Part shown: piece after piece, positions 1-64,000 of the stretch
How the letters are laid out: each line of letters begins with the position of its first letter
Numbering within the stretch: the first letter of the stretch is position 1
Virus record (IMG/VR): IMGVR_UViG_3300012933_000388
Coordinates: 1 to 64,000 of that record
From: a virus
Lineage: Duplodnaviria; Heunggongvirae; Uroviricota; Caudoviricetes
Reading direction: 5' to 3' (one strand)
Length of the DNA: 64,000 bases
The notes under the pieces: generated by a model
Database searches by the model: none
Seen by the model: the letters and a program-made list of their open reading frames with translations, nothing else
What the model was told of the DNA's origin: nothing
Made by a program: the position numbers and the translations under genes

Positions 1-1
1 G

Positions 2-622
2 TGCCGTGGTAACTTCCCTTCATTGATTCCTAAGACTGATCAAGAGCGTGTGCAGAACTTGAAGAAGGAAATTGTATCAGCTCAGAATGATGTGTTCGAA
101 GTCACTGAAAAGATGGAAGGTTCTTCAATGACTGTCTACCAGATGGTCGTTGATGGTGAAATGACATTCGGTGTTTGCTCACGTAACATGGATCTGAAAG
201 AAACACAAGGTAATGCTTTCTGGGATACTGCTCGCAAAGATGACATCGAAGCTAAGATGAAAGCCGTCGATGAGTTCTGGTCATTCGCTATTCAAGGTGA
301 GTTGATTGGTCCTGGCGTTCAAGGTAACATCTATGGTTTGAAAGAACCAATGTTTGTTGTGTTCGATGTATATGACATTCAAGCGGGCGAATACATCCCA
401 CCAGATGCTCGACGTGAGTTGATTGATAATATGGGGTTGAACCATGTGCCAGTGTTGAACGAGCGTTACACTTTGACTCAAACTGTTGATGAGATCCTCG
501 CTTCTGCTGAGGGTCAATCGACCTTCGCTAAAGTGGAACGTGAAGGTATCGTGTTCAAACAAGCGATGGGCGGGTTCTCGTTCAAAGCGATTTCGAACAA
601 GTACCTCCTAGGTGAAAAGTAA
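2..622 (+). CDS. ATP-dependent RNA ligase (PF09414/DRB0094-like); 5' end outside window
   Basis: Frame is open to the window edge. Motif I lysine in EKMEGSS, GELIGPGVQGN, motif IV-like EGIVFK, and C-terminal FKAISNKYLL typical of this ligase family. Confidence 0.65.
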   Translation, partial: CRGNFPSLIPKTDQERVQNLKKEIVSAQNDVFEVTEKMEGSSMTVYQMVVDGEMTFGVCSRNMDLKETQGNAFWDTARKDDIEAKMKAVDEFWSFAIQGELIGPGVQGNIYGLKEPMFVVFDVYDIQAGEYIPPDARRELIDNMGLNHVPVLNERYTLTQTVDEILASAEGQSTFAKVEREGIVFKQAMGGFSFKAISNKYLLGEK

Positions 623-623
623 T

Positions 624-1013
624 ATGAATAGCCGAATAGAAGAACTGGCTAATGATTCGTTTGCATATGCGCAGACGCGTCATAGTCAGCATTCACCTGA
701 ACTAATTCGCACATTCACATCGAAGTTTGCTGAGCTTTTGATCCGCGACGTAATGGAAACACGGAACATGGGCGAGAGCGACCGCGAGCATCTTTGTTCG
801 TACTATGGTCTTGAGTATAAGCCAGTCATGATGAAGCATCCGGAGTATGGGGATCTATATCAGTTGGATGAATGGGACGAGGCAGTAAACGCTGGTTATT
901 TCAATTCAGATGATGGCTCAGGATATTGGGCAACGAAGACAGAATATGCATACGTCTCTTGCTGGGACGAATGCCCAGAATGGGCAACTCACATATTGTG
1001 GTTCAACAAGTAA
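624..1013 (+). CDS. hypothetical protein, FAELLxxEC paralog family member
   Basis: ATG 624 preceded by AGGTGAAAAG. RIEELA...TSKFAELLIRD motif is shared with other ORFs in the window. Confidence 0.6.
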   Translation: MNSRIEELANDSFAYAQTRHSQHSPELIRTFTSKFAELLIRDVMETRNMGESDREHLCSYYGLEYKPVMMKHPEYGDLYQLDEWDEAVNAGYFNSDDGSGYWATKTEYAYVSCWDECPEWATHILWFNK

Positions 1014-1030
1014 CTATTTTCTCCCCTTTT

Positions 1031-1058
1031 GCGCCCGCTTGTCGGGCGTTCTTTTTTT
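1031..1058 (+). terminator. rho-independent terminator
   Basis: GCCCG-cttgt-CGGGC hairpin followed by gttcttttttt. Confidence 0.6.
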
Positions 1059-1068
1059 GGTGTATAAT
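1039..1068 (+). promoter_or_regulatory. sigma70-type promoter, candidate leaderless (TATAAT-N6-ATG)
   Basis: TTGTCG-N18-TATAAT (1063-1068). The ATG of the Toprim gene starts 6 nt after the -10 and no SD is present. Confidence 0.45.
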
Positions 1069-1074
1069 ACTTGT

Positions 1075-1599
1075 ATGGAAACACTAGCACAACACATGAA
1101 GACACGTCACATGGACGTCAATCTCCACCACCCAGTATTGGATGAAGTGGAACGTGTTGCTACGTTCTATCTTTGGAACCTCAGTGGGCAGTTAGTTGGC
1201 TACCAACAATACAGGCCAGAAGGCGAGAAGAAGCCAAACAACAACCCACGAGAAGGTAAGTATTACACATACAGAAAGCAGCCTACGGTTGTTGTATGGG
1301 GTGTAGAATCGCTTCACCTTACACCGCATGTTGTATTCCTGACCGAGGGTGTGTTCGACGCTGCTAGGCTGACAGAACGTGGTGTTAGTGCACTTGCAAT
1401 CCTCAGTTGTAACACAGGCTGGGACTTACGCAACTGGTTAAGCATGCTCAATCGAAAGGTTGTTGCTGTTTGTGATGGCGATAAGGCAGGCGCGCAGCTT
1501 GCCAAGTTTGGTAATGTCAGTCTTTGTATGCTTGGGGGTAAAGACCTTGGAGATGCTGATGATGCGACTGTTGATATGCTAGTGAGGGAGTTTGTGTAA
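1075..1599 (+). CDS. Toprim domain protein (primase/topoisomerase-type fold)
   Basis: Conserved Glu in FLTEGVFDA and DxD in VCDGDKAG, then GGKDLGD. The longer ORF from 910 crosses the terminator, so ATG 1075 is preferred. Confidence 0.65.
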   Translation: METLAQHMKTRHMDVNLHHPVLDEVERVATFYLWNLSGQLVGYQQYRPEGEKKPNNNPREGKYYTYRKQPTVVVWGVESLHLTPHVVFLTEGVFDAARLTERGVSALAILSCNTGWDLRNWLSMLNRKVVAVCDGDKAGAQLAKFGNVSLCMLGGKDLGDADDATVDMLVREFV

Positions 1600-2210
1600 T
1601 GCCAGCCGTGCACCTATCAGGTCAACACAACGTAACATTCGTCCACATTCCTAAGTCTGCTGGTACTAGTGTAGGCAACTGGATAGTGGATCATGCTGAC
1701 GAGAGTGCTGTAATGTTGTGGTGGAATCATCCAACACTCGCTCAGATGAGACGTACTTGCAGTACCAACTTTTCAATTGCGGTGGTGAGGAATCCATGGG
1801 ACAGACTTGTTAGCATGTATCATTATGCTCAGTTTGGCACAAGTCCTCATCCAGCTATCGACTCTGATATGATTCACGAGATGTTTATCAGAGCAAACAA
1901 CTATAAGGTTTGGCCAACGTTCGATGAGTGGGTGTCCAACCTACCTTCATTCTACACTACACCAAACCAACAGGGCATGGATATGTCGCAGATGTATTGG
2001 ATTGGGGATGGAGTCGACTTGGTGATCAAGATGGAGACCATCGAACAGCAGTTTGAGGTGGTACAGGAAATGTTTAAGTGTGGTGATCCACTACCAAAGC
2101 AGAATACAACCAACCATGGTCATTATAGCAAATACTATGATGCTCGAACGAGAGATCTAGTTGCGAGATGGTTTAAGCGTGACATCGAAGCATGGCACTA
2201 TGAGTTTTAA
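1599..2210 (+). CDS. sulfotransferase family protein
   Basis: PAPS-binding 5'-PSB-like FVHIPKSAGTS and 3'-PB-like VRNPWDRLVSMY motifs. ATG overlaps the upstream stop. Confidence 0.65.
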   Translation: MPAVHLSGQHNVTFVHIPKSAGTSVGNWIVDHADESAVMLWWNHPTLAQMRRTCSTNFSIAVVRNPWDRLVSMYHYAQFGTSPHPAIDSDMIHEMFIRANNYKVWPTFDEWVSNLPSFYTTPNQQGMDMSQMYWIGDGVDLVIKMETIEQQFEVVQEMFKCGDPLPKQNTTNHGHYSKYYDARTRDLVARWFKRDIEAWHYEF

Positions 2211-2223
2211 TTAGGAGACAGAT

Positions 2224-2661
2224 ATGACAAGTATGATTTTAGTTCGTGGATTGCCAGGCTCTGGTAAGTCTACTGTTGCGAAGACTTTGATTGGTTTCTA
2301 CATGCACGTGGAAGCGGATATGTTCTGGATCAACGACTGTGGCGAATATGACTTCGATATCAAACGAATCGGAGAAGCACATTCGTGGTGTCAGAACCGA
2401 GTGTATGAGTTGATGGCTGCTGGGTTTAGTGTTGTTGTGTCTAATACATTCACAACATTGAAAGAGATGGCACCATACTTTGAAATGGCCCGCGACTTTG
2501 ATTGTGTTCCACAGATCATTGCCTGCCAAGGACAATATGGTAGCATCCATGGTGTGCCTGATGAGGCAATTACAAGAATGCGAGATCGATTTGTTTGGGA
2601 CGTGTCGCCATTGTATGATCTTGAATCAGCTTTTTGGCAAGATCGTACCTTGCAGCCTTAG
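2224..2661 (+). CDS. P-loop kinase (AAA_33 / polynucleotide-kinase-like)
   Basis: Walker A GLPGSGKST at the N-terminus, EAD Walker-B-like motif, size and layout of small nucleotide/polynucleotide kinases. RBS AGGAGA. Confidence 0.6.
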   Translation: MTSMILVRGLPGSGKSTVAKTLIGFYMHVEADMFWINDCGEYDFDIKRIGEAHSWCQNRVYELMAAGFSVVVSNTFTTLKEMAPYFEMARDFDCVPQIIACQGQYGSIHGVPDEAITRMRDRFVWDVSPLYDLESAFWQDRTLQP

Positions 2662-3277
2662 ACTTCGACCCGAGTACAACAATAATGTGCTCGGGAGTAG
2701 TCATAGCAACACACCAACCAGCTGCATTAGTGAACCCAGTCTTTGACACAGTAACATGGGTAAACTGAGTTAACAGATTATAGTTGGTATTTTGAAGGAG
2801 GGTTAGATGAGCCCTCTTTCCTTTTGGCATAACGGTTTGTACTGTAGGATGAGACGCAGCTCGTATCTCATCAAACTTCATCGCATATGCAATTAGCAGA
2901 GCAACATCCTCAGCAGTCGATATATTCATGCCGAGGCCAGATGGATCAATGAACCTAGTATTGGACATACCAAGCTGTCGAGCTCTAAAGTTCATAGCCT
3001 GGATGAATTTATCGCGACCATATGTTGCTGCGATCGCCTCAGCGGACTTATTATTGCTTTGCACTAGCATGGTGTCGATCAGGTAACGATCGTCGACTCC
3101 CAACTCCAAAGCAACAATTGCCGTCATCAGCTTAGTGATGCTAGCTAGTGGTCTTTGTTGGGATGAATCTTGTTCTACTACTACTTTGTTGTGTCGTATG
3201 TCATATACGAGAATCGATTCCTTGGCTTGCAAGGCTGTAGCGAAAAACAATGAGAAGATGATTAGAAGTCTTTTCAT
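2570..3277 (-). CDS. secreted D-alanyl-D-alanine carboxypeptidase/endopeptidase (peptidase S11, low-MW PBP)
   Basis: Signal peptide MKRLLIIFSLFFATALQA. SxxK (SITK), SxN (SNN) and KTG (SKTGFT) active-site triad. Confidence 0.8.
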   Translation of the reverse strand: MKRLLIIFSLFFATALQAKESILVYDIRHNKVVVEQDSSQQRPLASITKLMTAIVALELGVDDRYLIDTMLVQSNNKSAEAIAATYGRDKFIQAMNFRARQLGMSNTRFIDPSGLGMNISTAEDVALLIAYAMKFDEIRAASHPTVQTVMPKGKRAHLTLLQNTNYNLLTQFTHVTVSKTGFTNAAGWCVAMTTPEHIIVVLGSKSKAARYDLAKKLIQDHTMATRPKQIDLAFL

Positions 3278-3392
3278 AATTAGTGCCCCGTTTATGTCCT
3301 CCCACCTGGCGTAGTGGGATGTAGTAGGACGGGGCCACTCCTTTGTACACCTATCGTAAGTTTAACGGTCCTAAGGTAGGTGTGTTCTTTAG

Positions 3393-3755
3393 TTACCAGG
3401 CCTTGCAGGACCAGTAACGTGCTTTATCTTTTGGACCAGGGTTGTCACAATTGTGACGAGCTCTGAATGAAGAACGACGTGCAGGAATATTCTTCTTGAT
3501 CGTCATGTTCTTATCGCCGAAGTTTACTTTCTTAGCCTTGCCATCACCATCAGGATCGACGTAGACTTTAGACTTCTTAACATCGCCAGCCATTGGCTTG
3601 TTGAGAGGAACCTTCTTACCTTGGTAAGTCGCTTCATCGATTTCAGATTCTTCCTTAACGCAAGAATCTTCAGCGCATGGCTTTGTTCCAGCCTTACGCT
3701 TATACCCCTTCCAACAGGTACAATTCTCACTGATAAAGTATTTGAAAGACAACAT
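3393..3755 (-). CDS. conserved hypothetical Lys/Cys-rich protein
   Basis: RBS AAGGAA upstream of the ATG. C-terminal RRSSFRARHNCDNPGPKDKARYWSCKAW resembles a recurrent phage family I cannot name. Confidence 0.55.
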   Translation of the reverse strand: MLSFKYFISENCTCWKGYKRKAGTKPCAEDSCVKEESEIDEATYQGKKVPLNKPMAGDVKKSKVYVDPDGDGKAKKVNFGDKNMTIKKNIPARRSSFRARHNCDNPGPKDKARYWSCKAW

Positions 3756-3773
3756 CGATTATTCCTTTTTGAG

Positions 3774-3783
3774 TTTATTTATC
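3774..3783 (-). promoter_or_regulatory. T4-late-promoter-like motif GATAAATAAA
   Basis: Minus-strand GATAAATA lies 20 nt upstream of ATG 3755 with an intervening SD. Compare T4 late consensus TATAAATA. Confidence 0.3.
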
Positions 3784-3784
3784 G

Positions 3785-6700
3785 TCATGCGCCACGCAAC
3801 ATACAACCGTTGAACCAAGTAATAGCTGAGTTATTAACTGCCGTAACAGTTACGTTCCCGCCCGAACCTTGCTGAACGTATATTTCAAAGTAATCACCAG
3901 TGCCGTTTGCATACACCAATGAGCTTACTTGCATTGCCCAGAAGTTGGTAGCAATTTGCGCTCCTCTCTGGTTTATGCCACGCTTGTATTCTGTACCGTT
4001 TTTGTAAAGAATAATCATTATTTCGCCAGTGCCACTGGCACCATCTAGTCGAACTTCTGCATTCAATTGATAATAGCCTTCAACCGTAGGGGTGAATCTC
4101 GAGCTAGCGTAATTATTATTGGTGTCAAACTCTTCTACTTGAAATAGGACCTTGGTCTGAACATCAGTTGGAATTGTTTGGAGTGTGTTGTTTGCATATG
4201 CGGAGAATGCAGGACCATTGACTGCTTGCTTACCACCGACGGTGATCGGGCCTGGAACATTTAGCGCGCCCGTATCAGATAAAGAAAATATTGTTGCACT
4301 ATACGCACTGTTAATAATTTCTATTCCACCAACACTATTCAATCGGAACGATTTAGTGTTTGCGGTTGCACCAGCAGTTTTATTTGTGACCTTTAAGAAG
4401 TCAGCATACCCAGTACCGCCTTGCGTATTGGAAGCATTAACAATTAATGGATAACCGGTTGGAGTTGCACCAGCATATGTCAATGTTAAAGTATTGCTGT
4501 TGACGTTGACGGCAGAGATAGCACCGACGAAGCTAATGTTGTTTGAAGTGAGTGACGCAACACCATTAGCATATGCATACTGATTGGCAGCAATGCCGCT
4601 AAGGTATAGTGCGTTGTTAGCAGTGCCGGATATGTTGTCTGGTATCACGATCCCTGACACTTGCTCAACGTTAACAATAACTGCTGGTGTACCAGGTACT
4701 GTTGGTGTTGTACCGGCTGCATATGAAACCAATTTCACATGGCCGCCTTCGGATGAGTGCATCACCTGAACTCTATCACCAGCGTTGACAGTCACCATGA
4801 ACGGAGTAACAGCAATCAAGCTTCCAGGATCCTGACCAGTGTTCTTTCTATTGACTGAAAATCTACTATTAGTGTTTGTTTGATCGGTGCCGTTGATTCG
4901 AATCCACACATTGACGTCGTCGTCGGAATTACCATTATTTTCATACTGGTTGCTATATTCAATGTGGTATGTACCGCTATGTGCAAAGACTATATCGTTG
5001 TTGCTACCGACCGTTACGCCGTTTGTTCCATCATATGATGCAGTAATAGGAACGACGTATGCGTTGGTTGTATTAGATAACGCAACGTTAGCGCCGTTAT
5101 AGTAGAACGCCCCAAAGTATCCAGTAGTGAAGTTGTTAGATGTTCCGTTCTGGTTAATCCACTGGCTAAGCGCAGTGTTGTATGTCAACACTTGATTGTT
5201 CAACGGACCAGTAATAGTAACATCAGTCAGACTATCGATCGTAGTTGGAATCGTTGGCTTATTCTTAATGAAGTCAATCGCTAATGTATTCGATTGATTC
5301 CAATCAGTTTGAATCTGAGATGCAGTGGCATTAGTCCAATATACTCCTGTACCATTGGAGGCTAACACTTGGCCAGCAGATCCTTTAGCATTGTTTGCTG
5401 TAATCGATACAAGGGTTGCGTTGTTGGTATTAATGCCTGTTGAGTCGATAGTTGCTGTAGTGATTAGTGTATTGCTACCTACAGGCGTTGTTTGGAATGT
5501 TATCTTTGTGCCTGTATTGGCAGTATAGAAGTCTTCAGCAGCGTTCAAGTTGATACGAACAATACTACCTACGTACGTGTTGCTACCTGCCGCCCACCCT
5601 TGAGCTGTCAGACGCAACAAAGTATCGCCCGACAGCGTTGGTAGCGGTGAAGCTGCTGTTCCTCGAGCAGCCCTACCAGCAACAGATGCATATGCACCAG
5701 CACCATATGCATCAAAACCAATACGTGCTGGCTGCCCATCTTGCGCAACCGCTTGGATTAACGATCCAGAGAAGTTGCGAGGTTGAATGTCTCCTGTACT
5801 GGATCCGACTATTGTTAATGCCGCCTGTGATGTTAGTAGTGTTGCTGGAGTGTTGATAGTTACCAGACCCTCACGAGTTACACCGAATGTTTGGTTGCCA
5901 GTATCATAGCTGTTTACTACAATCGGGCGGTTGATGACAAGATTGCCAGTCCCTAATGTCGCTCCAATATAAAACGTTGCTTCTGTATTAGTTAACTGTA
6001 TGTAATTGTTTTGCAATAAAAAGTTACCAACACGAAGACCGCCATTAGATTGTTGTGTTGTATTTGCAATCGCAATATAGAATATACCATTAGCAAGTGT
6101 TAACTTTTGATCTGGAAACCCTGTCGTCTGATCTGCAAATGTAACAGAATTACCACCAACCCAAATGGACTCCCAGCGGTTGGTATTATTGCCGAGCGAG
6201 TATGTTAAGCTAGTATTCGGAATGATGGATGATGGAACGTGCAACCAGTCGACTGTTGTATTAGCGCTGATTACTTGATTACTAATTGTAATAGTTGTAC
6301 CGTCAATCTTTACACCACCCTTAGTGGTAGTAGAAGCAGTAGGGAGGACATAACCACCAGGGCCCCCGCCCGTTGGATCTTGTGCGGTCCACTTCTTGAT
6401 AGATTCATTATATGTAAGCACCTGGCCGTCTGTAGCACCAAGAACAGACGAACGAGCAACATCATCCAAGTCTCTTAACCATACTGCACCACCGCCTGGC
6501 CCGGTCATGGAAATCTTACCAACCCAACCTTCCAACAATTTCAACTTCTGTTGAATGTCCTTCAAGTCTCTACCAGTAACTTCTGGAGCAGGCTGGACGA
6601 ACATCGAAGGCGGTTGACCCTTCTTCTTAATTTTCTTAGCTGCCTCTTTGGCAAGTGATGGCTCTTCAATGGGCGCAAGGATCGCTTCCTCAATCACTTC

Positions 6701-7078
6701 TGGAATCTCAACAATACCTTCCAGGACATCCTCAACCTGTTGACCTTGGTCCGCATCCTCGGCGATAGTCACTTGTGGTTCGTCGGAAACTGCATTAGCC
6801 TTGATATCGTCAATCTTCGCGAGCACAGTCGCAAAACGATCTAACAGAGCCTGTTCTTCCGCGCTCTTTTGCTTTTCTTCAGCCATCAGCTTGCTAATCT
6901 GGCCAGAAAGGTCAGCGAACGTAGATTTGAAAACAGCCTTACGTTCTTCTTGTAAAGCAATCTGTTTCTTTTCTTTTTGTTCTTCAGCTATAATCTGGTC
7001 AAACACAGACTGTTCTGTCTCTACACCGAGACGTTCGTTCATTTTGACAATGAGGCGGAGTTCTTTTAGTTTATTCAT
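3785..7078 (-). CDS. long tail fibre protein
   Basis: 1097 aa. N-terminal coiled coil, Gly-rich hinge, STTTKGGVKIDG fibre repeat, long Asn/Thr/Gly-rich beta region, and two C1q/TNF-like jelly-roll-like segments at the C-terminus. Confidence 0.75.
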   Translation of the reverse strand: MNKLKELRLIVKMNERLGVETEQSVFDQIIAEEQKEKKQIALQEERKAVFKSTFADLSGQISKLMAEEKQKSAEEQALLDRFATVLAKIDDIKANAVSDEPQVTIAEDADQGQQVEDVLEGIVEIPEVIEEAILAPIEEPSLAKEAAKKIKKKGQPPSMFVQPAPEVTGRDLKDIQQKLKLLEGWVGKISMTGPGGGAVWLRDLDDVARSSVLGATDGQVLTYNESIKKWTAQDPTGGGPGGYVLPTASTTTKGGVKIDGTTITISNQVISANTTVDWLHVPSSIIPNTSLTYSLGNNTNRWESIWVGGNSVTFADQTTGFPDQKLTLANGIFYIAIANTTQQSNGGLRVGNFLLQNNYIQLTNTEATFYIGATLGTGNLVINRPIVVNSYDTGNQTFGVTREGLVTINTPATLLTSQAALTIVGSSTGDIQPRNFSGSLIQAVAQDGQPARIGFDAYGAGAYASVAGRAARGTAASPLPTLSGDTLLRLTAQGWAAGSNTYVGSIVRINLNAAEDFYTANTGTKITFQTTPVGSNTLITTATIDSTGINTNNATLVSITANNAKGSAGQVLASNGTGVYWTNATASQIQTDWNQSNTLAIDFIKNKPTIPTTIDSLTDVTITGPLNNQVLTYNTALSQWINQNGTSNNFTTGYFGAFYYNGANVALSNTTNAYVVPITASYDGTNGVTVGSNNDIVFAHSGTYHIEYSNQYENNGNSDDDVNVWIRINGTDQTNTNSRFSVNRKNTGQDPGSLIAVTPFMVTVNAGDRVQVMHSSEGGHVKLVSYAAGTTPTVPGTPAVIVNVEQVSGIVIPDNISGTANNALYLSGIAANQYAYANGVASLTSNNISFVGAISAVNVNSNTLTLTYAGATPTGYPLIVNASNTQGGTGYADFLKVTNKTAGATANTKSFRLNSVGGIEIINSAYSATIFSLSDTGALNVPGPITVGGKQAVNGPAFSAYANNTLQTIPTDVQTKVLFQVEEFDTNNNYASSRFTPTVEGYYQLNAEVRLDGASGTGEIMIILYKNGTEYKRGINQRGAQIATNFWAMQVSSLVYANGTGDYFEIYVQQGSGGNVTVTAVNNSAITWFNGCMLRGA

Positions 7079-7082
7079 GGAT

Positions 7083-7093
7083 AATATTTATCT
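7083..7093 (-). promoter_or_regulatory. late-promoter-like motif AGATAAATATT, N6 from ATG
   Basis: Minus-strand AGATAAATATT is identical to the motif at 51912-51922. GATAAATA ends 6 nt before the tail-fibre ATG and no SD is present. Confidence 0.35.
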
Positions 7094-7094
7094 G

Positions 7095-7123
7095 TTGCCA
7101 ATTCCGATTGGTCACTATACAAT
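7095..7123 (+). promoter_or_regulatory. sigma70-type promoter
   Basis: TTGCCA-N17-TACAAT, 30 nt upstream of ATG 7154 with AGAGG SD. Confidence 0.5.
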
Positions 7124-7153
7124 AGACGCCAACACACTTTCAAGAGGTATACA

Positions 7154-7519
7154 ATGTTTTTTGGTAAATCTGCACAATTGCAACACGCAGAGACGCGTAT
7201 TGATTACTTGTCAAAAACAATCGATGAGTTGAACGCTCAGATCAAACAGATGCGTGAAGATGCGGAGAAAGAAAAAGAATCCGATCTACAAACTTCCACA
7301 TTTGCGATCGACTTTAATATTATGCGTGCATTTGCAATTGAGCGTAATATACACAACGGCGTTGTTTGTACTATTGTTGGACACTTCATTTCGGAGCCAG
7401 TCGCATTTACCGATGGTAACGTTGCTGCTAAAGAAGTGACTCGTGAATGGTATATGTATTGCAGCCAAGAACAACACGAGAAGTTGGTTGCAGAATTTAA
7501 CGCATACAAAAAGAAATGA
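7154..7519 (+). CDS. hypothetical protein
   Basis: First plus-strand ORF after the divergent promoter. Coiled-coil-like N-terminus. Confidence 0.6.
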   Translation: MFFGKSAQLQHAETRIDYLSKTIDELNAQIKQMREDAEKEKESDLQTSTFAIDFNIMRAFAIERNIHNGVVCTIVGHFISEPVAFTDGNVAAKEVTREWYMYCSQEQHEKLVAEFNAYKKK

Positions 7520-7695
7520 TTGCTCGAGCATTACTGACCTTCTTGGTCTTATTTGCTGTCTTTTACTTTGGTATTAATGGTTGGCGCCACATGGCTGGCA
7601 AAGACCAATGGCAGTTGGTGAAATCCGTAACTTACAGTATAATCTGTTCAGTGCTTACAATTGTGGTGCTGACCTTCTTTGTAATTTTGTTCTAA
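7516..7695 (+). CDS. small membrane protein (59 aa, below ORF-track cutoff)
   Basis: ATGA overlap with the upstream stop. Two hydrophobic segments (LLTFLVLFAVFYFGI and IICSVLTIVVLTFFVILF). Confidence 0.45.
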   Translation: MIARALLTFLVLFAVFYFGINGWRHMAGKDQWQLVKSVTYSIICSVLTIVVLTFFVILF

Positions 7696-7703
7696 GGAAA
7701 AAT

Positions 7704-8495
7704 ATGAAACGCTTATTTGTAATGTTGATGGTAATTGGTGGCGCATTGCTCACTGGTTGTACCCGTATCGAGACTGGTACTGTTGGTTTGCGTGTCGATA
7801 TGTCACGACAGATCCAAGGTAATGAATTACAACCTGGTACATGGAACCAGACGTTGATCGGTAGTGTGCTTGAATTCCAAGTGCGATCGATTCCTACAGG
7901 TTGGGAAAACTTGACTCCACAAACCGCTGATAACTCTACACTGAAAGACTTTGACGTCAATATTGTGTATGAAGTTAATCCAGCATCTGTCTCTGAATTG
8001 TGGACTACACAATCACGAAGCTTCCACACATATGAGCATGGCGATTATATGCTGATGCGTAACTATATGTCTCAGGTATTGAGCTCTGCTGCAGCTAAAG
8101 CTGTTCGTAAGTACAAGGCATTGGAAGTTGCTGACAATCGTGAGAACATCGAAAAAGCAATCCACGACATCATGGTCAATATGTTGACTGAAGAAAAGCT
8201 CGAGAAAGCTCTTACTATTAGCCAGGTTCGTGTCACTAGTGCCACTCCTGCCGATGACATTGTAGCATCTGCTAACAACGCTGTCCGTGCTCAGAACGAT
8301 CTGAAGACCAAGCAAGTCGAAGTACAGATTGCTCAACAAGAAGCTATCCGTATCCAAACTTTGAACAGCAACTCACAAGCTATTCCATACATGAATGCAA
8401 TGGCTCAAATGGAAATTGCTAAAGCTATCCGTGAAGGTAAGGTCCACACAATTGTTGTACCTCTAGACTTCAAGGGTATTGTAAACGTCAAGTAA
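7704..8495 (+). CDS. SPFH/band-7 domain lipoprotein
   Basis: Lipobox MKRLFVMLMVIGGALLTGC. GTVGLRVD...PGTWNQ...TADNSTLKDFDVNIVYEV is the SPFH pattern. The ORF-track start 7581 was rejected because it overlaps the small ORF. Confidence 0.7.
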   Translation: MKRLFVMLMVIGGALLTGCTRIETGTVGLRVDMSRQIQGNELQPGTWNQTLIGSVLEFQVRSIPTGWENLTPQTADNSTLKDFDVNIVYEVNPASVSELWTTQSRSFHTYEHGDYMLMRNYMSQVLSSAAAKAVRKYKALEVADNRENIEKAIHDIMVNMLTEEKLEKALTISQVRVTSATPADDIVASANNAVRAQNDLKTKQVEVQIAQQEAIRIQTLNSNSQAIPYMNAMAQMEIAKAIREGKVHTIVVPLDFKGIVNVK

Positions 8496-8505
8496 GGAGT
8501 ATATT

Positions 8506-8676
8506 ATGGGAATGTTTGATTCATTGACAGATTTTGCGGCAGCAGTTGTTGCCTCTCCAGTAACCTTGGCGGCGAAAGCCGTTGAAGTAACGGTGGACGC
8601 GGTTGCAGCTGTACCAGATGTGGCTGAGAAGGCTATCGAAAATATCGAGCAAGCCGTCGATAAGATCGGAAAATAA
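8506..8676 (+). CDS. small hypothetical protein (56 aa)
   Basis: Strong RBS AAGGAG 7 nt upstream. Ala/Val-rich helical sequence. Confidence 0.4.
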   Translation: MGMFDSLTDFAAAVVASPVTLAAKAVEVTVDAVAAVPDVAEKAIENIEQAVDKIGK

Positions 8677-8677
8677 T

Positions 8678-8884
8678 ATGGGATGGAGTTCTGGTGGTGA
8701 ATTGTTAGGTGATATCGTTCTGTCCACACAGAAGGCCGTCCCTCCAAAGTACCGTAAAGAGTTATACAAGCTGTTTATCAATCATTTTGAGATGCACGAT
8801 TGTGATGTGATCTACGAATGTAAAGGACTTGACAAAGAGTTCGATAAAGCATATAATGAGTTATACCCTGATGAGGATGAATGA
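8678..8884 (+). CDS. hypothetical protein
   Basis: ATG lies 2 nt after the upstream stop. The ORF-track N-terminal extension overlaps the previous ORF. Confidence 0.5.
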   Translation: MGWSSGGELLGDIVLSTQKAVPPKYRKELYKLFINHFEMHDCDVIYECKGLDKEFDKAYNELYPDEDE

Positions 8885-9057
8885 TGGATATTAAAAAGAA
8901 AATTACTGCTGCTCAGAAACGAGTACAGAAAAAGATCGATGCGTCTTTTGCTAAGTTGGCAGAAGAAACCAAAGCTGCATTTGAAGCAGCTCGCACAGAG
9001 AAGAAATAACCCCCGCAGTGTGCGTAGGGGCAATGTCAATAAGTCCTCTCCGATAAG
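8884..9057 (+). CDS. small hypothetical protein (57 aa)
   Basis: ATGA-type overlap with the upstream stop. Lys-rich helical N-terminus. Confidence 0.3.
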
Positions 9058-9066
9058 GAATATATT

Positions 9067-9318
9067 ATGAAACAACGTGGATTTACACTAATTGAGTTGA
9101 TGGTAGTTATTACTATTGGTATGGTTGTTGTCAGTATTGGCCTTGGATTCCTTGGTGCAACTTCTGGCAATAGCAATATCAGCGTAGGTATCAACGGTGT
9201 AACCGAATCCCGTTGTATTGAGGGTTACAAGTTTGTACTTAGTGCAAGCCATGAGGCGCCTCGTCAGATCATTGACGAGTTCGGTAAGGGTGTTCGATGC
9301 AACGCAATGGTGAAATAA
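9067..9318 (+). CDS. type IV pilin-like / pseudopilin protein
   Basis: Class III signal MKQRG|FTLIELMVVITIGMVVV with Gly-1, Phe+1, Glu+5 and a hydrophobic helix. RBS AAGGAA. Confidence 0.7.
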   Translation: MKQRGFTLIELMVVITIGMVVVSIGLGFLGATSGNSNISVGINGVTESRCIEGYKFVLSASHEAPRQIIDEFGKGVRCNAMVK

Positions 9319-9319
9319 T

Positions 9320-10279
9320 ATGGAACAAAAAGTGAAACGCGGCTTCAAGCGTAAAACAATTGAGCAAACAATTCGCAACCACATCAAAGGCTGGTTGGCT
9401 TCAATCGATGACATCGAATTGCGTGATGAAGTTAAGAAGCACTATATTGTAACTGGTGGTGCTATCACTTCTATGTTGCTTGGCGACTTGCCGAACGATT
9501 ATGATGTATACTTGGATGATGTTGATGTCGCTGCTAAGCTGGCCAACTATTACATCAGCCGATTGTCTACACCTGACAATGAGAAGACTGCTGTTCCGAT
9601 CGTTGAAGTTCCACCAGAACGTAACCGTGTGACTATTAAAGTTAAGTCATCTGGTGTTGCTGGTGAAGATATCAATCAAGCAGACTACCAATACTTTGAA
9701 CAGTATGCTGATGGCGGTCAACGCTCTGCTTCATACTTGGATGCCATGGCATCGCGCGAGACAGGTGCATACAAAGCACTTGCTATTACTACTAATGCAA
9801 TCACGTTGTCTGATAAGACTCAGATCGTGTTGCGCTTTGTTGGCCCTGCCAACGTTATTCACAAGAACTATGACTTCGTCCACACAACCAACTACTTTAC
9901 AGAGTCAGAGGGTGCTGTATTTAACGAACCTGCTCTGGAATCCATCCTTGCCCGAGAACTCAAGTATGTCGGTAGTCTCTACCCGATTTGTTCGATCTTC
10001 CGGATCAAGAAATTCATCAAACGTGGGTGGACAATTACTGCAGGTGAAATGCTCAAGATTGCTTACGACATCAGCAAACTCGATCTCGACAATCCGCTAG
10101 TATTGCAAGAGCAATTGACTGGTGTTGATGCTGCATACTTTGCTCAGATCCTTCAGTTGATTCGACAAGAAGGTAAGCCAATCGATCGTACATATTTGTT
10201 CGAACTGGTTAACCGAATCTTCGATGAAGATTGGGAAGTTGAGCAAGCGATTAACGAATCTGGAATTAATTTAGCATGA
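9320..10279 (+). CDS. Pol-beta superfamily nucleotidyltransferase (CCA-adding/poly(A) polymerase head-like)
   Basis: VTGGAITSMLLGDLPNDYDVYLDD matches the GGxxRDxLLG-x4-DxD head-domain pattern. Confidence 0.5.
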   Translation: MEQKVKRGFKRKTIEQTIRNHIKGWLASIDDIELRDEVKKHYIVTGGAITSMLLGDLPNDYDVYLDDVDVAAKLANYYISRLSTPDNEKTAVPIVEVPPERNRVTIKVKSSGVAGEDINQADYQYFEQYADGGQRSASYLDAMASRETGAYKALAITTNAITLSDKTQIVLRFVGPANVIHKNYDFVHTTNYFTESEGAVFNEPALESILARELKYVGSLYPICSIFRIKKFIKRGWTITAGEMLKIAYDISKLDLDNPLVLQEQLTGVDAAYFAQILQLIRQEGKPIDRTYLFELVNRIFDEDWEVEQAINESGINLA

Positions 10280-10560
10280 ACTACTCTTTAGACTACGACA
10301 ACACATACACGACAGATCCTGTAATGTGGGATGCGCTTATCGATATGATGAAACGCTATGGCCACAAGGTGTATGTTGTTACTATGCGTACACCCGAAGA
10401 AGGCGAAGAAGTACGCAAGTACCTCGCGGATAAGGTTGAGATGGTCATCTGCACATCACGTAAGGCGAAACAAGAATACGTCACTAACATGAATGTCCGA
10501 ATTGACATTTGGATTGATGACATGCCTTGGTTCATTCTCAATGATGCGAGACAGCTATGA
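10276..10560 (+). CDS. hypothetical protein
   Basis: ATGA overlap with the upstream gene. IWIDDMP resembles a HAD motif IV, but the protein is too short to call. Confidence 0.5.
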   Translation: MNYSLDYDNTYTTDPVMWDALIDMMKRYGHKVYVVTMRTPEEGEEVRKYLADKVEMVICTSRKAKQEYVTNMNVRIDIWIDDMPWFILNDARQL

Positions 10561-10781
10561 AGAATTGGATCCTAACACAATGTGCTAAGGTACTACCATA
10601 CCATCGTTGGGCAGCTTTATTGTTTGTTCAGGTTTGGGTGTGGCCACAAATTCTCGACCCACATATGCCCGCAGGTGTTGGGTTCAGTACTATCGTCACA
10701 ATGTTCTTCTGCATAGTTTACAACATTATCAAACTGGTCATTGCATATGAAGACAGACAAAATTCAAAAGCTGTTAGATAA
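10557..10781 (+). CDS. membrane protein
   Basis: ATGA overlap. Two hydrophobic helices. Confidence 0.5.
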   Translation: MKNWILTQCAKVLPYHRWAALLFVQVWVWPQILDPHMPAGVGFSTIVTMFFCIVYNIIKLVIAYEDRQNSKAVR

Positions 10782-10938
10782 AGAAGCTCGACTGGGTAAC
10801 GAGCGTTACGATGTCGTACAGCAAATTAAGCAGCTACGCGGCACTGAGCCACCTGTGTGTTGGGGTCAAGACGATTGCTCTACAATGATGTTGGTCCGCT
10901 GTCCGTGGCGCATCGATTGTGGTAGTCCTAAGGATTGA
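10741..10938 (+). CDS. hypothetical protein
   Basis: Overlaps the previous ORF by about 40 nt, so the start is uncertain (ATG 10741 or 10747). Confidence 0.4.
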   Translation: MHMKTDKIQKLLDKEARLGNERYDVVQQIKQLRGTEPPVCWGQDDCSTMMLVRCPWRIDCGSPKD

Positions 10939-10963
10939 CAAGTTTGCCTAGTGGCAGTATAAT
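10935..10963 (+). promoter_or_regulatory. perfect-consensus sigma70 promoter, candidate leaderless
   Basis: TTGACA-N17-TATAAT. ATG 10970 begins 6 nt after the -10 and no SD is present. Confidence 0.7.
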
Positions 10964-10969
10964 TGCTAT

Positions 10970-11251
10970 ATGAAATTTCTTAAAATCGAAACCATCGAAG
11001 AGGGCATGATCCCTCCACGCGCTCGCATTGCCCTTATTAAGGTAGTCGACACATTCATTAAAGATTGCCCAATTAGCTACGCAATCGTTTTGCGTCTTCC
11101 GTTCAAACGATGGAAGACCTTTTTCAGTATGCGCAACTTCGATAACGATCAAGGGTGGTGCGTGTATACTTGTTTCCTAACATACCACAAATGGCGTCGT
11201 GAATTCAAACGAGGCGGCATGTGGGTCCCAATTGAAACGGATGACCTATGA
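10970..11251 (+). CDS. hypothetical basic protein
   Basis: ORF starts at the predicted transcription start. Coding-like composition. Confidence 0.5.
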   Translation: MKFLKIETIEEGMIPPRARIALIKVVDTFIKDCPISYAIVLRLPFKRWKTFFSMRNFDNDQGWCVYTCFLTYHKWRREFKRGGMWVPIETDDL

Positions 11252-11406
11252 GCGAACGATCGCTAATGTGGATAATGATCAAGAATATTGTACTTGTTAT
11301 ATCCACATGCCTGAGTGTGTATTATATTAGTGGCTGGATGATCTTTATGATGTTGGCCTATACCTCAATCGAAATCAGCCCCAAGAAGGATAAAGATAAT
11401 GAATGA
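11248..11406 (+). CDS. small membrane protein (52 aa)
   Basis: ATGA overlap at both ends. Hydrophobic core IVLVISTCLSVYYISGWMIFMMLAY. Confidence 0.4.
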   Translation: MSERSLMWIMIKNIVLVISTCLSVYYISGWMIFMMLAYTSIEISPKKDKDNE

Positions 11407-11833
11407 CGAAGAATTCAACGAGAATGGCACGTTCAGTGTCAACCTGGATAGGATCATTGCAAGCAAGGACATGCTTGCTGTCACTAAGCTCGTTGCAATG
11501 GAGGCAAAGAATGAAGGGTATGTTACTGTTGGCCGATTCCTCCAGCAGCTGTCCGATCACGACTTGACTGAGTTGTTAGGAATTGCTGAGTCATGCAAGG
11601 ATGAGACTAACGACCGTGTTGGTGAGTTGTTATTGATTGCTGAGATCCTTGCTGCAGGCGAAGGCCTTGAACCAGCCGAGATTGATGAGATTACTAAACG
11701 AATCAATGTGTTCATCGTATTGCTCAACGTCGAATCGTTGCACCGCAAAGGGCTGGTTAAAGCTATTCATAATAATATGTCGCTGGGCGAAGATGCAGGT
11801 AACAAAGTGATCGTAGAGAAAATCAAACCATGA
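11399..11833 (+). CDS. hypothetical acidic protein
   Basis: Packed co-directional ORF. Confidence 0.6.
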   Translation: MNDEEFNENGTFSVNLDRIIASKDMLAVTKLVAMEAKNEGYVTVGRFLQQLSDHDLTELLGIAESCKDETNDRVGELLLIAEILAAGEGLEPAEIDEITKRINVFIVLLNVESLHRKGLVKAIHNNMSLGEDAGNKVIVEKIKP

Positions 11834-12060
11834 CGATTCTGGAATTTCTCAATAACGCTACCAACTTTATTGGTACTGTATTGAAGTATGGAGTCATTGC
11901 CTTCTTAATCGTATTGCTGTATGGGTTCTTCATGCAAGAAGAGTATGATGAAGACTATGTGACGTTCACCGTATCATGTAAGTCTGTCCTAAGCGATACT
12001 GATCATTATCCAGCCAACATTGTAAATTATTGTGTAGAAAATAGGAGCGACATTAAATGA
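11830..12060 (+). CDS. membrane protein
   Basis: ATGA overlap. N-terminal TM FIGTVLKYGVIAFLIVLLYGFF. Confidence 0.55.
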   Translation: MTILEFLNNATNFIGTVLKYGVIAFLIVLLYGFFMQEEYDEDYVTFTVSCKSVLSDTDHYPANIVNYCVENRSDIK

Positions 12061-12239
12061 GTAATCTTTGGAATTATATGGTAGACCAGTTGTCAGGCGA
12101 TTTGGATCACTTGCAGGATGACGACGAACATCTAGCAACAGACAAAGCATCTGTATATGTCGAGCAGCTGTTGCTACCAGAAGATGTGGCAATCACATAT
12201 CACCTCAAGTACGCGGTCAAGGCAGATGATGCGGTATGA
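12057..12239 (+). CDS. hypothetical acidic protein
   Basis: ATGA overlap with neighbours. Confidence 0.5.
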   Translation: MSNLWNYMVDQLSGDLDHLQDDDEHLATDKASVYVEQLLLPEDVAITYHLKYAVKADDAV

Positions 12240-12406
12240 CGGAAAAGGTATTATCATACGAACAATTCCAGGAGCAGTACTACCCACGTCTGACTACTGA
12301 AGCATATCGTAAGGAAATGCTCGAGAAGTATGGCGTCGATATTGATGCCGAGCAGGAAGCAATGACCCGCAAGCAGTATGAGATGTACTTGGATGGTATA
12401 TTATAA
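12236..12406 (+). CDS. small hypothetical protein (56 aa)
   Basis: ATGA overlap upstream. Its stop overlaps the next ATG (TAATG). Confidence 0.45.
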   Translation: MTEKVLSYEQFQEQYYPRLTTEAYRKEMLEKYGVDIDAEQEAMTRKQYEMYLDGIL

Positions 12407-12702
12407 TGGCCACTAAGAAACCAGTCGCTAAACCTGTTGCTAGGCCGGCCGCTAAGAAGGCACCTACGACTCCAGCTGTCGTGACGAAGGCAGCTAAGGT
12501 GGTCAAGCCTGTTGTTCCTGATGTGGAAATTAGTCCACCATTCGTAATGACAGATAAGTGGACGTTCAAATGCAACGATGAGGTCGTGTCTAAATCTGTG
12601 TTCGAGTCTATGATGAAAGACCATGATGCATATGTGGCTGAGCAAGCAAAGGCTGCACTTGCTGCCGATACGCCAGAAAAGAAAACTAGGAAAAAGAAAT
12701 GA
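12406..12702 (+). CDS. Lys/Ala/Pro-rich (histone H1-like tail) protein
   Basis: N-terminal KKPVAKPVARPAAKKAPTTPAVVTKAAKVVKP low-complexity basic repeat. Possible nucleic-acid binder. Confidence 0.6.
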   Translation: MATKKPVAKPVARPAAKKAPTTPAVVTKAAKVVKPVVPDVEISPPFVMTDKWTFKCNDEVVSKSVFESMMKDHDAYVAEQAKAALAADTPEKKTRKKK

Positions 12703-12959
12703 GAAAGAAACTATTTCGTGTTACTGTTGAATTTGATTATGTAATCGTCGCTGATGATGATGGTGACTCGTGTTGGGATGTTGCAGAACAGAATGTGCGA
12801 GACGCATTCAACGATCTAGACCGAAGCCAGTTGTCATTTCATGTAGTCCCATTTAAAATGGCAGATATGAAGAAGACTACAGGATGGGATGAAGAATGCA
12901 TTCCATATGGTGGTGATGGTAACACTCGCACAGGCGAGTATCTCAAAGGGGAAAAGTGA
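12699..12959 (+). CDS. hypothetical acidic protein
   Basis: ATGA overlap. Confidence 0.55.
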   Translation: MRKKLFRVTVEFDYVIVADDDGDSCWDVAEQNVRDAFNDLDRSQLSFHVVPFKMADMKKTTGWDEECIPYGGDGNTRTGEYLKGEK

Positions 12960-13252
12960 TGTTGGCTTTGTTTATAGTTGGTTTAGTCTTTTTTGGTGTC
13001 GTCATTCGTGGCTGGGCACTGTCGACGCTATGGGCTTGGTTCCTGGTGCCAATCGGCTTACCAGCAATCGGTATTGCTACGGCGTTGGGCATTTCTGTGA
13101 TCATTGGATTGTTCACAGTACACCTCAACAACGACAAAATCAAGGTCGATAAGAATTCGAGCTCTGATATGATCGGCACTATCATTGCCAAAGCAATCGG
13201 TGGTCCGTTGGTGTCTGTGTTTATCGGTTGGATTATCACATTGTTCATGTAA
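12956..13252 (+). CDS. membrane protein (3 TM)
   Basis: GTGA/ATGA overlap. Hydrophobic throughout. Confidence 0.6.
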   Translation: MMLALFIVGLVFFGVVIRGWALSTLWAWFLVPIGLPAIGIATALGISVIIGLFTVHLNNDKIKVDKNSSSDMIGTIIAKAIGGPLVSVFIGWIITLFM

Positions 13253-13261
13253 GGATTAGTA

Positions 13262-13708
13262 ATGTCTAAGAAAGAAGTTGCAGTAGCAGCAAATGACCAA
13301 CTGACTCCACTCCAACAACAATTGTTGGATCGTGCAGATTCCATTATGAGTTCGATTGCAACAACAGTCGATAAGGCTAGTACATTTGCTGCGGAACAAG
13401 TACCAGATATCGCATTGCAGTATGTTGCATTTGGACGAGCGAGTATTTCAGCATATGTGGCAATCAGCGTAATTGTATTTTGTATTGCATTCTGGTTGTG
13501 TATTCGAGTTGGTATTATGAACTCACGCGGATATCCAGCTGATGGATATTCGTGGGATGATCGACGCATCGGAGCTACTCTATTCGGTGGCGGTATGGGT
13601 GTTATATCAATCATTGCGTTCTTCATTAACTTGAACAACTTTATCATGGTATGGGTTGCTCCTAAGATTTGGTTGATCAACGAAATTGCACGATTGGTCA
13701 AGCGATGA
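13262..13708 (+). CDS. membrane protein
   Basis: RBS AGGA. Two or three TM helices in the C-terminal half. Confidence 0.6.
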   Translation: MSKKEVAVAANDQLTPLQQQLLDRADSIMSSIATTVDKASTFAAEQVPDIALQYVAFGRASISAYVAISVIVFCIAFWLCIRVGIMNSRGYPADGYSWDDRRIGATLFGGGMGVISIIAFFINLNNFIMVWVAPKIWLINEIARLVKR

Positions 13709-14070
13709 ACGTAATCATTGCAGGTGGCAGAGATGTCACCGATTTTGACTTAGTTGAACGAGCAGTCAACAACTCTGGTTTCGAAATCGAGCAAGTAGTC
13801 TCGGGCGGAGCTAAGGGTGTTGATACGCTTGCTGTACTATACGCTCAGAAGTATAATAAACACTTAGCGTTGTTTATGGCCGACTGGGACCGACATGGAC
13901 GTAAGGCAGGACCAATTCGTAATGGGCAGATGGCAGAGTATGCTGATGCTTTGATTGCGGTGTGGGACGGTAAGTCAAAAGGTACTAAGAATATGATCGA
14001 CCAAGCAACAGCTAAAGGTTTGAAAGTATACATTGAGCGAACAGATCAACCAACTGCATTGGATATTTAA
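13705..14070 (+). CDS. SLOG-fold protein (DUF2493 / YpsA-DprA-LOG-like)
   Basis: MNVIIAGGRD...VVSGGAKGVD...GPIRNGQM...SKGTKNM pattern of DUF2493. ATGA overlap selects 13705 over the ORF-track start. Confidence 0.6.
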   Translation: MNVIIAGGRDVTDFDLVERAVNNSGFEIEQVVSGGAKGVDTLAVLYAQKYNKHLALFMADWDRHGRKAGPIRNGQMAEYADALIAVWDGKSKGTKNMIDQATAKGLKVYIERTDQPTALDI

Positions 14071-14436
14071 ATGAACGAAATTCTCATCTTGATGCTTGCT
14101 TTGTTTACGAAGCATTTGATTGTGGACTTCCCTCTCCAAGGCCCATGGCAGTGGATGAACAAAGGGACATACATGCATCCAGGTGGCATGTTCCACGCAT
14201 TCTTGCATGGTGTTGGTACTATGTTGTGCTTCACACATTATGCACCACAAGCAGCGTTTTGGTTAGGGTTGTTTGATTGTATAATCCATTACCACATCGA
14301 CTGGTTGAAGATGAACATCAACGCTTGGTATGGTTGGAAGTCGGATAAGCATGAACAGTTCTGGTGGGCACTTGGTGTTGATCAGTATCTTCATGCTATA
14401 ACGTATATTGGTTTAGTCGCATTGGTAACGAAATAA
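14071..14436 (+). CDS. membrane protein, DUF3307-like
   Basis: FTKHLIVDFPLQ and HYHIDW His-rich motifs in a polytopic membrane protein. Confidence 0.5.
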   Translation: MNEILILMLALFTKHLIVDFPLQGPWQWMNKGTYMHPGGMFHAFLHGVGTMLCFTHYAPQAAFWLGLFDCIIHYHIDWLKMNINAWYGWKSDKHEQFWWALGVDQYLHAITYIGLVALVTK

Positions 14437-14445
14437 GGAAATATT

Positions 14446-14841
14446 ATGAGCAAGTCAAAACGAATTGTAGCCCCCTTCATCAACGACTTCGGTCAGGTGA
14501 TCCAACCTAACGAGTCAGTGTTTGCTGTCACTACATGCACACATCGTACAAACGTATTCGAAGCCAAATACGTCGGTTATGTTGAGCGTCAGTCATACAA
14601 CTGGAAAGAGAAGAAGCATGAGACGATGAAGTTCGCTCAGATCAGCACTCCTTCAAGCAGACACGTGTACTACAAGAAGGGTACCACAGAGTTGTTCCAA
14701 TGGAGCTCATATGTTAATGGCGTTCCTGGCGACCAGCAATACGACCGTGTAGAAGAAACGTATGATCACATCAGTACATTGCAATACAATCGCATCCTGT
14801 CTAAGAACTCATCATTGCATGAGCTTGCATCTGTAGTATGA
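14446..14841 (+). CDS. hypothetical protein
   Basis: RBS AAGGAA. Packed array. Confidence 0.6.
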   Translation: MSKSKRIVAPFINDFGQVIQPNESVFAVTTCTHRTNVFEAKYVGYVERQSYNWKEKKHETMKFAQISTPSSRHVYYKKGTTELFQWSSYVNGVPGDQQYDRVEETYDHISTLQYNRILSKNSSLHELASVV

Positions 14842-15062
14842 GTCACGTAGTTAGAGACGTCCGCTGGTTCTGTGGCCGTACAATGGTTGGCATTGTGCAG
14901 GTCGAAGACCAGTACGATGGTATCAAGTACTACATCGCTTCTCCTCCTGGCGAGGCGAATGGTCACAACGAGCAGGAAGATATCGACTTTATTGCTGATT
15001 GGGGATCTACGTTTCCGAAGCAAGCGGGCAATCTTTTGTTTGGGTTATGTAATAATGATTGA
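14838..15062 (+). CDS. hypothetical protein
   Basis: ATGA overlap. Confidence 0.5.
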   Translation: MSHVVRDVRWFCGRTMVGIVQVEDQYDGIKYYIASPPGEANGHNEQEDIDFIADWGSTFPKQAGNLLFGLCNND

Positions 15063-15399
15063 TTTCCTTACAGACATCCGTGAGACTTGGAGCATATCTT
15101 ACAAGGCTGCTGTTGAGCGTCGTAAGGAACGCGAGCGTGCCGCTGAGCGCAAGCGATTGGCTGCCGTGTTCAACGACATCTACACATACCGTTATCGCTA
15201 CGATAAGTCGAGCAGCGAACGATTGCCTGGTACCGGAATGTTTGGGTTTGCGGCAGAGACTGGTTATGCTTGGATGTGTCCCAAGTGCAATAAAATACAT
15301 TTAGCTAGTGGCTGTACTGGTATGACTGGTGTACAATATCCAGCATGCTGTGACCATCGTGAAGGTCATAGACTATACGACAACATAAGGACAAGATGA
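15055..15399 (+). CDS. hypothetical protein with CPKC...CC zinc-ribbon-like motif
   Basis: Internal ATG 15055 of the 14872 ORF fits the array. The upstream part overlaps the previous gene. Confidence 0.5.
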   Translation: MIDFLTDIRETWSISYKAAVERRKERERAAERKRLAAVFNDIYTYRYRYDKSSSERLPGTGMFGFAAETGYAWMCPKCNKIHLASGCTGMTGVQYPACCDHREGHRLYDNIRTR

Positions 15400-15659
15400 A
15401 TAAAGAACTAATCGATAAGATCGCTTTCCAACACAACCTCCCATATAGCGAGGCACTTGTTGAGTACACTCGCTCTATCATCCAAGAGTGCGTTGGTCGT
15501 TGCGATGTGGTTGCTGAGGAAGCTCATGCCGCTAAGACTAGCGACTTTACTACAGACATGGGCAAGCAATTGTTCTCTGGTATGTGGGGTGGTGCTATGG
15601 GTTGCGGTAATGCCATTATGATGCACTTTGACATTGAAGTGCCAGAAGAAAGAATGTAA
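15396..15659 (+). CDS. hypothetical protein, distant FAELLxxEC-family member
   Basis: YTRSIIQECVGRC resembles the family core. ATGA overlap. Confidence 0.55.
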   Translation: MNKELIDKIAFQHNLPYSEALVEYTRSIIQECVGRCDVVAEEAHAAKTSDFTTDMGKQLFSGMWGGAMGCGNAIMMHFDIEVPEERM

Positions 15660-16060
15660 TGAAACTCGATATGGAAAAGCTCCGTCGTGAGTATGAGATT
15701 CAAAAGGCTGCAGAGAAGGTCGTCGTCGACAATTTGCTAGCTAAGGGTGAGTTCCTCGATGAGGACGGTTATCCAACATCTGATGCTCTAACGATTGTTG
15801 AGCTATGGCCATTCGAGGATGAGAAGGGTTGGTTCATATTCATTGAGAGCTTGTGGGCAATGAAGCATTTCGGTTGGGCTGAAGGCGAAGCTCCGCACGA
15901 TTGGGATAAAGATAAGGTTGTGTATCTTTATGAATTGTCTACTGCTGGCTGGTCTGGTAATGAAGCTATCATTCGATCGATGGAAGAGAATGATAGCCTA
16001 TGGCATACGACATGGGTACAATCTCGTCGTGGTGGTCATTATATTTTTGAGATAGACTAA
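15659..16060 (+). CDS. hypothetical protein
   Basis: TAATG junction. Trp-rich. Confidence 0.6.
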   Translation: MKLDMEKLRREYEIQKAAEKVVVDNLLAKGEFLDEDGYPTSDALTIVELWPFEDEKGWFIFIESLWAMKHFGWAEGEAPHDWDKDKVVYLYELSTAGWSGNEAIIRSMEENDSLWHTTWVQSRRGGHYIFEID

Positions 16061-16061
16061 G

Positions 16062-16250
16062 ATGACAATTAAATTATTGATAGCTAAGTTGTTCTTCACG
16101 TTTCTCGTGCTGATAGTTCCATATGTGATATACATTGGCAACAAAAAAGCTATTGATGTTCCTCGGTGGGCTCAGTGGCTTGGAGTATTTTTATTTGGTG
16201 GTGCTGCGGTGACACTCTTCGTGGCGATTATGATTGCAATTTGGGAATAG
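16062..16250 (+). CDS. membrane protein (2 TM)
   Basis: Hydrophobic helices. Confidence 0.5.
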   Translation: MTIKLLIAKLFFTFLVLIVPYVIYIGNKKAIDVPRWAQWLGVFLFGGAAVTLFVAIMIAIWE

Positions 16251-16251
16251 T

Positions 16252-16656
16252 ATGGAAGTAACATTAAACAAATCATGGCATCTGTGGCTCGCTAACTTTG
16301 GCGAGAAGCGAATCTACCCCAACTGCGGTACCGACATTTGTGAGTATACACGAGCAGTGATGGTTGGTTCGTTCTGGGCACTCGTTGCAGGAACCTTCAT
16401 CACGTTAGGTACGTTGTGGGTCGGATTCTCTTTCTATGATATTGCTTTGGCAATCTTTACAGGTAGCGCGCTCTTGCCATATTCGATCATCTTCCTCATG
16501 TTGGTTGGGGCGTTTGTGTTGTTGGTGACAATTGTGGCATACAAAGAGTGGCGTAAGATGCAACCAAGTGAGCCTCCAAAGCCACCATCTTTCACTGCAG
16601 TGGCCTACCGTAAGTTCAAAGACAAAACTTGTTTCCGGATTAAATTCAATGAGTAA
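16252..16656 (+). CDS. membrane protein
   Basis: ATG lies 1 nt after the upstream stop. Three TM segments. Confidence 0.55.
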   Translation: MEVTLNKSWHLWLANFGEKRIYPNCGTDICEYTRAVMVGSFWALVAGTFITLGTLWVGFSFYDIALAIFTGSALLPYSIIFLMLVGAFVLLVTIVAYKEWRKMQPSEPPKPPSFTAVAYRKFKDKTCFRIKFNE

Positions 16657-16660
16657 TGTG

Positions 16661-17023
16661 ATGATTCAAGAAGTGATCGAGCGTGCTAATGCATCATTCT
16701 GCAAGAAGTACGGTATGGAAGGAACATACCATAACGACTTCACCCCATTCTTTGCAGAGCACTTGCTCGACCAGGTATGTAAAGATATTTCAGGATGTGC
16801 CGATCCTGCTAGTGCTATAGCATATGTCCGGATGAAGTATCACGTTGGTATGTTCAAGCGTGGCGATCGAGTACGTGCAAGTGAGAATGCTGGGTTCCAT
16901 CGTGGAGCCACCGGTGTGGTTGAATTTGTAGAGCCATCATACAAACGTGTATGGGTATTGCGCGATCATTCAACTTCACCAGTATACTACGCACCAGTAG
17001 AGTTGGAGTATGAAAATGTTTGA
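16661..17023 (+). CDS. hypothetical protein
   Basis: ATG 16661 lies 4 nt after the upstream stop. ATG 16649 is an alternative start. Confidence 0.5.
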   Translation: MIQEVIERANASFCKKYGMEGTYHNDFTPFFAEHLLDQVCKDISGCADPASAIAYVRMKYHVGMFKRGDRVRASENAGFHRGATGVVEFVEPSYKRVWVLRDHSTSPVYYAPVELEYENV

Positions 17024-17414
17024 TACAATACACGTCAATAGGCACTTCAATGCTTCAACTTTGACTGCAACAGTAACCGAGAAGCGAGCACCGACCGATG
17101 CATCGGTTCGCTTACTCAAAGAGATGGAGAAAGCTGCTCGCGATAAGGTGATCGCATCGATCGAGCTTGACTCTAATATTGTCAAAGGCAGAGTATTTGT
17201 AATGAAAGAAGTCCTGTCTGGTAAGAACAACTTTGCTGTGCTGATGGATATCAATGGCAAACGAGTTGAGATCAGAGTATCGACAAATGAATATGAGTCA
17301 CCTGACGCACAACTACAAGAAGTGTATCAGGAGATTGGTCGTCGCATTGCTGCTGAGGTAATGCCTGATGTGTTTGACACTGCTAGAAAAGAATTGCTGT
17401 TTAAAAATGTCTAA
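17010..17414 (+). CDS. hypothetical protein
   Basis: Packed array. Confidence 0.55.
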   Translation: MKMFDTIHVNRHFNASTLTATVTEKRAPTDASVRLLKEMEKAARDKVIASIELDSNIVKGRVFVMKEVLSGKNNFAVLMDINGKRVEIRVSTNEYESPDAQLQEVYQEIGRRIAAEVMPDVFDTARKELLFKNV

Positions 17415-17520
17415 GTTCTGGGATATCTTCTACACTGTTGGGCAGCTTTGTGTCCTTGCTGGCATATTGTATATGTGCTTTCTATTTTTGATGCTAGGAA
17501 AGGCGTTGACTCAATTATGA
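17407..17520 (+). CDS. very small membrane protein (37 aa)
   Basis: Fills the gap between neighbours with overlaps at both ends. Hydrophobic LCVLAGILYMCFLFLML. Confidence 0.3.
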   Translation: MSKFWDIFYTVGQLCVLAGILYMCFLFLMLGKALTQL

Positions 17521-17870
17521 CAGATAAAGAAACCATTGCGTTCATGCAGGACGTACTACGCTCAACACGTGAGCTGATTGTATATGGTTGCAATCCAGAT
17601 CTAACCGAATATCAGAAGCAAGTGATGAAACGGATTGGTCTTGCTACTGCCATGGCTCAAGATGCATTGAACCAACCAGACTCGGTTGATGAGATTACAA
17701 TCTACCAGTATAATACGTTTGAGGATTGGTTCTGTGAGATTGAGAACTACGGTACACGTGGTGAACGATTCTGGGAGTCACTCAACGGCTTCAAGTCCGA
17801 TCTCGGCAAAGAAGCCAATCATATTGTGTGGTTAAAAGCTGCATTTGAATCTGGACGACTATTGGGGTGA
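17517..17870 (+). CDS. hypothetical protein
   Basis: ATGA overlap start preferred over the ORF-track 17448. Confidence 0.55.
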   Translation: MTDKETIAFMQDVLRSTRELIVYGCNPDLTEYQKQVMKRIGLATAMAQDALNQPDSVDEITIYQYNTFEDWFCEIENYGTRGERFWESLNGFKSDLGKEANHIVWLKAAFESGRLLG

Positions 17871-17873
17871 CTT

Positions 17874-18317
17874 ATGTTTTGGGGTGGACTGAACGGTGAT
17901 GGATTCGCTGATGAATCGGATTATGACTATGGAGCTTATGCCGAAGGTCCATATGTACGCAAACGTTTGTCCGTCATGCCAAGGACCAACATAACATGCA
18001 CTCGTTGTGGATATCGTGGTCTGCACTGGAAGAATACCGATAGCGGTTGGCGGCTGGCATATGACTCTGGCTCTCCTTTGTTCGGTAAAATACATGCATG
18101 CGATTTTGAAGGAGAAGATATGGTCAAGAAGAAAGTAAATCATTTCAACGTAGTGCAAGATGTCATCGACCAGGATGGAATTGAATATGCTTTCGAGTCA
18201 TATTCGAACTGGGATGAGATCAAAGATGAGCAATTCCACACATTGCGATTGAACTTCCTGTATGCGATGCAAGAGCTATCGGATTATGTCTCGGGCCATA
18301 CTGACGAGGAAGAATGA
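17874..18317 (+). CDS. hypothetical protein (CxxC...HxC motif)
   Basis: Packed array. Confidence 0.55.
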   Translation: MFWGGLNGDGFADESDYDYGAYAEGPYVRKRLSVMPRTNITCTRCGYRGLHWKNTDSGWRLAYDSGSPLFGKIHACDFEGEDMVKKKVNHFNVVQDVIDQDGIEYAFESYSNWDEIKDEQFHTLRLNFLYAMQELSDYVSGHTDEEE

Positions 18318-18535
18318 TGGCAGTCATCGGCTTCCTATGCGTATGTGCGTTCCTGTTGTATCTCACGATCGTATATGTGCTCTTGTTCCTCGACACGATG
18401 GGCAAGTACAACATCGGGGGCGTTCCTAATACATTAACGTCCAAAGTTATAACTGCACTCGCTGGAGCAGTGTTGTGGTGGTTGTGGACCGAGGCGTTGT
18501 TGTACTCACCATTTGAGGTTATAATCAAATCATAA
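18314..18535 (+). CDS. membrane protein
   Basis: ATGA overlap. Two TM helices. Confidence 0.5.
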   Translation: MMAVIGFLCVCAFLLYLTIVYVLLFLDTMGKYNIGGVPNTLTSKVITALAGAVLWWLWTEALLYSPFEVIIKS

Positions 18536-18554
18536 ACAAACAAAAGAGTATATT

Positions 18555-18965
18555 ATGACGTTGATGGAACAAATTAAACAAAAGCAATTGGCAGCTCGCA
18601 AAGAGGGTTTACCAATTGCTAGCCTGTACACCACATTGCTCGGTGAAGCCGCAATGATTGGTAAGAACGCTGGCGACCGTGAAACTACAGACGCTGAAGT
18701 TGTTGCCGTTGTTAAGAAGTTCATCAAGAACACAAACGAAACAATCGACGCATTGACTACTCGCGGTCAGAATGCTGAGATGTTTGTGATTGAGCGAATG
18801 ATCTTGGAAGAGTTCCTACCAACACAATTGGACGAGGCTCGCTTGAAGGATATTGCATCCACAATGGCGTCGATGCCAGAGTTTATGAAGCACCTGAAAG
18901 AAAACTTTGCTGGTCAGTATGATGGCAAGTTGGCTTCGACTGTGGCTAAAACTGTGTTTGCATGA
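18555..18965 (+). CDS. GatB/YqeY-domain protein
   Basis: LMEQIKQKQLAARKEG...LLGEA...ETTDAEVVAVVKKFIKN follows the YqeY family pattern. Confidence 0.6.
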   Translation: MTLMEQIKQKQLAARKEGLPIASLYTTLLGEAAMIGKNAGDRETTDAEVVAVVKKFIKNTNETIDALTTRGQNAEMFVIERMILEEFLPTQLDEARLKDIASTMASMPEFMKHLKENFAGQYDGKLASTVAKTVFA

Positions 18966-19156
18966 CGGAGACTGAGCAAACATGGAGAGGGACTGAGATT
19001 GAGTTGGAATACATTCAATCTCAGTTTGTCCATCTGCACAACGTTGGCGATAAGAACTGGACACCCGAACAAAAGTTAGAAGCATATAAGCTGCGCAGAC
19101 GCTGCATTGAGCTTGGTGAATATCGCTACTACCTACTAAGGAACAACAATGGCTAA
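18962..19156 (+). CDS. hypothetical protein
   Basis: ATGA overlap. Confidence 0.5.
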   Translation: MTETEQTWRGTEIELEYIQSQFVHLHNVGDKNWTPEQKLEAYKLRRRCIELGEYRYYLLRNNNG

Positions 19157-19373
19157 GAAGAAACAAGCAAAACAGTTTATGTATGCTGTCGGTCACTACT
19201 GGGAAGGTGAGTCTGGATCAGTTGGAACGTATGCATATGGCAATGAACTCTTCTACGGTACTATGGCACAGGCACAGAGCTTCTTGGGGTATGTGCAAGA
19301 AGAGAACAAGAAGAAGAAAGTGGCCGATCGACGTGACTGGCGTATCTTCCAATTGATTGAAGTGCCAGCATGA
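19149..19373 (+). CDS. hypothetical protein
   Basis: Packed array. Confidence 0.5.
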   Translation: MAKKKQAKQFMYAVGHYWEGESGSVGTYAYGNELFYGTMAQAQSFLGYVQEENKKKKVADRRDWRIFQLIEVPA

Positions 19374-19633
19374 GCGATCCATGCTACGAGGGTTGGTCTG
19401 AGGAGGGCGGCAATACGTCGGGAACGTGCTGTTGCAATTGTCGGTATCAGCAACCCATTGTAGGCCATCCTTGGAACAAGGCTCACTTTACTAAAACATC
19501 GATAATGAGTATAATCGGCTATGGATGTTCGATGCCAGAGTCTGATCGTATTGTGTTCTTCGATCAGAAGCATGGTATGTGTGAGATGCATGCACATAAG
19601 GACAACGTTGTCCAGTTAAAGGTTGTGAAATGA
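19370..19633 (+). CDS. Cys-rich hypothetical protein
   Basis: ATGA overlap. CCCNC...C...C motifs. Confidence 0.5.
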   Translation: MSDPCYEGWSEEGGNTSGTCCCNCRYQQPIVGHPWNKAHFTKTSIMSIIGYGCSMPESDRIVFFDQKHGMCEMHAHKDNVVQLKVVK

Positions 19634-19875
19634 AAAAGATTTTAATTGTATTGGGTGTTGTTATGTTGGCTGCTTGCTCGCCGAGCGCCAAGCAGAAGTA
19701 CTACCCTGTCCTTCCAGACGAATTGAAAGACTGTAAGTTCTATCGATTAGAAGATGGTGCTGGTGTTGCTATTACTGTTGCACGTTGTGGTAACGCTACG
19801 GCTGTTCGCCAAAGTGATAAGGCAGGAAACACTACGATCTTGATTGATGGTGTTGAATATGAGCGAAAGAACTAA
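19630..19875 (+). CDS. lipoprotein
   Basis: Lipobox MKKILIVLGVVMLAAC. ATGA overlap. Confidence 0.6.
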   Translation: MKKILIVLGVVMLAACSPSAKQKYYPVLPDELKDCKFYRLEDGAGVAITVARCGNATAVRQSDKAGNTTILIDGVEYERKN

Positions 19876-19877
19876 AC

Positions 19878-20060
19878 ATGATTAATGATGAACCAAGTGT
19901 GAAAGACATGGCACGGCTGTGGGCATTGTGTGCAAAGTTTATTGAAGAGCAAGACATTCACTGTGCTGAAACGATATACCAAACAGATCGTATTGCAGAG
20001 AATGCATTACAGTTGATTGAAGATATCTGCGAGGAAGTTGGGTATAATAATGACGACTGA
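19878..20060 (+). CDS. hypothetical acidic protein
   Basis: Packed array. Confidence 0.45.
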   Translation: MINDEPSVKDMARLWALCAKFIEEQDIHCAETIYQTDRIAENALQLIEDICEEVGYNNDD

Positions 20061-20604
20061 TCGAGTTTCAAAACTGAGTAAGCAAGCGATGGAGTATGCT
20101 GCAGAGCAGTATGGTCCTCAACGTGCTGGCGAGATGGTGTGGGATCCTCTAACATACGATCGTAAGTTCGCTGAGCTGATCGCAGCGGATTGTATTGCGA
20201 TGATTCAATTGCACATGCCACGCAATGGTGTTAGCTCGCCAGAGAATGTAATATCCAAACGCCATATCAACAACATCGCTGACCTATATGGTGTCGCATT
20301 ACCGCTACCTGCATCAGCGTATGAGGATCAGATTGCTAACATCATGGCTGGAGCTGATGCGATGGCAGGCGATGGTGGTTATAGTGAAGCTAGTCTGAAG
20401 ACTCCCCAATTTCTAGAGACTCAAGCGAGATATGAGGCTTTGTACAGCAAGACGCAAATAACAGCCGAAGCTGTACAACATCTGCGTGAAATGACAGATT
20501 GCCCGATGATGGAATGTAAGAAAGCATTAACAGCATGTAATGGCAACATGGATGAAGCGATGGAGTATTTACGCAAAGGCCGTCAATTCCGGACATACAT
20601 CTAA
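20050..20604 (+). CDS. FAELLxxEC-family protein fused to an EF-Ts N-terminal (TS-N/UBA-like) domain
   Basis: C-terminal ITAEAVQHLREMTDCPMMECKKALTACNGNMDEAMEYLRKG aligns with E. coli EF-Ts [42 protein letters not shown]. N-terminal part carries RKFAELIAADC. Confidence 0.7.
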   Translation: MTTDRVSKLSKQAMEYAAEQYGPQRAGEMVWDPLTYDRKFAELIAADCIAMIQLHMPRNGVSSPENVISKRHINNIADLYGVALPLPASAYEDQIANIMAGADAMAGDGGYSEASLKTPQFLETQARYEALYSKTQITAEAVQHLREMTDCPMMECKKALTACNGNMDEAMEYLRKGRQFRTYI

Positions 20605-20619
20605 CCAAAAGGAAAACAA

Positions 20620-21042
20620 ATGAGTGATCAATCTACAAGATATGATGCATTCGAGAAGCGGATGCATGAAGAGTATCCAAAGATGTTCTCACAACCATAT
20701 GGTGGTTTTGCTATTGGTGAAGGTTGGTGGCCAATTGTCGAGATTCTATGCTCACATATTCAACAGCACATCGATTGGATCAACTTCAACATCGACAAGT
20801 ATCCTGAACGAGGCGTAGAGCCAGTTGAGCAAGTAGTTGTTGCACAGATCAAAGAGAAGTTCGGCAGCCTTCGATTCTATTATGATGGCGGGGACGCTTA
20901 TGTTCGTGGATTAGTTGAAATGGCTGAGTCATGGGCTGGTCGTAGTTGTGAGATATGCGGTGAGCGTGGAACACGTGGTGATAATAATGGATGGGTTAGT
21001 ACTTTATGCCCAACACACAGAGCAGAACGGAATGAAGCATGA
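20620..21042 (+). CDS. hypothetical protein with C-terminal CxxC...C zinc-ribbon-like motif
   Basis: RBS AAGGAAAA. GSLRFYYDGG...CEICGERG. Confidence 0.6.
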   Translation: MSDQSTRYDAFEKRMHEEYPKMFSQPYGGFAIGEGWWPIVEILCSHIQQHIDWINFNIDKYPERGVEPVEQVVVAQIKEKFGSLRFYYDGGDAYVRGLVEMAESWAGRSCEICGERGTRGDNNGWVSTLCPTHRAERNEA

Positions 21043-21302
21043 GTGAATTAAGTGATTTGAAAGCATTATTGTTAGAAGCTCCGAGTGATCAATTAGATCA
21101 TTCGATGTTTCCATTGATTGAGGCGTGGGATGCAGAGCCAAAGGCTATCCAGATCCTGGAAGTACTTGATAAGTGTATCTACTATGCGTTGGCTAGTGGG
21201 TTCGCTATCAAGGCGTTGCAGGTTATGTTGGATTATGCACTGACGAATGAAGGCACGACACTCGACCAGGTAGTACAACTAGCGACGTGGCGGACAACGT
21301 AA
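21039..21302 (+). CDS. hypothetical protein
   Basis: ATGA overlap. Confidence 0.5.
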   Translation: MSELSDLKALLLEAPSDQLDHSMFPLIEAWDAEPKAIQILEVLDKCIYYALASGFAIKALQVMLDYALTNEGTTLDQVVQLATWRTT

Positions 21303-21445
21303 TGTACTTCGGTAGTAGTGATATTAGTTGGATTTTTTCCAAATCAACGTGGACAGTTATTGCAATTGCATGTATACTAGCGTTATGGAAGATCGTAGAT
21401 GTTTTCATCTGGATCTTCTCACACATTAGTATATCGTGGAGTTAA
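21302..21445 (+). CDS. small membrane protein (47 aa)
   Basis: TAATG junction. TM WTVIAIACILALWKIVDVFIWIF. Confidence 0.35.
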   Translation: MYFGSSDISWIFSKSTWTVIAIACILALWKIVDVFIWIFSHISISWS

Positions 21446-21448
21446 ACA

Positions 21449-21658
21449 ATGGAACAAGCCAAGCCATGTCCCTTCTGTGGGAGTAGTAAGCTGACATATC
21501 GTTATGAAGGTCAGCCTGCATTGCGCTATGCAATCATGTGTGGTGAATGTGGTGGAACGACTCGTTCTGTCTATGTGGGCGGAACACCGTCCGGTTCTAC
21601 TGTGTTGTTTAATAATCCAGAAGCAACTGAACTATGGAATAAGAGAGCACAGCAATGA
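21449..21658 (+). CDS. Lar-family restriction-alleviation-like protein
   Basis: CPFCG...CGECG zinc ribbon followed by ATELWNKRA, the Lar_restr_allev pattern. Confidence 0.55.
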   Translation: MEQAKPCPFCGSSKLTYRYEGQPALRYAIMCGECGGTTRSVYVGGTPSGSTVLFNNPEATELWNKRAQQ

Positions 21659-21942
21659 ATATCTACAAGGCACGCTATCGCAATGCTCTGAAGAAGGCTG
21701 CGAAGATCAATCGCTATATGAAGAAGGGTTATCATGTATTCTTTGATAGTAACCCCAATCACCTCGGGTTTGTTATAAAGGACAACCAGCTATTGCTACG
21801 TGCCGATCAAAACTGTTCTTATATCTTCTATGAAAATGATAAGGACTGGGATCATGGGTATTGGACTCCAATCAAGCAATGGAATGCTGAGTTCAACGAA
21901 CGATTCGAAGTATACAAACCAGAAGCAAAGGTTGTATTATGA
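21655..21942 (+). CDS. hypothetical protein
   Basis: ATGA overlap. Confidence 0.55.
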   Translation: MNIYKARYRNALKKAAKINRYMKKGYHVFFDSNPNHLGFVIKDNQLLLRADQNCSYIFYENDKDWDHGYWTPIKQWNAEFNERFEVYKPEAKVVL

Positions 21943-22169
21943 ACGAACGAATCCAAGAACTTGATAAGCAGGCTAAACTCTGGGCGATGGATAATACTAA
22001 TTTTCCAATATCGTCACATATTCCTGCAGGTTATACAGAAAAGTTCGCCGAGTTGCTCATAGAGGAATGCATTGGGCAGTGTTGGACGGTGTCTGAATTG
22101 GAATCGAACGGGTATGTTGTCAGCGAGTGTTCGAAGAAGATTAGAAAACATTTCGGAATTGAGCAATGA
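21939..22169 (+). CDS. FAELLxxEC paralog family protein
   Basis: MNERIQELDKQAK...EKFAELLIEECIGQC...IRKHFGIEQ. Confidence 0.6.
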   Translation: MNERIQELDKQAKLWAMDNTNFPISSHIPAGYTEKFAELLIEECIGQCWTVSELESNGYVVSECSKKIRKHFGIEQ

Positions 22170-22411
22170 TAACGAATGAAGATATCCACATTTTAGCTGA
22201 ACAGGCTAAAGTATATGCTAACCAGTTCGAGGAGCATTGGAATGATGGCCCCGATACTGATAAGATATTCAACCAAAAGTTCGCTGAGTTGATAGTTTGG
22301 GAAACATTTGCTGCGCTGTGGACAGATGAATGCATGCAGAGCGATTTGGCATTGGAACAGTTTAACCGTAACGTGAACAACATTAAAAAACATTTCGGGA
22401 TGAAGGAATGA
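22166..22411 (+). CDS. FAELLxxEC paralog family protein
   Basis: LAEQAKVYA...QKFAELIVWE...IKKHFGMKE. Confidence 0.6.
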   Translation: MITNEDIHILAEQAKVYANQFEEHWNDGPDTDKIFNQKFAELIVWETFAALWTDECMQSDLALEQFNRNVNNIKKHFGMKE

Positions 22412-22611
22412 GCAAAACATATTTCCTCACAAACAATGACGGCGACATCATGTGTTGCTGGGACGGTGATCCGGCACGTACGAACATTATTGAGTTTAAA
22501 AGTGAGCGGCCATATACGCCAGAAGAGGTTGCACGACTGATGAACAAAGCATTCAAAATTGGTATGGATGCTAAGGCTCAGGACATAAAGAATGTGTTGG
22601 GGATTCGATGA
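22408..22611 (+). CDS. hypothetical protein
   Basis: ATGA overlap. Confidence 0.5.
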   Translation: MSKTYFLTNNDGDIMCCWDGDPARTNIIEFKSERPYTPEEVARLMNKAFKIGMDAKAQDIKNVLGIR

Positions 22612-22811
22612 GCGACGACACAACCAAGCCAGCTGTCCGTGTATATGGATGGGTGTGGAAGGATAAGCTAGCAGATGATGGATCTTGCTATGTTCCATCA
22701 TACACACCAGCACAACACGTTCCAAGAGGCGAGTTGTTTGCTCTAGTAGATCCTGCTGATTTACATGAGCCACTTAAAAACACGAAATGGCATTACAGGG
22801 AAAGTGAATAA
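22608..22811 (+). CDS. hypothetical protein
   Basis: ATGA overlap. Confidence 0.5.
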   Translation: MSDDTTKPAVRVYGWVWKDKLADDGSCYVPSYTPAQHVPRGELFALVDPADLHEPLKNTKWHYRESE

Positions 22812-22993
22812 TGGATTATAATGAAGCATATGTCCGCCTAGAGATGGGCGCAATCGATGATGTCGATGCTGCTGTATTCAGTGGCGATATCTTCCATGAT
22901 GAAGAGAATCGTAAGCGATTCCGCAAGATGCTCGAACGTTGGACAAAAGAGATGGATGCACTTGATGCGTCTGGATTTGGATTGAACCCATGA
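22811..22993 (+). CDS. hypothetical protein
   Basis: TAATG junction. Confidence 0.45.
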   Translation: MDYNEAYVRLEMGAIDDVDAAVFSGDIFHDEENRKRFRKMLERWTKEMDALDASGFGLNP

Positions 22994-23217
22994 CACAAAC
23001 AATTTACGGATTAACATGCGACTATGGTGATGGCAGTGCCGGCATGCGTTGGTATCGCAACAAAGCAATCGTCGATGCTAAACTAGATGAAGATGGTCCA
23101 GACTGGGATGAGATGATGTATGGTAATGAAGGTGTGCCTAGCATGGTGCTGACGTTCCCAGCCGACTTAGATCTCGAGAAGTGTGGATTCTACTTCGACG
23201 ATGAGGACGATCTATGA
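22990..23217 (+). CDS. hypothetical acidic protein
   Basis: ATGA overlap. Confidence 0.5.
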   Translation: MTQTIYGLTCDYGDGSAGMRWYRNKAIVDAKLDEDGPDWDEMMYGNEGVPSMVLTFPADLDLEKCGFYFDDEDDL

Positions 23218-23417
23218 GTAAAGGTCTAGAAATCCCATATGAGGTTGCCGATGGCATTACATTAGCATCGATGATTGATCAGCATGGGTACTTGAAAGAA
23301 GAGACAAGAGCGCATTTGGAAGATGGTGCATACCTTCATCCGGACGATTTGGGCAATAACATCAGGTTGATTGCTGCATTGGAGTTGTTGATTGCATATT
23401 ATGGTGGTGAAGTATGA
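23214..23417 (+). CDS. hypothetical protein
   Basis: ATGA overlap. Confidence 0.5.
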   Translation: MSKGLEIPYEVADGITLASMIDQHGYLKEETRAHLEDGAYLHPDDLGNNIRLIAALELLIAYYGGEV

Positions 23418-23767
23418 GTTTAGATGTTGATTTGCTGGTAACTAAGCCATCGTCTGTCTTCAGTTACAACATTACGCATAATCTAGGCGCAATGGCTAAG
23501 GCCGTTGTCCTCGATCCTCATACGGATATTCCGTTGACATTGTATCATGTGTTGTGGCGACCAGAAGAATATGATCTTACTTTAGCACATGAGATTGCCG
23601 ATTACTTGAACGTTGGTTTGGGTATCCTAATGGCAGACCCAGAGAAGTATAAGGCACTCAATCCGCCAAATGGGTGGGGTGATTATAACGGGCTGTGTCA
23701 ATTTGTCCGCGAGTATCGCGATGCATGTTGGGACAATCCATTTGCTGAGCTGAGTGTGTCGCGATGA
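23414..23767 (+). CDS. hypothetical protein
   Basis: ATGA overlap. Confidence 0.55.
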   Translation: MSLDVDLLVTKPSSVFSYNITHNLGAMAKAVVLDPHTDIPLTLYHVLWRPEEYDLTLAHEIADYLNVGLGILMADPEKYKALNPPNGWGDYNGLCQFVREYRDACWDNPFAELSVSR

Positions 23768-24096
23768 GACTAATGCTTGGGCGCGCGGGTAGACCAGATC
23801 TTCTTGTTGATGTTAAGCAAGAGATCGCTCCCGACCACTTCGATTTCCGCGTTGTCAATGGACAATGGGATGGCACATACTACAAGGGGTATGTGACTAC
23901 CCATGATGCTCCGAGTGGTGATTATTCTAGTTTGGATAAGGTAGAGATACTGACAGACAACCAAGACCGGTTGCGTAGTGTCCCTTGGTATGAATATCAG
24001 GAAGTGTTTAATAACTTCGACAATCCAGCATATGTCGCACCCAAACCAGCGCCAGTTGTCTATCCGGCCAGCTGGGATGATGATATCCCATTCTAA
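23764..24096 (+). CDS. hypothetical protein
   Basis: ATGA overlap. Confidence 0.55.
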   Translation: MRLMLGRAGRPDLLVDVKQEIAPDHFDFRVVNGQWDGTYYKGYVTTHDAPSGDYSSLDKVEILTDNQDRLRSVPWYEYQEVFNNFDNPAYVAPKPAPVVYPASWDDDIPF

Positions 24097-24105
24097 GGAT
24101 TCAGA

Positions 24106-24372
24106 ATGAACGGAAAAATCTTTGTCATAGCTGGTACCTATGATCAATTCAATATATTTCGCAGAACACTTGCAGGTACGATGATTGAGGAAAATATCGA
24201 TGTTCGTCTAAACGACATTGTGTACGTTCACAGCGACAACTTGTATGGGTATGAAGACATCTGGGGATACAAAGTCGGGACTTGGCAACAACGAAAAGAC
24301 ATTGATGTTATTTGCATGATGTTGCTCGCCTGCCGAAGCTCAATTGATAATTTTATTGAGGTTGAATTATGA
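24106..24372 (+). CDS. hypothetical protein
   Basis: RBS AAGGA. Confidence 0.5.
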   Translation: MNGKIFVIAGTYDQFNIFRRTLAGTMIEENIDVRLNDIVYVHSDNLYGYEDIWGYKVGTWQQRKDIDVICMMLLACRSSIDNFIEVEL

Positions 24373-25097
24373 AACAACTATACTCACACGAAGTACCAAG
24401 ATGGATGAGAATGCTTGGCGTGACTCGAGTACATAAAGAGTCAATCGATTTCAAATGGGGATACTTTGCTCCTCGTCCATCATTTCAGCTACTATTACAT
24501 CGTGGTGGATACTTTGATTCGCGATATGCTATCAGTATTGCACTAGGCTATGGTGTGTTCCACTTCTACCTTCCGTTCAAAACCAAGCTGAAAGAAGGTT
24601 GTGATTTACCACAGTATGGTATTCATATTCATGGTGATACGTTTTGGATAATGATCGGTGGCGATTATGATGAATCAATTGGTCAGGTTCAGGGTAAGAC
24701 GTGGATTACATGGGACCTACCATTCTTCAGCTATGAGTTCGATGGCCATTGGGTCAAAGACAAACAGCAGCGTTGGGCGCTGATGAAGAACTTTGAATCA
24801 TACGAATTCAAAAAGGATCAAGCATACAAAGAGCAACATCCGTTTACCTATGTTCTCAAAAACGGTACAATACAGGAAAGAACTGCGACTTGTACTATTG
24901 AGAAGCGTAAGTGGCATCGTAAGTGGTTTCCATGGCTGACCCGGGTCAGTGAAGTGATTGATGTTGAGTTCTCTGATGAGGTCGGCGAACGGTCGGGAAG
25001 CTGGAAGGGTGGAACGATTGGGTGTAGCTATGAGCTCGAGCCAGGTGATACGATTGAGAGTTGCCTAAGACGAATGGAAAAGGAAAGAAACTTTTAA
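24369..25097 (+). CDS. hypothetical protein (242 aa)
   Basis: ATGA overlap. Trp/Lys-rich with no motif I recognise. Confidence 0.6.
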   Translation: MKQLYSHEVPRWMRMLGVTRVHKESIDFKWGYFAPRPSFQLLLHRGGYFDSRYAISIALGYGVFHFYLPFKTKLKEGCDLPQYGIHIHGDTFWIMIGGDYDESIGQVQGKTWITWDLPFFSYEFDGHWVKDKQQRWALMKNFESYEFKKDQAYKEQHPFTYVLKNGTIQERTATCTIEKRKWHRKWFPWLTRVSEVIDVEFSDEVGERSGSWKGGTIGCSYELEPGDTIESCLRRMEKERNF

Positions 25098-25098
25098 T

Positions 25099-25299
25099 AT
25101 GGATGAAAAACTAATTGAGCGATTGAAGAAACTTGCTAGTAGTGAATGCTTCTATGATGATGAGGACGAAGATAAGATCATTGACGATTATGCTGGTGGC
25201 AACGTTGACGATGCTTTCCAGGTAGGTGAGCATGCAGGTCAAGTATTGCTTGCTCGTGATATCCTGACGGCGTTAAAAGTTCAATGGTGGACGGAATGA
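25099..25299 (+). CDS. hypothetical acidic protein
   Basis: TAATATG junction. Confidence 0.5.
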   Translation: MDEKLIERLKKLASSECFYDDEDEDKIIDDYAGGNVDDAFQVGEHAGQVLLARDILTALKVQWWTE

Positions 25300-25547
25300 A
25301 TGATCGAATCGAAAAACTTGCTAAAGAGCATAGGTTAATTCATATTCACATGAGCACAGGCGAATATAACGATACATTGAAGAAGTTCGAAAAGCTCGCC
25401 GAGCTGATTATCCTAGAGTGTGCTAAGGTATGTGCGGATAATGGAATGCGTGCAGGTGGTGGGAATACCATAGTTGGTGAAACTTTCTTGGATGCATCGA
25501 AGCTGATCAGAGGCAATTTCGGATTAGACACATTTGGGATGTACTGA
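25296..25547 (+). CDS. FAELLxxEC paralog family protein
   Basis: MNDRIEKLAKE...FEKLAELIILECAKVC...NFGL. ATGA overlap chosen over ORF-track 25284. Confidence 0.6.
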   Translation: MNDRIEKLAKEHRLIHIHMSTGEYNDTLKKFEKLAELIILECAKVCADNGMRAGGGNTIVGETFLDASKLIRGNFGLDTFGMY

Positions 25548-25786
25548 TGAACGATCGCACCAAGCAACTTGCTGAGCAGGCTGATCTATATGCTCGGTCT
25601 GATAATTCCAGCATGCTATTCGAAAACTGGAAAAAACAATACACCGAAAGGTTGACTGAGTTGATTGTTCGGGAATGTGCTGATAAAATCGAGCATGATT
25701 ACAAATATGAACGCGGCGAAGATACAAAGTGGATCACAGCATTTGCTATTGCTAGTGATTTGAAGGCACATTTCGGGGTTCAATGA
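25547..25786 (+). CDS. FAELLxxEC paralog family protein
   Basis: MNDRTKQLAEQADLYA...RLTELIVRECADKI...KAHFGVQ. Confidence 0.6.
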   Translation: MNDRTKQLAEQADLYARSDNSSMLFENWKKQYTERLTELIVRECADKIEHDYKYERGEDTKWITAFAIASDLKAHFGVQ

Positions 25787-26010
25787 TGTGGAACGATGAA
25801 GAATTAACCCAAGAAGAACAAAATGCACAATATCTGCAAGACAATCCGCATGTTGAATCTGGGTTGTGGGCAGAGTGGGTAGGGGTTGTATGTGGGTGGG
25901 ATAAGATTCCAACACCTACATCAGAAGAATGGACTAAGTTAAAAGCAAACTTCTATCATGGCAAGGCGCCGATAGAATCGGTTGCTGAATTAAAAAAGAT
26001 GCGGGGTTGA
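25783..26010 (+). CDS. hypothetical protein
   Basis: ATGA overlap. Confidence 0.5.
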   Translation: MMWNDEELTQEEQNAQYLQDNPHVESGLWAEWVGVVCGWDKIPTPTSEEWTKLKANFYHGKAPIESVAELKKMRG

Positions 26011-26013
26011 ATA

Positions 26014-26211
26014 ATGAAGTATAATGTAAAGAAGTTCCATGCTATCCTAGCAAAGGCACATTTGGAGATTGGTCCAAATGCAGATACAACGGCTTTGGCG
26101 GATAAGTTTGCTGAGTTGCTTGTGAGAGAATGTATCGATGTGTTATCGGAAGACGATGGGGCTACTCATCACGAGCAGTTGTTGCTCAATCATTTTGGAG
26201 TGAAACAATGA
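26014..26211 (+). CDS. FAELLxxEC paralog family protein
   Basis: LADKFAELLVRECIDVL...LLNHFGVKQ. Confidence 0.6.
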   Translation: MKYNVKKFHAILAKAHLEIGPNADTTALADKFAELLVRECIDVLSEDDGATHHEQLLLNHFGVKQ

Positions 26212-26336
26212 CATCAGCTCAATTCATGTGTATTATCGGGACAATCTACTTGGTTCCTGATATGAGTAAGGAATACCGGGCATTTGCCGGTATTGTATGT
26301 TTTGTTGTTGCTATTGTGACGGAATTCTTATCGTGA
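26208..26336 (+). CDS. small membrane protein (42 aa)
   Basis: ATGA overlap. Two short hydrophobic segments. Confidence 0.35.
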   Translation: MTSAQFMCIIGTIYLVPDMSKEYRAFAGIVCFVVAIVTEFLS

Positions 26337-26503
26337 CAGAGCAACAAATCATTGATACATACAACAAGATGGTAGCGCACTATGGTGATATGCTACCGAA
26401 TCCAGAACATTGCCCTAAGGAATTTCAATATTATGTCAAACTCTTCGCATACACTGAGAACGCTAATTCTGGAGAGAATCAAGCATATTCGGCCAACAGT
26501 TAA
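26333..26503 (+). CDS. hypothetical protein (GTG start)
   Basis: GTGA overlap with the upstream stop. Overlaps the next candidate in another frame. Confidence 0.35.
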   Translation: MTEQQIIDTYNKMVAHYGDMLPNPEHCPKEFQYYVKLFAYTENANSGENQAYSANS

Positions 26504-26606
26504 TCTATCAGACTTTGATGATCATGGAGACCGTGATCTGTTGGATGATTTTGAAGAGATCCTGACTGAGTATATTGAGCAACAGAGGATAGCTGACGCT
26601 GAATAA
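26433..26606 (+). CDS. hypothetical acidic protein
   Basis: ATG 26433. Overlaps 26333-26503 by 71 nt in another frame, and only one of the two may be real. Confidence 0.35.
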   Translation: MSNSSHTLRTLILERIKHIRPTVNLSDFDDHGDRDLLDDFEEILTEYIEQQRIADAE

Positions 26607-26613
26607 ACAGCAC

Positions 26614-27141
26614 TCAATATCTTCTTAGATAGTCCTTAACCTCAGGACTTCTACCCCATACCCAGCCTTCGGGTAATTCGCGCTTTCGCCCCTCTGATCC
26701 AGTAATAGGATGATGACACCACTTCAATCCAGTCGTAGTCGGCTTACCCATACGAGCCATGGCAACAAGAGCCTTACCCATAGCAGACTTACGACTTCCC
26801 CTAGCATTACTAGGCTTACCACGCTTAGCAATAGCCATCTTCGCCTTAGTCTCATCAGACATAGTCTTACCGGTATTAGCTAACTTAACAGCAGCAACCA
26901 TCTTCATCTTCTCATCTTCAGTGAAGTATTTCCATCCCCACTTCTTCTTTACAATAGCATCCTCATAGACATCAGAGACATTATATTGCTTCTTGAGACG
27001 ATCAATAACACTAGCATAATTGCCAGAATCTTTGATCATTGCTACCTTTTCCCATGCCCGACCATGATCGTTGTAAAATTGTTTATCGCCCTTATCGGAC
27101 GTTCTGAGCGTTCTATCCCGGAGGTAAACAGTGATAAGCAT
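26614..27141 (-). CDS. homing-endonuclease-like DNA-binding protein (NUMOD3-type repeats), no recognisable nuclease domain
   Basis: Opposite strand to the surrounding array. GKTMSDETKAKMAIAKRGKP and GSRKSAMGKALVAMARMGKP NUMOD3-like repeats, plus a C-terminal LPEGWVWGR tail as in T4 Seg/Mob proteins. No GIY-YIG or HNH motif is visible. Confidence 0.5.
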   Translation of the reverse strand: MLITVYLRDRTLRTSDKGDKQFYNDHGRAWEKVAMIKDSGNYASVIDRLKKQYNVSDVYEDAIVKKKWGWKYFTEDEKMKMVAAVKLANTGKTMSDETKAKMAIAKRGKPSNARGSRKSAMGKALVAMARMGKPTTTGLKWCHHPITGSEGRKRELPEGWVWGRSPEVKDYLRRY

Positions 27142-27232
27142 ACGTATATTCCATAATTGATTAATCCTAATATATAGGAAACAATGTATTTTTATGAGAA
27201 ATACTCGTATTACTTCTTGCAGATATTAATAC

Positions 27233-27253
27233 CGCATCTTAAACTAGTATGTA
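27233..27253. repeat. 21-nt direct repeat copy 1 (CGCATCTTAAACTAGTATGTA)
   Basis: Repeated at 27306-27326 with one mismatch and 73-nt spacing. Lies in ORF-free DNA upstream of the minus-strand HEG-like gene. Confidence 0.8.
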
Positions 27254-27305
27254 CGGGAATATAGAATGATGTGCGGGAAAATAGTTCAGTCGTACAGTAT
27301 ATGCG

Positions 27306-27326
27306 CGCGTCTTAAACTAGTATGTA
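27306..27326. repeat. 21-nt direct repeat copy 2 (CGCGTCTTAAACTAGTATGTA)
   Basis: See copy 1. Confidence 0.8.
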
Positions 27327-27370
27327 GCCCCTGCAGTCGACTCTAGGGATAGACCAAAGTGGTCCAGCAA

Positions 27371-27628
27371 TCAGCAGTAGTTCGCTTCACATAGCAGGAA
27401 AGACTCCTCCATAACTGCATCCAAGTCAACGCTAGGCTGTGTCATCATTAGCTGGCAGAGTACGCGCGGAAAGATGTAGCATGTTTGTGTCCCGTGTAGC
27501 TCAGTGCATGACACTAAGTCAGCAGGCAGCTTCTTTACAGTGAAAACGCTACCAGCCTTTAGTGTTAACGTGTTGCTGATTTTGTGTTCAGTTTTCAGCG
27601 TTGAGTACCAAATTTTAGCCATATTCAT
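27371..27628 (-). CDS. hypothetical protein
   Basis: Minus-strand ORF with AAGGATGA SD region, downstream of minus-strand promoter 27748-27776. Confidence 0.45.
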   Translation of the reverse strand: MNMAKIWYSTLKTEHKISNTLTLKAGSVFTVKKLPADLVSCTELHGTQTCYIFPRVLCQLMMTQPSVDLDAVMEESFLLCEANYC

Positions 27629-27660
27629 CCTTGTTCAGTCAAAAGTGCCAGTTTCATTCT

Positions 27661-27686
27661 GGAAACAAAATAGCCACTCTGCCCCC
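27661..27686. repeat. GGAAACAAAA-nn-GCCA-n-GCCCCC motif copy 1
   Basis: GGAAACAAAATAGCCACTCTGCCCCC. Related copies are at 27695-27717 and 29752-29777. Confidence 0.7.
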
Positions 27687-27694
27687 ACAAACCT

Positions 27695-27717
27695 GGAAAC
27701 AAAAGCGCCACTGATCC
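27695..27717. repeat. GGAAACAAAA motif copy 2
   Basis: GGAAACAAAAGCGCCACTGATCC. Confidence 0.6.
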
Positions 27718-27747
27718 TCGCACTAGTCATGCGATTGAATGAATCCC

Positions 27748-27776
27748 ATTATACCACAGTTTTAGTGTATTGACAA
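27748..27776 (-). promoter_or_regulatory. sigma70-type promoter with extended -10 (minus strand)
   Basis: Minus strand reads TTGTCA-N17-TATAAT preceded by TGG (TGnTATAAT). About 120-nt leader to ATG 27628. Confidence 0.5.
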
Positions 27777-27803
27777 CTAGCTAGGAATAGCCAATTGCCC
27801 CGT

Positions 27804-28022
27804 TCACTTTGTAGTACTATATGTGTATACGCCAGAAGGCTTACCAAAGATATTATTTCCATACACTTCCACTCTAACGGTCTTGCCATTTCCGAATGGA
27901 TTAATGCCATATTTGAATGCATTTCGGAATGTTTTATAGCCACTGATAATACAGCGGTTATTCATTCCTACCTCATCATAGCTACCATCTGCATTCTGCT
28001 TAGTCACCAAATAGCTAGTCAT
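27804..28022 (-). CDS. hypothetical protein (72 aa)
   Basis: AAGGAG SD 9 nt upstream of ATG 28022. The ORF-track N-terminal extension was rejected. Confidence 0.55.
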   Translation of the reverse strand: MTSYLVTKQNADGSYDEVGMNNRCIISGYKTFRNAFKYGINPFGNGKTVRVEVYGNNIFGKPSGVYTYSTTK

Positions 28023-28026
28023 TGAT

Positions 28027-28146
28027 TCATTCTCCTTCAAATGCATTGTCGCCATATGTGTCAAACTCAGTACCCTGGTTAGCCCAATAGTCGTACTCTT
28101 CACACAGTGCCACTAATTCTTCCAACTCTTGATCGATATTGCTCAT
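28027..28146 (-). CDS. small acidic protein (39 aa)
   Basis: Starts 1 nt after the stop of 28147-28317. MSNIDQELEELVALCEEYDYWANQGTEFDTYGDNAFEGE. Confidence 0.35.
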   Translation of the reverse strand: MSNIDQELEELVALCEEYDYWANQGTEFDTYGDNAFEGE

Positions 28147-28317
28147 TTACTTCCCCTGGTTATAAATGTCGTTTTCTAAATCACAAAACAGCGATTCAGT
28201 GCCATTGACTAGATCTAGTTCACTTTCATCGAAAATGCCTAATCTTTTGCCATGCCAAATCATTCCGAGAACTAACGAGACTTGCTGCTCGTTTAGTGTT
28301 ACTGTGATCTCTTTCAT
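28147..28317 (-). CDS. small hypothetical protein (56 aa)
   Basis: AGGAGA SD 5 nt upstream. First gene after minus-strand promoter 28340-28368. Confidence 0.45.
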   Translation of the reverse strand: MKEITVTLNEQQVSLVLGMIWHGKRLGIFDESELDLVNGTESLFCDLENDIYNQGK

Positions 28318-28339
28318 CGTTATCTCCTATTGAACCACG

Positions 28340-28368
28340 ATTATCTGACAAAAACGAAAGTTGGTCAA
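28340..28368 (-). promoter_or_regulatory. early promoter cassette, minus strand
   Basis: Minus strand reads TTGACC-N17-GATAAT (ttgaccaactttcgtttttgtcagataat), the same family as the plus-strand cassettes. Confidence 0.55.
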
Positions 28369-28528
28369 CATAGGCGATTAGTATCAGACTGAGCTGTACG
28401 CTTATTCTAAAAGTCATTTGTCCGCAGCCGCCGTCCACCCCAGTTGCTTTCGAATGACCCTATTATACATGGTTTTGGGAAGTCGGCAACTAGGCTGTAA
28501 GTATCAGACTAGAGTTGAAGGGTACTGG

Positions 28529-28557
28529 TTGTACAAATTCCAAAACTATTGTACAAT
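28529..28557 (+). promoter_or_regulatory. early promoter cassette (island variant)
   Basis: TTGTAC-N17-TACAAT, spacer aaattccaaaactattg. Confidence 0.5.
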
Positions 28558-28578
28558 AGTGTTTTAGGAGATAAAAAA

Positions 28579-28917
28579 ATGAATAAAGTTGTTTTTGGTT
28601 TTGGTGTGAGTGTTGATTTTATTAAAAAGAATGTTGATTTTGATTTTGAATTTGAGGGTAGTGGTGTATATGAGTTTGTTGGTGGTAGTGGTGAAATATA
28701 TGGTTATGAGAAGATTAGTAATAATAATGAAGTTGAATTGATGAATGTGGATGATATTCTAAATTCTATTGTTGATGAAGATTTTAGTGAAAAAGATATT
28801 AACAAATTGAAAGAGTTTGTTTTTAGTGATTTTGATGATGATTTGGGTTGTGAGAAAATGAGGTATGTTTGTTGTTATGGTGAGGATGATTTTAGAGAAT
28901 ATTATTATGTGAAATAA
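28579..28917 (+). CDS. acidic hypothetical protein encoded by a nearly C-free ORF
   Basis: TAGGAG SD then ATG 28579. Only 3 cytosines in the ORF, and the product lacks A, P, T, H and Q. N-terminal MNKVVFGFGV resembles 29337 and 30209 ORF products. Confidence 0.55.
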   Translation: MNKVVFGFGVSVDFIKKNVDFDFEFEGSGVYEFVGGSGEIYGYEKISNNNEVELMNVDDILNSIVDEDFSEKDINKLKEFVFSDFDDDLGCEKMRYVCCYGEDDFREYYYVK

Positions 28918-28923
28918 TAACAT

Positions 28924-28980
28924 ACTAAAATGTAAGCTTATTTTAAAAAAGTTGTACAAAATTGAAATTTGTATTATAAT
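28924..28980 (+). repeat. 57-nt direct repeat copy 1 containing promoter TTGTAC-N17-TATAAT (28952-28980)
   Basis: actaaaatgtaagcttattttaaaaaagttgtacaaaattgaaatttgtattataat is almost identical to 29246-29303. Confidence 0.8.
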
Positions 28981-29025
28981 ATATTTGTAATTTGATAAAA
29001 TGTAAACTTTTTAAAAGGGGATAGT

Positions 29026-29208
29026 ATGAAAGTAGCAAAAGTTGTGTTGAACATTGAAGTGTCAATTAATGAAAATGATTATAATGATTTGATGGCAAAT
29101 TTGAAAGATGTTTGTGGGTTGACTAATAAGTGTGACTTAGAAAATTATATTAGTGATGGTTTAGTGTATGATATTGAGAAAAATAATAGTAAGTTTTTGT
29201 TTGATTAA
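29026..29208 (+). CDS. acidic hypothetical protein (C-poor ORF)
   Basis: AAGGGGA SD. 6 cytosines in 183 nt. Confidence 0.5.
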   Translation: MKVAKVVLNIEVSINENDYNDLMANLKDVCGLTNKCDLENYISDGLVYDIEKNNSKFLFD

Positions 29209-29214
29209 AAGTGG

Positions 29215-29238
29215 GAGGGACACGAAAGTGTCCTTTCT
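29215..29238 (+). terminator. rho-independent terminator
   Basis: GGGACAC-gaaa-GTGTCC followed by tttct. Confidence 0.55.
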
Positions 29239-29245
29239 ATACTTT

Positions 29246-29303
29246 ACTAAAATGTAAGCTTATTTGAAAAAAAGTTGTACAAAATTGAAATTTGTATTAT
29301 AAT
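29246..29303 (+). repeat. 58-nt direct repeat copy 2 containing promoter TTGTAC-N17-TATAAT (29275-29303)
   Basis: Differs from copy 1 by one substitution and one extra A. Confidence 0.8.
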
Positions 29304-29336
29304 TGGTTTTCTGTTTAAATGAAAAAGGAATTTGAA

Positions 29337-29714
29337 ATGAATACAAAAGTGTTTAGTTTTGGTGTGGATGAAGATTCGTTAACTTTTGAAACAGAATTTG
29401 ATTCTTTAGAGTCTTATTTTAAAGTGGAAGGAATTCGCTATTGTGGCTATTTCTTAGACAAATATAATACTGAGGTAGTCAATAGTGTTACTGTTCAAGA
29501 TAAAGAGGAACTTTTTGATTATGATGAAGGTGAGTTAGAATTAGCTAAGTTTGATGAAATGGTAGCTAAGTATGATTCATTTTTGAAAAATAATAGTGAT
29601 TATGTGTTAGTCAATTATTGTATTGAATATGATATTTCTTGGATATTAATGAGTAAAGCTGATTATGCTAAGTTTTTAGAATTGTGTGAACTAGAAGTAG
29701 CAAACGAAGAATAA
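29337..29714 (+). CDS. acidic hypothetical protein, paralog of 28579-28917
   Basis: AAAAGGAA SD then ATG 29337. MNTKVFSFGVDEDS parallels MNKVVFGFGVSVDF. Confidence 0.55.
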   Translation: MNTKVFSFGVDEDSLTFETEFDSLESYFKVEGIRYCGYFLDKYNTEVVNSVTVQDKEELFDYDEGELELAKFDEMVAKYDSFLKNNSDYVLVNYCIEYDISWILMSKADYAKFLELCELEVANEE

Positions 29715-29718
29715 AATT

Positions 29719-29742
29719 GGGAACCGAAAGGTTCCCTTTTTT
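29719..29742 (+). terminator. rho-independent terminator
   Basis: GGGAACC-gaaa-GGTTCCC followed by tttttt. Confidence 0.75.
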
Positions 29743-29751
29743 ATCTCTATC

Positions 29752-29777
29752 GGAAACAAAAGTGCCAATCGCCCCCG
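29752..29777. repeat. GGAAACAAAA motif copy 3
   Basis: GGAAACAAAAGTGCCAATCGCCCCC, in the same orientation as copies at 27661 and 27695. Confidence 0.7.
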
Positions 29778-29810
29778 GCCGAGTAAGCTTACACTTTGAT
29801 TGGTTATTGG

Positions 29811-29839
29811 TTGACCAAATTCCAAAACTGTGTGATAAT
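29811..29839 (+). promoter_or_regulatory. early promoter cassette
   Basis: TTGACC-N17-GATAAT, preceded by ttggttattgg. Confidence 0.6.
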
Positions 29840-29868
29840 TCAGTCATCGATTAAATGAAAGGTCTGTT

Positions 29869-30132
29869 ATGACAAAGTTTTTGGTTGAGGTTGTTTCGAT
29901 TGAAGATGGTGAGTATTATTCTGATAACAATGTTTCTGGATCTACTGTGAATGTGACATTACAACGTGGTAGTGACTTTGCTAGTTGTGATCAGATTTTG
30001 TTTTGGGAAGCAACTGATCAAGAAGAGTTAAACGATCTGTTCGATGAGTGGGTCGATTTGGCTATCGGTGGTGAGGAAGGCTATAGTGCTATGATCACTG
30101 AAAATGGTGTTACAAAAATGTATTCTCAATAA
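29869..30132 (+). CDS. hypothetical acidic early protein
   Basis: Single ORF between two cassettes. SD AAAGG. Confidence 0.6.
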   Translation: MTKFLVEVVSIEDGEYYSDNNVSGSTVNVTLQRGSDFASCDQILFWEATDQEELNDLFDEWVDLAIGGEEGYSAMITENGVTKMYSQ

Positions 30133-30156
30133 GCTTCGGCTTTGTATGGTTATTGG

Positions 30157-30185
30157 TTGACCAAATCGAAATTTGGTCTTATAAT
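30157..30185 (+). promoter_or_regulatory. early promoter cassette
   Basis: TTGACC-N17-TATAAT-AGAGTCA. Spacer dyad GACCAAAT/ATTTGGTC. Confidence 0.7.
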
Positions 30186-30208
30186 AGAGTCATCTAAAGG
30201 AGATCAGT

Positions 30209-30517
30209 ATGTCATTCAAGTTCGGTGTTTCTTACAACTGTGAAGTTGGTAGCAATTGTGTTGGTGGAGCAGATGATGGTTATTACAGCACTGATATGCT
30301 TGGAAACGATTTGGGCAAGATTTGTTTACACATTCAAGCAAAAGAAGCAGATCCTGATATGACATTGGTACTTAACGATGACAACTTCATCGGCGAACAA
30401 TGTTCACAAGGTGGCAAGGTTGTGGCTTATTTTGGCTACGATTATAACGGCGATGGTGAATTCTATCCAACTATCGTGATTTACGAAGATCCTGTCGACA
30501 TTGAGATTATCGAATAA
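30209..30517 (+). CDS. hypothetical acidic early protein
   Basis: AAAGGAG SD. N-terminal MSFKFGVS resembles the island ORFs. Confidence 0.6.
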   Translation: MSFKFGVSYNCEVGSNCVGGADDGYYSTDMLGNDLGKICLHIQAKEADPDMTLVLNDDNFIGEQCSQGGKVVAYFGYDYNGDGEFYPTIVIYEDPVDIEIIE

Positions 30518-30541
30518 CCTTACACTCTAGTAAGGTATTGG

Positions 30542-30570
30542 TTGACCAAATTTCGATTTGGTCTGATAAT
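30542..30570 (+). promoter_or_regulatory. early promoter cassette
   Basis: TTGACC-N17-GATAAT-AGAGTCA. Spacer dyad GACCAAAT/ATTTGGTC. Confidence 0.7.
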
Positions 30571-30596
30571 AGAGTCATTGATACAGGAGAAGTAGA

Positions 30597-30860
30597 ATGA
30601 GTACAAAGACACGTTTGGTAGCACGCACAGTTTGTGACCTCACTGGCAAAGGCCATGTGATCTATAATGACAAGATGGCTGATGGTCGCCGCAGTCTGAA
30701 GGTTTGGGGTTGGGGTGAAGACGAATATTACAGAGCTAAGTCATTGCTCGAAGTAATGGGCTGTAATGTCAAGCTGGTTGTGAATGAGCGCTTCGATGCT
30801 CGTTGGGGCGGCAATATCGTTGTGCGTCGATTGCACGTGACTGAGAATGTGACATACTGA
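30597..30860 (+). CDS. hypothetical early protein
   Basis: CAGGAG SD. Confidence 0.6.
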   Translation: MSTKTRLVARTVCDLTGKGHVIYNDKMADGRRSLKVWGWGEDEYYRAKSLLEVMGCNVKLVVNERFDARWGGNIVVRRLHVTENVTY

Positions 30861-30870
30861 GGAGAATGAG

Positions 30871-31242
30871 ATGAGTACACGCAGCTTTATTGGGTATCAG
30901 CATAACGTTGGTGAGTTTCGTGGCATGTACTGTCACTATGACGGCTACCCTAGTCACGTGGGTGCAATTCTAGCAAAGCACCACAGCAGCTTCGAATCTC
31001 TATGTGAGATCGTCTATGGTGGACAGATCCGCAACTTCGATAATGATGGCACAATCGTCCGTTTCGGTGATGAAGGCGACGACAATCCAGAAAGCTTTGT
31101 CAATCTCGCTGAGGTATTGAATGATGTGTATGATTATGCATATCTGTTTGATCAGGGTGAAAATCGTTGGAGATGCTTCGAACGCAATCGTGACCTTCTT
31201 ATTGAAGAAGTCAACATCCCCGTGAATGAGCTTACAGTTTGA
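30871..31242 (+). CDS. hypothetical early protein (YCHYDGYPS motif family)
   Basis: GAGGAG SD. FIGYQ...GMYCHYDGYPSHVG is a recurrent phage/bacterial motif of unknown function. Confidence 0.6.
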   Translation: MSTRSFIGYQHNVGEFRGMYCHYDGYPSHVGAILAKHHSSFESLCEIVYGGQIRNFDNDGTIVRFGDEGDDNPESFVNLAEVLNDVYDYAYLFDQGENRWRCFERNRDLLIEEVNIPVNELTV

Positions 31243-31262
31243 TCTGGTACTTTTAGCCCGAG

Positions 31263-31291
31263 TTGTCCAAATTCCAAATTGGACTGATAAT
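31263..31291 (+). promoter_or_regulatory. early promoter cassette
   Basis: TTGTCC-N17-GATAAT-AGAGTCA. Dyad GTCCAA/TTGGAC. Confidence 0.65.
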
Positions 31292-31317
31292 AGAGTCATC
31301 TTTTAAGGAGTACCCGA

Positions 31318-31662
31318 ATGATTGCATTGCCACATAACCCAGAGTTGTTTGTTCCACACCACACATTGCAAAAGCTGATGTACGATAAGGCGTTGATCAA
31401 GCAATTGGCCATTCAAATCGTTGCAGGGCAAGTGGAGGCTCACATCGAGATGGGTTGCGATATGCCGAGTGAGTACAACAATCACGCAGATACTGCGGCT
31501 ATGATTGGCGATGCTAAAGTAACTGCAGAGGAATACTTCGCAGATTTAGTGACTGAATTCCGCGATGCAGTATATGAGGCAATCCGTACTGTTGAAGTCA
31601 ACGTGAAATCGACTACGTTTTCACCAGAGGGCTTGGAAGATGCAGTTGTGGAGGTGCAATAA
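31318..31662 (+). CDS. hypothetical early protein
   Basis: TAAGGAG SD. Confidence 0.6.
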   Translation: MIALPHNPELFVPHHTLQKLMYDKALIKQLAIQIVAGQVEAHIEMGCDMPSEYNNHADTAAMIGDAKVTAEEYFADLVTEFRDAVYEAIRTVEVNVKSTTFSPEGLEDAVVEVQ

Positions 31663-31841
31663 TGTATACGATCGATGAATTTGAAATGCTAATGAATGAG
31701 TCATACCCTGCGATATTGATTGGCGGCCGCGAGTATGGCCGCGGCACTACATTGCGTGCAGTCGATCCAAAGCAATTCGAAATCGAATTCCATGACTGGA
31801 TGCATTATTTGGATGAGTGTGAAGAAGACCGCGTGAATTGA
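31662..31841 (+). CDS. small hypothetical protein (59 aa, below ORF-track cutoff)
   Basis: TAATG junction with the upstream stop. MYTIDEFEMLMNESYP... Confidence 0.4.
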   Translation: MYTIDEFEMLMNESYPAILIGGREYGRGTTLRAVDPKQFEIEFHDWMHYLDECEEDRVN

Positions 31842-31869
31842 ATACCCTTACAAAGTAGAAGCTTATCCG

Positions 31870-31898
31870 TTGACGGAATGTCGATTTGGACTTATAAT
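31870..31898 (+). promoter_or_regulatory. early promoter cassette
   Basis: TTGACG-N17-TATAAT-AGAGTCA. Confidence 0.65.
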
Positions 31899-31922
31899 AG
31901 AGTCATTGCAAACAAAGGATGA

Positions 31923-32534
31923 ATGATGTATAAGATCGCTGAGTATGATTTGGTCAACATTGGCCGCAACGGTATGGGTTCGATTCGCTGCAAGGTGACT
32001 GGCTTTTGGAGTGGCGATTCAATCACTCTGTATATTGATCGTCGCTTTAGCACGGTAAAAGAACCAGGTTGGAGAATCACATTATCTAACTCTTCTGGAG
32101 GCCGCGATACTGATGAGGTTGCAGACGACCTAGATGCATATAAGAATTATGCAGCCGCACTCGAAGCGATGTGTGACGTCGGTAAGATGGTTCGTATGGA
32201 GCTCCCTAAGATGGAAGCCGCATATCAAGTGCAACGCGAAGCGGACCGTCAAGAGCGTGAAGCTCAGAAGGCTGCAGAACAAGCGAAGGTTGAAGCTGAT
32301 GAGCGATTGACCGAAGTAGGCGCAACTTTGCTGGTGGAAGAGATGGCTCTGACAGGCGCATATGCACACGCTTACTATCGTGGTAGCGATGAAGTGCGAT
32401 TGGTGGAGTGCGTTCGTCGCGAAAAGACAAAGTACTACTTTGCTGGTAGCATCATGGCTAAGAAGGCTCTGATTGCTAAGTTGGCTGAGATGTCGGCACG
32501 TTCACGTATTCCTGCGGAATTGAAGGCAGCTTAA
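31923..32534 (+). CDS. hypothetical early protein with coiled-coil segment
   Basis: AAAGGATGA SD. QREADRQEREAQKAAEQAKVEADE. Confidence 0.6.
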   Translation: MMYKIAEYDLVNIGRNGMGSIRCKVTGFWSGDSITLYIDRRFSTVKEPGWRITLSNSSGGRDTDEVADDLDAYKNYAAALEAMCDVGKMVRMELPKMEAAYQVQREADRQEREAQKAAEQAKVEADERLTEVGATLLVEEMALTGAYAHAYYRGSDEVRLVECVRREKTKYYFAGSIMAKKALIAKLAEMSARSRIPAELKAA

Positions 32535-32561
32535 TAAGCTTCTGAGTTGTAAGGTTACTAG

Positions 32562-32590
32562 TTGACCATTTTGGAATTTGGACTTATAAT
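32562..32590 (+). promoter_or_regulatory. early promoter cassette
   Basis: TTGACC-N17-TATAAT, then agagtcatactaaggagagaacgATG, identical to the leader at 33607-33632. Confidence 0.7.
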
Positions 32591-32613
32591 AGAGTCATAC
32601 TAAGGAGAGAACG

Positions 32614-32760
32614 ATGAATGATTCGATTTTGATGTTTGTGGCACAACGCACGATGCCTAACCAAGTAGCAGCAATCATGGCAAAGACTGAATTGTCATTG
32701 CGTGAGCAGACTACACAATCAGTTAAGCACGAAGCCAAACTCCCAGAGGTGACAGAATAA
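32614..32760 (+). CDS. small hypothetical protein (48 aa)
   Basis: TAAGGAGAG SD. Stop overlaps the next ATG (TAATG). Confidence 0.4.
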   Translation: MNDSILMFVAQRTMPNQVAAIMAKTELSLREQTTQSVKHEAKLPEVTE

Positions 32761-33020
32761 TGTTCAAAACTCAAAGCTCAAGCAAGCCACGTCTGGCAAA
32801 CGACACACTCGGTAACGATGCTCTGACCGCATTGTACGATGCATTCAAGACGATGGACCGTGATTCGTTCCACATCTTCGCTGAGGGGGTAGTCATGGCT
32901 GGAGGTGGAAAACAACCTGTGAAACTGGCAATCTGCGAATCGATGGTAGGCGCTACCAAGGAAAAGATTCTTACGAAAGCACAGAACTTCATCCTCGCTG
33001 GGATGGGATTAGGAGTCTAA
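32760..33020 (+). CDS. hypothetical early protein
   Basis: Coupled to the upstream small ORF. Confidence 0.55.
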   Translation: MFKTQSSSKPRLANDTLGNDALTALYDAFKTMDRDSFHIFAEGVVMAGGGKQPVKLAICESMVGATKEKILTKAQNFILAGMGLGV

Positions 33021-33038
33021 ATCAGAACAAATAAACTG

Positions 33039-33066
33039 TTGACCTTATTCCAAATCTGTGTATAAT
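33039..33066 (+). promoter_or_regulatory. early promoter cassette
   Basis: TTGACC-N16-TATAAT. Confidence 0.55.
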
Positions 33067-33091
33067 TGGTTGTACTGAACAAGGAAACGAA

Positions 33092-33496
33092 ATGGCAAAC
33101 AACGAACACTCAGAATATTTGGACCGTAAACTGGCTCACTACAATGTGTGGCTACTTGACCCTAAACGTGAATTCGGCGTCCCATACAAGGGATTCCCAG
33201 AAGATTTAATTAAGACCAAAGGAAAGAAAATGCAATCAAACGTAATCGCTGATATGACTCAAGTGTTGTCTGGTACTAAGGCTCCTGTGGCCGCATCTAA
33301 GGCTAAAGCCGTCAAAGCTAAGACTGCTAAGAAGTCTGACGGTCCTCGTGCAGGTTCCAAAGGCGATATGGCCTTGGCAATCTACAAGCGTCTGAATGGC
33401 GACAAGACATCTGTGATCTCTGCAATCCAAACTGAGATCGGTATGTCTGCTGCTGGTGCGACGACTTACTTCTACAATGCTAAGAAGTTGGCCTAA
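33092..33496 (+). CDS. hypothetical basic early protein
   Basis: AAGGAAA SD. Lys/Ala-rich centre. Confidence 0.6.
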   Translation: MANNEHSEYLDRKLAHYNVWLLDPKREFGVPYKGFPEDLIKTKGKKMQSNVIADMTQVLSGTKAPVAASKAKAVKAKTAKKSDGPRAGSKGDMALAIYKRLNGDKTSVISAIQTEIGMSAAGATTYFYNAKKLA

Positions 33497-33524
33497 TTAG
33501 CCACTTTAAAAGGTTTCTCCTTTT

Positions 33525-33548
33525 AGCCCGCCTTGCGCGGGCTTTTTT
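33525..33548 (+). terminator. rho-independent terminator
   Basis: GCCCGC-cttgc-GCGGGC followed by tttttt. Confidence 0.75.
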
Positions 33549-33577
33549 ATTGTCCTTCAACTTTGTATGGTTATTGG

Positions 33578-33606
33578 TTGACCAAATTCCAAATTGGACT
33601 TATAAT
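33578..33606 (+). promoter_or_regulatory. early promoter cassette
   Basis: cttcaactttgtatggttattgg-TTGACC-N17-TATAAT-AGAGTCA. Confidence 0.7.
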
Positions 33607-33629
33607 AGAGTCATACTAAGGAGAGAACG

Positions 33630-33836
33630 ATGAACAAGTTTGAGTTTGAGGCTACTGCGACAGACGTAGTGACAAAGAATTTCGAGATCGATGCTGACTT
33701 CTACGCTGGTTCGATGTTTGTGACATGCTCATCAGCTGTTGCAGCAAGAATCGAGACTCTGTTGATCGAAGCTTTGAAGTGTGGTGTGATCGTCAGCAAA
33801 GTTGGTCCTGAATACGCTTTCGACTTCACAGTATGA
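33630..33836 (+). CDS. hypothetical early protein
   Basis: TAAGGAGAG SD. Confidence 0.6.
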   Translation: MNKFEFEATATDVVTKNFEIDADFYAGSMFVTCSSAVAARIETLLIEALKCGVIVSKVGPEYAFDFTV

Positions 33837-33958
33837 AATACATCTTAATCACGAACACAGGTAAGGTGTTCACGTTTTATCTCAAAGCTGTTGCAGAGAC
33901 TTACCAACAAGCATACGGCGGCACAATCATCAACGAACAACAAAAGGAACTAGCATGA
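33833..33958 (+). CDS. very small hypothetical protein (41 aa)
   Basis: ATGA overlaps at both ends. Confidence 0.35.
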   Translation: MKYILITNTGKVFTFYLKAVAETYQQAYGGTIINEQQKELA

Positions 33959-34140
33959 GTACGAATTCAAATTACATCGATGCGCAATTGTTTACGGTAG
34001 CTCCGCTGCCATTGGAAGAAGCAAACTATCCATATGGCTTCGATGTGCAAATCAGTCAGCAAGGCCGGAAGACGAATCACTTGCGAATCACGGCTGAGCA
34101 AATGCGTAAGATTGAGAATGTTTTAAGGGGTATCGAATGA
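33955..34140 (+). CDS. hypothetical early protein
   Basis: ATGA overlap. Confidence 0.5.
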   Translation: MSTNSNYIDAQLFTVAPLPLEEANYPYGFDVQISQQGRKTNHLRITAEQMRKIENVLRGIE

Positions 34141-34334
34141 TAGTAACAGATGTGACGTTTACCGTAATGCCTGACCAAGACTACTGCTACGAAGTGTGTG
34201 CAGGTGAATTGCTGTCCCTCACATACAAAGAGAATGCAGGCCAAGAGATTTACATCGGATTTGGTTCAGTTGGAGAGATGCAAGCAGTCGCTAAGGCAAT
34301 GTTGAAAGCGTGTGAAGTGAAGGAATCGGTATGA
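34137..34334 (+). CDS. hypothetical early protein
   Basis: ATGA overlap. Confidence 0.5.
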   Translation: MIVTDVTFTVMPDQDYCYEVCAGELLSLTYKENAGQEIYIGFGSVGEMQAVAKAMLKACEVKESV

Positions 34335-34558
34335 AAATGAATGACGTATTGCAGTGGGTTGGTTGTCTGTTCTTGATTGGTGGTCACTCACTCAATGCGC
34401 GCGGCCCGGAGGTACATCCATGGAATATCGTCGCTTTCACGCTTGGCACTTTGATGTTCCTTATCTGGACGATTCGTGTCCGTAATGCTCCTCAGATGAC
34501 CGTCAATGCAGTATCAATAACCTTATGCGTTGTAGGCTTATTAAAGGCTGTTGGTTGA
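34331..34558 (+). CDS. membrane protein
   Basis: ATGA overlap. Three hydrophobic helices. Its stop TGA lies inside the next -35 hexamer. Confidence 0.55.
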   Translation: MKMNDVLQWVGCLFLIGGHSLNARGPEVHPWNIVAFTLGTLMFLIWTIRVRNAPQMTVNAVSITLCVVGLLKAVG

Positions 34559-34583
34559 CCAACTTTCCTTTTGGACTTATAAT
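34555..34583 (+). promoter_or_regulatory. early promoter cassette
   Basis: TTGACC-N17-TATAAT-AGAGTCAACAAACAAAGGAA. Confidence 0.7.
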
Positions 34584-34607
34584 AGAGTCAACAAACAAAG
34601 GAATGAT

Positions 34608-34709
34608 ATGAACACCGATCTCAAAGTAATCCTAACAGCATGTGCAGCAGTTGTGTTGGTCTTCTCACCAGCGATTGCTACTGCTGTTTGGTTCATTGCT
34701 ACTCACTAA
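34608..34709 (+). CDS. very small membrane protein (33 aa)
   Basis: AAAGGAA SD. VILTACAAVVLVFSPAIATAVWFIA. Confidence 0.35.
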   Translation: MNTDLKVILTACAAVVLVFSPAIATAVWFIATH

Positions 34710-34719
34710 GGAGCAGAGC

Positions 34720-34908
34720 ATGTATATTGAGATGACAACATACGCGATCCCAACATTCCTAATCAAGCTGATCACTGTGATTGCAGCAGCACTTGTAGTT
34801 TGGTTTGTGTTGGTTATTCTGGGCACGGCTTTGTACAGCTACATGACAGCACGTGCGATTGAGAAACAAATGAAAATCGATGCAGAGATCGATCGTCTCC
34901 ACAAGTAA
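34720..34908 (+). CDS. small membrane protein (62 aa)
   Basis: AAGGAG SD then ATG 34720. The ORF-track start 34642 was rejected. Confidence 0.5.
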   Translation: MYIEMTTYAIPTFLIKLITVIAAALVVWFVLVILGTALYSYMTARAIEKQMKIDAEIDRLHK

Positions 34909-34917
34909 GGAAGCAAC

Positions 34918-35190
34918 ATGATTGTCACTACAGGTCTCCCACTAGGTATGGAATTCGATTGGGAAGGCAACCCACGCTACCAAAAGAGCTGGTACCAGGT
35001 GTTCGAATGTACAGACGCTGATGATAAGTGGAGCTACGGACACACCAAAGTCCTGTTTGAAAGCGCTAACCTAGCATTGGCACACACCTATGCATACAAC
35101 GCGTGGCTTGAAGATGAGACTAGGATCTACACTATCATTCAGGCGTGCGATGAATCGTGTCGTGGTGGCTACGGATTCGCAGAAGAATAA
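34918..35190 (+). CDS. hypothetical early protein
   Basis: AAGGAAG SD. Confidence 0.55.
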   Translation: MIVTTGLPLGMEFDWEGNPRYQKSWYQVFECTDADDKWSYGHTKVLFESANLALAHTYAYNAWLEDETRIYTIIQACDESCRGGYGFAEE

Positions 35191-35214
35191 CCTTCAAGTT
35201 TGTATGGATATCAG

Positions 35215-35243
35215 TTGTCCAAAGTCCAAATTGGACAGATAAT
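35215..35243 (+). promoter_or_regulatory. early promoter cassette
   Basis: TTGTCC-N17-GATAAT-TGAGTCAACAAACAAAGGAA. Dyad GTCCAA/TTGGAC. Confidence 0.65.
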
Positions 35244-35269
35244 TGAGTCAACAAACAAAGGAAAGCAAC

Positions 35270-35545
35270 ATGCGTAATCCACTAGACTTCATTCCACACT
35301 TGATCCTGGGTTGTATCATTGCAGGACCATTGCTGTTGTTGGTCTGTGCGATCGATCATGCAATTGGTACAGACAAGGTGTTGAATACGTGGACGGGCAC
35401 TAAGAGCGTATGTTCACGTCAGCAATACAACTACAGCCTGAAGGTCACTCAATGCAAGGAATATAAGTCTGTTCCTGCTGCTTGCAAGAAGGTTGAGCAC
35501 ACTGGTCCGATCTTTGGTACATTCATTAACGATCGTTGCGAATAA
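35270..35545 (+). CDS. membrane-anchored/secreted Cys-containing protein
   Basis: AAAGGAAAG SD then ATG 35270. N-terminal TM LILGCIIAGPLLLLVCAI. Confidence 0.5.
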   Translation: MRNPLDFIPHLILGCIIAGPLLLLVCAIDHAIGTDKVLNTWTGTKSVCSRQQYNYSLKVTQCKEYKSVPAACKKVEHTGPIFGTFINDRCE

Positions 35546-35555
35546 GGAGAGAATC

Positions 35556-35825
35556 ATGGACAAGTCACAAGGTTACCCAGACATCCCCGGTGCAGCAGAA
35601 TACTACTGCGAAGTGATCAAGCCAAGCGAGATGGTCACTAAGGCATTTGAAGTGATCGAGATGCAATTCTTCACTGCATATGGTGGCTGCACTCGTGGAT
35701 ACTCCTCAGAGCGTAAGGTTGCTGAGGCCTCTACCAAAGAGGTCGCTGAACAGATCGCTAAGAAGTGGTCTGCCGATCGTGGCATTGCCGCACCGTTCTA
35801 TTACTACACAAAGGAAGCGAAATGA
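35556..35825 (+). CDS. hypothetical early protein
   Basis: AAGGAGAG SD then ATG 35556. Confidence 0.55.
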   Translation: MDKSQGYPDIPGAAEYYCEVIKPSEMVTKAFEVIEMQFFTAYGGCTRGYSSERKVAEASTKEVAEQIAKKWSADRGIAAPFYYYTKEAK

Positions 35826-36052
35826 AGCTGACTAGTAAAAAGGATTTCACGGCCAATCACACTGACTACTACACTGTGTTTGATGATGGTGTTGAGATTG
35901 GGTTCTATTCACGTCGACGTAGCGCAGATCCGGTAGAGTTTGCGTTCTTCTTTGACTGTGACAGTATTGTATACGATAGTCCTACTTTTGCTAGCAAGAA
36001 GGAATTGTTTGATCATCTGAATACCCTTCAACTTTGTATGGTTGCTCGTTGA
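35822..36052 (+). CDS. hypothetical early protein
   Basis: ATGA overlap. Its stop TGA lies inside the next -35 hexamer. Confidence 0.5.
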   Translation: MKLTSKKDFTANHTDYYTVFDDGVEIGFYSRRRSADPVEFAFFFDCDSIVYDSPTFASKKELFDHLNTLQLCMVAR

Positions 36053-36077
36053 CCAACTTGGAATTTGGTCTTATAAT
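36049..36077 (+). promoter_or_regulatory. early promoter cassette
   Basis: cttcaactttgtatgg...TTGACC-N17-TATAAT-TGAGTCAACAAACAAAGGAACACTCAAATG. The leader is identical to that at 36773-36802. Confidence 0.7.
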
Positions 36078-36104
36078 TGAGTCAACAAACAAAGGAACAC
36101 TCAA

Positions 36105-36494
36105 ATGTACAGCTTCTATCCAACAGCTCCAATTCCAGTCGATCACACAGGTCTGTTCATCGTAGGCATGGTATGTGCTACATGGCTGGTCGTCTGCTTG
36201 ATGAATTGTGCAGAAGAGTTCTTTGTCAACTTCTTCTTCGTGGCAATCGTCATGGCTATCGGCTATGGTGTTAGCTTCCACTGGACAAGCCAAGAAGTGA
36301 AGACATTCAAGAATGAGAAGGTCACTGCTGAATTCGTTAGCTTTCAACCAGAAGGTTATCGCGAGAAAAGCGGTAAGTCAATGGTCGACAAACACTACAT
36401 GTACGTTGTATACTCAGTGAACGGCGATCCAGTAATCTTGCAAGGTCAGCCTGGCCAGACATATCCACAAACAGTAATCCTCTACAAGAACTAA
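36105..36494 (+). CDS. membrane protein
   Basis: Two N-terminal TM helices. Confidence 0.6.
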   Translation: MYSFYPTAPIPVDHTGLFIVGMVCATWLVVCLMNCAEEFFVNFFFVAIVMAIGYGVSFHWTSQEVKTFKNEKVTAEFVSFQPEGYREKSGKSMVDKHYMYVVYSVNGDPVILQGQPGQTYPQTVILYKN

Positions 36495-36503
36495 GGAGTT
36501 AAT

Positions 36504-36740
36504 ATGAGTCACGAAGGTTATGATACAGCTCACGAAGCAATCAAGGCCGCTATTGAAGCGGGTGGTGTAGACGAGTTTGAGGGGATGAATTGCAACGATT
36601 ACACATTTGATGATGAGACGTCAGAATGCGCTGGTTGGGACGGAGTAGATCGACGTTGTGACTGTGGCAATCGACGTGTTAGTTGGGAAACAGGTCAGTA
36701 TGATAACGGTAAATTCTATGCGTACGCTGTAGCATATTAA
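36504..36740 (+). CDS. hypothetical protein (CxGWDG...RCDCGNRRVSW motif)
   Basis: TAAGGAG SD. Confidence 0.55.
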   Translation: MSHEGYDTAHEAIKAAIEAGGVDEFEGMNCNDYTFDDETSECAGWDGVDRRCDCGNRRVSWETGQYDNGKFYAYAVAY

Positions 36741-36743
36741 CCG

Positions 36744-36772
36744 TTGTCCAAATTCCAAATTGGTCTTATAAT
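36744..36772 (+). promoter_or_regulatory. early promoter cassette
   Basis: TTGTCC-N17-TATAAT-TGAGTCAACAAACAAAGGAACACTCAAATG. Confidence 0.7.
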
Positions 36773-36799
36773 TGAGTCAACAAACAAAGGAACACTCAA

Positions 36800-37180
36800 A
36801 TGGAATTCGTAATCAAAGCCTCTGCTAAGCAACTCAAGTGTATCGCTACTGACCTCGTCGACAACCTCCTTGGGGAGTGGGATGAGGAGATCAGTCGCTT
36901 TGCTGGTGTCTATCATGCTGAGCTGGTTGAGGGAATCCTGGAAAGCTATGAATTCTCCAAGTATGTTGAAAAGAAGATAATGGCACATGGTCCAGACTTC
37001 CTCGACTATCCATTCGACTACGACAACTACATGACTGAGCTGAATGCAATTAATAAGCATATTGATGTGTTCTGTGATATTTGGTGTGAGGCTGAGCATT
37101 CAGACCGTAATGCGGTCAATCAAGAGACTCTCAATGCTGCACTGCACATTGTGCGGAAGGCTGGTTATCAGGTAATCTAA
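36800..37180 (+). CDS. hypothetical acidic early protein
   Basis: Single ORF between cassettes. Confidence 0.6.
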   Translation: MEFVIKASAKQLKCIATDLVDNLLGEWDEEISRFAGVYHAELVEGILESYEFSKYVEKKIMAHGPDFLDYPFDYDNYMTELNAINKHIDVFCDIWCEAEHSDRNAVNQETLNAALHIVRKAGYQVI

Positions 37181-37189
37181 AGTGCTACG

Positions 37190-37217
37190 TTGACCAAAGT
37201 CCAAAACGGTGTATAAT
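37190..37217 (+). promoter_or_regulatory. early promoter cassette
   Basis: TTGACC-N16-TATAAT. Confidence 0.55.
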
Positions 37218-37241
37218 TGGACACATCAACCGGAGAATACA

Positions 37242-37445
37242 ATGAAAATCGAATCCATGTTTTACATCGCTTTAGGTACAGTAGTCGATGAGATTGAGAA
37301 GGCAGATTCCTACAAAGGGTTTGTCGAGTTGGCGGAAACAACAGATGAAGCCAACCGCTATGCTCGACGTGCTCTGAAGTACAAGGCTAAGGCAATCGTT
37401 GGTTTTGATCGTGAAATGGACCGTCTGGTAAAGGAATACAAATGA
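37242..37445 (+). CDS. hypothetical protein
   Basis: CCGGAGAA SD then ATG 37242. Confidence 0.5.
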   Translation: MKIESMFYIALGTVVDEIEKADSYKGFVELAETTDEANRYARRALKYKAKAIVGFDREMDRLVKEYK

Positions 37446-37909
37446 AACGCGGCGAAATGTTAGACAAGATGCTATTGATTGTGACGAACGCTCACCATGG
37501 TCAATTCGACAAAGGCGGAAGCCCATATATCCTCCACCCACTAAAGGTCATGCATTATCTGAAGACGGATGATGAAGAGCTGATGTGCATGGCACTAGGG
37601 CACGACGTAATTGAGGACACTAAGACGACTTATGCTGAATTGCGGGAAGCAGGGATCTCTGAGCGTGTAATCAGTGCAATCAAATGCCTGACAAAGCAGC
37701 CAGGCCAGACTCTGGAAGAATATAAGGACGTGATCTTCAGCAACACAGATGCAATGCGTGTTAAGATGGCCGACTTACGTCACAACTCAGACATCCGTCG
37801 TCTGAAGGGCGTCACAGAGAAGGACCTCGCACGTATGGCAAAGTACCATATGTTCTATCTGGAAATCAAGGCCAGATTAGAGTTGCCTATTGAACATAGG
37901 TCAGTATAA
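37442..37909 (+). CDS. HD-domain (p)ppGpp hydrolase-like protein (small alarmone hydrolase / SpoT-Mesh1 type)
   Basis: AHHGQFDKGGSPYILHPLKV and LGHDVIEDT motifs of the RelA/SpoT HD hydrolase domain. Confidence 0.7.
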   Translation: MKRGEMLDKMLLIVTNAHHGQFDKGGSPYILHPLKVMHYLKTDDEELMCMALGHDVIEDTKTTYAELREAGISERVISAIKCLTKQPGQTLEEYKDVIFSNTDAMRVKMADLRHNSDIRRLKGVTEKDLARMAKYHMFYLEIKARLELPIEHRSV

Positions 37910-37933
37910 TAAGCTTTTTACAAAGGACAGATA

Positions 37934-38155
37934 ATGGCACAGTCAAATAACCCCATCCCCTATACGGGCGTCTTCCACACACCAGCGAATAGCACTGAGC
38001 TGATGGAGTGGATCACACAACACACAGGCCCTGAGCGTAGCATTGCTATGACTGCAGCGTGCATGGCATTCAACCTGGCATATACGCTCGTGGAAGAGAC
38101 CTATGACACGTCTGTGTCCAAACCAGCAAACTACGCTGACGGCACAATGGCATAA
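37934..38155 (+). CDS. hypothetical protein
   Basis: AAAGGACAG SD. Confidence 0.5.
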   Translation: MAQSNNPIPYTGVFHTPANSTELMEWITQHTGPERSIAMTAACMAFNLAYTLVEETYDTSVSKPANYADGTMA

Positions 38156-38335
38156 GCGCTCAGAAAAAGCGCATGGGGGGGTATTTCAGTCTGAGATATC
38201 CCCCAGTGGGTGGCGTATAATAAGGTCCGGAAGAATTCCTGTTGTATACCTTTTTCCAAACCGGATTTGTATAAAACCGAATCGTAAAATTTTTTTGCGG
38301 AAAAACTGACCTAAAAAAGGTCGATAGGAGTTATT

Positions 38336-38548
38336 ATGGTAGAGCAATGTAGAGTGATGTGGTTTGCGAACGAGCCTCAGGATCGTCCTATTCGCAATGG
38401 TGGTACTATTGTTAATGGGCGGATATACACAACTGGTCGTGTTGATTTGACTGATTGTTTATTCCTGGGGGTTGTTGATGTTGAGATCTCGGATGGAATC
38501 AGTGCGATGGATGTATATGTTGGACCTACTGTGGAGCGTGTAAGATGA
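38336..38548 (+). CDS. hypothetical protein
   Basis: TAGGAG SD. Confidence 0.5.
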   Translation: MVEQCRVMWFANEPQDRPIRNGGTIVNGRIYTTGRVDLTDCLFLGVVDVEISDGISAMDVYVGPTVERVR

Positions 38549-38733
38549 AAATCGAAGTTCAAGCTGGTTTAATCACTGCTGGCATTATTGTAGCCGCTGG
38601 CTCACTCGCTACACTAATTGTGTTTATCCCTGAGGTAATCGCTAGTATTGCTGTTGGTGTAATTGCGTCCGTTATCGTCTATCATCTGTACAAGTCTGTA
38701 TTGCATGATTTGCGTGCACGCGATTGGGAATAA
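38545..38733 (+). CDS. membrane protein
   Basis: ATGA overlap. Two TM helices. Confidence 0.5.
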   Translation: MKIEVQAGLITAGIIVAAGSLATLIVFIPEVIASIAVGVIASVIVYHLYKSVLHDLRARDWE

Positions 38734-38793
38734 CACCTATAGCGGTGTATCCACTGCACAATTACACCAGATCTTCCCCACATATCGGTGCTA

Positions 38794-39480
38794 TTATAAT
38801 TCTCCGAATAGTGCGGCCGCCATTTCGTGTGTCTCTATGATTTCTAGCGTTGGGTGATATTCATGGATCGCCATAATCGTGTCAGCATCCCACATATTCC
38901 TAACAGCAATATATGGAACATTCATGCATGCTGCTATATGAGTCCATCCACCCTCTATTCCCACAACATATCTGGATCTAGACATAATATCGACTGACTG
39001 TTGTACTGTTAGTGGTAGACCGAGGATTGGATATAGCTGTGGATTGGACTGTGCTATTTGGTTTATCCTCCTGAGGGCGTGAGAATTAAAAAACTTCCTT
39101 ATTGAATCTGACCCATGCCCCCTATACATCTTGTGTGTAAGGTATAATGCTATTGGCCCGTCTGTATTCGGAATCCATTGTGTCTTGAATGGGTGATATT
39201 TGTGCGGGAGTGTTAGTGATGTTTCCAGCCTGATCAGATCATCTGTATTTTCTCTAATATCAATTAGCTGCTGGCGGTCATGTAGCCTAACCTCATATGT
39301 GTATTGATACTGAGGTTGTTGGAATAGCGGGATCAGCTGATCTATCGTATGATCTATAGGCCTTGCTCGGCTATAGTGGAATATTAGATGCGTCGGTTCT
39401 GTTAATGTGGATAACGCATATGATATCGTTCTGACCAAATCACCAAATCCCGTCATTCCGGATATGTGTTGTATTTTCAT
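38794..39480 (-). CDS. glycosyltransferase family 9 (heptosyltransferase)-like protein
   Basis: C-terminal YVVGIEGGWTHIAACMNVPYIAV resembles the GT9 xGxDSGxxHLAAAxGxPxV motif. Isolated minus-strand gene. Confidence 0.4.
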   Translation of the reverse strand: MKIQHISGMTGFGDLVRTISYALSTLTEPTHLIFHYSRARPIDHTIDQLIPLFQQPQYQYTYEVRLHDRQQLIDIRENTDDLIRLETSLTLPHKYHPFKTQWIPNTDGPIALYLTHKMYRGHGSDSIRKFFNSHALRRINQIAQSNPQLYPILGLPLTVQQSVDIMSRSRYVVGIEGGWTHIAACMNVPYIAVRNMWDADTIMAIHEYHPTLEIIETHEMAAALFGEL

Positions 39481-39502
39481 TAGTTTATTTAGAGTAGGAG
39501 CG

Positions 39503-39531
39503 TTGACCCAAACACTAACTCCGTGTATAGT
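39503..39531 (+). promoter_or_regulatory. sigma70-type promoter
   Basis: TTGACC-N17-TATAGT in the divergent intergenic region. Confidence 0.5.
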
Positions 39532-39569
39532 CAGCCTTGTTGCTGTCAGATACTATTAGAAAGACTAAA

Positions 39570-40004
39570 ATGAAGACATGGGATAATATGTTCGAAGGCC
39601 CTCATACGTTTGATCCTGAGACTCAATTCTATACAAGAGACCGTAGTTTGAATCGTCAGGACTATGCTATGGAAGCAAGGGTTCCTCCTGCATCTATTCG
39701 GTTTAATGTAGAAGAGAATCTACAAGGTGAGATGCGAGCTCGGATTGTTCATCACGTATACCAAGAACAAGTTGGTGTATATTACTACTCTGTACAATGG
39801 CCTGATACATGGGTAGATCACTTTAAACAAGATGTTGTCACTAAATGGGGTAGGTTAGGTGAATGGTTGTTGGACCGCTACCCTATCCAGTATAATAGCA
39901 AGACAGTACAGCTGGACGTACAGGCAATGTATCCAGACTTTGTACCTATCAATGGCTATGGCCAGGTCAATTATATTGTTCGAGAAATGACAAGGAAGAA
40001 GTGA
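39570..40004 (+). CDS. hypothetical protein
   Basis: First ATG downstream of the promoter. Start is uncertain. Confidence 0.5.
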   Translation: MKTWDNMFEGPHTFDPETQFYTRDRSLNRQDYAMEARVPPASIRFNVEENLQGEMRARIVHHVYQEQVGVYYYSVQWPDTWVDHFKQDVVTKWGRLGEWLLDRYPIQYNSKTVQLDVQAMYPDFVPINGYGQVNYIVREMTRKK

Positions 40005-40204
40005 TGAGTTCAGATAAGATCCGCGAAGCTTACATCAAAGCATGCCAGGCGTTCCGTAATCGCCCGGCAATGTATGCACAGGTAAAAATGGACCTTAACG
40101 CTGCTAAGGCACGTGGCGAGATCTCTGAGACCGACTATAAGATCGTCGAACAAATCCATAAGTCATTCGGCATTATCGATACCAAGAGCTCAATCAAGGT
40201 ATAA
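40001..40204 (+). CDS. hypothetical protein
   Basis: GTGATG overlap. Confidence 0.5.
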   Translation: MMSSDKIREAYIKACQAFRNRPAMYAQVKMDLNAAKARGEISETDYKIVEQIHKSFGIIDTKSSIKV

Positions 40205-40206
40205 CA

Positions 40207-40341
40207 ATGGCTCAGAAGCTTTCTGAAATGTCATTCGCAGACTTCATCGATAACCCATGGACATACTGTATCGGCTTGGCCGTTTTCTGTGGAATCTGCT
40301 TCGTAACCGCGCTACTAATCTCAATGGTAATCTGGAAATGA
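40207..40341 (+). CDS. small membrane protein (44 aa)
   Basis: ATG lies 2 nt after the upstream stop. TM YCIGLAVFCGICFVTALLISMVIW. Confidence 0.4.
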   Translation: MAQKLSEMSFADFIDNPWTYCIGLAVFCGICFVTALLISMVIWK

Positions 40342-40583
40342 AAAACATCATCATTCTGTCAGACTTTGAATTTGACCAAATCGCTCCGGATCTCAGCCTA
40401 GAAGCACGTGCCTCTGCATGGGAGCTATGGCGAGACGACCTCACTACTGCGTTGTCCAGAGATCAGCTAATCATCGGTGCCAATAGCATCCTATACTACT
40501 TCGGTTCTAAAGTGCTGATCACTGATGTTGATTGGAGCGCGCCAGACAACTGTTTCCTGTGGGAAGTGGAACAAGACCAATAA
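40338..40583 (+). CDS. hypothetical protein
   Basis: ATGA overlap start preferred over the ORF-track 40257. Confidence 0.5.
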   Translation: MKNIIILSDFEFDQIAPDLSLEARASAWELWRDDLTTALSRDQLIIGANSILYYFGSKVLITDVDWSAPDNCFLWEVEQDQ

Positions 40584-40587
40584 TCTG

Positions 40588-40616
40588 TTGTTGGTCTAAC
40601 GTTTTCGTCATATAAT
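40588..40616 (+). promoter_or_regulatory. early promoter cassette (divergent copy)
   Basis: TTGTTG-N17-TATAAT-AGAGTCA. Confidence 0.5.
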
Positions 40617-40650
40617 AGAGTCATCACTTAACAACACAGAGGTTATTATT

Positions 40651-41601
40651 ATGGCACATATGGTCGAGACGATGGCATACGCTGGTGAAACGCCATGGCA
40701 CGGTTTGGGCGTGCAGGTACCAGCAGACTTATCTCCAGCTCAGATGCTGGAAAAAGCTGGCTTGGACTGGACGGTAGAAAAAGTTCCTGCTTTCGCAGAA
40801 ATCGGCGGGAAAAAAACCTCGGTCGGCTGGAGCGCTCTTGTCCGTAGTAATGATGAGAAAGTATTGTCTGTAGTTTCTAATGATTGGAACCCGGTCCAGA
40901 ACCATGAAGCTTTTGAATTCTTCCATGAATATTGCGCTGTTGGTGATATGGAAATGAATACCGCCGGTTCTTTGCGTGATGGCCAGATCGTTTGGGGCCT
41001 TGCTAAAGTAAAACAGTCTTTTGAGCTCTTTAAGGGCGATACAGTCGAGTCATATTTGCTGTTTACTAACCCTCATAAGTTCGGTCAATCGATTGACGTC
41101 CGCTTTACACCTATTCGCGTCGTCTGTAATAACACATTGACGCTGTCACTCGAGCAAAAAGCCGACCGAGTCGTCAAGAAAAGCCACCGTACACAGTTTG
41201 ATCCTAACATGGTCAAAGAGCAACTTGGCATTGCAACGGATAAACTGGCAAAATACAAGGAAATGGCTCAATTCTTGGGTAGCAAGCGCTACAACAACGA
41301 GTCTCTGACCGACTATTTTAACAAAATCTTCCCTGTTATCGCATACAACAAGGAAAAAGGCCCCCAGCGTAAGATTTTATCTAAGTCTGCCGAGCGTGCA
41401 TTGGAAGTTATCCACACACAACCTGGTGCTAACTACGCTGAAGGTTCATGGTGGCAAGCGTTTAACGCAGTGACATACCTGACTGACCACGAAATTGGTC
41501 GCTCTACCGACACTCGTTTACAATCGGCATGGTTCGGACCCAATAAGAACCTGAAATTAAAGGCGCTGGAGACAGCAGTTGAAATGGCGGAGATGGCATA
41601 A
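40651..41601 (+). CDS. DUF932 / phage-plasmid-like protein (TIGR03299-type)
   Basis: N-terminal MAYAGETPWHGLG...AGLDWTVEK is the hallmark of the DUF932 family. Confidence 0.6.
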   Translation: MAHMVETMAYAGETPWHGLGVQVPADLSPAQMLEKAGLDWTVEKVPAFAEIGGKKTSVGWSALVRSNDEKVLSVVSNDWNPVQNHEAFEFFHEYCAVGDMEMNTAGSLRDGQIVWGLAKVKQSFELFKGDTVESYLLFTNPHKFGQSIDVRFTPIRVVCNNTLTLSLEQKADRVVKKSHRTQFDPNMVKEQLGIATDKLAKYKEMAQFLGSKRYNNESLTDYFNKIFPVIAYNKEKGPQRKILSKSAERALEVIHTQPGANYAEGSWWQAFNAVTYLTDHEIGRSTDTRLQSAWFGPNKNLKLKALETAVEMAEMA

Positions 41602-41931
41602 ATGGAATTCCACTTTACAAAAGTTAAACGTGTGCGTAAAGCACCTGCAGTAACCAAAGCTGAAAAGCTTTTGAAGATGATGCAAAACGGCGAACGAGGC
41701 TCAATGGAGTACTTTGCTCGCAAATTGAAGACTTCTAAGGATGGCGTACGCAGCTTTGTCTGCCACTTGCGCAAGCAAGGCCATAATATCTTCAATCGAG
41801 CTGTTGATGGTTCATTGCGCAAGACAGAATACTTCCTTGCAAAGAAGGGAATGCAGGAACAAGTCGTTCTCAATAAGGTACGCCACACAATGAATGTACC
41901 AAAAGGATCACATATCCTTAAAATTCGTTGA
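41602..41931 (+). CDS. hypothetical basic protein, possible winged-helix DNA binder
   Basis: TAAATG junction. Basic helical pattern. Confidence 0.45.
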   Translation: MEFHFTKVKRVRKAPAVTKAEKLLKMMQNGERGSMEYFARKLKTSKDGVRSFVCHLRKQGHNIFNRAVDGSLRKTEYFLAKKGMQEQVVLNKVRHTMNVPKGSHILKIR

Positions 41932-41957
41932 TTTTGATTGTGAATTGACTATATACT

Positions 41958-41990
41958 GGGGTCAGGGTGCAATGCCTCGACCCCTTTTCT
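41958..41990 (+). terminator. rho-independent terminator
   Basis: GGGGTC...GACCCC hairpin followed by ttttct. Confidence 0.6.
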
Positions 41991-42042
41991 GTCTTTAATA
42001 TTAGGATGCTAGACAGACGTCCGTAACAATTAGGAGTATGTA

Positions 42043-42882
42043 ATGATGTACAATAACAAAATGGTCGCCGTTATCAAGACTGGTGGCAGAGTTCTTCGCG
42101 AAGCGGACAGCACAGTCTACCTTCCATTCGGATGCGAGTATTCGATCCTTCTCAAAAACCTCAACACCGTTCGCGCTGAAGTCAAAATCACAATCGATGA
42201 TGTGGATGTCCTTGGTGGCAATACGATTGTCGTCAATGCTAATGACAGAGTAGAGCTTGAGCGTTTCCTCAAAGACCTTTCTAAAGGTAACCGATTCAAA
42301 TTCATCGAGCGTTCTGCTAGCGTAGAAGAGCATCGTGGCGTCGGTGCTACCGATGGCCTGATCCGCATTGAATGGCAATTCGAAAAGCCACGTCCAATTT
42401 ATACCGCTCGCCCAGATCCATTCCCACAATGGGGCGGCCAAACACCATCGCAATGGCTTACCGCTTCTGGGTATAATGTCAACGGTGTGATGCGTAGCGT
42501 CGATTTCAGCAATGGTGAGGCTACTAAGGCATATGCATCCGCTGCTGCAGATGTTACATTAGCACAGATGGGGTATGCGACAAACAGCGAAGTGCATGAT
42601 GGCATGGCAACAATGGATTGTGCATTTGCCGCACCTGCTAATGATGTTGGTATTACTGTTCCAGGATCAATGTCCGGTCAGAAGTTCACTACAGTCGCTT
42701 CGTTCCCATTGGAAGAACAAAAATACGCAATGGTGTTGCAACTGAAGGGCGAAACAGCGGATAATAAGGTAACGGCTCCTGTGACCGTAAAGGCTAAACC
42801 AAAGTGTGTAACTTGTGGTAAGGTAAATAAGGCCACAGCAAAGTTTTGTTCTAATTGTGGAACAGCATTAGAGATCGTATAA
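42043..42882 (+). CDS. hypothetical protein with C-terminal zinc-ribbon
   Basis: TAGGAG SD. C-terminal CVTCGKVNKATAKFCSNCG. Confidence 0.6.
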   Translation: MMYNNKMVAVIKTGGRVLREADSTVYLPFGCEYSILLKNLNTVRAEVKITIDDVDVLGGNTIVVNANDRVELERFLKDLSKGNRFKFIERSASVEEHRGVGATDGLIRIEWQFEKPRPIYTARPDPFPQWGGQTPSQWLTASGYNVNGVMRSVDFSNGEATKAYASAAADVTLAQMGYATNSEVHDGMATMDCAFAAPANDVGITVPGSMSGQKFTTVASFPLEEQKYAMVLQLKGETADNKVTAPVTVKAKPKCVTCGKVNKATAKFCSNCGTALEIV

Positions 42883-43025
42883 TGAAAAGCATGAAGCAAG
42901 CAGCTAATTTTAAGATGCGTGGTAGAATTACCATGCGTTGCCATTGCCGCTGCTGCGAGGTTTTTAATCCGAAGTGGGCATATCGTATGAAAATGGCTGC
43001 CAAGGATATAAAAGAATTGTTGTAA
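42882..43025 (+). CDS. small basic Cys-rich protein (47 aa)
   Basis: TAATG junction. CHCRCC motif. Ends immediately before the tmRNA acceptor piece. Confidence 0.35.
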   Translation: MKSMKQAANFKMRGRITMRCHCRCCEVFNPKWAYRMKMAAKDIKELL

Positions 43026-43080
43026 TCCCTTCAAAGAGAAGGACTTCTGGACGCGGGTTCGACTCCCGCCATCTCCACCA
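43026..43080 (+). ncRNA. ssrA: tmRNA acceptor piece (3' half of a permuted ssrA gene); 5' boundary uncertain
   Basis: GCGGG-TTCGACT-CCCGC T-arm, 3' acceptor strand CATCTCC and encoded ACCA (43077-43080). Complementary to GGGGATG at 43219. Confidence 0.8.
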
Positions 43081-43218
43081 AAAGTAATCACCGAAGTGAC
43101 TAGGAATAAAAGCGGTCATCGAGTTAGGGCATCAGGTCAAGACTGTGTTAGTAGTGTGGACAGCCTCCCTAACCGACCACTAAGGCGAGTGGTTGAGAAT
43201 GCAACGATTACTTTTGAT
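43081..43218 (+). other. structured intervening segment of the permuted tmRNA precursor
   Basis: AAAGTAATC (43081-89) pairs with GATTACTTT (43206-14). Internal helices GTTAGGG/CCCTAAC and ACCACT/AGTGGT. Confidence 0.6.
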
Positions 43219-43455
43219 GGGGATGCCATGGTTTCGACAGGGGTAGATATTAGAGACGGCAACACGGTAGGCGATGACCGCAAATCAAGCAAATAAAAGT
43301 AACTGCAAACGAAAGCTCTTACGCATTGGCAGCCTAAACGCTGACTAGGGTTTCGGATGGTTTCCTCGTAACAGAATAACCATCCACTAATATATCAGAC
43401 ACGTTGCCCATTAGAGGCCCTGTATGGTCTAGCAGTACCATCAAAGAAACTGCTA
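43219..43455 (+). ncRNA. ssrA: tmRNA coding piece (5' half of the permuted ssrA gene); 3' boundary uncertain
   Basis: GGGGATGCCATGGTTTCGACAGGGG 5' end. Tag ORF GCAAACGAAAGCTCTTACGCATTGGCAGCCTAA (43305-43337, ANESSYALAA*). Helix 43355-62/43378-85 and H-type pseudoknot 43424-43455. Confidence 0.8.
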
Positions 43456-43503
43456 ATATTGCTTATCATAAGTAATAGACCAAATCAAATAGATGGAGAT
43501 TCA

Positions 43504-43644
43504 ATGTCGCTCATCCCACAAGATAAACTAGCAACAGATTTCTGGCAACACAACTGTGAAGCAAAAGAAGGTGCTGTAGTTTATAACGAAAAGGGCAAAC
43601 CTTGCCCCTACTGCTCGGCAACCGAGCCCAAGCCAACCAAATAA
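43504..43644 (+). CDS. small hypothetical protein (46 aa)
   Basis: GATGGAGA SD then ATG 43504. CPYC motif. Confidence 0.4.
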   Translation: MSLIPQDKLATDFWQHNCEAKEGAVVYNEKGKPCPYCSATEPKPTK

Positions 43645-43701
43645 GGCTTGTTAACCCCAATGATTCGCTAGTGCCACTTTTGTGGTGAGTACACATGCCA
43701 G

Positions 43702-43730
43702 TCGACTTTTCGGCTTGGGCATAGTATAAT
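43702..43730 (+). promoter_or_regulatory. sigma70-type promoter
   Basis: TCGACT-N17-TATAAT upstream of the lysis genes. Confidence 0.4.
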
Positions 43731-43755
43731 AGCTGATCTGACTAGGAGGTGCATT

Positions 43756-44328
43756 ATGCATTCAACAGCTGTAAACGCTGTCGATAAGACGGTGGTACAA
43801 CTTATCAGGGCCGTGTGCTTTGTTATTGGTGTAACTGTCGTTATATCTGCTTTAAGACTCGCTATTGACTATCGTACTGAAAATACAGTTGCGCCAGTAG
43901 TCAATACATCCGCAAGAGAAATCGAAACCCAGCTTACGTGCCTAGCACGGAACATTTACTGGGAAGCTGCATCCGAACCTTTTGAAGGCAAGGTCGCTGT
44001 AGCACAAGTCACAATGAACCGCATGAATAGCGGTAAGTTCCCAGACACAGTCTGTGGAGTTGTCCACCAGAAGACGACTGTGTATAATAAGATCGTCTGC
44101 CAATTCTCGTGGCTATGTGAAAATAACTATCGTACACGTCCCATACACCGTAAGATGTATGAGGAAAGTGAAGAAGTTGCTAAGATGGTGATGTTAGAGG
44201 GCTTCCGTTTGAAGACATTGAACGATGCTTTGTATTATCACGCTGATTATGTCAACCCACGATGGAAGTTAGACAAAGTTACGCAGATTGGTCGTCATAT
44301 TTTCTATAAGGAAAAGAGCAATGGATAA
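43756..44328 (+). CDS. SleB-type cell wall hydrolase (Hydrolase_2) endolysin with N-terminal membrane anchor
   Basis: TAGGAGG SD. N-terminal TM IRAVCFVIGVTVVISALRLAI. NIYWEAASEPFEGKVAVAQVTMNR...CGVVHQ...QFSW family pattern. Confidence 0.7.
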   Translation: MHSTAVNAVDKTVVQLIRAVCFVIGVTVVISALRLAIDYRTENTVAPVVNTSAREIETQLTCLARNIYWEAASEPFEGKVAVAQVTMNRMNSGKFPDTVCGVVHQKTTVYNKIVCQFSWLCENNYRTRPIHRKMYEESEEVAKMVMLEGFRLKTLNDALYYHADYVNPRWKLDKVTQIGRHIFYKEKSNG

Positions 44329-44608
44329 GTTGGAATCTATTAAAGAGTATCTCCGTCATATCTCGACGGAGACTATCGGATGGCTAGCTGTGATTATGAT
44401 TCACTGTAGTACGATTCCTCCTATCCTCGCTCTTCTGCTCGGCGTATCAGACCACCTACCTTCTATTGATGTGGTAGCGTTTATGTGGTTCGGTTTAATC
44501 TTGCTTTTCATCAAAGCTCTGATTACCAAAGATATGTTGAATGTTATTACTATTGGCGTGGGGTTCATCATCCAAGCCATGTTACTCGGATTATTGGTAT
44601 TCAAATAA
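44321..44608 (+). CDS. holin candidate (3 TM membrane protein)
   Basis: Overlaps the endolysin stop. Three hydrophobic helices. Position is the main argument. Confidence 0.5.
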   Translation: MDKLESIKEYLRHISTETIGWLAVIMIHCSTIPPILALLLGVSDHLPSIDVVAFMWFGLILLFIKALITKDMLNVITIGVGFIIQAMLLGLLVFK

Positions 44609-44847
44609 TGGAAGAACAAATCAATCAACTCATTAACGTCCAGGACTTCTTATTAAAGATCGAATCGATCTCACGCGAGAAGCGTTTAGACGCTATGGAC
44701 GCAGTACTGTGGTATTGTGCCAACTCAGGCCTCGAAATTGAGACCGCTGCTGAGCTTATTCGTAAGAATGCAAAGATGAAAGCTCGCATCAAAAACGATG
44801 CAGAGAACAATGGATATTTTCCTAAGACCGCAAAGCTACCAATTTAA
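44608..44847 (+). CDS. gp33: late transcription coactivator (T4 gp33-like)
   Basis: TAATG junction. LDAMDAVLWYCANSGLEIETAAELIRKNAKMKARIKNDAE parallels the T4 gp33 core (MSYLEATTAFLEENSIPETQFAKFI...). Confidence 0.5.
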   Translation: MEEQINQLINVQDFLLKIESISREKRLDAMDAVLWYCANSGLEIETAAELIRKNAKMKARIKNDAENNGYFPKTAKLPI

Positions 44848-44891
44848 CCTGAATTGATAATAATTTAAAATTATCACGAATTGATTATATT

Positions 44892-45476
44892 ATGAATGGA
44901 TACGAAGCGTACAAGTTATATGTTGCGATGAAGAACCACTTCAATTCGCAATCATATGACTACTTCAAGTACGGTGGCAAGACTCGGGCAAGTTTAGCCG
45001 CGTTTGAGAAACGGAACGATAAGCATTTCTTCAATGTCATTGGACGACATAAGGACTGCCAGAACTATATCCTCGCTAACATTGTTGAAGGTGGTCCCGA
45101 TCTTTGGGTCGGAGACATTGCCAACGAGCAACAAGCAGAGAGTGTGTATCTAAAGTGGAAAGCAAAGAACGAATCATTGACGTATAACTTTACGAATGAC
45201 TTGGATAAGATGCTTCCATCGTATGATGATAATTTGCTGGTGGAGCAGGGCCAGCATCCCCACTTATTGAAATTAGCAATGAGCAAAACAATTAACATTG
45301 AGACGCTCGTTATACTAAACGATATGTGTGGGTTCTTTAAGTATTGGTCTCGAAACATTACGGATCCTGTTGTTTGGCCTCGGTATAAGATGCTCGTCAA
45401 GAAGTACCGACCATTCGTTACATTTGATCAACAAAAAATGAAAAAAATTGTTGTAGATCACTTCAAAACCCAGTAA
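44892..45476 (+). CDS. gp59: helicase loader (T4 gp59-like)
   Basis: YEAYKLYVAMKNHFN..YDYFKY...AAFEKRNDKHFF...LANIVEG..DLWVGDI aligns with the T4 gp59 N-terminal domain. Immediately upstream of gp32 as in T4. Confidence 0.7.
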   Translation: MNGYEAYKLYVAMKNHFNSQSYDYFKYGGKTRASLAAFEKRNDKHFFNVIGRHKDCQNYILANIVEGGPDLWVGDIANEQQAESVYLKWKAKNESLTYNFTNDLDKMLPSYDDNLLVEQGQHPHLLKLAMSKTINIETLVILNDMCGFFKYWSRNITDPVVWPRYKMLVKKYRPFVTFDQQKMKKIVVDHFKTQ

Positions 45477-45559
45477 AGTAAGCTAAATAAACATGCAGGT
45501 TGCAAGACTTGCAATACAACGTTTATATTTTTAATACTCCGCATATATAAGGAAATACA

Positions 45560-46486
45560 ATGGCAGATTTTAGCTCCCTCAAGAAAAACAGCAAGTCACA
45601 ATTCGACAAGCTCGTATCAGAAGTTCAGAAACTGAACGCACCAGCCCAAGGCGGCAACTCCCAAGACGAAGACAAGTACTGGAAACCAGAAGTAGATAAA
45701 GCTGGTAACGGCTACGCTATTCTCCGTTTCTTACCAGCACCAGGTGGTGAGGACCTTCCATACGTCCGTATCTTCGACCATGGCTTCCAAGGCCCAGGTG
45801 GATGGTACATCGAGAAGTCTTTGACTACGCTTGGTGAAAAGGATCCAGTATCCGAATACAACAGCCAGTTGTGGAACTCAGGCATCGAAGCAAACAAAGA
45901 ACTCGTGCGTAAGCAAAAGCGTCGTTTGTCTTTCGTCTCTAACGTGTTGGTCGTTAAAGATCCAGCACACCCAGAGAACGAAGGTAAGGTCATGTTGTTC
46001 AAGTATGGCAAGAAGATCTGGGACAAGATCGAACTCGCTATGAACCCAGAGTTCGAAGATGAACAAAAGATCAACCCATTTGATATGTGGGAAGGTGCAA
46101 ACTTCAAACTCAAGATCCGTAAGGTTGAAGGCTATCGTAACTACGATAAGTCAGAGTTCGAAGCAGCAGCTCCTATCAGTCAAGATGATGATGAGTTGGA
46201 AGCAATTTGGAAACAAGAGCACTCACTTGCTGAGTTGGTCGATCCAAAGAACTTCAAGTCTTATGATGAATTGAAGGCCCGTCTCCACAAAGCCTTGGCT
46301 TTGGATGGTCGCACTCAACCACGTACGACGGCAGAGTCTTCAACTGCTCCATGGGACGACGAACCAGCAGCTCCAGCAGCTTCTGCTCCAGCGTTCAAGA
46401 CAGCAGCAGCTCGCCCAGCTCCAGCAGCAACAGTAGATGACGATGATGATTCATTGGACTTCTTCAAGAAGCTCGCAGAAGAGTAA
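45560..46486 (+). CDS. gp32: single-stranded DNA-binding protein (T4 gp32-like)
   Basis: DKAGNGYAILRFLPAP...HGFQGPGGWYIE...LVVKDPAHPENEGKVMLFKYGKKIWDKI aligns with T4 gp32. Acidic C-terminal tail DDDDDSLDFF. Confidence 0.85.
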   Translation: MADFSSLKKNSKSQFDKLVSEVQKLNAPAQGGNSQDEDKYWKPEVDKAGNGYAILRFLPAPGGEDLPYVRIFDHGFQGPGGWYIEKSLTTLGEKDPVSEYNSQLWNSGIEANKELVRKQKRRLSFVSNVLVVKDPAHPENEGKVMLFKYGKKIWDKIELAMNPEFEDEQKINPFDMWEGANFKLKIRKVEGYRNYDKSEFEAAAPISQDDDELEAIWKQEHSLAELVDPKNFKSYDELKARLHKALALDGRTQPRTTAESSTAPWDDEPAAPAASAPAFKTAAARPAPAATVDDDDDSLDFFKKLAEE

Positions 46487-46491
46487 AAAGT

Positions 46492-46516
46492 AAGGCCCCT
46501 TTCGGGGCCTTTTTTA
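46492..46516. terminator. bidirectional rho-independent terminator between convergent genes
   Basis: AAGGCCCC-tttc-GGGGCCTT flanked by A-run and T-run. Confidence 0.8.
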
Positions 46517-46519
46517 TTG

Positions 46520-49015
46520 TCATATGGTTCCACCAGATGTATACCACGTCTGTCTTTGACCGAAGGAGTGCTTCTCCTTATACTGGCTAACTGGCGGCAC
46601 TGATGGTGGCGTACGGTTGCTGTTGCCGCCTGATGGTGCAGCTCCACGATTGCCTCCTCCATCGGATGGTACTGTCATTCCAGCGAAGTTACCTTGTAGT
46701 ATACCTTGCATCATGTTGCCTAGGTCTTGATACTCGCGAATCGAATCTTGTAGCCCAGTAATATTCTTTATTTGTTGATCGTCCAATCCCAGTGCTTTGA
46801 GGTTACCAGTATCAAACCCTGTTGCGCTAGATACAGTCGTAGACATATTTCCACGACCCTGTGCATTACTTGCTCTGTTTTCGAGATCGGCTAAGGTAAT
46901 GCTGCCTTTATTGTCTGAATCGAGTCCCTTATTTGCCTCATACTCCCTCGATCCTTTGCTATACATCACAAAGTCTTTGTTCTTTAGAGCAGCTGGCTTG
47001 AAGATAGACGCGTATATTTGTCCTTTGGTTGCACCATGTGGTAGGCCAACTTTGTCGAAGTATTTGTCTACCCACTTCATCTGGCCAGCACGGGACATCC
47101 CAGCCAATTCAGTAGTCGATGTACCTAACCACTTTGCGGTCTTGTCCATAAACTGTATGAGGCCAGTTGCACTACTATTTGGGTTCTTACGCGACGGATC
47201 GAATGTGCTGTTCTCTGCCTTCATCACACTGAGTAGGTCCGATACGCTGATTCCGTGCTTATCAGCCACTCGCTGAACTTCGGCCATAAATGCCTTATCA
47301 GCAAGCACATCTTTAGGTACAAATGATAGGTCGCCTTGTTGTGTTGTATTAGACGAACCAGCTGGCATGCTATTAGGAGTGATGTTATTATCTCTTCCTG
47401 CTGATGTGTCGTTGCTATTATTGATGTTAGTTGCGGCAACGTTTGGCGTCTTTGTTCTAAATTGGTCAGCAAGCAAGCTTGAGCCTACTCCTATACCCAT
47501 ACTAACACCGAATCCCAAACCACCTGTCAGGCCTGTTGCAGCTAGAGATGCTGCGACACCAGTCGCTGTGATTGCAGCAGCTGCATAATCGCCGTTTTGT
47601 ATGTCTTCATATATGCCAGGCAACGACATTGCTACGTTCAAAGCTCCGAAGATTTTACCTGAGTTCTTAGCAATCATGCCGCCAGCTTCTTTGCCTAGAT
47701 CGCTAGCTTTGCTGATTGCGCCGCCGATTGTGGCTTGAGTCTTGCTCAGCGTGCTTGCTTGTTGCTCAGCTGCTCTCTCCATTGCTAAACGACGAGCTTG
47801 TGCTTGAGCACCTACAGTGCCGTAATCGGACAACTTGACGGCGCTTCCTATTTCTGGAGTAGCGACAGGAGGAGCCTTTTTAAATAAATTAGCAAGCCAT
47901 GGGCTACCAGTAGCAGATCCCGTTGCTTGAGGAATAGCATCAGCCGCGCCGGCGGAAGGCTTTACTTTACCCTTAGAAAGGAAATACATCGCAGCAGCTG
48001 GCAATGCAATTGAACCTGCAGCCGCCAACCCAGGCGACTCTTGTGATGCTGCATAACCACCCAATGCGCCTAGCGATCCAGCTGCAGTCTTACCCATGAA
48101 TCCTGTAAGGCCGAGCATTTTGAGTACCGGGTATTTCTTGGCGAGTAGTGCAAGTCCCCCTACGCCGAGTGCTCCTCCAACTAACGGAGCTGCATCATTT
48201 GCAAAGTCCCGAGGATCAGACTTCCCTGTATATGACCACTCTTTAGTCTTCTTATCCTGCTCGAATCCCAACAACTTACCGATATCGTTTTCAGCGCCAG
48301 TCGCAATCTTTCTACCAATAGCAATGCCGAGAGCTTTCGTGCCCGACCAAACCTGGCTCGCAATGAAGTCGGCAATGTCGCCACCCTTCGCTGCTAGCTT
48401 TTCCTGTAGGTCTTTGCTCAATTCTTCCTTAGCTGGGAGCTTAGCTCCTCTTAGGAAATCATCAACAAATCCTTCGATCTTATCTTTGTTTTGATATGCG
48501 TATCCAGCACCAGCAACAATACCAGCACCCATCAACGCCTTCTTTATAGCACTAGCAATCGCATCGGCATTGGTTGAAGCAGCTGAGGCCTGTTTGTCTT
48601 GGATATCGTTTGTGACAATTACTGATGATCTATTGAACGACGTGTCCTTGATGTTCGCTCCGACCTTCATTGCTTGAAGCTGAGCGATGTTGATCTTTCG
48701 AATGTCGCCGAGGATATTATTCATCGCACGCAATTGAACATTCATTTTATTGAGGCTGTTCTTGCTAGTAGCGGTCATCGTCTTGATGTCTACTACATCC
48801 TTTGCGGTTTTCTTAGCTTCCTTCTCGGTACTCTTGCCTTGTTGTTTCTTATACTCAGCTACGGTCTGTCTAATTAGAGGCCCAACACCAAGCCCGAGCC
48901 CATATATCGATTTACGTGGGTCGAACTGGCTCATTACGCTTTCTTTTGCGTCTTTGGCAGTTGTTGCTACTCGGTTCTTTGCGCCTGTAGCTAATGCATC
49001 TAATAGACTGGCCAT
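46520..49015 (-). CDS. tail tape measure / baseplate hub protein (gp29-position) with lytic transglycosylase (SLT) domain
   Basis: 831 aa. Gly/Ala-rich hydrophobic repeats. SLT motif LSVMKAENSTFDP...SSATGLIQFMDKTAKWLG in the C-terminal third. Confidence 0.6.
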   Translation of the reverse strand: MASLLDALATGAKNRVATTAKDAKESVMSQFDPRKSIYGLGLGVGPLIRQTVAEYKKQQGKSTEKEAKKTAKDVVDIKTMTATSKNSLNKMNVQLRAMNNILGDIRKINIAQLQAMKVGANIKDTSFNRSSVIVTNDIQDKQASAASTNADAIASAIKKALMGAGIVAGAGYAYQNKDKIEGFVDDFLRGAKLPAKEELSKDLQEKLAAKGGDIADFIASQVWSGTKALGIAIGRKIATGAENDIGKLLGFEQDKKTKEWSYTGKSDPRDFANDAAPLVGGALGVGGLALLAKKYPVLKMLGLTGFMGKTAAGSLGALGGYAASQESPGLAAAGSIALPAAAMYFLSKGKVKPSAGAADAIPQATGSATGSPWLANLFKKAPPVATPEIGSAVKLSDYGTVGAQAQARRLAMERAAEQQASTLSKTQATIGGAISKASDLGKEAGGMIAKNSGKIFGALNVAMSLPGIYEDIQNGDYAAAAITATGVAASLAATGLTGGLGFGVSMGIGVGSSLLADQFRTKTPNVAATNINNSNDTSAGRDNNITPNSMPAGSSNTTQQGDLSFVPKDVLADKAFMAEVQRVADKHGISVSDLLSVMKAENSTFDPSRKNPNSSATGLIQFMDKTAKWLGTSTTELAGMSRAGQMKWVDKYFDKVGLPHGATKGQIYASIFKPAALKNKDFVMYSKGSREYEANKGLDSDNKGSITLADLENRASNAQGRGNMSTTVSSATGFDTGNLKALGLDDQQIKNITGLQDSIREYQDLGNMMQGILQGNFAGMTVPSDGGGNRGAAPSGGNSNRTPPSVPPVSQYKEKHSFGQRQTWYTSGGTI

Positions 49016-49154
49016 TTTTATTTTTGTCTCGCTTGTTGAAGTCTGTCAGCCTCTGTCTCTAGGTAGTCTTTTAATAAGTCAACGTAGATGTCTCTTTCAT
49101 ATGGCATCATGTTCTCTATTTCCGAAATTGAGTAATGATGGTGCTGAGCCAAGT

Positions 49155-49178
49155 TAAAAAGCAACTGGTAGTAGTTGC
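49155..49178 (-). terminator. rho-independent terminator (minus strand)
   Basis: Minus strand reads GCAACT-actacc-AGTTGC then ttttt. Confidence 0.45.
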
Positions 49179-49193
49179 TTATCGTGTTGTGGC

Positions 49194-49901
49194 TCAGCCC
49201 AATATAAAAAAATCATTGAGGTTTTGAAGGACCACTTTCTTTTCTACGCCTTCGCTATTTGTATACGATGTCTCGTAGTGTAGCTTTGGCATTGTTTCTA
49301 GGAACTTTTGAACTTCTTTGAATGTCGTTACATCAAGTGCAGTTACAAACTCAGTCAATTCTTCGTCTGTGTAATCTTTTGCTTCGTATACTTCGTTTTC
49401 GTCATATACCTTATCGATGCAATACTTAATTACTTCAAAATACAAATCAACTTCTGTAGTTGCAGCCTCGACTGCCTTGAGCATGTCGGTCTTTGGATAA
49501 CGTAAAACAAGTCCAACCTGATCGTTGATCTTGACATTAGGATTGTGGTCAGGATCGTTGACAATTTCCACCTTATCTAAGTCGATCTGAAGCTTGTAAT
49601 CCAGTTCATCATCAGGGTCACGGTATGTGACATCGATAACGTTGTTAATCGATCTTCCACGCAATTTAATAAACAGATACTCGAGGTCAAATGTGGCTAA
49701 TTTTTCTACATCCACATTGTCGAGCAAACAATTGTTCACGACCTGCTTGATGGCTAACACCACATCGCGTGAGTTGCCTGTAGTTTGTGCAGTCAATAGT
49801 ACCTTTTCCTCTTTAACGAGGAACGGGCGCATTTTGACCTTCGCCTTAGACGAAGGAATTGTCACTTCAAAGATAGGATAATTGATTTTAGGAAGACTCA
49901 T
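49194..49901 (-). CDS. virion/tail assembly protein of unknown role
   Basis: GAGGTG SD. Located in the structural operon just upstream of the tape measure. Confidence 0.5.
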   Translation of the reverse strand: MSLPKINYPIFEVTIPSSKAKVKMRPFLVKEEKVLLTAQTTGNSRDVVLAIKQVVNNCLLDNVDVEKLATFDLEYLFIKLRGRSINNVIDVTYRDPDDELDYKLQIDLDKVEIVNDPDHNPNVKINDQVGLVLRYPKTDMLKAVEAATTEVDLYFEVIKYCIDKVYDENEVYEAKDYTDEELTEFVTALDVTTFKEVQKFLETMPKLHYETSYTNSEGVEKKVVLQNLNDFFILG

Positions 49902-49914
49902 GTTTTCACCTCAG

Positions 49915-50856
49915 TTAATAGTCAAGTCGGGTTGGTAATAATGTTTTCAGCAGTGTCGATCCGGTATTGACGACATTCAATACGTCGTTTACGTTGCGTG
50001 GGCTCTTCACCGCACTGATCGTTTGCAACACAGATGCACCACGCATAATATTGTCGAATAGCGACACATTCTGCGAAGCGAGTGTTTGTTGGTTTGGCTC
50101 ACGTAGTTGCATTTCGAGGCTACCATCGTATGCCCAGTGCGAGTATGTGAATGTAATAGGAATCCGTACAAGGTCGTTAATGTTAGACCAGTCGCGTTGT
50201 ATTTCGCCCAAAGATATTGGGTAGGCGTTGTATAGTTTAATGACGCCTATTTTCTTTTGTATCTCATCGTATGTTACGATGTCGATTGTTGTTTTGTATG
50301 AGTCGCGGTAGCTGAGTTCGAACGGCTTACCATAGAAGGAGTCAACGCCAGCGCCGGCATGTGGCATATTGCCGAACCCGATGATTGAATTCATCCACAC
50401 ATAGAAGAACTGATGGATTACTCCACGAGCATCGCCAATGAACGATATAGACACATCATTGAACCCTGCAGAGAAAGGCTTCTTTTCGAGAGGTCCCACA
50501 CCATGACGTCTAACACTAGAAGTCATTAGCTGCACACCTGGCTGGTTGACACGCTCGGCGCGCAAGGTTACGAGCTTATCTAATATTGCTCCAGCATCTG
50601 GTACGACGGCTTGTCTAGTGTTGATATTATCTGTGAAAATCTTAGGAGCGGAGATGCCGATATATGTCAATGACGGCTTTTCAATGCCCCACTTACGGAT
50701 ACCTGCCCGGACCCCCTCGGACGCTTTTGCAAACGGCTCGGCTTGTCTCTTTTCGCCAGTCGTTTGTCTAAACCCACCGAGTAGACGGTTGGCAGCGCCC
50801 CCTGCCAGGCTGATTGCGCCTAGTATTTGTTGGTTACGTTCGTTTAGGGATGCCAT
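49915..50856 (-). CDS. tail-tube-fold protein (gp3/gp54/gp48 class; exact orthology unresolved)
   Basis: VNQPGVQLMTSSVRRHGVGPLEKKPFSAGFNDVSISFIGD...FFYVWMNSI resembles the T4 gp19-fold pattern. Follows gp4 and the gp2-like gene. Confidence 0.45.
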   Translation of the reverse strand: MASLNERNQQILGAISLAGGAANRLLGGFRQTTGEKRQAEPFAKASEGVRAGIRKWGIEKPSLTYIGISAPKIFTDNINTRQAVVPDAGAILDKLVTLRAERVNQPGVQLMTSSVRRHGVGPLEKKPFSAGFNDVSISFIGDARGVIHQFFYVWMNSIIGFGNMPHAGAGVDSFYGKPFELSYRDSYKTTIDIVTYDEIQKKIGVIKLYNAYPISLGEIQRDWSNINDLVRIPITFTYSHWAYDGSLEMQLREPNQQTLASQNVSLFDNIMRGASVLQTISAVKSPRNVNDVLNVVNTGSTLLKTLLPTRLDY

Positions 50857-51464
50857 TATCTCTTTCTAGTTTTTCGTATGCTGTCTTCATATACTCGTGC
50901 TGAAGATGCCTTCTGGAATCTTTCGAGTGGTAAGAATAACGCTACACTCCACTCGGTTGCTGGAATAGTGACCAAGTTGGAGGCTAACCCCTTATTTAGG
51001 TAGTGCTTCACGCATGGCTCGAAATAACGATTCTTGGAAATGTTCTGAAGTACGCTATACGACAATTGGAGCTTGGTTCTGGCGTTTGTCAATTCGCCGG
51101 ATGCTGCAGTTAACAAAGCATCCATTAGAACGGCTCTCATTTGGTATGGCAAATAATGCATGTTGATTCCCCACATCCCTGTACTATCGGTGTGGAATGG
51201 GAATACTAAAGGAAATTTATCCCAATATGGTAGATCCTTTGCTGTAGTTGCCTCATATTGAAACAACACCATTTGACCTATGATTGAACTTACTGGCCCA
51301 CCTTTTTGTAAGGTGGATGGGGCAGACTTAATCACAGTCTTTGGATTCTTCATTGCATTAGTGGCTGCTTGTTGGACCCACGTTTGCGCTTCAGCTGTTC
51401 TGAGAGGGATAGATCTCGACTGCACGTTTTTCTGAAGAAGGTTTGCGAATATGCCAGTAGCCAT
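50856..51464 (-). CDS. DNA end protector-like protein (T4 gp2-like)
   Basis: GQMVLFQYEATTAKDLPYWDKFPLVFPF...GMWGINMHYLP pattern and position next to gp4. Confidence 0.4.
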   Translation of the reverse strand: MATGIFANLLQKNVQSRSIPLRTAEAQTWVQQAATNAMKNPKTVIKSAPSTLQKGGPVSSIIGQMVLFQYEATTAKDLPYWDKFPLVFPFHTDSTGMWGINMHYLPYQMRAVLMDALLTAASGELTNARTKLQLSYSVLQNISKNRYFEPCVKHYLNKGLASNLVTIPATEWSVALFLPLERFQKASSARVYEDSIRKTRKR

Positions 51465-51907
51465 TATTTAATTCCTAGGTGTTGCTCGGTCAGTATGCGA
51501 AATTGCCACGACTTCTTGTGACAAAACTCGGTAGCCGCCTGCCATTTAGCTGAGTTTACGCCCCATGTCATTACCTCGTTAATATACCTTTTCGTACGTC
51601 GTGTCTGTACAGGAGGAGGTTCTGTCTGCTTCTTTGGCTTGATCTCGACCACGATTATCTCTTCGACGCCGTGTACGTTGCGTTGTCTGATCCAGAAGTC
51701 TGGGAAATATCTATGCACGCGGCCATCGATCGGAGATCTATAAGGAATGCAGAATTCCTCACTCGACCATTCCAATACGTCTGGGTGCGCGTCTAAATAT
51801 GTCATAAACTTTAGTTCCCACGACGACCTGAAAACGATGCCAGACGGATCGCCTTTGTATTTTGTTGGATTTTTGGGACGGTAACTTCCCTTGTAACTTT
51901 TACTCAT
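51464..51907 (-). CDS. gp4: head completion nuclease (T4 gp4-like)
   Basis: YKGSYRPKNPTKYKGD...VFRSSWELKFMTYLD...WSSEEFCIPYRSPIDGRVHRYFPDF, a PD-(D/E)xK-type pattern of gp4 homologues. Confidence 0.6.
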   Translation of the reverse strand: MSKSYKGSYRPKNPTKYKGDPSGIVFRSSWELKFMTYLDAHPDVLEWSSEEFCIPYRSPIDGRVHRYFPDFWIRQRNVHGVEEIIVVEIKPKKQTEPPPVQTRRTKRYINEVMTWGVNSAKWQAATEFCHKKSWQFRILTEQHLGIK

Positions 51908-51911
51908 ATAG

Positions 51912-51922
51912 AATATTTATCT
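51912..51922 (-). promoter_or_regulatory. late-promoter-like motif AGATAAATATT, N6 from ATG
   Basis: Identical 11-mer to 7083-7093. GATAAATA ends 6 nt before the gp4 ATG and no SD is present. Confidence 0.35.
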
Positions 51923-51926
51923 AAGC

Positions 51927-53369
51927 ATGGCAAACAAATATACACAATATGGCGCCGCAGTAGCTGGTGCTGTTGCGATTCCTGCTGCTGTTAGTGGTAT
52001 TAAGGCCGCGTCTACTGCCTGGAATGCGTTTGGCGGCGCACAAAGTCAGATTGCTCAATCAGTTGATGCAGGCGGCACAGCAGCCGATGCGCTCGGAGCT
52101 ATGTCAAGCTCAGCCGTTGATGCTGGAACCTCGGCTATGGGGTCGGCGTTAAGTTCCACACTTAACAATCCTGCGTTCCTTACGTCCATCGGTGTGGGCC
52201 TCGTCGGTCTTGCTCTAGGGTCTGGATCGAAGACTCCTTCTCTCAATCTACCAAATTTGGCAGCTACTGCGGCTGTTGCGCTAAGCGTTAGTTCAATGCT
52301 TAAGCAAGGCAAAGCGGCCGCAGCAGCCAATGAGCGTGCCGCGGCAGCACGCGGTGGCGCTTTAACTTCTCCATCTAACTTCAAGACGGTCGCAGCAAGC
52401 GATCCGAACGTTGCAGTTATGAATGAAAGACAGAAAGGAGTTACACTCCAGATGTCGTTCCCGAAGACGCTCAATTCAGATTATTGGATGCGCTTCTCGG
52501 TCCGTAAATATAGTCGCTCCACGTCTCAGGACAATGCAGCTAGCACGTTATCTGATTTCCACACAATGATAAAGCTACCGTTACCTACCAATTTGGTAGA
52601 CGCGTTGAAGCTTTCATATCAGGAAGTCGGGCTAGGGATGTTTGGGGGGCCTGGTATGCAAGCTGGCGATGCGGCATATGAAGCATTCAAGAATAGCGGG
52701 GGATCTACGGGCGATGCACTGGGTGCCGCAGCACGTGCCGGAGCCGGTAAAATGTCCACTCTGCTAGGTCAGGATGGGGTCAAGGCAGCGTTAGCTCGTA
52801 AAATGCTAACAAATAGTATGCCAGCAGTTGCAACTGCAATGGACATGATCACTGGTAATGCTCCTAACCCACACATGGCTGTGACTTTCAATGGCGTAAA
52901 TTTAAAGAAGCACCAATTCTCATGGCGCCTATCGCCAGATAACTATGCAGAGAGTAGAGAGCTTGAAAATATCATAAGACAGCTACAAGCTGCAGCACTG
53001 CCATGGACTGAGGGGGAGTTTGCATTAATGCTTCAATTCCCTGACGTTGTTATTGTTGAAATGAATCCAAGCAACTTAATACCATTCAAGCCATGTGCAA
53101 TTGACTCGGTTGGTATTAATTATGCCCCTAACGGTGTTCCTTCATTCTTCAGAGCAGATAACCCATCCAATGATGATGGTAAGAGATATCCAACTGAAGT
53201 AGAGCTGACGATTGTGCTACGTGAATTGGATATCCATACTGGTAACATGCCATTCTATGAGGAGGCACGTAAAGGTCAGATGGAGTTCTATGAGGGAGCT
53301 ACGCCAACATCCGCAACTCAAACATCCGAGGCTACACAGGCTCGTGATGATAGCATACAAAGCGCATAA
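51927..53369 (+). CDS. baseplate-tail tube junction protein candidate (gp48/gp54-like)
   Basis: Ala/Gly/Ser-rich N-terminus. C-terminal MAVTFNGVNLKKHQFSWRLSPDN..ESRELENIIRQL resembles tube-fold proteins. First gene of the baseplate operon. Confidence 0.4.
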   Translation: MANKYTQYGAAVAGAVAIPAAVSGIKAASTAWNAFGGAQSQIAQSVDAGGTAADALGAMSSSAVDAGTSAMGSALSSTLNNPAFLTSIGVGLVGLALGSGSKTPSLNLPNLAATAAVALSVSSMLKQGKAAAAANERAAAARGGALTSPSNFKTVAASDPNVAVMNERQKGVTLQMSFPKTLNSDYWMRFSVRKYSRSTSQDNAASTLSDFHTMIKLPLPTNLVDALKLSYQEVGLGMFGGPGMQAGDAAYEAFKNSGGSTGDALGAAARAGAGKMSTLLGQDGVKAALARKMLTNSMPAVATAMDMITGNAPNPHMAVTFNGVNLKKHQFSWRLSPDNYAESRELENIIRQLQAAALPWTEGEFALMLQFPDVVIVEMNPSNLIPFKPCAIDSVGINYAPNGVPSFFRADNPSNDDGKRYPTEVELTIVLRELDIHTGNMPFYEEARKGQMEFYEGATPTSATQTSEATQARDDSIQSA

Positions 53370-53371
53370 CC

Positions 53372-54235
53372 ATGTCACGTTATTTTGAAAACTTTAATAC
53401 TGCCCAATATAATGGGGAGATTTGTAGAGTGCTTACACATCGCGCAGGTATTACTCGCGATGTTATGAGCCGTGCATCTGTATTTTATCCATACCAAACC
53501 CGTGAGGGCGAGCGTCCTGATACGTTGTCGCATCTATACTACGACGATTCGGCTATGGAATGGTTGGTGTTCTTTGCCAATGGCATTATCGATCCATATT
53601 ATGGGTGGTATCTGACTACAGAACAGTTCAATCAATATATTATCAGTAAATATGGTTCGCTCGTTGAGGCTCAGCTAAAGATTCATCACTACCAAGTCGA
53701 TTGGACAAATGATAGCCGCAGACTTACTATTGCAGCATACAATGCATTAGACAGTGTAGCTCCTATCAACCTCAAGCGCTACTGGGCACCCGTACTGAAC
53801 GATTATGGTAGCGTCGTATTTTACCAGCGCGCTGCAGTGGAACTAATATCTACAACCAACAAAGTTTTGAAGCTTAGCGTTACTAGTACAGCAGGATTCG
53901 AAGTTGGTGAATTGGTTAGCCAGCTTAATGGAGATACAGTATCTGGATATGGCGAGATTGTAGCCATGGATGATATTAGTATCACTATTCAAAATATCAC
54001 CGGGGTGTTCATTGGTGGTACGGCCATTACTGGATTCACTACAGCAACTCAGACCATTCCCACAACGGTGACTCTACTAACAGAGAGCATTCCATCAGTT
54101 GAGCAATCCTACTGGCGTGCAATTTCAATATACGATTATGAGGAACTGCTAAATGAGCAGCGTAAGACTCTACGTATGATTGACAAGCGATATGCAGAGC
54201 AAGCGCAACTCAACCTACAGGCTGTAATGAAGTAA
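53372..54235 (+). CDS. gp53: baseplate wedge protein (T4 gp53-like)
   Basis: GERPDTLSHLYYDDSAMEWLVFFANGIIDPYYGWYLTTEQFNQYIISKYG parallels T4 gp53 ...YWVLLMCNDNYDPYYGWITSQEAAYQASIQKY. Confidence 0.65.
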   Translation: MSRYFENFNTAQYNGEICRVLTHRAGITRDVMSRASVFYPYQTREGERPDTLSHLYYDDSAMEWLVFFANGIIDPYYGWYLTTEQFNQYIISKYGSLVEAQLKIHHYQVDWTNDSRRLTIAAYNALDSVAPINLKRYWAPVLNDYGSVVFYQRAAVELISTTNKVLKLSVTSTAGFEVGELVSQLNGDTVSGYGEIVAMDDISITIQNITGVFIGGTAITGFTTATQTIPTTVTLLTESIPSVEQSYWRAISIYDYEELLNEQRKTLRMIDKRYAEQAQLNLQAVMK

Positions 54236-54236
54236 T

Positions 54237-55559
54237 ATGGCAGAATCTACACAGAACGTACTCGGCCGAGCAATTATCAAAGAGGCATACATCTATAACA
54301 AGGATGGGGTAACTCTATCAATCACAGACAATCTAGTGTCTGTTGAAATTTATGAAGACATTTACAATCCATTCGTGAGTTGTGAAATGATGCTCGTCGA
54401 TTATGACAGTCTTGCTAAGCAATTCCCATTAGTTGGAGAGGAATTCTTTAGATTCTCCTACAAGAGCATTGAGGGGAAGATTGTTACGTATGAATTTTTC
54501 TTAGGTACTAAAGACACAGCTGCTATGACGGAAACAAACGCCGCCAAAGCATATGTTCTTCGTGGTGTAACTAAGGAGCGTGCATTCGATACTGCTAAAA
54601 CTGTCAGTCGCGCGTTCGTAGGAACATATGCATCTATTGCTGGCCAGATATTTGACGACTTCATTAAGGTCGATAGTGACGGATATGGGTTTGATTTTGA
54701 ACCAAGCCGCGGCGTCACTAGATTTACTGTTCCTCAACTGAGTCCACTGCAAGCAATTGAGTATTGCAAGTCGCGTGCTATAGCTACTGGTGAGGCACGC
54801 ACACCATTCACATTCTTCCGTAGTTCTGAGGGATACTCGTTCACTTCCATTAGTGGTCTGTTTAACAGAAAAGGCTCTGAAGCATCGGCTGGCGTCACTC
54901 ACACATATGCAGCTCGTCAATTGCCGGCTGAATATGATGAGAAGTTATCTAATGGAACGAAGGTTGATATCGTCAAGTTTGATATCGCCTCATTCTATGA
55001 CACTACGGAGAAGATCGATCGTGGATCGTATAATGGCGACTGCTATTCTTTCGATCTCACTACCAAAGCATTCACGCTGAAGCAGAGATACAACCTTGTC
55101 GACCAAGGTAATAAATTCCAATTGGGTGGGCAAGGTTATATCAACCGAGCCGATTTTGCTGGATCGTTTGCAAATACTAGATGTGTTGCTTATTATGTTC
55201 CGACCGATTGTGCTTGGGAGATTAATGGCGATCAAAGTACACAGAAGGATCTATACCCTGACTATGTTGGTGAGATGTCTGCATACTCGAACCTAATATC
55301 GGAGTACAACATTCATTACACAATATATGGCGACTCGAATGTTACTGCTGGCCAGGTAATGAAAATCAACGTGCCACAATCACGTGAGCAAGCAGGCAAG
55401 GGAACAAATCGCGGAACTCAGGATAAGATGTATTCGGGATCTTTCCTATGTGCTCGAACAGTGCATACTTTTAATTTTAATGAAAACGTGGACTACTACG
55501 TACATATTAGCGCAATCAATGGCGCACGTAACCACAGTATTGAGGATCTAAGAACATGA
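54237..55559 (+). CDS. gp27: baseplate hub protein (T4 gp27-like)
   Basis: Size and position upstream of the gp5-like gene. The C-terminal region GDSNVTAGQVMKINVP...FLCARTVHTFN resembles the gp27 C-terminus. Confidence 0.5.
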   Translation: MAESTQNVLGRAIIKEAYIYNKDGVTLSITDNLVSVEIYEDIYNPFVSCEMMLVDYDSLAKQFPLVGEEFFRFSYKSIEGKIVTYEFFLGTKDTAAMTETNAAKAYVLRGVTKERAFDTAKTVSRAFVGTYASIAGQIFDDFIKVDSDGYGFDFEPSRGVTRFTVPQLSPLQAIEYCKSRAIATGEARTPFTFFRSSEGYSFTSISGLFNRKGSEASAGVTHTYAARQLPAEYDEKLSNGTKVDIVKFDIASFYDTTEKIDRGSYNGDCYSFDLTTKAFTLKQRYNLVDQGNKFQLGGQGYINRADFAGSFANTRCVAYYVPTDCAWEINGDQSTQKDLYPDYVGEMSAYSNLISEYNIHYTIYGDSNVTAGQVMKINVPQSREQAGKGTNRGTQDKMYSGSFLCARTVHTFNFNENVDYYVHISAINGARNHSIEDLRT

Positions 55560-56458
55560 TAGAAATGGGTAAAATGGGGTTTGTGTGGTGGTTTGGTATA
55601 GTGGAGGACGTAATGGACCCACTTCAGATCGGCCGTGTAAAGGTTCGAGTGTACCACTTCTACTCGCTAAACGATTCGGTGCTACCTACTGATGAACTGC
55701 CATGGGCTCACGTCGTGATGCCAACAACCAGTGCAAGCTACCAAGGCAAAGGATGGAGTCCTACGTTCATCCGCCCAGATAGTACCGTGTTCGGGTTCTT
55801 CGTTGATGGCCCAGAAGGACAGATGCCGATTGTGTTAGGAACGTATCCTGGCATTCCACAACCCAATCCAGACTTCACAGATACTGATAACCTCAGCGTA
55901 GACACACATGATGTTAGTCAACTCGCTCGTGGTGTTAATAAGCTAGCTACAGCAAAAGAAGAGATCCGCTCGAAGGAGCGCTCGAAGGAGTCTGAGCCGA
56001 TGGAGCCGCCTCCATCAAATACGTTCAGAGCACAATACCCATATAACAAAGTGTTTGAGTCAGAACGTGGTCATGCCGTTGAAATGGATGACACACCAGG
56101 CGCCGAACGAATCCATGTATACCACAATAGTGGCTCATTTATTGAGATGAATACTGGATTGACGATCGATAAAACTAACGGTATTCGAGTCAACACTGCG
56201 ACTGTTGGGCATTGGACTAAGAGTAACGGAGATATGTTCCTCGTTGCGGACGGAGCATTGCAGATATTCGCCAAAGGCGCAATAACGATATCTTCGGAAA
56301 AACAAATATCGATGAATGCCCCACTGATAAATATAAGCGGCACGATTGCTACATCGATTACTGGGGGAGCAACTCTTTCTATGTCGTCTACAGGTATGAC
56401 GACTGTTAGTGGATTAGTTGCGTTGTATCTGAACCCAGGCGCAGTAAGTGCAGCATAA
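55556..56458 (+). CDS. gp5: baseplate central spike (gp5/VgrG-like OB-fold + beta-helix), no lysozyme domain
   Basis: FGIVEDVMDPLQIGRVKVRVYHF...LPWAHV OB-fold N-terminus. Repetitive beta-helical C-terminus. Only 300 aa. Confidence 0.7.
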   Translation: MIEMGKMGFVWWFGIVEDVMDPLQIGRVKVRVYHFYSLNDSVLPTDELPWAHVVMPTTSASYQGKGWSPTFIRPDSTVFGFFVDGPEGQMPIVLGTYPGIPQPNPDFTDTDNLSVDTHDVSQLARGVNKLATAKEEIRSKERSKESEPMEPPPSNTFRAQYPYNKVFESERGHAVEMDDTPGAERIHVYHNSGSFIEMNTGLTIDKTNGIRVNTATVGHWTKSNGDMFLVADGALQIFAKGAITISSEKQISMNAPLINISGTIATSITGGATLSMSSTGMTTVSGLVALYLNPGAVSAA

Positions 56459-56475
56459 GAATAAACGGAGATTGT

Positions 56476-56748
56476 ATGGTAAGACCAGTAGGACGAGTTG
56501 GAGTAGATTTAGCGGGGGGCGTACTTGCTACCCCACTGTATCCTAACGTCACCGTCAACGGTGCCCCAATCGCCGTCGTTAAAACAAAAATTACACCACA
56601 TGGGCCTTCGCCTCACAACGTATCGATGATGGCTACTGGTAGTCCTAATGTATTTGTTGGGGCAGCAAGAACTCCAGTGTGCTCTGCGGGCGATATTGCA
56701 ACTTGCGGACACCCTCTAATATCAAAATCAAACGTGTTTGTAAACTAA
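56476..56748 (+). CDS. PAAR-repeat spike tip protein (gp5.4-like)
   Basis: 90 aa. HGPSPHN...GSPNVFVGAARTPVCSAGDIATCGH pattern. Confidence 0.7.
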   Translation: MVRPVGRVGVDLAGGVLATPLYPNVTVNGAPIAVVKTKITPHGPSPHNVSMMATGSPNVFVGAARTPVCSAGDIATCGHPLISKSNVFVN

Positions 56749-56749
56749 C

Positions 56750-57178
56750 ATGACAATAACAACAGTAGCAGATAGATACACATCGACTGACATTAAGACC
56801 GAGCTATTCAGCGATCTAGGCGTCAACTTTCAATTGCATCCCGGTAAGCGGGATCTCGTTCGTTTAACGGATGAGAGCTCTGTCAAGCGATCGATTGTTA
56901 ATTTGTTATTGACTGACTATCACGAGCGATTCCATCAGCCATATCTTGGCGCTAACATTAAGCATTTGTTGTTTGAACCGGCCACTGAAGACACATTGTC
57001 CCTACTAAGACATAGAATTTTGACTTGTATTAGTAAATTCGAGCCACGCGCAAATGTAATCTCGTTGAGAGTGACTACAACCCCTGATGAGCACCACGTT
57101 CAAGTGAATATGGTGTTTAGTGTAGTGAACACCTCAACCCCTGTATCACTTAACCTCCTTCTTAATAGAGTACGATAA
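56750..57178 (+). CDS. gp25: baseplate wedge protein (GPW/gp25 family)
   Basis: VKRSIVNLLLTDYHERFHQPYLGANIKHLLFEP is the gp25 signature. Confidence 0.8.
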   Translation: MTITTVADRYTSTDIKTELFSDLGVNFQLHPGKRDLVRLTDESSVKRSIVNLLLTDYHERFHQPYLGANIKHLLFEPATEDTLSLLRHRILTCISKFEPRANVISLRVTTTPDEHHVQVNMVFSVVNTSTPVSLNLLLNRVR

Positions 57179-58986
57179 TGGCCAATAGTAACGGTTCAGT
57201 CAACCTTGTCAATCTAGACTTTGATACCCTAAAGTCATCATTTAAATCATATCTGAGCTCACAGACGGCGTTTCGGGACTACAACCTCGAAGGATCGAAC
57301 CTGAGTGTGTTGCTCGATGTGATGGCATACAACACATATATCAACTCATTCTACTTAAACATGGTAGCGAGCGAGATGTATTTGGATACAGCACAGCTGA
57401 GAGCTAGTGTAATATCGCACGCTAAAGAATTAAACTATACTCCTCGTTCGTTTAGATCGGCCAAGGCTATTGTTAATCTAGCCATTGCGCCAACCAATCC
57501 GACCGGAATTACTACAGTTACTGTTCCGCGTGGAACATCCTTCACTAGTAAGGTTGGCTCAAACACATATACGTTCACAGTTCCAGATAACTTGCTGATC
57601 ACTGGTTCGATCGATGGCGTCTTTTATGCAAGCAACGTTGCGTTGTATGAAGGATCGTTGATTACTGACACGTTTGTATATAACTCATCTAACGAGGGAC
57701 AGCGTTTCATCTTGTCAAACCCGACCGTAGATACCACAAGCCTGCGTGTATATGTTACTGAGAACAATGGTAGTTCGGTATTGCAATATCAACAAGCAAC
57801 ATCATACTTGGGCATGACAGCATCGACCCAAGGATTCTTCGTGCAAGCTGCTGAGAATGATTTGTATGAGATATTATTCGGTAATGGCGAGCAAGGACGT
57901 ATGCCTAGCCATGGAGCAATTATTTCCGTCGTATATCAAGTAGGTAATGGTGAGTTGCCAAACGGATGTAGTATATTCTCCAGCGATGATGCTATTGACG
58001 GCCACACCAATGTACGCGTGACTACAGTTCAAGACGCAATGGGAGGAGCCGTCCACGAAACGACACAGATGATTAGACGCAATGCGCCTAGATTCTATCA
58101 AACTCAAGAACGTGCCGTTACAGCCACCGACTACCAAACACTGCTCCAGCTTGCATATCCTGAAATTTCTGCAATTTATGTGTATGGGGGCGAAGAAGCT
58201 CAACCACCCCGATATGGTAAGGTGTTGGTATCTGTCGACATCGATAACGCCGATGGTGTATCTGACTCGAAGAAGGAAGAGTACAGAAAGTTTCTCAAAA
58301 CTAGATGTCCATTGACGATTGATCCTATCTTTATCGATCCTGAATTCCTGAACGTGGAAGTGTATAGCAATGTGTCTTATAACATCAACACGACTCCTGT
58401 ATCTGAGTCTGAGCTCATTTCAGCAATCAAGACTAAGGTTAGAGTATTCAACGAGCAAACGCTGAATGACTTCAACGCGGTATGTCGCTATTCAAAGCTC
58501 GTCAATGAAATCGATGCTACATCAGAGCACGTCATTAGTAATAGCACAGATCTGATGGTGTATAAGGAGTTGAATCCTACACTAAACTCTACAGAACCGT
58601 TTACGGTCAGCTTTTATAATAAACTCAAGTCGACACAGTCGTCTAGCACGCTTCACTCGTATACAGACAGTCACACAGTATCATCTACGTATTTTACATA
58701 CCAAGGCAACACCTGTAAGATAGAAGATGATGGGTATGGTGTGATACGTATCGTGGCACTCACCTATGGTACCACTGGTCATACTACTATAGTTAATATT
58801 GGTACTGTTGATTATGATACTGGTACTATTGTATTTGAGGGCGGTCTGCCGATCTCTGCATATGAAGGACCGTATATCCGCCTGCGTGTTGTCACTGATA
58901 GTAAGGACATCGACGCATCGCAGAATAACATTATCAGAATCAAGGATGATGACATTTACATCAACGTAACTGGTGAGCGTGCATAA
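57178..58986 (+). CDS. gp6: baseplate wedge protein (Baseplate_J / T4 gp6-like)
   Basis: TAATG junction after gp25. 602 aa. FDTLKSSFKSYL...SNLSVLLDVMAYN N-terminus typical of J-like proteins. Confidence 0.7.
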   Translation: MANSNGSVNLVNLDFDTLKSSFKSYLSSQTAFRDYNLEGSNLSVLLDVMAYNTYINSFYLNMVASEMYLDTAQLRASVISHAKELNYTPRSFRSAKAIVNLAIAPTNPTGITTVTVPRGTSFTSKVGSNTYTFTVPDNLLITGSIDGVFYASNVALYEGSLITDTFVYNSSNEGQRFILSNPTVDTTSLRVYVTENNGSSVLQYQQATSYLGMTASTQGFFVQAAENDLYEILFGNGEQGRMPSHGAIISVVYQVGNGELPNGCSIFSSDDAIDGHTNVRVTTVQDAMGGAVHETTQMIRRNAPRFYQTQERAVTATDYQTLLQLAYPEISAIYVYGGEEAQPPRYGKVLVSVDIDNADGVSDSKKEEYRKFLKTRCPLTIDPIFIDPEFLNVEVYSNVSYNINTTPVSESELISAIKTKVRVFNEQTLNDFNAVCRYSKLVNEIDATSEHVISNSTDLMVYKELNPTLNSTEPFTVSFYNKLKSTQSSSTLHSYTDSHTVSSTYFTYQGNTCKIEDDGYGVIRIVALTYGTTGHTTIVNIGTVDYDTGTIVFEGGLPISAYEGPYIRLRVVTDSKDIDASQNNIIRIKDDDIYINVTGERA

Positions 58987-61900
58987 TGAGTATACTTCTA
59001 CACGATAAGATCTCGCCTTTAATTGAATCGCAGTTTCCTGCCTTTTATAGGGAGGAAGGTCCTCAATTCGTTGCATTCGTAAAGGCATATTATGAATGGC
59101 TCGAGCAGACGAATAACCCACTGTATCATTCGCGCCATCTGCTGGACTATAAAGACATCGACCTCACGCTGGATGAGTTCGTACCTCACTTTGCATACAA
59201 ATACTTACACGGAACACAAACTTCAAAGATCGCATCTCAGCGTGATCTGATTAAACACTCACATGATCTTTACCAAACTAAAGGGACGATACAGTCGCTT
59301 GAGTTGGTATTTCGGATGTTGTTCGATCAGGATATTGAAGTGTATTATCCTGGAGATGATATTCTCCGAGCATCCGATGGTGTGTGGATTATCCCAAAAT
59401 ATATCGAGTTGTCTGTTAGCGACAAGGCTAGAGAGTTCGTCGGTAAGGATATTATAGGTAACTTGTCTGGATCAAGAGCGTTCGTTGAACGTGTCGATCG
59501 TAAAGTATTTGATGGTCGCGTTATCGATGTTGCATATTTGTCTAACGTACAACCAAACGTTGATACTGGTGCCACGTTCGTTTATGGTGAATATATCTCG
59601 ACTGATGGTATCATCAAGGATGCACCACGTGTAGTCGGATCATTAACTCGTGTTAACATCACGTCCTCAGGAAGTGGTTTTGCTGAGGGTGAAGTTGTAG
59701 ATATCGTATCTGACCGTCGTGGCCATAAAGGTACAGCGCGTGTAACTTCCGTTGGTAATAGAACTGGTGAAGTTAACTATAGATTGCTAGATGGGGGATA
59801 TGGGTATACGTTGAACGCCAACGTGTCTGGTATTTCCCAGAAGGTGTATGTGTCAGCCAACGTGCTATCGCTCACGTCGTTCACAAGCAGTAACACCTTC
59901 ACTAAAGGATTTCCAGAGTTTAGTACAATCGTCCAGCCTTTGACTGAGTTGTCATTCAGCACAGCCAACACCACATTCGCTGCGGGCGATATGATATATG
60001 GTACTACCAATACAACATCGAATGTCATAACTACTGGTTTTGTGTTGTCGGTTTCGCAAGCATTGGGATCTGGTACTCTATTGATATCCCCTCACACTAC
60101 AGCATTTGTTGATATCGATACTGTACAATTTGCTAATACGATCACGGGATCGTTTGCACTTGGCGAATCCATATATCAAACGAACAACAGCGGCAACTCA
60201 GCTGTTGGTGTTATCGTCGAAGCTAACTCTACGGTGATTGTTATTGATCAAAAGTATGGTCCTTTTGCAAATGGCGAACTGCTTGTTGGTAGCACGTCAG
60301 GAGCAACGGCCAACGCAACTGCTGTTAACACACGCGTATCTGACAACACCAATTTTACAGATAGTAATGTTACTCGAATCGTGATTGGTGAGACTGATCA
60401 GGGAGCGTATGTAACGGGAGCAACCGACGAGACGGCTTCAGCTAACGTCGTTGGATCCAATACTGGAGCTGTTGGGGTATTCAACATAACTAACAATTTC
60501 CGTGGCGGATCGTTTGCGCGCGTATACTCTCCTACCACTGGAGCGACGGCTGATATTACCGTAACAAGTAGTGGATATCCGGGACAATTTAAGATCGGTG
60601 CTATTGCAAACACGGAAGTTGTGTACCTTGGTGCGGATATGTTGAATGCTAATAATTCATCCAACGTGAGCTTCCTATCAGTCAATCTCGACGATCCTAC
60701 GTATGGGTTTTCAGCTAATGCTTCGGCAAACCTATCATCCGTACTTGCGTCTGCGTTCACTAAAAACCCATATACAATTGGTACGATTTTGTCGTTGACT
60801 GAACGTAACCCTGGTTTCGACAACACAGCTAAGCCGTTTGTTGTGGAGATTGAGCAGGTTGTGGCATCGTATGGTAAACGTAGCCGACTGACAGCAGGCG
60901 TAATTAATAGAGTGGGATCATACGGTATCGGCGAGACTGTAACTCAAACAATTAGCCTACCGCTTGCCAACGTTGGTATTACTAATGCAAGCAATACGTT
61001 CAATTTTAGCAGTAGAGAAACTATCAAACAAGTGCGTGCAGATGGGCACACTACATTTGGTGACCTATACACAACATCTGTTGTGGGTGCGAATGGATCA
61101 ATACGAATATTTGTTGCGAACACAGCGAACACATTTGACGCCTCAAACACGATCGTAGGTTTGGTATCCGGAAGTACTGCTAATGTGGTGTCGGTCGGTA
61201 TCACTAATACGAATATCGTTGCAGCGGGCATTGTTCGAGGTACTTTTGAAAATCAAATCGACATTCAACGAACCACGTTCACAGACTTCGTCAGAGATCT
61301 GCAGCTTTATGGATCTGAAACAGGTACAACATCTACTGTGATCACGCTCCAGGAAGATTCTTCCTCTGGGGTACTCGGCAATAATGCTTTCGTCGATCCA
61401 GAAGCAGGCATCTCCGACGGTCGAATTAATACACTCGAAGTGTTAGACTCAGGGTTCCTATATGAGGAAGGTGAACCGGTAATTGTGTCGGCACCAGGCA
61501 ATCAGATTACCGCTGCCGGTATTGCTCGTGTTGAGACTTATGGTACCTCACAAGGATATTGGAGAGGGGATCGTGGCACACTCGATAGTACTAAACGAAT
61601 TCAAGACAATGAATATTATCAAGAATACTCATATGAGATCCAGACTGGTCTTGATAAAGACAAATATGAGTCAGCAGTCAAGAGTCTAGCGCACGTCGTC
61701 GGCACAAAGATGTTTAGCAAATATGTCAACGTTTCTACGTCTAGTAAGCCTGTAGCAGCCGCTAATGCCACATACAATCGTATCACAACACTAACACTAA
61801 CGGGTGTATCGGGCACGTTTGCAAACAACGAAGTAGTTTCGCAGGCCGCCAATACTGCAAACGGTCGTGTTATATCGTTTAATGCGTCGCTAAATACATT

Positions 61901-62006
61901 GCAGCTAGTTGACACTACAGGATCGTTTATTGCAGCGGGAGTAGTAACAGGAGCAAACTCAACAGCTACCGGTACGATCTCCAGTACAAACCTTTTGTTT
62001 ATATAA
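58986..62006 (+). CDS. large baseplate wedge protein (gp7 position)
   Basis: 1006 aa between the gp6 and gp8 homologues. No motif-level match that I can verify. Confidence 0.45.
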   Translation: MSILLHDKISPLIESQFPAFYREEGPQFVAFVKAYYEWLEQTNNPLYHSRHLLDYKDIDLTLDEFVPHFAYKYLHGTQTSKIASQRDLIKHSHDLYQTKGTIQSLELVFRMLFDQDIEVYYPGDDILRASDGVWIIPKYIELSVSDKAREFVGKDIIGNLSGSRAFVERVDRKVFDGRVIDVAYLSNVQPNVDTGATFVYGEYISTDGIIKDAPRVVGSLTRVNITSSGSGFAEGEVVDIVSDRRGHKGTARVTSVGNRTGEVNYRLLDGGYGYTLNANVSGISQKVYVSANVLSLTSFTSSNTFTKGFPEFSTIVQPLTELSFSTANTTFAAGDMIYGTTNTTSNVITTGFVLSVSQALGSGTLLISPHTTAFVDIDTVQFANTITGSFALGESIYQTNNSGNSAVGVIVEANSTVIVIDQKYGPFANGELLVGSTSGATANATAVNTRVSDNTNFTDSNVTRIVIGETDQGAYVTGATDETASANVVGSNTGAVGVFNITNNFRGGSFARVYSPTTGATADITVTSSGYPGQFKIGAIANTEVVYLGADMLNANNSSNVSFLSVNLDDPTYGFSANASANLSSVLASAFTKNPYTIGTILSLTERNPGFDNTAKPFVVEIEQVVASYGKRSRLTAGVINRVGSYGIGETVTQTISLPLANVGITNASNTFNFSSRETIKQVRADGHTTFGDLYTTSVVGANGSIRIFVANTANTFDASNTIVGLVSGSTANVVSVGITNTNIVAAGIVRGTFENQIDIQRTTFTDFVRDLQLYGSETGTTSTVITLQEDSSSGVLGNNAFVDPEAGISDGRINTLEVLDSGFLYEEGEPVIVSAPGNQITAAGIARVETYGTSQGYWRGDRGTLDSTKRIQDNEYYQEYSYEIQTGLDKDKYESAVKSLAHVVGTKMFSKYVNVSTSSKPVAAANATYNRITTLTLTGVSGTFANNEVVSQAANTANGRVISFNASLNTLQLVDTTGSFIAAGVVTGANSTATGTISSTNLLFI

Positions 62007-62008
62007 GC

Positions 62009-63769
62009 ATGTCAAAAATATTCACTACAAAATTTAGAACAGCGGTTGTTGGTAGAATTATAACTACCAATCCAATATTCTACATGTTCCTTGGGAAGTC
62101 GCAAGAATTCCCAGACGACCTCAATCCTCCTGTGCCTACCGATCGTATATCGGAGACATATACAGGAGCATATGATTCGATGATCGTTGCTAAGTCCATC
62201 AAGACTACTGATATGTCTCCTATGATTCCACGCATTGACTGGCAAGCTGGGGTAGGGTATAAGGCATATCGTCAAGATTCTGGCTCGCTGTATGGAAACA
62301 ACTTTTATGTGTCCGTCAACTCCGGTAGTGGGTATGATGTGTTTAAGTGTTTAAGTAACAACGGCGTATTGTCTACCGTTCCACCGGACGCTACTGCAAC
62401 ATCCCCTTCCGATGATGTATATGAGACGTCGGATGGGTACCAGTGGAAATTCATGTACACTGTACCTAACGCAGTATTTACAAAATTTGCATCTAAAGAT
62501 TATATCCCAGTTTTTGCAAACGCCGCAGTCGTGGCCGCCGCCCAGCCTGGATCGATCGATTATGTTCAAGTAACGTATGGTGGATCAAATTACGACGCAA
62601 ACGCAAACGGCACCATTCAGGCAACGTCTGTTGGTGGTAATGCTCTAGTGCACATCATCGAATCTTCAGCATCCTCAAATGCTAACTTCTATACTGGGTC
62701 AGCGTTCAAGCTCACTACAGGGACAGGCGCCGGTCAGCAACGTACGGTTGCAGGATATCTGGTGTCAGGATCCACCAGAACTATTGTATTAGACCAGCCG
62801 TTTGATACGTCCCCAGATACCTCATCCACATACGAAATCACACCAAACGTGATAGCAGTTGGTAGTGGTAGCGATTTCCAAGCGCGCGCATTAATTAATA
62901 CAGCTGCTTCAAACTCTGTGTATAAGGTAGAGATTACCAATAGAGGCGTTGGGTATACTCACGGATCCCTATACGTTGCAGGTAACACAGGCGGTGTTAC
63001 AAACTCTGCCGCTGTAGAAGCTATCATTGGTCCTAAGGGTGGCCATGGATCAGATCCCATTAACGAGCTTGGTGGTAGGTATTTGTGTATCACTACCACA
63101 TTTAGTACAGCTGACGTAGAGGCAAACAACAAGGTACTCGACACAAGCAAGTTCCGTTCGATTGGTATTATATCCAATCCACTAATGGCCAACATCGAGT
63201 TGTCCTATACTAGTGCTACCGGTACCTTTATCGTTGGTGAGACCATCACTCAGCCAACCACAAATGCTGTCGGTAAGGTTGTAACCTACTCTGCTAATAC
63301 CATCACTCTGACTAACGTATCACGACACTTCCGCACTGGTAACTCCTCGGTGAATTATATCGTCGGTGGTAATTCTAGTGTGACTGCAGAAGTACTTGCT
63401 GTGAGAAACAACGGTAGTGCTAATCTGGTAGCAAACGTATCATATGCATGTCAACTCACTAAAGTTAATATATCGAGTCTTACAGGTGCGTTCGTACCTA
63501 ATGAGACTGTTACAATGACGGGTAACGTTGCAACATCCAATGCTGTTGTATATTTTGCTAACACATCCCAAGTGTGGTTAACTGAAGTTAGAGGAACTGT
63601 GGGTACCACAGTAGCTAGCTTGACTTCGGGGGCTTCTGCTCCTGTCGATTCCGTAATACCTCCTGATATTATATACGGAACTGGTGATATTTTCTATATG
63701 GAGAATTTTTCGCCGATAAATAAGTCATCAGGTCAAACAGAATCAATCAAAGCTATTATAGAATTCTAA
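62009..63769 (+). CDS. gp8: baseplate wedge protein (T4 gp8-like, enlarged)
   Basis: TTKFRT, NPPVPTD, MIPRIDW, YDVFKCL, DGYQWKFMYTVP, FRSIGIISNPL and GDIFYMENFSPI...TESIKAIIEF match the conserved blocks of T4 gp8 in order. Confidence 0.75.
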   Translation: MSKIFTTKFRTAVVGRIITTNPIFYMFLGKSQEFPDDLNPPVPTDRISETYTGAYDSMIVAKSIKTTDMSPMIPRIDWQAGVGYKAYRQDSGSLYGNNFYVSVNSGSGYDVFKCLSNNGVLSTVPPDATATSPSDDVYETSDGYQWKFMYTVPNAVFTKFASKDYIPVFANAAVVAAAQPGSIDYVQVTYGGSNYDANANGTIQATSVGGNALVHIIESSASSNANFYTGSAFKLTTGTGAGQQRTVAGYLVSGSTRTIVLDQPFDTSPDTSSTYEITPNVIAVGSGSDFQARALINTAASNSVYKVEITNRGVGYTHGSLYVAGNTGGVTNSAAVEAIIGPKGGHGSDPINELGGRYLCITTTFSTADVEANNKVLDTSKFRSIGIISNPLMANIELSYTSATGTFIVGETITQPTTNAVGKVVTYSANTITLTNVSRHFRTGNSSVNYIVGGNSSVTAEVLAVRNNGSANLVANVSYACQLTKVNISSLTGAFVPNETVTMTGNVATSNAVVYFANTSQVWLTEVRGTVGTTVASLTSGASAPVDSVIPPDIIYGTGDIFYMENFSPINKSSGQTESIKAIIEF

Positions 63770-63780
63770 GGAAGAGCTAC

Positions 63781-64000
63781 ATGCCATTAGACAAACAGGC
63801 AACGACCCTAAGACAGTCGCCATATTTCGACGATTACGACGAAACGAAAAATTTCCACAGAGTGTTGTTCAAGCCCTCGGTGGCTGTACAGGCTCGTGAG
63901 TTGACTCAACTGCAAACCATCTTGCAGTCGCAGATTGAGCGATTCGGTGATAACATTTACCAGACAGGAACAATCATCAAGGGTTGTTCCTTGATTACAG
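63781..64000 (+). CDS. baseplate/fibre-associated structural protein, 3' end outside window
   Basis: AAGGAAG SD. SPYFDDYDETKNFHRVLFKPSVAVQARELTQLQTILQ is a recurrent N-terminus of myovirus baseplate proteins (DUF4815-like). Confidence 0.45.
   Translation, partial: MPLDKQATTLRQSPYFDDYDETKNFHRVLFKPSVAVQARELTQLQTILQSQIERFGDNIYQTGTIIKGCSLIT

What the first reader, a model, noticed from the sequence alone, without database searches (positions are those of the whole stretch)
26614..27370. Reverse-strand homing-endonuclease-like gene without a nuclease domain, next to a 21-nt tandemly spaced repeat
ORF 26614-27141 interrupts a ~19-kb run of plus-strand genes. It has two NUMOD3-like helices (TMSDETKAKMAIAKRGKP and SRKSAMGKALVAMARMGKP) and the LPEGWVWGR tail typical of T4 Seg/Mob free-standing homing endonucleases. 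I cannot find GIY-YIG, HNH or LAGLIDADG motifs in the N-terminal 80 residues.

The 230 bp upstream of it (27142-27370) has no ORF. It carries CGC(A/G)TCTTAAACTAGTATGTA twice, 73 nt apart (27233 and 27306).

Possible explanations are a decayed mobile endonuclease, a domesticated DNA-binding regulator whose sites are the repeats, or a novel N-terminal nuclease fold.
Basis: partly seen in the sequence, partly recalled or inferred. Interest (0 to 1): 0.5.

Follow-up and report, generated by a model that had tools for sequence, protein, structure and literature searches.

The report
Nuclease-less homing-endonuclease relative with phased sites
This phage gene encodes an intact, conserved relative of a homing endonuclease that keeps the DNA-gripping parts but has lost the recognisable DNA-cutting site, and it sits beside two strictly spaced DNA motifs that may be its binding sites.

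Summary
ORF 26614-27141 (-) is real, and so is the repeat pair at 27233 and 27306, 73 nt apart.

The protein belongs to an unnamed, metagenome-only family of about 175 aa. It has roughly 50 full-length cluster representatives, constant length, and dN/dS of 0.12-0.35. It is therefore not a decaying gene.

Its C-terminal two thirds are homing-endonuclease DNA-binding parts: two NUMOD3 units plus a W-x-H-x-P...P-x-G-W-x-W-G-R module that is tandemly repeated in true GIY-YIG endonucleases. The N-terminal 60 residues fold as beta-beta-alpha-beta-alpha. They weakly resemble a stripped GIY-YIG domain in which the catalytic Arg helix is deleted and the catalytic Glu is replaced by Ile.

The repeat core (TAYWRGTTTAAGAYG) is invariant, with exactly 73-nt spacing, in eight further independent lineages whose synonymous sites are saturated. 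Only two exact copies occur in a 235-kb relative, so it is not a general promoter.

Three relatives that carry a paralog elsewhere keep the phased sites, and two of them demonstrably lack the adjacent gene. The protein-site link is therefore unproven.

Best reading: a domesticated, non-cleaving Seg-like DNA binder, possibly an I-TevI-style autoregulator. This is a new variant of a known kind, of moderate interest.

The parts
26614..27141 (-). CDS, 175 aa: nuclease-less Seg-like protein ('A-type' member of an unnamed family of about 175 aa)
26944..27141 (-). N-terminal domain (residues 1-66), beta-beta-alpha-beta-alpha-beta. Putative stripped GIY-YIG remnant. E31 is invariant and Y53 nearly invariant in 41 sequences. 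There is no catalytic Arg helix, and the catalytic Glu position is I46.
26815..26871 (-). NUMOD3 unit 1 (residues 91-109)
   Evidence: Pfam PF07460, 21.7 bits
26743..26805 (-). NUMOD3-like unit 2 (residues about 113-133)
   Evidence: aligns to NUMOD3 repeats of GIY-YIG endonucleases with the family HMM
26626..26736 (-). C-terminal module (residues 136-172), G-x-x-W-C-H-x-P-x-x-G-x-E-x-R...L-P-x-G-W-x-W-G-R-x-P-E. The most conserved part between A- and B-type (53% identity).
27233..27253 (-). Proximal 21-nt repeat. Core CATACTAGTTTAAGATG reads on the gene's strand, 93 nt upstream of the ATG, followed by GCGG and TATTAA.
27306..27326 (-). Distal 21-nt repeat. Core CATACTAGTTTAAGACG, exactly 73 nt upstream of the proximal copy.
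27166..27199 (-). Two further conserved blocks of the leader: TCTCATAAAAA (27189-27199) and CCTATATATTAGG (27166-27178, a short palindrome). Both are present in all A-type loci and absent from the gene-less L021.
27371..27628 (-). Upstream same-strand ORF, 85 aa, conserved in L004 (84 aa). Its stop abuts the repeat region.
27642..27712 (.). Remnant of the iteron array (AAAGTGCCAGT, AAATAGCCACT, AAAGCGCCACT, and boundary repeats CTGGAAACAAAA at 27659 and 27693). This array has 8-13 copies in relatives.
27804..28317 (-). Two more minus-strand ORFs (99 aa and 56 aa) of the same block. Homologs flank the landmark in L021.

Best explanation
**What it is.** The ORF encodes an intact, selectively maintained member of an unnamed family of phage proteins of about 175 aa. 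The family descends from free-standing GIY-YIG (Seg-type) homing endonucleases.

**What it keeps and what it lacks.** It keeps the endonuclease DNA-recognition apparatus: two NUMOD3 minor-groove helices plus one W-x-H-x-P...P-x-G-W-x-W-G-R module. Its 60-residue N-terminal domain is a stripped GIY-YIG remnant. That remnant lacks the helix carrying the catalytic Arg, and it has Ile where the catalytic Glu should be.

**How it most likely works.** It most likely binds DNA sequence-specifically without cutting. The best candidate targets are the two asymmetric 17-21-bp sites, 93 and 166 nt upstream of its start codon. Their spacing is held at 73 bp, about 7 helical turns. Binding there would control transcription entering the gene, in the way I-TevI represses its own promoter through an operator. 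It might also organise the conserved non-coding landmark the sites belong to.

**Shown versus inferred.**
- Shown: family membership, purifying selection, endonuclease-type DNA-binding modules, absence of a recognisable nuclease motif, and conservation and phasing of the sites.
- Inferred: the GIY-YIG origin of the N-domain (about 0.7), loss of cleavage (about 0.7), and that the sites are this protein's targets (about 0.4).
For: **Family and selection.**
- 21 close homologs of 174-177 aa, 89-35% identity.
- A profile search gives 861 hits, about 50 of them full-length representatives of 165-200 aa.
- dN/dS is 0.12-0.35 at dS 0.7-2.6.
- The N-domain is as conserved as the rest within A-type, 68% versus 68-72%.

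**Endonuclease ancestry.**
- NUMOD3 in 37 of 41 members.
- The C-module aligns to tandem units in GIY-YIG proteins P0164 and P0091.
- Foldseek against viral models: the top hits are overwhelmingly Seg-like, GIY-YIG or other homing endonucleases, aligned over most of the length, E 2.8e-5 to 1e-2.
- The HMM-HMM alignment places KYG..(Y/F)E(I/L) and the following helix on the KYG..F.F.ILE / E..YI motifs of 35 GIY-YIG domains (P 0.017). It shows a gap of about 20 residues where the Arg helix should be.
- The HMMER alignment to P0153 runs into its GIY-YIG domain.

**Sites.**
- The core is invariant and the spacing exactly 73 nt in the window, L001, L004, L007/L013, L009, L010, L035 and L038, while the spacer sequence is free.
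- Only two exact copies occur in a 234.9-kb relative.
- There is no RNA structure or covariation.
- An asymmetric site of about 20 bp with an AT-rich core fits a monomeric NUMOD3-type binder (inference from I-TevI, PMC2988022).
- The P0014/P0017 protein subclade goes with the site variant GTACTGG.
- A third copy overlaps the 5' end of another gene in L001 and L013. That is operator-like rather than promoter-like.
Against: - Two relatives (L021, spacing 85; L014, spacing 61) keep the phased sites without an adjacent gene. A third relative (L073) keeps three sites at 73/74 nt, but its stored locus ends before the position where a gene would lie. Their contigs carry only a 37-39% identical 'B-type' paralog, 12-34 kb away where both positions are known (L021 and L014 contigs). 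No sites lie next to that paralog.
- The sites lie too far upstream of the ATG to overlap a promoter placed just before the gene. No promoter has been mapped.
- E31 is invariant and Y53 nearly so in 41 sequences. This could mean a residual or altered active site.
- No binding or cleavage experiment exists.
Confidence: 0.5

Rival explanations
1. The repeats are not this protein's sites. They belong to a conserved non-coding landmark: an iteron array, 2-3 phased 17-mers and an AT-rich stretch. Candidate functions for the landmark are a replication origin, tandem factor-dependent promoters, or sites for another protein. The NUMOD3 gene merely sits beside it, and its own targets lie elsewhere.
For: - The phased sites persist in L021 and L014, where the adjacent gene is absent, and in L073, a B-type genome whose stored locus ends before the position where a gene would lie.
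- Each site is followed by 3-6 G/C and then a TATAAT-like hexamer, which is a promoter-like layout.
- Iteron arrays of 8-13 copies with a 17-nt period lie 300-700 nt further upstream in L001, L007, L009 and L013.
Against: - Every A-type gene with upstream sequence available (9 lineages) has the pair at exactly 73 nt.
- The gene-less genomes still encode a paralog whose C-terminal DNA-binding module is 53% identical, and that paralog could occupy the sites.
- The third copy in L001 and L013 has no -10-like box.
- The iteron array has collapsed in the window and in L004, so it is not tightly coupled to the sites.
Confidence: 0.3
2. The protein is still an active, possibly mobile, endonuclease. 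Its shortened N-domain would be a minimal or re-wired GIY-YIG-type catalytic centre using, for example, invariant E31, Y/F6 and Y53. The repeats or nearby DNA would be its cleavage or recognition sites.
For: - E31 is invariant and Y53 is present in 39 of 40 residues at that column across 41 sequences down to 20% identity.
- The gene is present at this locus in some relatives and absent in others, and the family occupies two alternative loci. This recalls the patchiness of homing endonuclease genes.
- The orientation is opposite to neighbouring genes, like T4 segD (PMC2988022).
Against: - No nuclease family hit in 41 members.
- The GIY Tyr position is Phe in 14 of 41 sequences. The Arg helix is absent and the Glu position is Ile, Lys or Leu.
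- Length and synteny stay constant across saturated divergence, with apparently one copy per genome. This does not fit a selfish element cycling through gain and decay.
Confidence: 0.12
3. The ORF is a decaying remnant of a homing endonuclease gene with no function, and the repeats are chance or a recent local duplication.
For: The canonical catalytic motifs are absent, and the Pfam NUMOD3 score in this one sequence is marginal.
Against: - The reading frame is intact in every homolog.
- dN/dS is 0.12-0.35.
- About 50 full-length cluster representatives exist.
- The repeats are conserved in all nine A-type lineages with upstream sequence and in three B-type genomes, while the spacer and synonymous sites have diverged.
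Confidence: 0.02
4. The repeat region encodes a structured RNA or small peptides. Each copy reads L-K-L-V-C in a 26-aa plus-strand mini-ORF.
For: Two 26-aa ORFs (27184-27264 and 27266-27346) read the motif in the same frame.
Against: - RNAalifold gives about -2 kcal/mol and no supporting covariation on either strand.
- There is no Rfam match, and the leader fold z-score is -0.5.
- By reading the aligned sequences, the mini-ORFs have no start codon in L004 and differ in length and frame in other relatives.
Confidence: 0.02

Closest known systems
Free-standing GIY-YIG homing endonucleases of T4-like phages (SegA-G) and I-TevI / I-BmoI
   Same: - The layout is the same: a small N-terminal alpha/beta domain, a linker, NUMOD3 helices and a C-terminal DNA-binding module.
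- The C-module and NUMOD3 units align to those of true GIY-YIG endonucleases.
- Foldseek top hits are these proteins.
- The gene lies opposite to its neighbours, as T4 segD does (PMC2988022).
   Different: - There is no GIY-YIG Pfam match. The Arg helix is deleted, Glu is replaced by Ile, and the GIY Tyr is often Phe.
- The family has a constant length of about 175 aa, is under purifying selection, and appears to be single-copy per genome at one of two fixed loci.
- T4 SegD matches only in the NUMOD3 stretch.
- BLAST finds no full-length relative in 50,697 cultured-phage records: the window protein and one family member found nothing, and another matched only the NUMOD3 region of annotated homing endonucleases.
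I-TevI acting as transcriptional autorepressor through an operator that resembles its homing site (PMC2988022)
   Same: A NUMOD3-type DNA-binding domain used for site-specific binding without cleavage, upstream of its own gene. The site is asymmetric and about 20 bp long.
   Different: - I-TevI is still an active nuclease with one operator overlapping a mapped late promoter.
- Here the nuclease centre is gone. There are two (elsewhere three) phased sites 93 and 166 nt from the ATG. No promoter is mapped and binding is untested.
- The sites also exist without the adjacent gene.
WhiA (a degenerate LAGLIDADG homing-endonuclease scaffold used as a transcription factor; PMC3240954, PMC3384342)
   Same: Precedent for a homing-endonuclease fold that lost catalysis and is conserved as a DNA-binding regulator.
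   Different: WhiA comes from a different endonuclease class (LAGLIDADG plus HTH) and is bacterial and chromosomal. No sequence or fold relation was found or expected.
Iteron-type replication origins with an adjacent, autoregulated initiator gene (own knowledge of plasmid replicons)
   Same: The non-coding landmark has an array of short direct repeats, an AT-rich stretch and an adjacent DNA-binding-protein gene.
   Different: - Origin function was not tested.
- The iteron array has collapsed in this window and is separable from the phased 17-mers.
- The protein has no similarity to known initiators.

Membership tests
GIY-YIG homing endonuclease (Seg-like) | GIY-YIG catalytic domain with conserved Tyr (GIY), Tyr (YIG), Arg, Glu and Asn | tested here: not met
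   No PF01541 or PF19835 hit in 41 family members at E<=1. Profile alignment shows the Arg helix deleted and Glu replaced by I46. Position 6 is Y23/F14/I2.
GIY-YIG homing endonuclease (Seg-like) | GIY-YIG-type alpha/beta fold of the N-terminal domain | tested here: inconclusive
   - AF2 predicts beta-beta-alpha-beta-alpha-beta with pLDDT 81-90.
- Foldseek viral hits are endonucleases, E 2.8e-5.
- hhalign P 0.017, probability 2.7%.
GIY-YIG homing endonuclease (Seg-like) | C-terminal modular DNA-binding region (NUMOD3 and related modules) | tested here: met
   NUMOD3 at 21.7 bits versus a 20.4 cut-off, and in 37 of 41 members. The C-module aligns to tandem units of GIY-YIG proteins.
GIY-YIG homing endonuclease (Seg-like) | Sporadic presence among close relatives, and mobility by cleavage of gene-less alleles | tested here: inconclusive
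   The gene is present at the same locus in 9 lineages and absent from it in L021 and L014, whose contigs (like that of L073) have a paralog elsewhere. Cleavage and homing are not testable here.
Pfam NUMOD3 (PF07460) | Score at or above the gathering threshold | tested here: met
   21.7 bits versus 20.4, covering half of the model (positions 1-19 of 37). Family-level best E 4e-12.
I-TevI-like autorepressor | Operator bound by the protein that overlaps the promoter of its own gene | not testable with these tools
   Conserved phased sites lie upstream, each followed by a -10-like hexamer. No transcription start or binding data exist.
Structured RNA / Rfam family in the upstream region | Covariance-model hit or covariation-supported structure | tested here: not met
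General phage promoter class | Motif recurs upstream of many genes in the genome | tested here: not met
   Only the two copies occur in the 64-kb window, and only two exact copies in a 234.9-kb relative. By contrast, the early-type box GGWCTTATAATWGAGTC occurs 8 times.

The most novel reading that the evidence does not exclude
A homing-endonuclease lineage has been fully domesticated in a clade of uncultured T4-like phages of about 235 kb. It now serves as the site-specific organiser of a conserved non-coding landmark made of phased 17-mers at about 7-turn spacing, an iteron array and an AT-rich stretch. That landmark may be a replication origin or master control region. The A-type or B-type protein would act as its dedicated binding factor rather than as a selfish nuclease.
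Probability: 0.12. Interest if true: 0.75.

Novelty: new variant of a known kind. Interest (0 to 1): 0.5.

Why it matters
Homing endonucleases are usually viewed as selfish genes that are gained, decay and are lost. The well-documented domestications come from other classes, such as WhiA from LAGLIDADG and plant AP2 from HNH-AP2.

This family would be a GIY-YIG/NUMOD3 lineage kept for its DNA-recognition scaffold alone. It is widespread, with tens of 50%-identity clusters. It also comes with a ready-made candidate target: two asymmetric sites at fixed helical phase. The protein-DNA relationship is therefore directly testable.

It also flags a conserved non-coding landmark in a poorly known clade of large T4-like phages, whose promoters and origins are unmapped.

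NUMOD3-type modules are used in engineered nucleases such as I-TevI fusions. A naturally nuclease-free, compact, site-specific binder could be a useful part.

Tried and rejected
- **Cultured-phage relatives.** Megablast and tblastn of the locus and protein against INPHARED found nothing. tblastn with family member P0024 also found nothing, and P0050 matched only the NUMOD3 region of annotated endonucleases.
- **PDB sequence search.** Only noise. NCBIfam also gave noise.
- **PHROGs.** Only weak endonuclease hits over the NUMOD3 stretch. The neighbouring ORFs gave nothing.
- **afdb50 fold library.** Not available.
- **Global hhalign of the N-domain against GIY-YIG.** Gave nothing; only local mode aligned, and weakly.
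- **T4 SegD as a specific relative.** Only the NUMOD3 stretch aligns. My recollection that segD lies next to oriE was wrong: the review places it between genes 23 and 24.
- **RNA element.** Rejected.
- **Terminator in the spacer.** Strong hairpin plus T-run only in L035, L038 and L004, not in the window, so it is not the conserved feature.
- **Mini-ORFs reading LKLVC.** Not conserved (plus reading of the sequences).
- **Sigma-70 promoter scan.** No excess, and no hit at the repeats.
- **T4 late promoter TATAAATA.** Absent from the whole window. My tentative 'CATATA' late box turned out to pick up mainly the early-type box GGWCTTATAATWGAGTC, so I dropped it.
- **Gapped two-site scan of viral contigs.** After filtering, only L013, L014 and L073 were relevant.
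- **Long proteins that start with the C-terminal module.** No informative domains.
- **GC-skew profile.** It only mirrors the strand switch.
Full report
**1. Observation**

The ORF at 26614-27141 on the minus strand (175 aa, ATG) is present as described. Pfam finds one NUMOD3 unit at residues 91-109, scoring 21.7 bits against a cut-off of 20.4. PHROGs gives only weak 'homing endonuclease' hits over residues 67-131. The 229 nt upstream (27142-27370) hold no ORF longer than 28 aa.

The 21-mers CGCATCTTAAACTAGTATGTA (27233) and CGCGTCTTAAACTAGTATGTA (27306) are the only copies in the window. None of 100 dinucleotide shuffles gave two matches.

One correction is needed. The gene is the last of four minus-strand ORFs: 28147-28317, 27804-28103, 27371-27628 and 26614-27141. 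Together they interrupt a plus-strand run of small genes stretching from about 7 to 38 kb. The 85-aa ORF is conserved in L004, and the other two in L021.

**2. Genomic setting**

The window comes from a distant T4-like myovirus. It has gp6/gp7/gp8-type baseplate wedge proteins, and the best cultured match is Caulobacter phage Cr30 at 40% identity. Neither the locus nor the protein has any BLAST match in 50,697 cultured-phage records. Relatives are metagenomic contigs of up to about 235 kb.

**3. The protein family**

A word-indexed search found 21 homologs of 174-177 aa at 89-35% identity. Invariant residues are spread along the whole length. An exhaustive profile search found 861 proteins at E<=1e-3. 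About 50 of these are full-length representatives of 165-200 aa at the 50%-identity cluster level. The rest are long NUMOD3-repeat proteins.

Among seven A-type genes, dN/dS is 0.12-0.35 while dS is 0.7-2.6. The N-terminal domain is as conserved as the rest within this group, at 68% versus 68-72%. The gene is therefore functional and not a decaying remnant.

**4. Domain anatomy**

*DNA-binding part.* 37 of 41 family members hit NUMOD3 (best E 4e-12), and none hits any nuclease family. With a family HMM, both NUMOD3-like units align to true NUMOD3 repeats. The C-terminal module g-l-k-W-i-y-N-P-i-t-g-k-E-k-r...l-P-e-G-F-v-w-G-R aligns to units that occur once to three times in tandem in endonuclease-type NUMOD3 proteins; P0164 was shown to carry a GIY-YIG domain. 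Other profile hits (P0153, P0109, P0150, P0103, P0122) are NUMOD3 proteins with Pfam GIY-YIG domains.

*N-terminal part.* AlphaFold2 predicts a confident beta-beta-alpha-beta-alpha-beta domain for residues 1-60, with pLDDT 81-90, whether modelled in the whole protein or alone.
- Foldseek against viral models returns mostly Seg-like, GIY-YIG and other homing endonucleases as top hits, aligned over most of the length. E-values run from 2.8e-5 to 1e-2 and probability reaches 0.97.
- Three more GIY-YIG structures (9u75_A, 1ycz_A, 2wsh_A) are among the top 60 of 48,164 chains.
- A local HMM-HMM comparison of the N-domain with 35 GIY-YIG domains, taken from endonucleases found, gives P 0.017.

That last comparison aligns the family's (K/R)-x-K-Y-G-x-x-(Y/F)-E-(I/L) and the following helix to the KYG..F.F.ILE and E..YI motifs. 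With relaxed settings it pairs the first strand (V/I/F-Y/F-L) with GIY. It leaves a gap of about 20 residues where the helix with the catalytic Arg lies. It places I46 at the catalytic Glu position.

Position 6 (the GIY Tyr) is Tyr in 23 and Phe in 14 of 41 sequences. E31 is invariant, and Y53 is present in 39 of 40 sequences with a residue there.

I conclude, at about 0.7, that the N-domain is a stripped GIY-YIG remnant without the canonical active site. Each single line of evidence is weak, and the invariant Glu is unexplained.

**5. The repeats**

Read on the gene's strand, the core is CATA(C/T)(T/A)AGTTTAAGA(C/T)G. The same pair lies upstream of the gene in L001, L004/L005, L007/L013, L009 and L010, always exactly 73 nt apart start to start. 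More divergent A-type members carry the variant (C/G)GTACTGGTTTAAGACG twice, again 73 nt apart. These are P0017 at 53% identity and P0014 at 66%.

The 52-nt spacer is free to vary. Its content differs between lineages:
- In L035, L038 and L004 it holds a strong hairpin followed by a T-run.
- In the window, L001, L013 and L009 it holds none.

Length is therefore constrained, and sequence is not. There is no consensus RNA structure or covariation on either strand, no Rfam hit, and no unusually stable leader fold.

The exact motif occurs only twice in a 234.9-kb relative and only twice in this window. It is therefore a locus-specific element and not a promoter class. For comparison, an early-type box GGWCTTATAATWGAGTC recurs eight times before plus-strand genes.

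Each site is followed by 3-6 G/C and then a TATAAT-like hexamer. The layout is promoter-like, with the conserved core spanning roughly -30 to -19. A third copy (CATACTAGTTTAAGTTG) lies about 7 kb away in L001 and L013. It sits against the ribosome-binding site of a gene on the other strand and has no -10-like box. That behaviour suits an operator better than a promoter.

**6. Relatives without the adjacent gene**

L021 comes from a 222.8-kb contig and is syntenic with the window on the far side: it has homologs of 27804-28103, 28147-28317, 29319-29714 and 29869-30132. It has the two sites 85 nt apart but no gene after them. Similarity to gene-bearing loci ends about 30 nt after the proximal site.

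L014 has the pair 61 nt apart. L073 has three sites at 73 and 74 nt.

All three contigs carry a 'B-type' homolog at 37-39% identity elsewhere, 12-34 kb away in the two cases where both positions are known (L021 and L014). It is always the last gene after large tail-fibre-like genes, converging on a conserved minus-strand block that includes a ~385-aa gene (an AAA ATPase, followed by a DNA ligase, in L006). It has no motif copies nearby.

A pattern scan found only an A-type copy in the 234.9-kb contig and only a B-type copy in the 222.8-kb contig. This suggests one copy per genome at one of two loci. The C-terminal module is the part best conserved between the types, at 53% against 25% for the N-domain. 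A B-type protein could therefore recognise the same sites, but this is inference.

The observed spacings of 61, 73, 74 and 85 nt are all within about 2 nt of whole helical turns.

**7. Mechanism**

*Best-supported reading (0.5 overall).* This is a Seg-type endonuclease lineage that lost cleavage and is kept as a sequence-specific DNA-binding protein. The phased 17-21-bp sites are the best candidate targets for four reasons:
- They accompany every A-type gene examined.
- They are asymmetric, about 20 bp long and AT-rich at the core, as expected for a monomeric NUMOD3-type binder.
- Their spacing rather than their spacer is conserved, which suggests two bound proteins on one face of the helix.
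- One protein subclade (P0014/P0017) goes with one site variant.

The functional model is I-TevI, which binds an operator resembling its homing site and represses its own promoter without cutting (PMC2988022).

*Main rival (0.3).* The sites belong to the landmark itself and are used by something else. Persistence of the sites without the adjacent gene supports this. So does the neighbouring iteron array: 8-13 copies of AAAGTGC(C/T)ACT with a 17-nt period in L001, L007, L009 and L013, collapsed to a 34-nt remnant at 27659-27712 in the window.

*Other rivals.* An active, re-wired nuclease remains possible (0.12) because of the invariant E31. A pseudogene and an RNA or peptide element are effectively excluded.

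**8. Comparison and novelty**

The protein works like the DNA-binding half of a GIY-YIG homing endonuclease, and descent from that group is likely. It fails the defining test for membership as an endonuclease, because no catalytic motif is present. It should not be annotated 'homing endonuclease'.

Conceptually the closest cases are the I-TevI autorepressor function and WhiA, a catalytically dead LAGLIDADG scaffold used as a transcription factor (PMC3240954, PMC3384342). I found no description of a conserved nuclease-less GIY-YIG/NUMOD3 family in the searched literature. None of the Pfam, PHROGs or NCBIfam libraries holds a model for the N-domain.

I rate it a new variant of a known kind, with interest 0.5.

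Noticed in passing
window 42974-43397 (+): A phage-encoded permuted (two-piece) tmRNA of the betaproteobacterial type. Rfam RF04321 scores 147.5 bits and RF01850 140.1 bits. ARAGORN gives the tag peptide VTANESSYALAA. This is a clue to a betaproteobacterial host and an unusual cargo for a T4-like phage.
   Followed up: partly
L001 9229-9622; L007 5318-5546; L009 100-271; L013 7306-7566; window 27642-27712: An iteron-like array of 8-13 copies of AAAGTGC(C/T)ACT, commonly at 17-nt steps. It is bounded by CTGGAAACAAAAGT..ACTCTG and lies 300-700 nt upstream of the NUMOD3 gene in relatives. In this window the two boundary copies are only 34 nt apart, so the array is nearly deleted. It could be an origin, a partition site or a regulatory array.
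   Followed up: partly
window 30178, 31891, 32583, 33599, 34576, 36070, 36765, 40609 (+): A highly conserved box GG(A/T)CTTATAAT(A/T)GAGTC lies 31-66 nt upstream of plus-strand small genes. It is presumably the -10 region of this phage's early promoters. The NUMOD3 gene does not have it.
   Followed up: partly
whole window: The T4 late-promoter octamer TATAAATA does not occur once in 64 kb, although T4-type baseplate genes are present (51927-63769). Late promoters of this clade must differ.
   Followed up: partly
window 21939-22169, 22166-22411, 25284-25547, 25547-25786, 26014-26211 (+); also L013 and L021: A tandem paralog family of 65-90-aa proteins that share ...KFAEL(I/L)(I/V)xEC... and a C-terminal (K)HFG(V/I)(E/K)Q. 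There are at least five copies in the plus-strand run that converges on the NUMOD3 gene.
   Followed up: no
window 28001-30000: An AT-rich island (GC 0.32 against about 0.44) holds acidic small ORFs 28549-28917, 29026-29208 and 29319-29714. The last is nearly identical to an ORF in L021 (7246-7668), although the phages are otherwise diverged.
   Followed up: no
L001 2473-2489 and L013 886-902: A third copy of the motif (CATACTAGTTTAAGTTG, followed by GGGGG after 2-3 nt) lies about 7 kb from the pair. It directly abuts the Shine-Dalgarno and start region of a small gene on the opposite strand. No such copy exists in this window.
   Followed up: partly
L006 1821-6531; L026, L028, L032 around 3000: B-type homologs (35-41% identity) are always the last gene of a block of large tail-fibre-like genes (one with Mtd_N). 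Their start lies 1-7 nt after the preceding stop. The block converges on a conserved minus-strand gene block whose ~385-aa member is an AAA ATPase, followed by a DNA ligase, in L006.
   Followed up: partly
L073 3527-4063 (+): An HNH/AP2-like 178-aa ORF (motifs read by eye, no family search run) lies about 750 nt upstream of the triple phased sites in a B-type genome.
   Followed up: no
window 43668-43690: An inverted pair of the iteron-like 11-mer (CTAGTGCCACT / AAAGTGGCACT) lies about 270 nt downstream of the tmRNA gene, upstream of gene 43756-44328.
   Followed up: no

Follow-up and report, generated by a model that had tools for sequence, protein, structure and literature searches.

A repeated non-coding motif beside an early promoter of a T4-like phage: recombination scar or control element?

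Do the direct repeats on either side of a 2.1-kb block of a virus genome mark the ends of an inserted module, or do they have another role? The question is raised by a 64,000-nt stretch of viral DNA (IMGVR_UViG_3300012933_000388:1-64000; here called the window). A preliminary description had proposed that its outer repeat copies are recombination scars delimiting foreign-looking DNA or, alternatively, binding sites for a regulator. We located the repeat copies in the window and compared the locus with fragments of at least 12 related uncultured T4-like phages, designated by L-numbered loci.

Repeat copies and the leftward early unit

All copies of the motif in the window read on the plus strand:

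27637–27655, plus strand, copy A, partial, with the core CAAAAGTGCCA at 27640–27650
27661–27686, plus strand, copy B, full, matching GGAAACAAAATAGCCACTCTGCCCCC
27695–27717, plus strand, copy C, GGAAACAAAAGCGCCACTGATCC, 34 nt from copy B
27785–27802, plus strand, copy D, partial, GGAATAGCCAATTGCCCC, missed in the preliminary description
29752–29776, plus strand, copy E, full, GGAAACAAAAGTGCCAATCGCCCCC, between the island terminator and the PeSL-type promoter (PeSL, promoter-early stem-loop) of the next rightward cassette

The two full copies in the same orientation, the weaker third copy and the partial copy described earlier were all present, with copy E ending one base before the position 29777 first given. 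A search for further copies added the partial copy D and found none elsewhere in the 64 kb beyond the cluster at this locus. The gapped pattern gave two matches, against 0.00 expected from 100 shuffles, and GGAAACAAAANNGCCA gave three exact matches and five with up to two mismatches, against 0.49 expected. The plus-strand consensus is CTGGAAACAAAAGTGCCACT..CCCCC, and the core on the transcribed strand is TRGCAC-TTTTG. Copies B and C form a 34-nt tandem duplication, and the start-to-start spacings in the window (26, 34 and ~90 nt) show no helical phasing. Every window copy is intergenic, either flanking a leftward consensus promoter or adjoining a terminator. No promoter hexamers were detected within the copies; the promoters at 27776→27748 and 29811–29839 are separate neighbours.

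The minus-strand features around the left-hand copies were assigned as follows:

26614–27141, minus strand, gene closing the leftward unit, for a 175-aa protein that carries a NUMOD3 DNA-binding motif
27371–27628, minus strand, 85-aa gene of unassigned function, first gene after the leader, missing from some relatives
27661–27713, minus strand, terminator-like leader hairpin, in which UUUUGUUUCC of copy C pairs with GGGGGCAGAG of copy B
27748–27776, minus strand, leftward sigma70-type promoter (TTGTCA, 17 nt, TATAAT with TG; 11 of 12 matches)
27804–28317, minus strand, operon of three small genes (56, 39 and 72 aa), ordinary composition

Copy D lies upstream of the leftward promoter, with the −35 element 8 nt away on one side and the operon's stop codon (27804) on the other. 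Copies C, B and A lie downstream, between the promoter and the gene at 27371–27628, in whose leader the left-hand copies had been placed before. On the transcribed minus strand, the core of copy A reads UGGCACUUUUG and sits just 5′ of the ribosome-binding site of the 85-aa gene. The three-gene operon (28317→27804) was likewise recovered together with its divergent promoters, located at 28340–28557. It was found in every relative reaching that far, with an extra gene at window position 28040 in some. We considered its 56-aa product as a ribbon-helix-helix regulator and rejected this assignment; the protein was modelled (pLDDT 92) as a two-helix hairpin with no significant structural or DNA-binding match. 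The early region of the locus also holds an Acb3 anti-CBASS gene.

Orthologues of the 85-aa gene (83–84 aa) occur in L019, L022, L023 and L169. The NUMOD3 protein family keeps a constant length of 174–177 aa down to 35% identity. Its predicted fold had no significant structural match, and no nuclease domain was identified by Pfam, PHROGs, a PDB sequence search or a fold search.

The AT-rich island and its joints

To the right of the operon, the following features were identified:

28520–28557, plus strand, PeSL-type promoter bounding the island on the left, with an opening 28 nt (28520–28547) that is 86% identical to 29802–29829
28579–29714, plus strand, three island genes (28579–28917, 29026–29208 and 29337–29714), the three most cytosine-poor ORFs of the window
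28918–28980, plus strand, island promoter cassette, repeated at 29245–29303, 36 nt identical
29719–29742, unstranded, bidirectional intrinsic terminator of the island, directly left of copy E
29802–29839, plus strand, PeSL-type promoter of the first regular cassette, sharing a repeat family with the left edge of the island

The cytosine-poor genes bear out the earlier report of a C-depleted, AT-rich three-gene island, and the right-hand copy does sit between its terminator and the first regular cassette. The description of the whole 2.1-kb block as foreign-looking holds for the island at 28.5–29.7 kb, to which the odd composition is confined (GC 0.30–0.34, GC skew up to 0.43), but not for the operon half. 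The composition shifts at ~28.5 kb, about 700 nt to the right of copy D, so the repeats do not stand at the composition boundary.

The relatives located the joints elsewhere. L019, L020, L022 and L023 are missing window positions 28511–29244, a two-gene insertion unique to the window whose joints are the repeated island promoter cassettes (28918–28980 and 29245–29303). L168 lacks the whole island and copy E, with its joint in the promoter repeat 28520–28547/29802–29829, and retains copies A–D and the operon. An island gene is replaced in L165–167, and homology resumes from 29713. The indel and replacement joints, at 28347/29240, 28510/29245, 28539, 28617/29713 and 29839–29854, fall in promoter cassettes or genes, and none falls in a motif copy. 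The flanking repeats (28520–28557, 28918–28980, 29245–29303 and 29778–29849) carry sigma70-like early promoters. As judged from the sequences, the true joints of the island are the promoter at 28520–28557 on the left and that at 29802–29839 on the right, and the island is an ordinary product of PeSL-type cassette shuffling of which the repeats are not the ends.

A 2.1-kb inserted module with the outer copies as its recombination scars or att-like ends is accordingly hardly credible. Copies in the same orientation do flank DNA that includes the compositionally foreign island, and L168 lost copy E along with the island. However, none of the at least 12 related phages has an empty site in which a single copy replaces the block, the operon half is present wherever the region is covered, and the promoter repeats in which the island is joined begin 700 nt rightward of the closest left-hand copy. 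In L024, L026 and L165, copy E is part of a conserved stretch, and the recombination joint falls beside it, either in the right-hand promoter or in the left-hand gene. There is also no recombinase domain nearby: Pfam and PHROGs searches of all ORFs at 26.6–30.5 kb for a recombinase or integrase in or near the block returned the NUMOD3 motif only. Of the two interpretations first offered, the scars therefore fall, while the regulator-site alternative fits better, the motif being kept in non-coding control DNA throughout the clade. The immediate value of this result is corrective, in that striking repeats are not the ends of the AT-rich island beside them.

The same stretch bears on whether the copies are DNA iterons of a replication origin or of another protein–DNA assembly site. 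Clustered direct repeats in non-coding DNA, flanking a strong promoter and varying in copy number, would suit iterons, as would the 30%-GC stretch 0.8 kb away and the occurrence of both orientations, which befits DNA recognition. We nevertheless regard this as very unlikely. The AT-rich stretch is protein-coding and is gone in L168 while copies A–D stay, the copies are not helically phased in the window or in L162 (16–38 nt apart), GC skew makes no turn at the locus beyond the gene strand switch, and no initiator gene was identified.

The motif in related phages and its possible role in control

Megablast and blastn queries with the locus and with 24 kb of structural genes yielded no useful close relative among GenBank phages. 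Scanning JGI metagenomes for the motif gave 16 matches, all by chance and with dissimilar flanks, and a 16-mer scan of IMG/VR gave single chance matches among the matches listed. The 15 matches in GTDB genomes all lay within unrelated coding DNA, which indicates that the motif is not a host repeat element. Among the window and its relatives (139.5 kb), GGAAACARAA[GT]NG occurs 24 times, always at homologous non-coding places.

The block is present with repeats at the same positions on both sides in L001/L002, L019, L022, L023 and L165, and orthologues of copies A–D were found in L019, L022, L023, L165, L168 and L169. Copy A is kept in L019, L023 and L165, and its GCCA is gone in L022. In the six orthologues of copy B, the spacer varies (TCTG, TCG, CTTG or CG) while both halves are kept, and GGAAA is lost in L165. 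In copy C, TGGAAACAAAAG and ACTGATCC are invariant in the six orthologues, with GCCA changed to GCTA in four. Copy D is conserved in L019, L022, L023, L165, L168 and L169, and L001 has a D-like copy at the equivalent position. Copy E follows the island terminator in L002, L019–L023 and L165–167, is degenerate in L024 and L026, and is absent from the island-less L168; this shows by sequence comparison that it is part of the AT-rich island cassette, at the right-hand end. L001 has no NUMOD3 gene in the 20 kb covered, yet this phage has copy E, the D-like copy and an inverted copy pair.

Such conservation could be that of neutral paralogues, leftovers of local duplication and homogenization among recombining intergenic cassettes, preserved by close kinship or by selection on a flanking promoter or terminator. 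The tandem duplication of B and C fits this, as do the decay of copies (A in L022, GCCA of C in four orthologues, E in L024 and L026, and GGAAA of B in L165) and the lack of covariation. Entire intergenic stretches are conserved about as well as the motif, which is therefore only modestly better kept than its neighbours. Against neutrality, both motif halves stay while the spacers drift, the copy number grows to 6–12 in several lineages, and CTGGAAACAAAAGT and the TRGCAC-TTTT core are retained by L162, L171 and L174, in which the surrounding non-coding DNA is hardly alignable and the NUMOD3 protein is 63–70% identical. We judge the neutral explanation unlikely.

A regulatory or binding-site reading fits better than scars, since the motif is conserved in the non-coding control DNA of the clade and keeps both halves while the spacers vary. 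Specifically, we tentatively propose, at a little short of even confidence, that the repeats are a clade-specific cis-regulatory non-coding element that throttles the leftward early unit through a leader hairpin or attenuator, through protein binding, or through both. The non-random cluster of copies at a single locus agrees with this proposal, as does the way in which several short copies in non-coding DNA adjoin a promoter, as in an operator array. The comparison of L022 with the window also favours it: the leader and promoter are 73–93% identical and the adjacent gene body 40–60%. The unit would run from the strong sigma70-type promoter through the leader and the optional 85-aa gene to the gene for the NUMOD3 protein, and the leader copies would limit expression from that promoter. 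The −10 element and its adjacent bases are unchanged in six orthologues.

In the proposed leader fold, the U-rich half of copy C would pair with the G-rich half of copy B to give a G·U-rich hairpin followed by a U tract, resembling an attenuator, and a self-hairpin of copy B would compete with it. The terminator-like site (27704→27677) has 11 pairs and the tail UGGCUAUUUU, lies between the promoter and the start codon, and can be extended by an outer AGUGGC/GCUAUU helix, after which comes UUGUUU. The minus-strand RNA of copy B, GGGGGCAGAGUGGCUAUUUUGUUUCC, folds on itself at −9.0 kcal/mol, against 0.0 for the plus-strand reading; the corresponding minus-strand values are −3.6 to −5.8 kcal/mol for copy E and ~−1.8 kcal/mol for C and D, and the plus strand is close to 0 for all copies. 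For the whole window leader, the folding energy is −31.4 kcal/mol on the sense strand and −18.6 on the antisense strand. The extended C:B hairpin appeared in the minimum-energy fold of five of the six orthologues. It is not universal, because L169 has one leader copy and L165 is without the GGAAA of copy B.

Other observations weigh against the control element. The C:B hairpin shows no compensatory changes (0 of 25 consensus pairs changed on both sides in the orthologue comparison); substitutions in its stem are one-sided, most retaining the pair and two breaking it. The window leader is no more stable than shuffled sequence (z about −0.9 to −1.0, the fold with the leader hairpin at −0.98; not significant). 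Copy E stands where no leftward transcription is expected, its own hairpin is weak, and the changes in its spacer do not preserve pairing. Besides folding, the motif might also be bound by a sequence-specific protein, for which I-TevI autorepression suggests the neighbouring NUMOD3 protein as the obvious candidate; the copies kept by L001 with no NUMOD3 gene in the 20 kb seen speak against this. If a protein is bound, copies D and E, beside a promoter and a terminator, would count as additional sites or as paralogues without function.

Several other assignments were rejected. A minus-strand sigma54-type promoter (TGGCAC-N5-TTTCC) would be missing the GC at −12, the GG of copy C is unconserved (GCTA in four of six orthologues), and the one in copy E would fire into the terminator. 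An upstream 31-codon ORF over copies C, B and A, open in four phages, has mostly amino-acid-changing substitutions and no ribosome-binding site, and is broken by a 10-nt deletion in L165. For a short ORF from the GTG of copy E, L023 has a truncated and L022 a shifted version. For a tRNA-like reading of the TTCGAA element, ARAGORN returned only a distant tmRNA gene.

In L162, L171 and L174/175, the 85-aa gene is replaced by a non-coding leader of 650–800 nt, with 6–12 same-strand TRGCAC-TTTT cores between the same promoter and the NUMOD3 gene; the ORF-free DNA behind the promoter measures 650–900 nt in relatives. Across the relatives, the copy number ranges from 1 to ~12 and differs between close lineages. 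Compared with shuffled sequence, these array leaders form more stable folds (z −3.4 to −3.7), and both the arrays and their folding also speak for the control element. The cores of L162 are irregularly spaced at 16–38 nt (once 99) apart from a series of 17-nt steps, and the relatives show a 17/34-nt period in part. In L162 and L174, GGAAACAAAAGT copies are opposite in orientation to the core array, which means that a purely RNA-level role cannot cover all copies. L162 also has an isolated copy beside a terminator, inverted relative to copy E of the window.

Such arrays raise the idea that the strongly transcribed repeat leader is itself the product, a decoy or sponge RNA that titrates a host or defence protein in the manner of CsrB or the pseudo-ToxI of phage PhiTE. 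In a more particular form, to which we likewise give only a small chance, the TRGCAC-UUUU array would serve as a decoy that engages either an RNA-binding factor of the host or a defence nuclease, with its copy number (3 here, 6–12 in sister phages) set by an arms race and the short version of the window co-opted as an mRNA leader. The long ORF-free DNA behind a consensus promoter with its same-strand repeats and partial period, the variation in copy number between close lineages, the stable folding of the array leaders, the early-region setting with the Acb3 gene and the precedent of phage antitoxin-mimic repeats (PMC3475682) all favour a decoy. However, no known RNA family, ToxI included, was found by Rfam in window positions 26000–30500 (E ≤ 1) or in the leaders of two relatives (L162 1100–4050 and L001 5650–6700, E ≤ 5). 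Moreover, the spacing does not make a clean 34–45 nt tandem array, the window retains only three copies within an ordinary mRNA leader, and copies D and E are left unexplained. We therefore rate the decoy RNA as quite unlikely.

On the positive side, the comparison yields a well-delimited non-coding element kept by a clade of uncultured T4-like phages that lack close sequenced relatives, tied to a strong early promoter and a fixed-length NUMOD3 protein. If the repeats are operators for that protein, domestication would have turned a homing-endonuclease DNA-binding module into a regulator. Should the array RNA be the product, a repeat-type regulatory or anti-defence RNA would be added to those of T4-like phages.

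Comparison with known systems

Phage PhiTE expands pseudo-ToxI repeats and so neutralizes a type III toxin (PMC3475682). Like CsrB-type sponges and ToxI, the relatives have an ORF-free stretch driven by a promoter, in which short repeats on one strand are numerous and variable in copy number. Where a ToxI-like RNA has a regular tandem array of units about 34–45 nt long, the window has a 34-nt spacing between copies B and C, and L162 has 17-nt steps within otherwise irregular spacing. Unlike ToxI and pseudo-ToxI, the repeats match no known family, and those of the window are three copies in an mRNA leader.

Leader attenuators offer a second comparison: three consecutive leader segments are present, the middle one able to pair with either neighbour, and one of the folds precedes a U tract. 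The window leader differs in its G·U-rich stem, its interrupted U tract, its non-significant stability relative to shuffles, the lack of covariation and the lack of an evident sensing mechanism.

The homing-endonuclease genes of T4 are restrained by terminators and hairpins that lie upstream and by their products' own DNA-binding domain, which binds operators (PMC2988022). As in the control of I-TevI, conserved repeats lie in the promoter and leader upstream of a NUMOD3-motif gene, and the leader has a terminator-like hairpin. In contrast to I-TevI, no nuclease domain is detectable in the window protein, whose family is of fixed length. The candidate sites are many rather than one and lie 0.5–1 kb upstream, and one relative has copies without the gene in the 20 kb seen.

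PeSLs are mobile regulatory cassettes of the hyperplastic regions of T4-type phages (Arbiol et al. 2010, PMC2839356; Comeau et al. 2014, PMC4122927). The GGAAAC..GCCA..GCCCCC motif is unlike a PeSL in that it has no −35/−10, contains no joints and adjoins or follows promoters, and a respectable stem-loop is predicted for copy B only, on the leftward strand only. The region as a whole is like a PeSL region, an array of small early genes in which a sigma70-type promoter, accompanied by a stem-loop, recurs in front of each gene. The indels, replacements and permutations of the relatives are joined in promoter repeats, as in PeSL-mediated shuffling (PMC2839356), and these PeSL-type joints account fully for the 'inserted island'.

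Genomic setting and distribution of the repeats

Judging from its sequence, the window derives from a T4-like myovirus. The baseplate proteins gp6, gp7/wedge, and gp8 are ~40% identical to those of Sinorhizobium, Caulobacter, and Stenotrophomonas T4-like phages, and a nucleotide search of GenBank phages revealed no DNA-level similarity. The T4 late-promoter box TATAAATA has no occurrence in the 64 kb, despite the baseplate genes in the window, and hence this clade must use late promoters unlike those of T4. Additionally, ARAGORN predicted a tmRNA gene within phage sequence (42988-43428; tag peptide VTANESSYALAA), a 49-nt piece of which is 92% identical to Acinetobacter phage BUCT628.

The region that holds the repeats is rich in small early genes, each preceded by a repeated sigma70-type promoter. 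We identified the following copies:

27637-27655, plus strand: copy A, with CAAAAGTGCCA in common with copy E
27661-27686, plus strand: copy B, a match to the gapped pattern
27695-27717, plus strand: copy C, with GGAAACAAAANNGCCA in common with copies B and E
27785-27802, plus strand: copy D, partial (GGAATAGCCAATTGCCCC), missed in the preliminary description
29752-29776, plus strand: copy E, a match to the gapped pattern

The gapped pattern matched twice (B and E; 0.00 expected), while GGAAACAAAANNGCCA had three exact matches and five with up to two mismatches (0.49 expected), confirming the presence of the repeats as originally described. Every copy is on the plus strand, and no further copies were found outside the locus in the 64 kb. 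Copies C, B, and A lie inside a 113-nt leader extending from a near-consensus leftward promoter (27776 to 27748) to an 85-aa gene (27371-27628). Copy D is flanked by the stop codon of the upstream minus-strand three-gene operon (28317 to 27804) and the -35 element of this promoter, and copy E by a bidirectional terminator on its left and, on its right, the promoter serving the next rightward cassette. By Pfam, the ORF at 24369-25097 is a match to the Acb3 CBASS-inhibitor family (PF25187, E 1e-55), with the same gene in the related locus L022; the repeats are therefore <3 kb from an anti-defence gene of known type.

Scanning IMG/VR for the exact pattern yielded one related 222.8-kb contig (IMGVR_UViG_3300012347_000364; loci L001/L002). 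Protein queries with the third gene of the AT-rich island (three plus-strand genes, 28579-29714), the 56-aa operon gene, and the NUMOD3 gene located downstream of the 85-aa gene yielded Logan, ENA, and JGI contigs with ~63-97% identity (L019-L026, L162, and L165-L176). Scans for the motif in JGI metagenomes and 185,579 reference genomes gave chance hits only, and thus the motif is private to this phage clade, rather than a host repeat. In the 139.5 kb made up by the window and twelve related loci, GGAAACARAA[GT]NG occurs 24 times, always at homologous non-coding positions.

Architecture of the cytosine-poor island

The preliminary description mainly interpreted the repeats as possible recombination scars around a foreign-looking, 2.1-kb inserted module. 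The relatives contradict this model: none lacks the block (27.69-29.75 kb) while keeping a single copy, and the island joints lie elsewhere, in promoter repeats. In L019, L022, L023, and L165, the order of copies A-D, the operon, an island gene, and copy E matches that of the window, and L001/L002 have a D-like copy, an inverted pair, the operon, an island gene, and copy E. The foreign appearance holds for 28.5-29.7 kb, which is low in GC and cytosine-poor, and not for the rest of the bracketed block.

In L019, L020, L022, and L023, window position 28510 is joined to 29245, so the two extremely C-poor genes between them (28511-29244) are an insertion peculiar to this window. The insertion is flanked by a repeated island promoter cassette (28918-28980 and 29245-29303; 36 nt identical). 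L001 joins 28347 to 29240. The island genes are swapped for a different C-poor 136-aa gene in L165-167, where homology resumes from 29713 with the terminator, copy E, and promoter. L168 is without an island gene, the terminator, and copy E, and position 28539 leads directly into a regular promoter, a structure that fits recombination between the promoter repeats at 28520-28547 and 29802-29829 (86% identical). The third island gene is found in other contexts in L024 and L026, with copy E still joined to its terminator and the joint at the promoter right of copy E. These joints behave as those of PeSL cassettes, and therefore the island is an array of cassettes bounded by promoters, with copy E lying within its right end. 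Copies A-D are part of another unit.

Elsewhere, between 33.5-37.9 kb of the window and 15.6-19.9 kb of L002, about ten small-gene cassettes are permuted with breakpoints at repeated promoters, which clearly exemplifies PeSL-type shuffling. The stem of the island terminator (GGGAACC/GGTTCCC; window 29719-29742) is kept in L023 (2240-2262), while the four-base loops, TTTC in L023 and GAAA in the window, are reverse complements and look flipped.

The island genes (28579-28917, 29026-29208, and 29337-29714) are the three lowest-cytosine ORFs among the 179 in the window, with 3 cytosines in 339 nt, 6 in 183 nt, and 26 in 378 nt, respectively, and a G content of 21-26%. Ala, His, Pro, Gln, Thr, and Trp are missing from the first island protein. 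Cytosine is just as scarce in five orthologues of the third gene and in the unrelated 136-aa replacement gene (L165 reverse complement, 1381-1791), which suggests selection for nearly C-free mRNA and not mere AT-richness.

Additionally, the minus strand at 28420-28493 bears a promoter (TTGCCG, 16 nt, TATAAT) followed by a ~40-nt transcribed element, CATTCGAAAGCAACTGGGGTGGACGGCGGCTGCG, a candidate small RNA that matched no Rfam family. This element also occurs at L001 6530-6613, L162 1238-1310 and 2985-3060, and L169 330-400, with 93-96% conservation as against 40-60% identity in its flanks. All relatives covering the region have it, L162 twice and L001 at another position, and in L023, L168, and L169 a perfect hairpin, CGGTATTCGCGAATACCG, comes after it.

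The leftward unit and its leader

Little or no change is seen across six orthologues in the promoter, copy D, the 5' half of copy C, or the copy B core, while the GCCA-to-GCCCC spacer and the B-C linker vary in sequence and length. Between L022 and the window, the non-coding promoter/leader stretch is 73-93% identical, as compared with only 40-60% for the adjoining 85-aa gene body. Neutral paralogy of the copies is the strongest rival explanation, as the intergenic units are conserved whole and single copies decay in single lineages. The copies could also be regarded as iterons, a disfavoured reading given their irregular spacing and the dispensability of the AT-rich DNA in L168.

The NUMOD3 protein (26614-27141, minus strand; 175 aa) belongs to a family of 174-177 residues, a length constant down to 35% identity. 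No nuclease domain, GIY-YIG and HNH included, was detected by sequence or fold, and the N-terminal 60 residues were confidently modelled as a small alpha/beta domain that matched no known structure. The protein may be a domesticated homing-endonuclease DNA-binding module. Upstream of its gene are two copies of CATAYWAGTTTAAGAYG 73 nt apart (27238-27251 and 27311-27324, minus strand). This pair, which could be a phage-specific promoter or regulatory site, is kept in L001, L162, L169, L171, and L174, and the DNA between its copies is not conserved.

L162, L171, and L174/175 share the strong promoter and the NUMOD3 gene with the window and are missing the 85-aa gene. Its place is taken by 650-800 nt of ORF-free leader, with 6-12 same-strand copies of TRGCAC/TGGCTA-TTT(T), corresponding to AAAAGTGCCA of the window read on the minus strand, and one or two CTGGAAACAAAAGT copies in the opposite orientation. 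These repeat arrays suggested a decoy or sponge RNA, which has no RNA family match and does not agree with the three-copy mRNA leader in the window. L169 retains copy D and a single leader copy adjoining the ribosome-binding site. In the 20 kb seen of L001, the 85-aa and NUMOD3 genes were not found; a D-like copy lies upstream of the promoter, and the inverted pair folds into a hairpin, matched at 13 of 14 positions.

Several other candidates failed. A sigma54-like promoter on the minus strand failed at the -12 element and in the orthologues, and coding was not conserved in small ORFs spanning the copies. The 56-aa operon protein, suggested by sequence to be a ribbon-helix-helix, was modelled as a plain helical hairpin without a DNA-binding match.

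Read on the transcribed minus strand, copy B is GGGGGCAGAG-UGGCUA-UUUUGUUUCC and self-folds at -9.0 kcal/mol, while its complement is unfolded. The UUUUGUUUCC segment of copy C is predicted to pair with the same G-rich segment of copy B, in a G.U-rich stem of 11 pairs lengthened by AGUGGC/GCUAUU and then UUGUUU. This C:B stem was flagged by a terminator scan and is present in the minimum-energy fold of five of the six orthologues and in the consensus fold; the spacer variants AGAG, GAG, AAGG, and GG each still pair with the U run. With the copy B self-hairpin as its competing alternative, the predicted stem resembles an attenuator. The six orthologues showed no compensatory changes for the C:B hairpin, the window leader fold was not better than shuffles (z -0.98), and L169 cannot form the pairing and L165 has it in altered form; the support for an attenuator is weak. 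Furthermore, an effect of RNA alone cannot account for copies D and E or for the inverted copies of L162 and L174, so the sequence might be recognised by a protein. We conclude with high confidence that the motif is a cis-regulatory repeat of the leftward unit, which would act, with low confidence, through leader structure and/or a bound protein. Regulator binding, the fallback in the preliminary description, is plausible.

Comparison with known systems

Shuffling at promoter joints has been reported for the PeSL cassettes of T4-type phages (PMC2839356; PMC4122927), which the window and its relatives resemble in their joints and permutations at repeated promoters. Homing-endonuclease-type genes of T4 are subject to multilayer repression by upstream terminators, hairpins, and operator binding (PMC2988022), and the attenuator-like fold of the window leader would fit this pattern. 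The interest of the motif is modest, unless an unusual role emerges for the array RNA or for the NUMOD3 protein; it is a new, clade-specific case of a known class, the conserved regulatory repeats of the T4-like hyperplastic early region.
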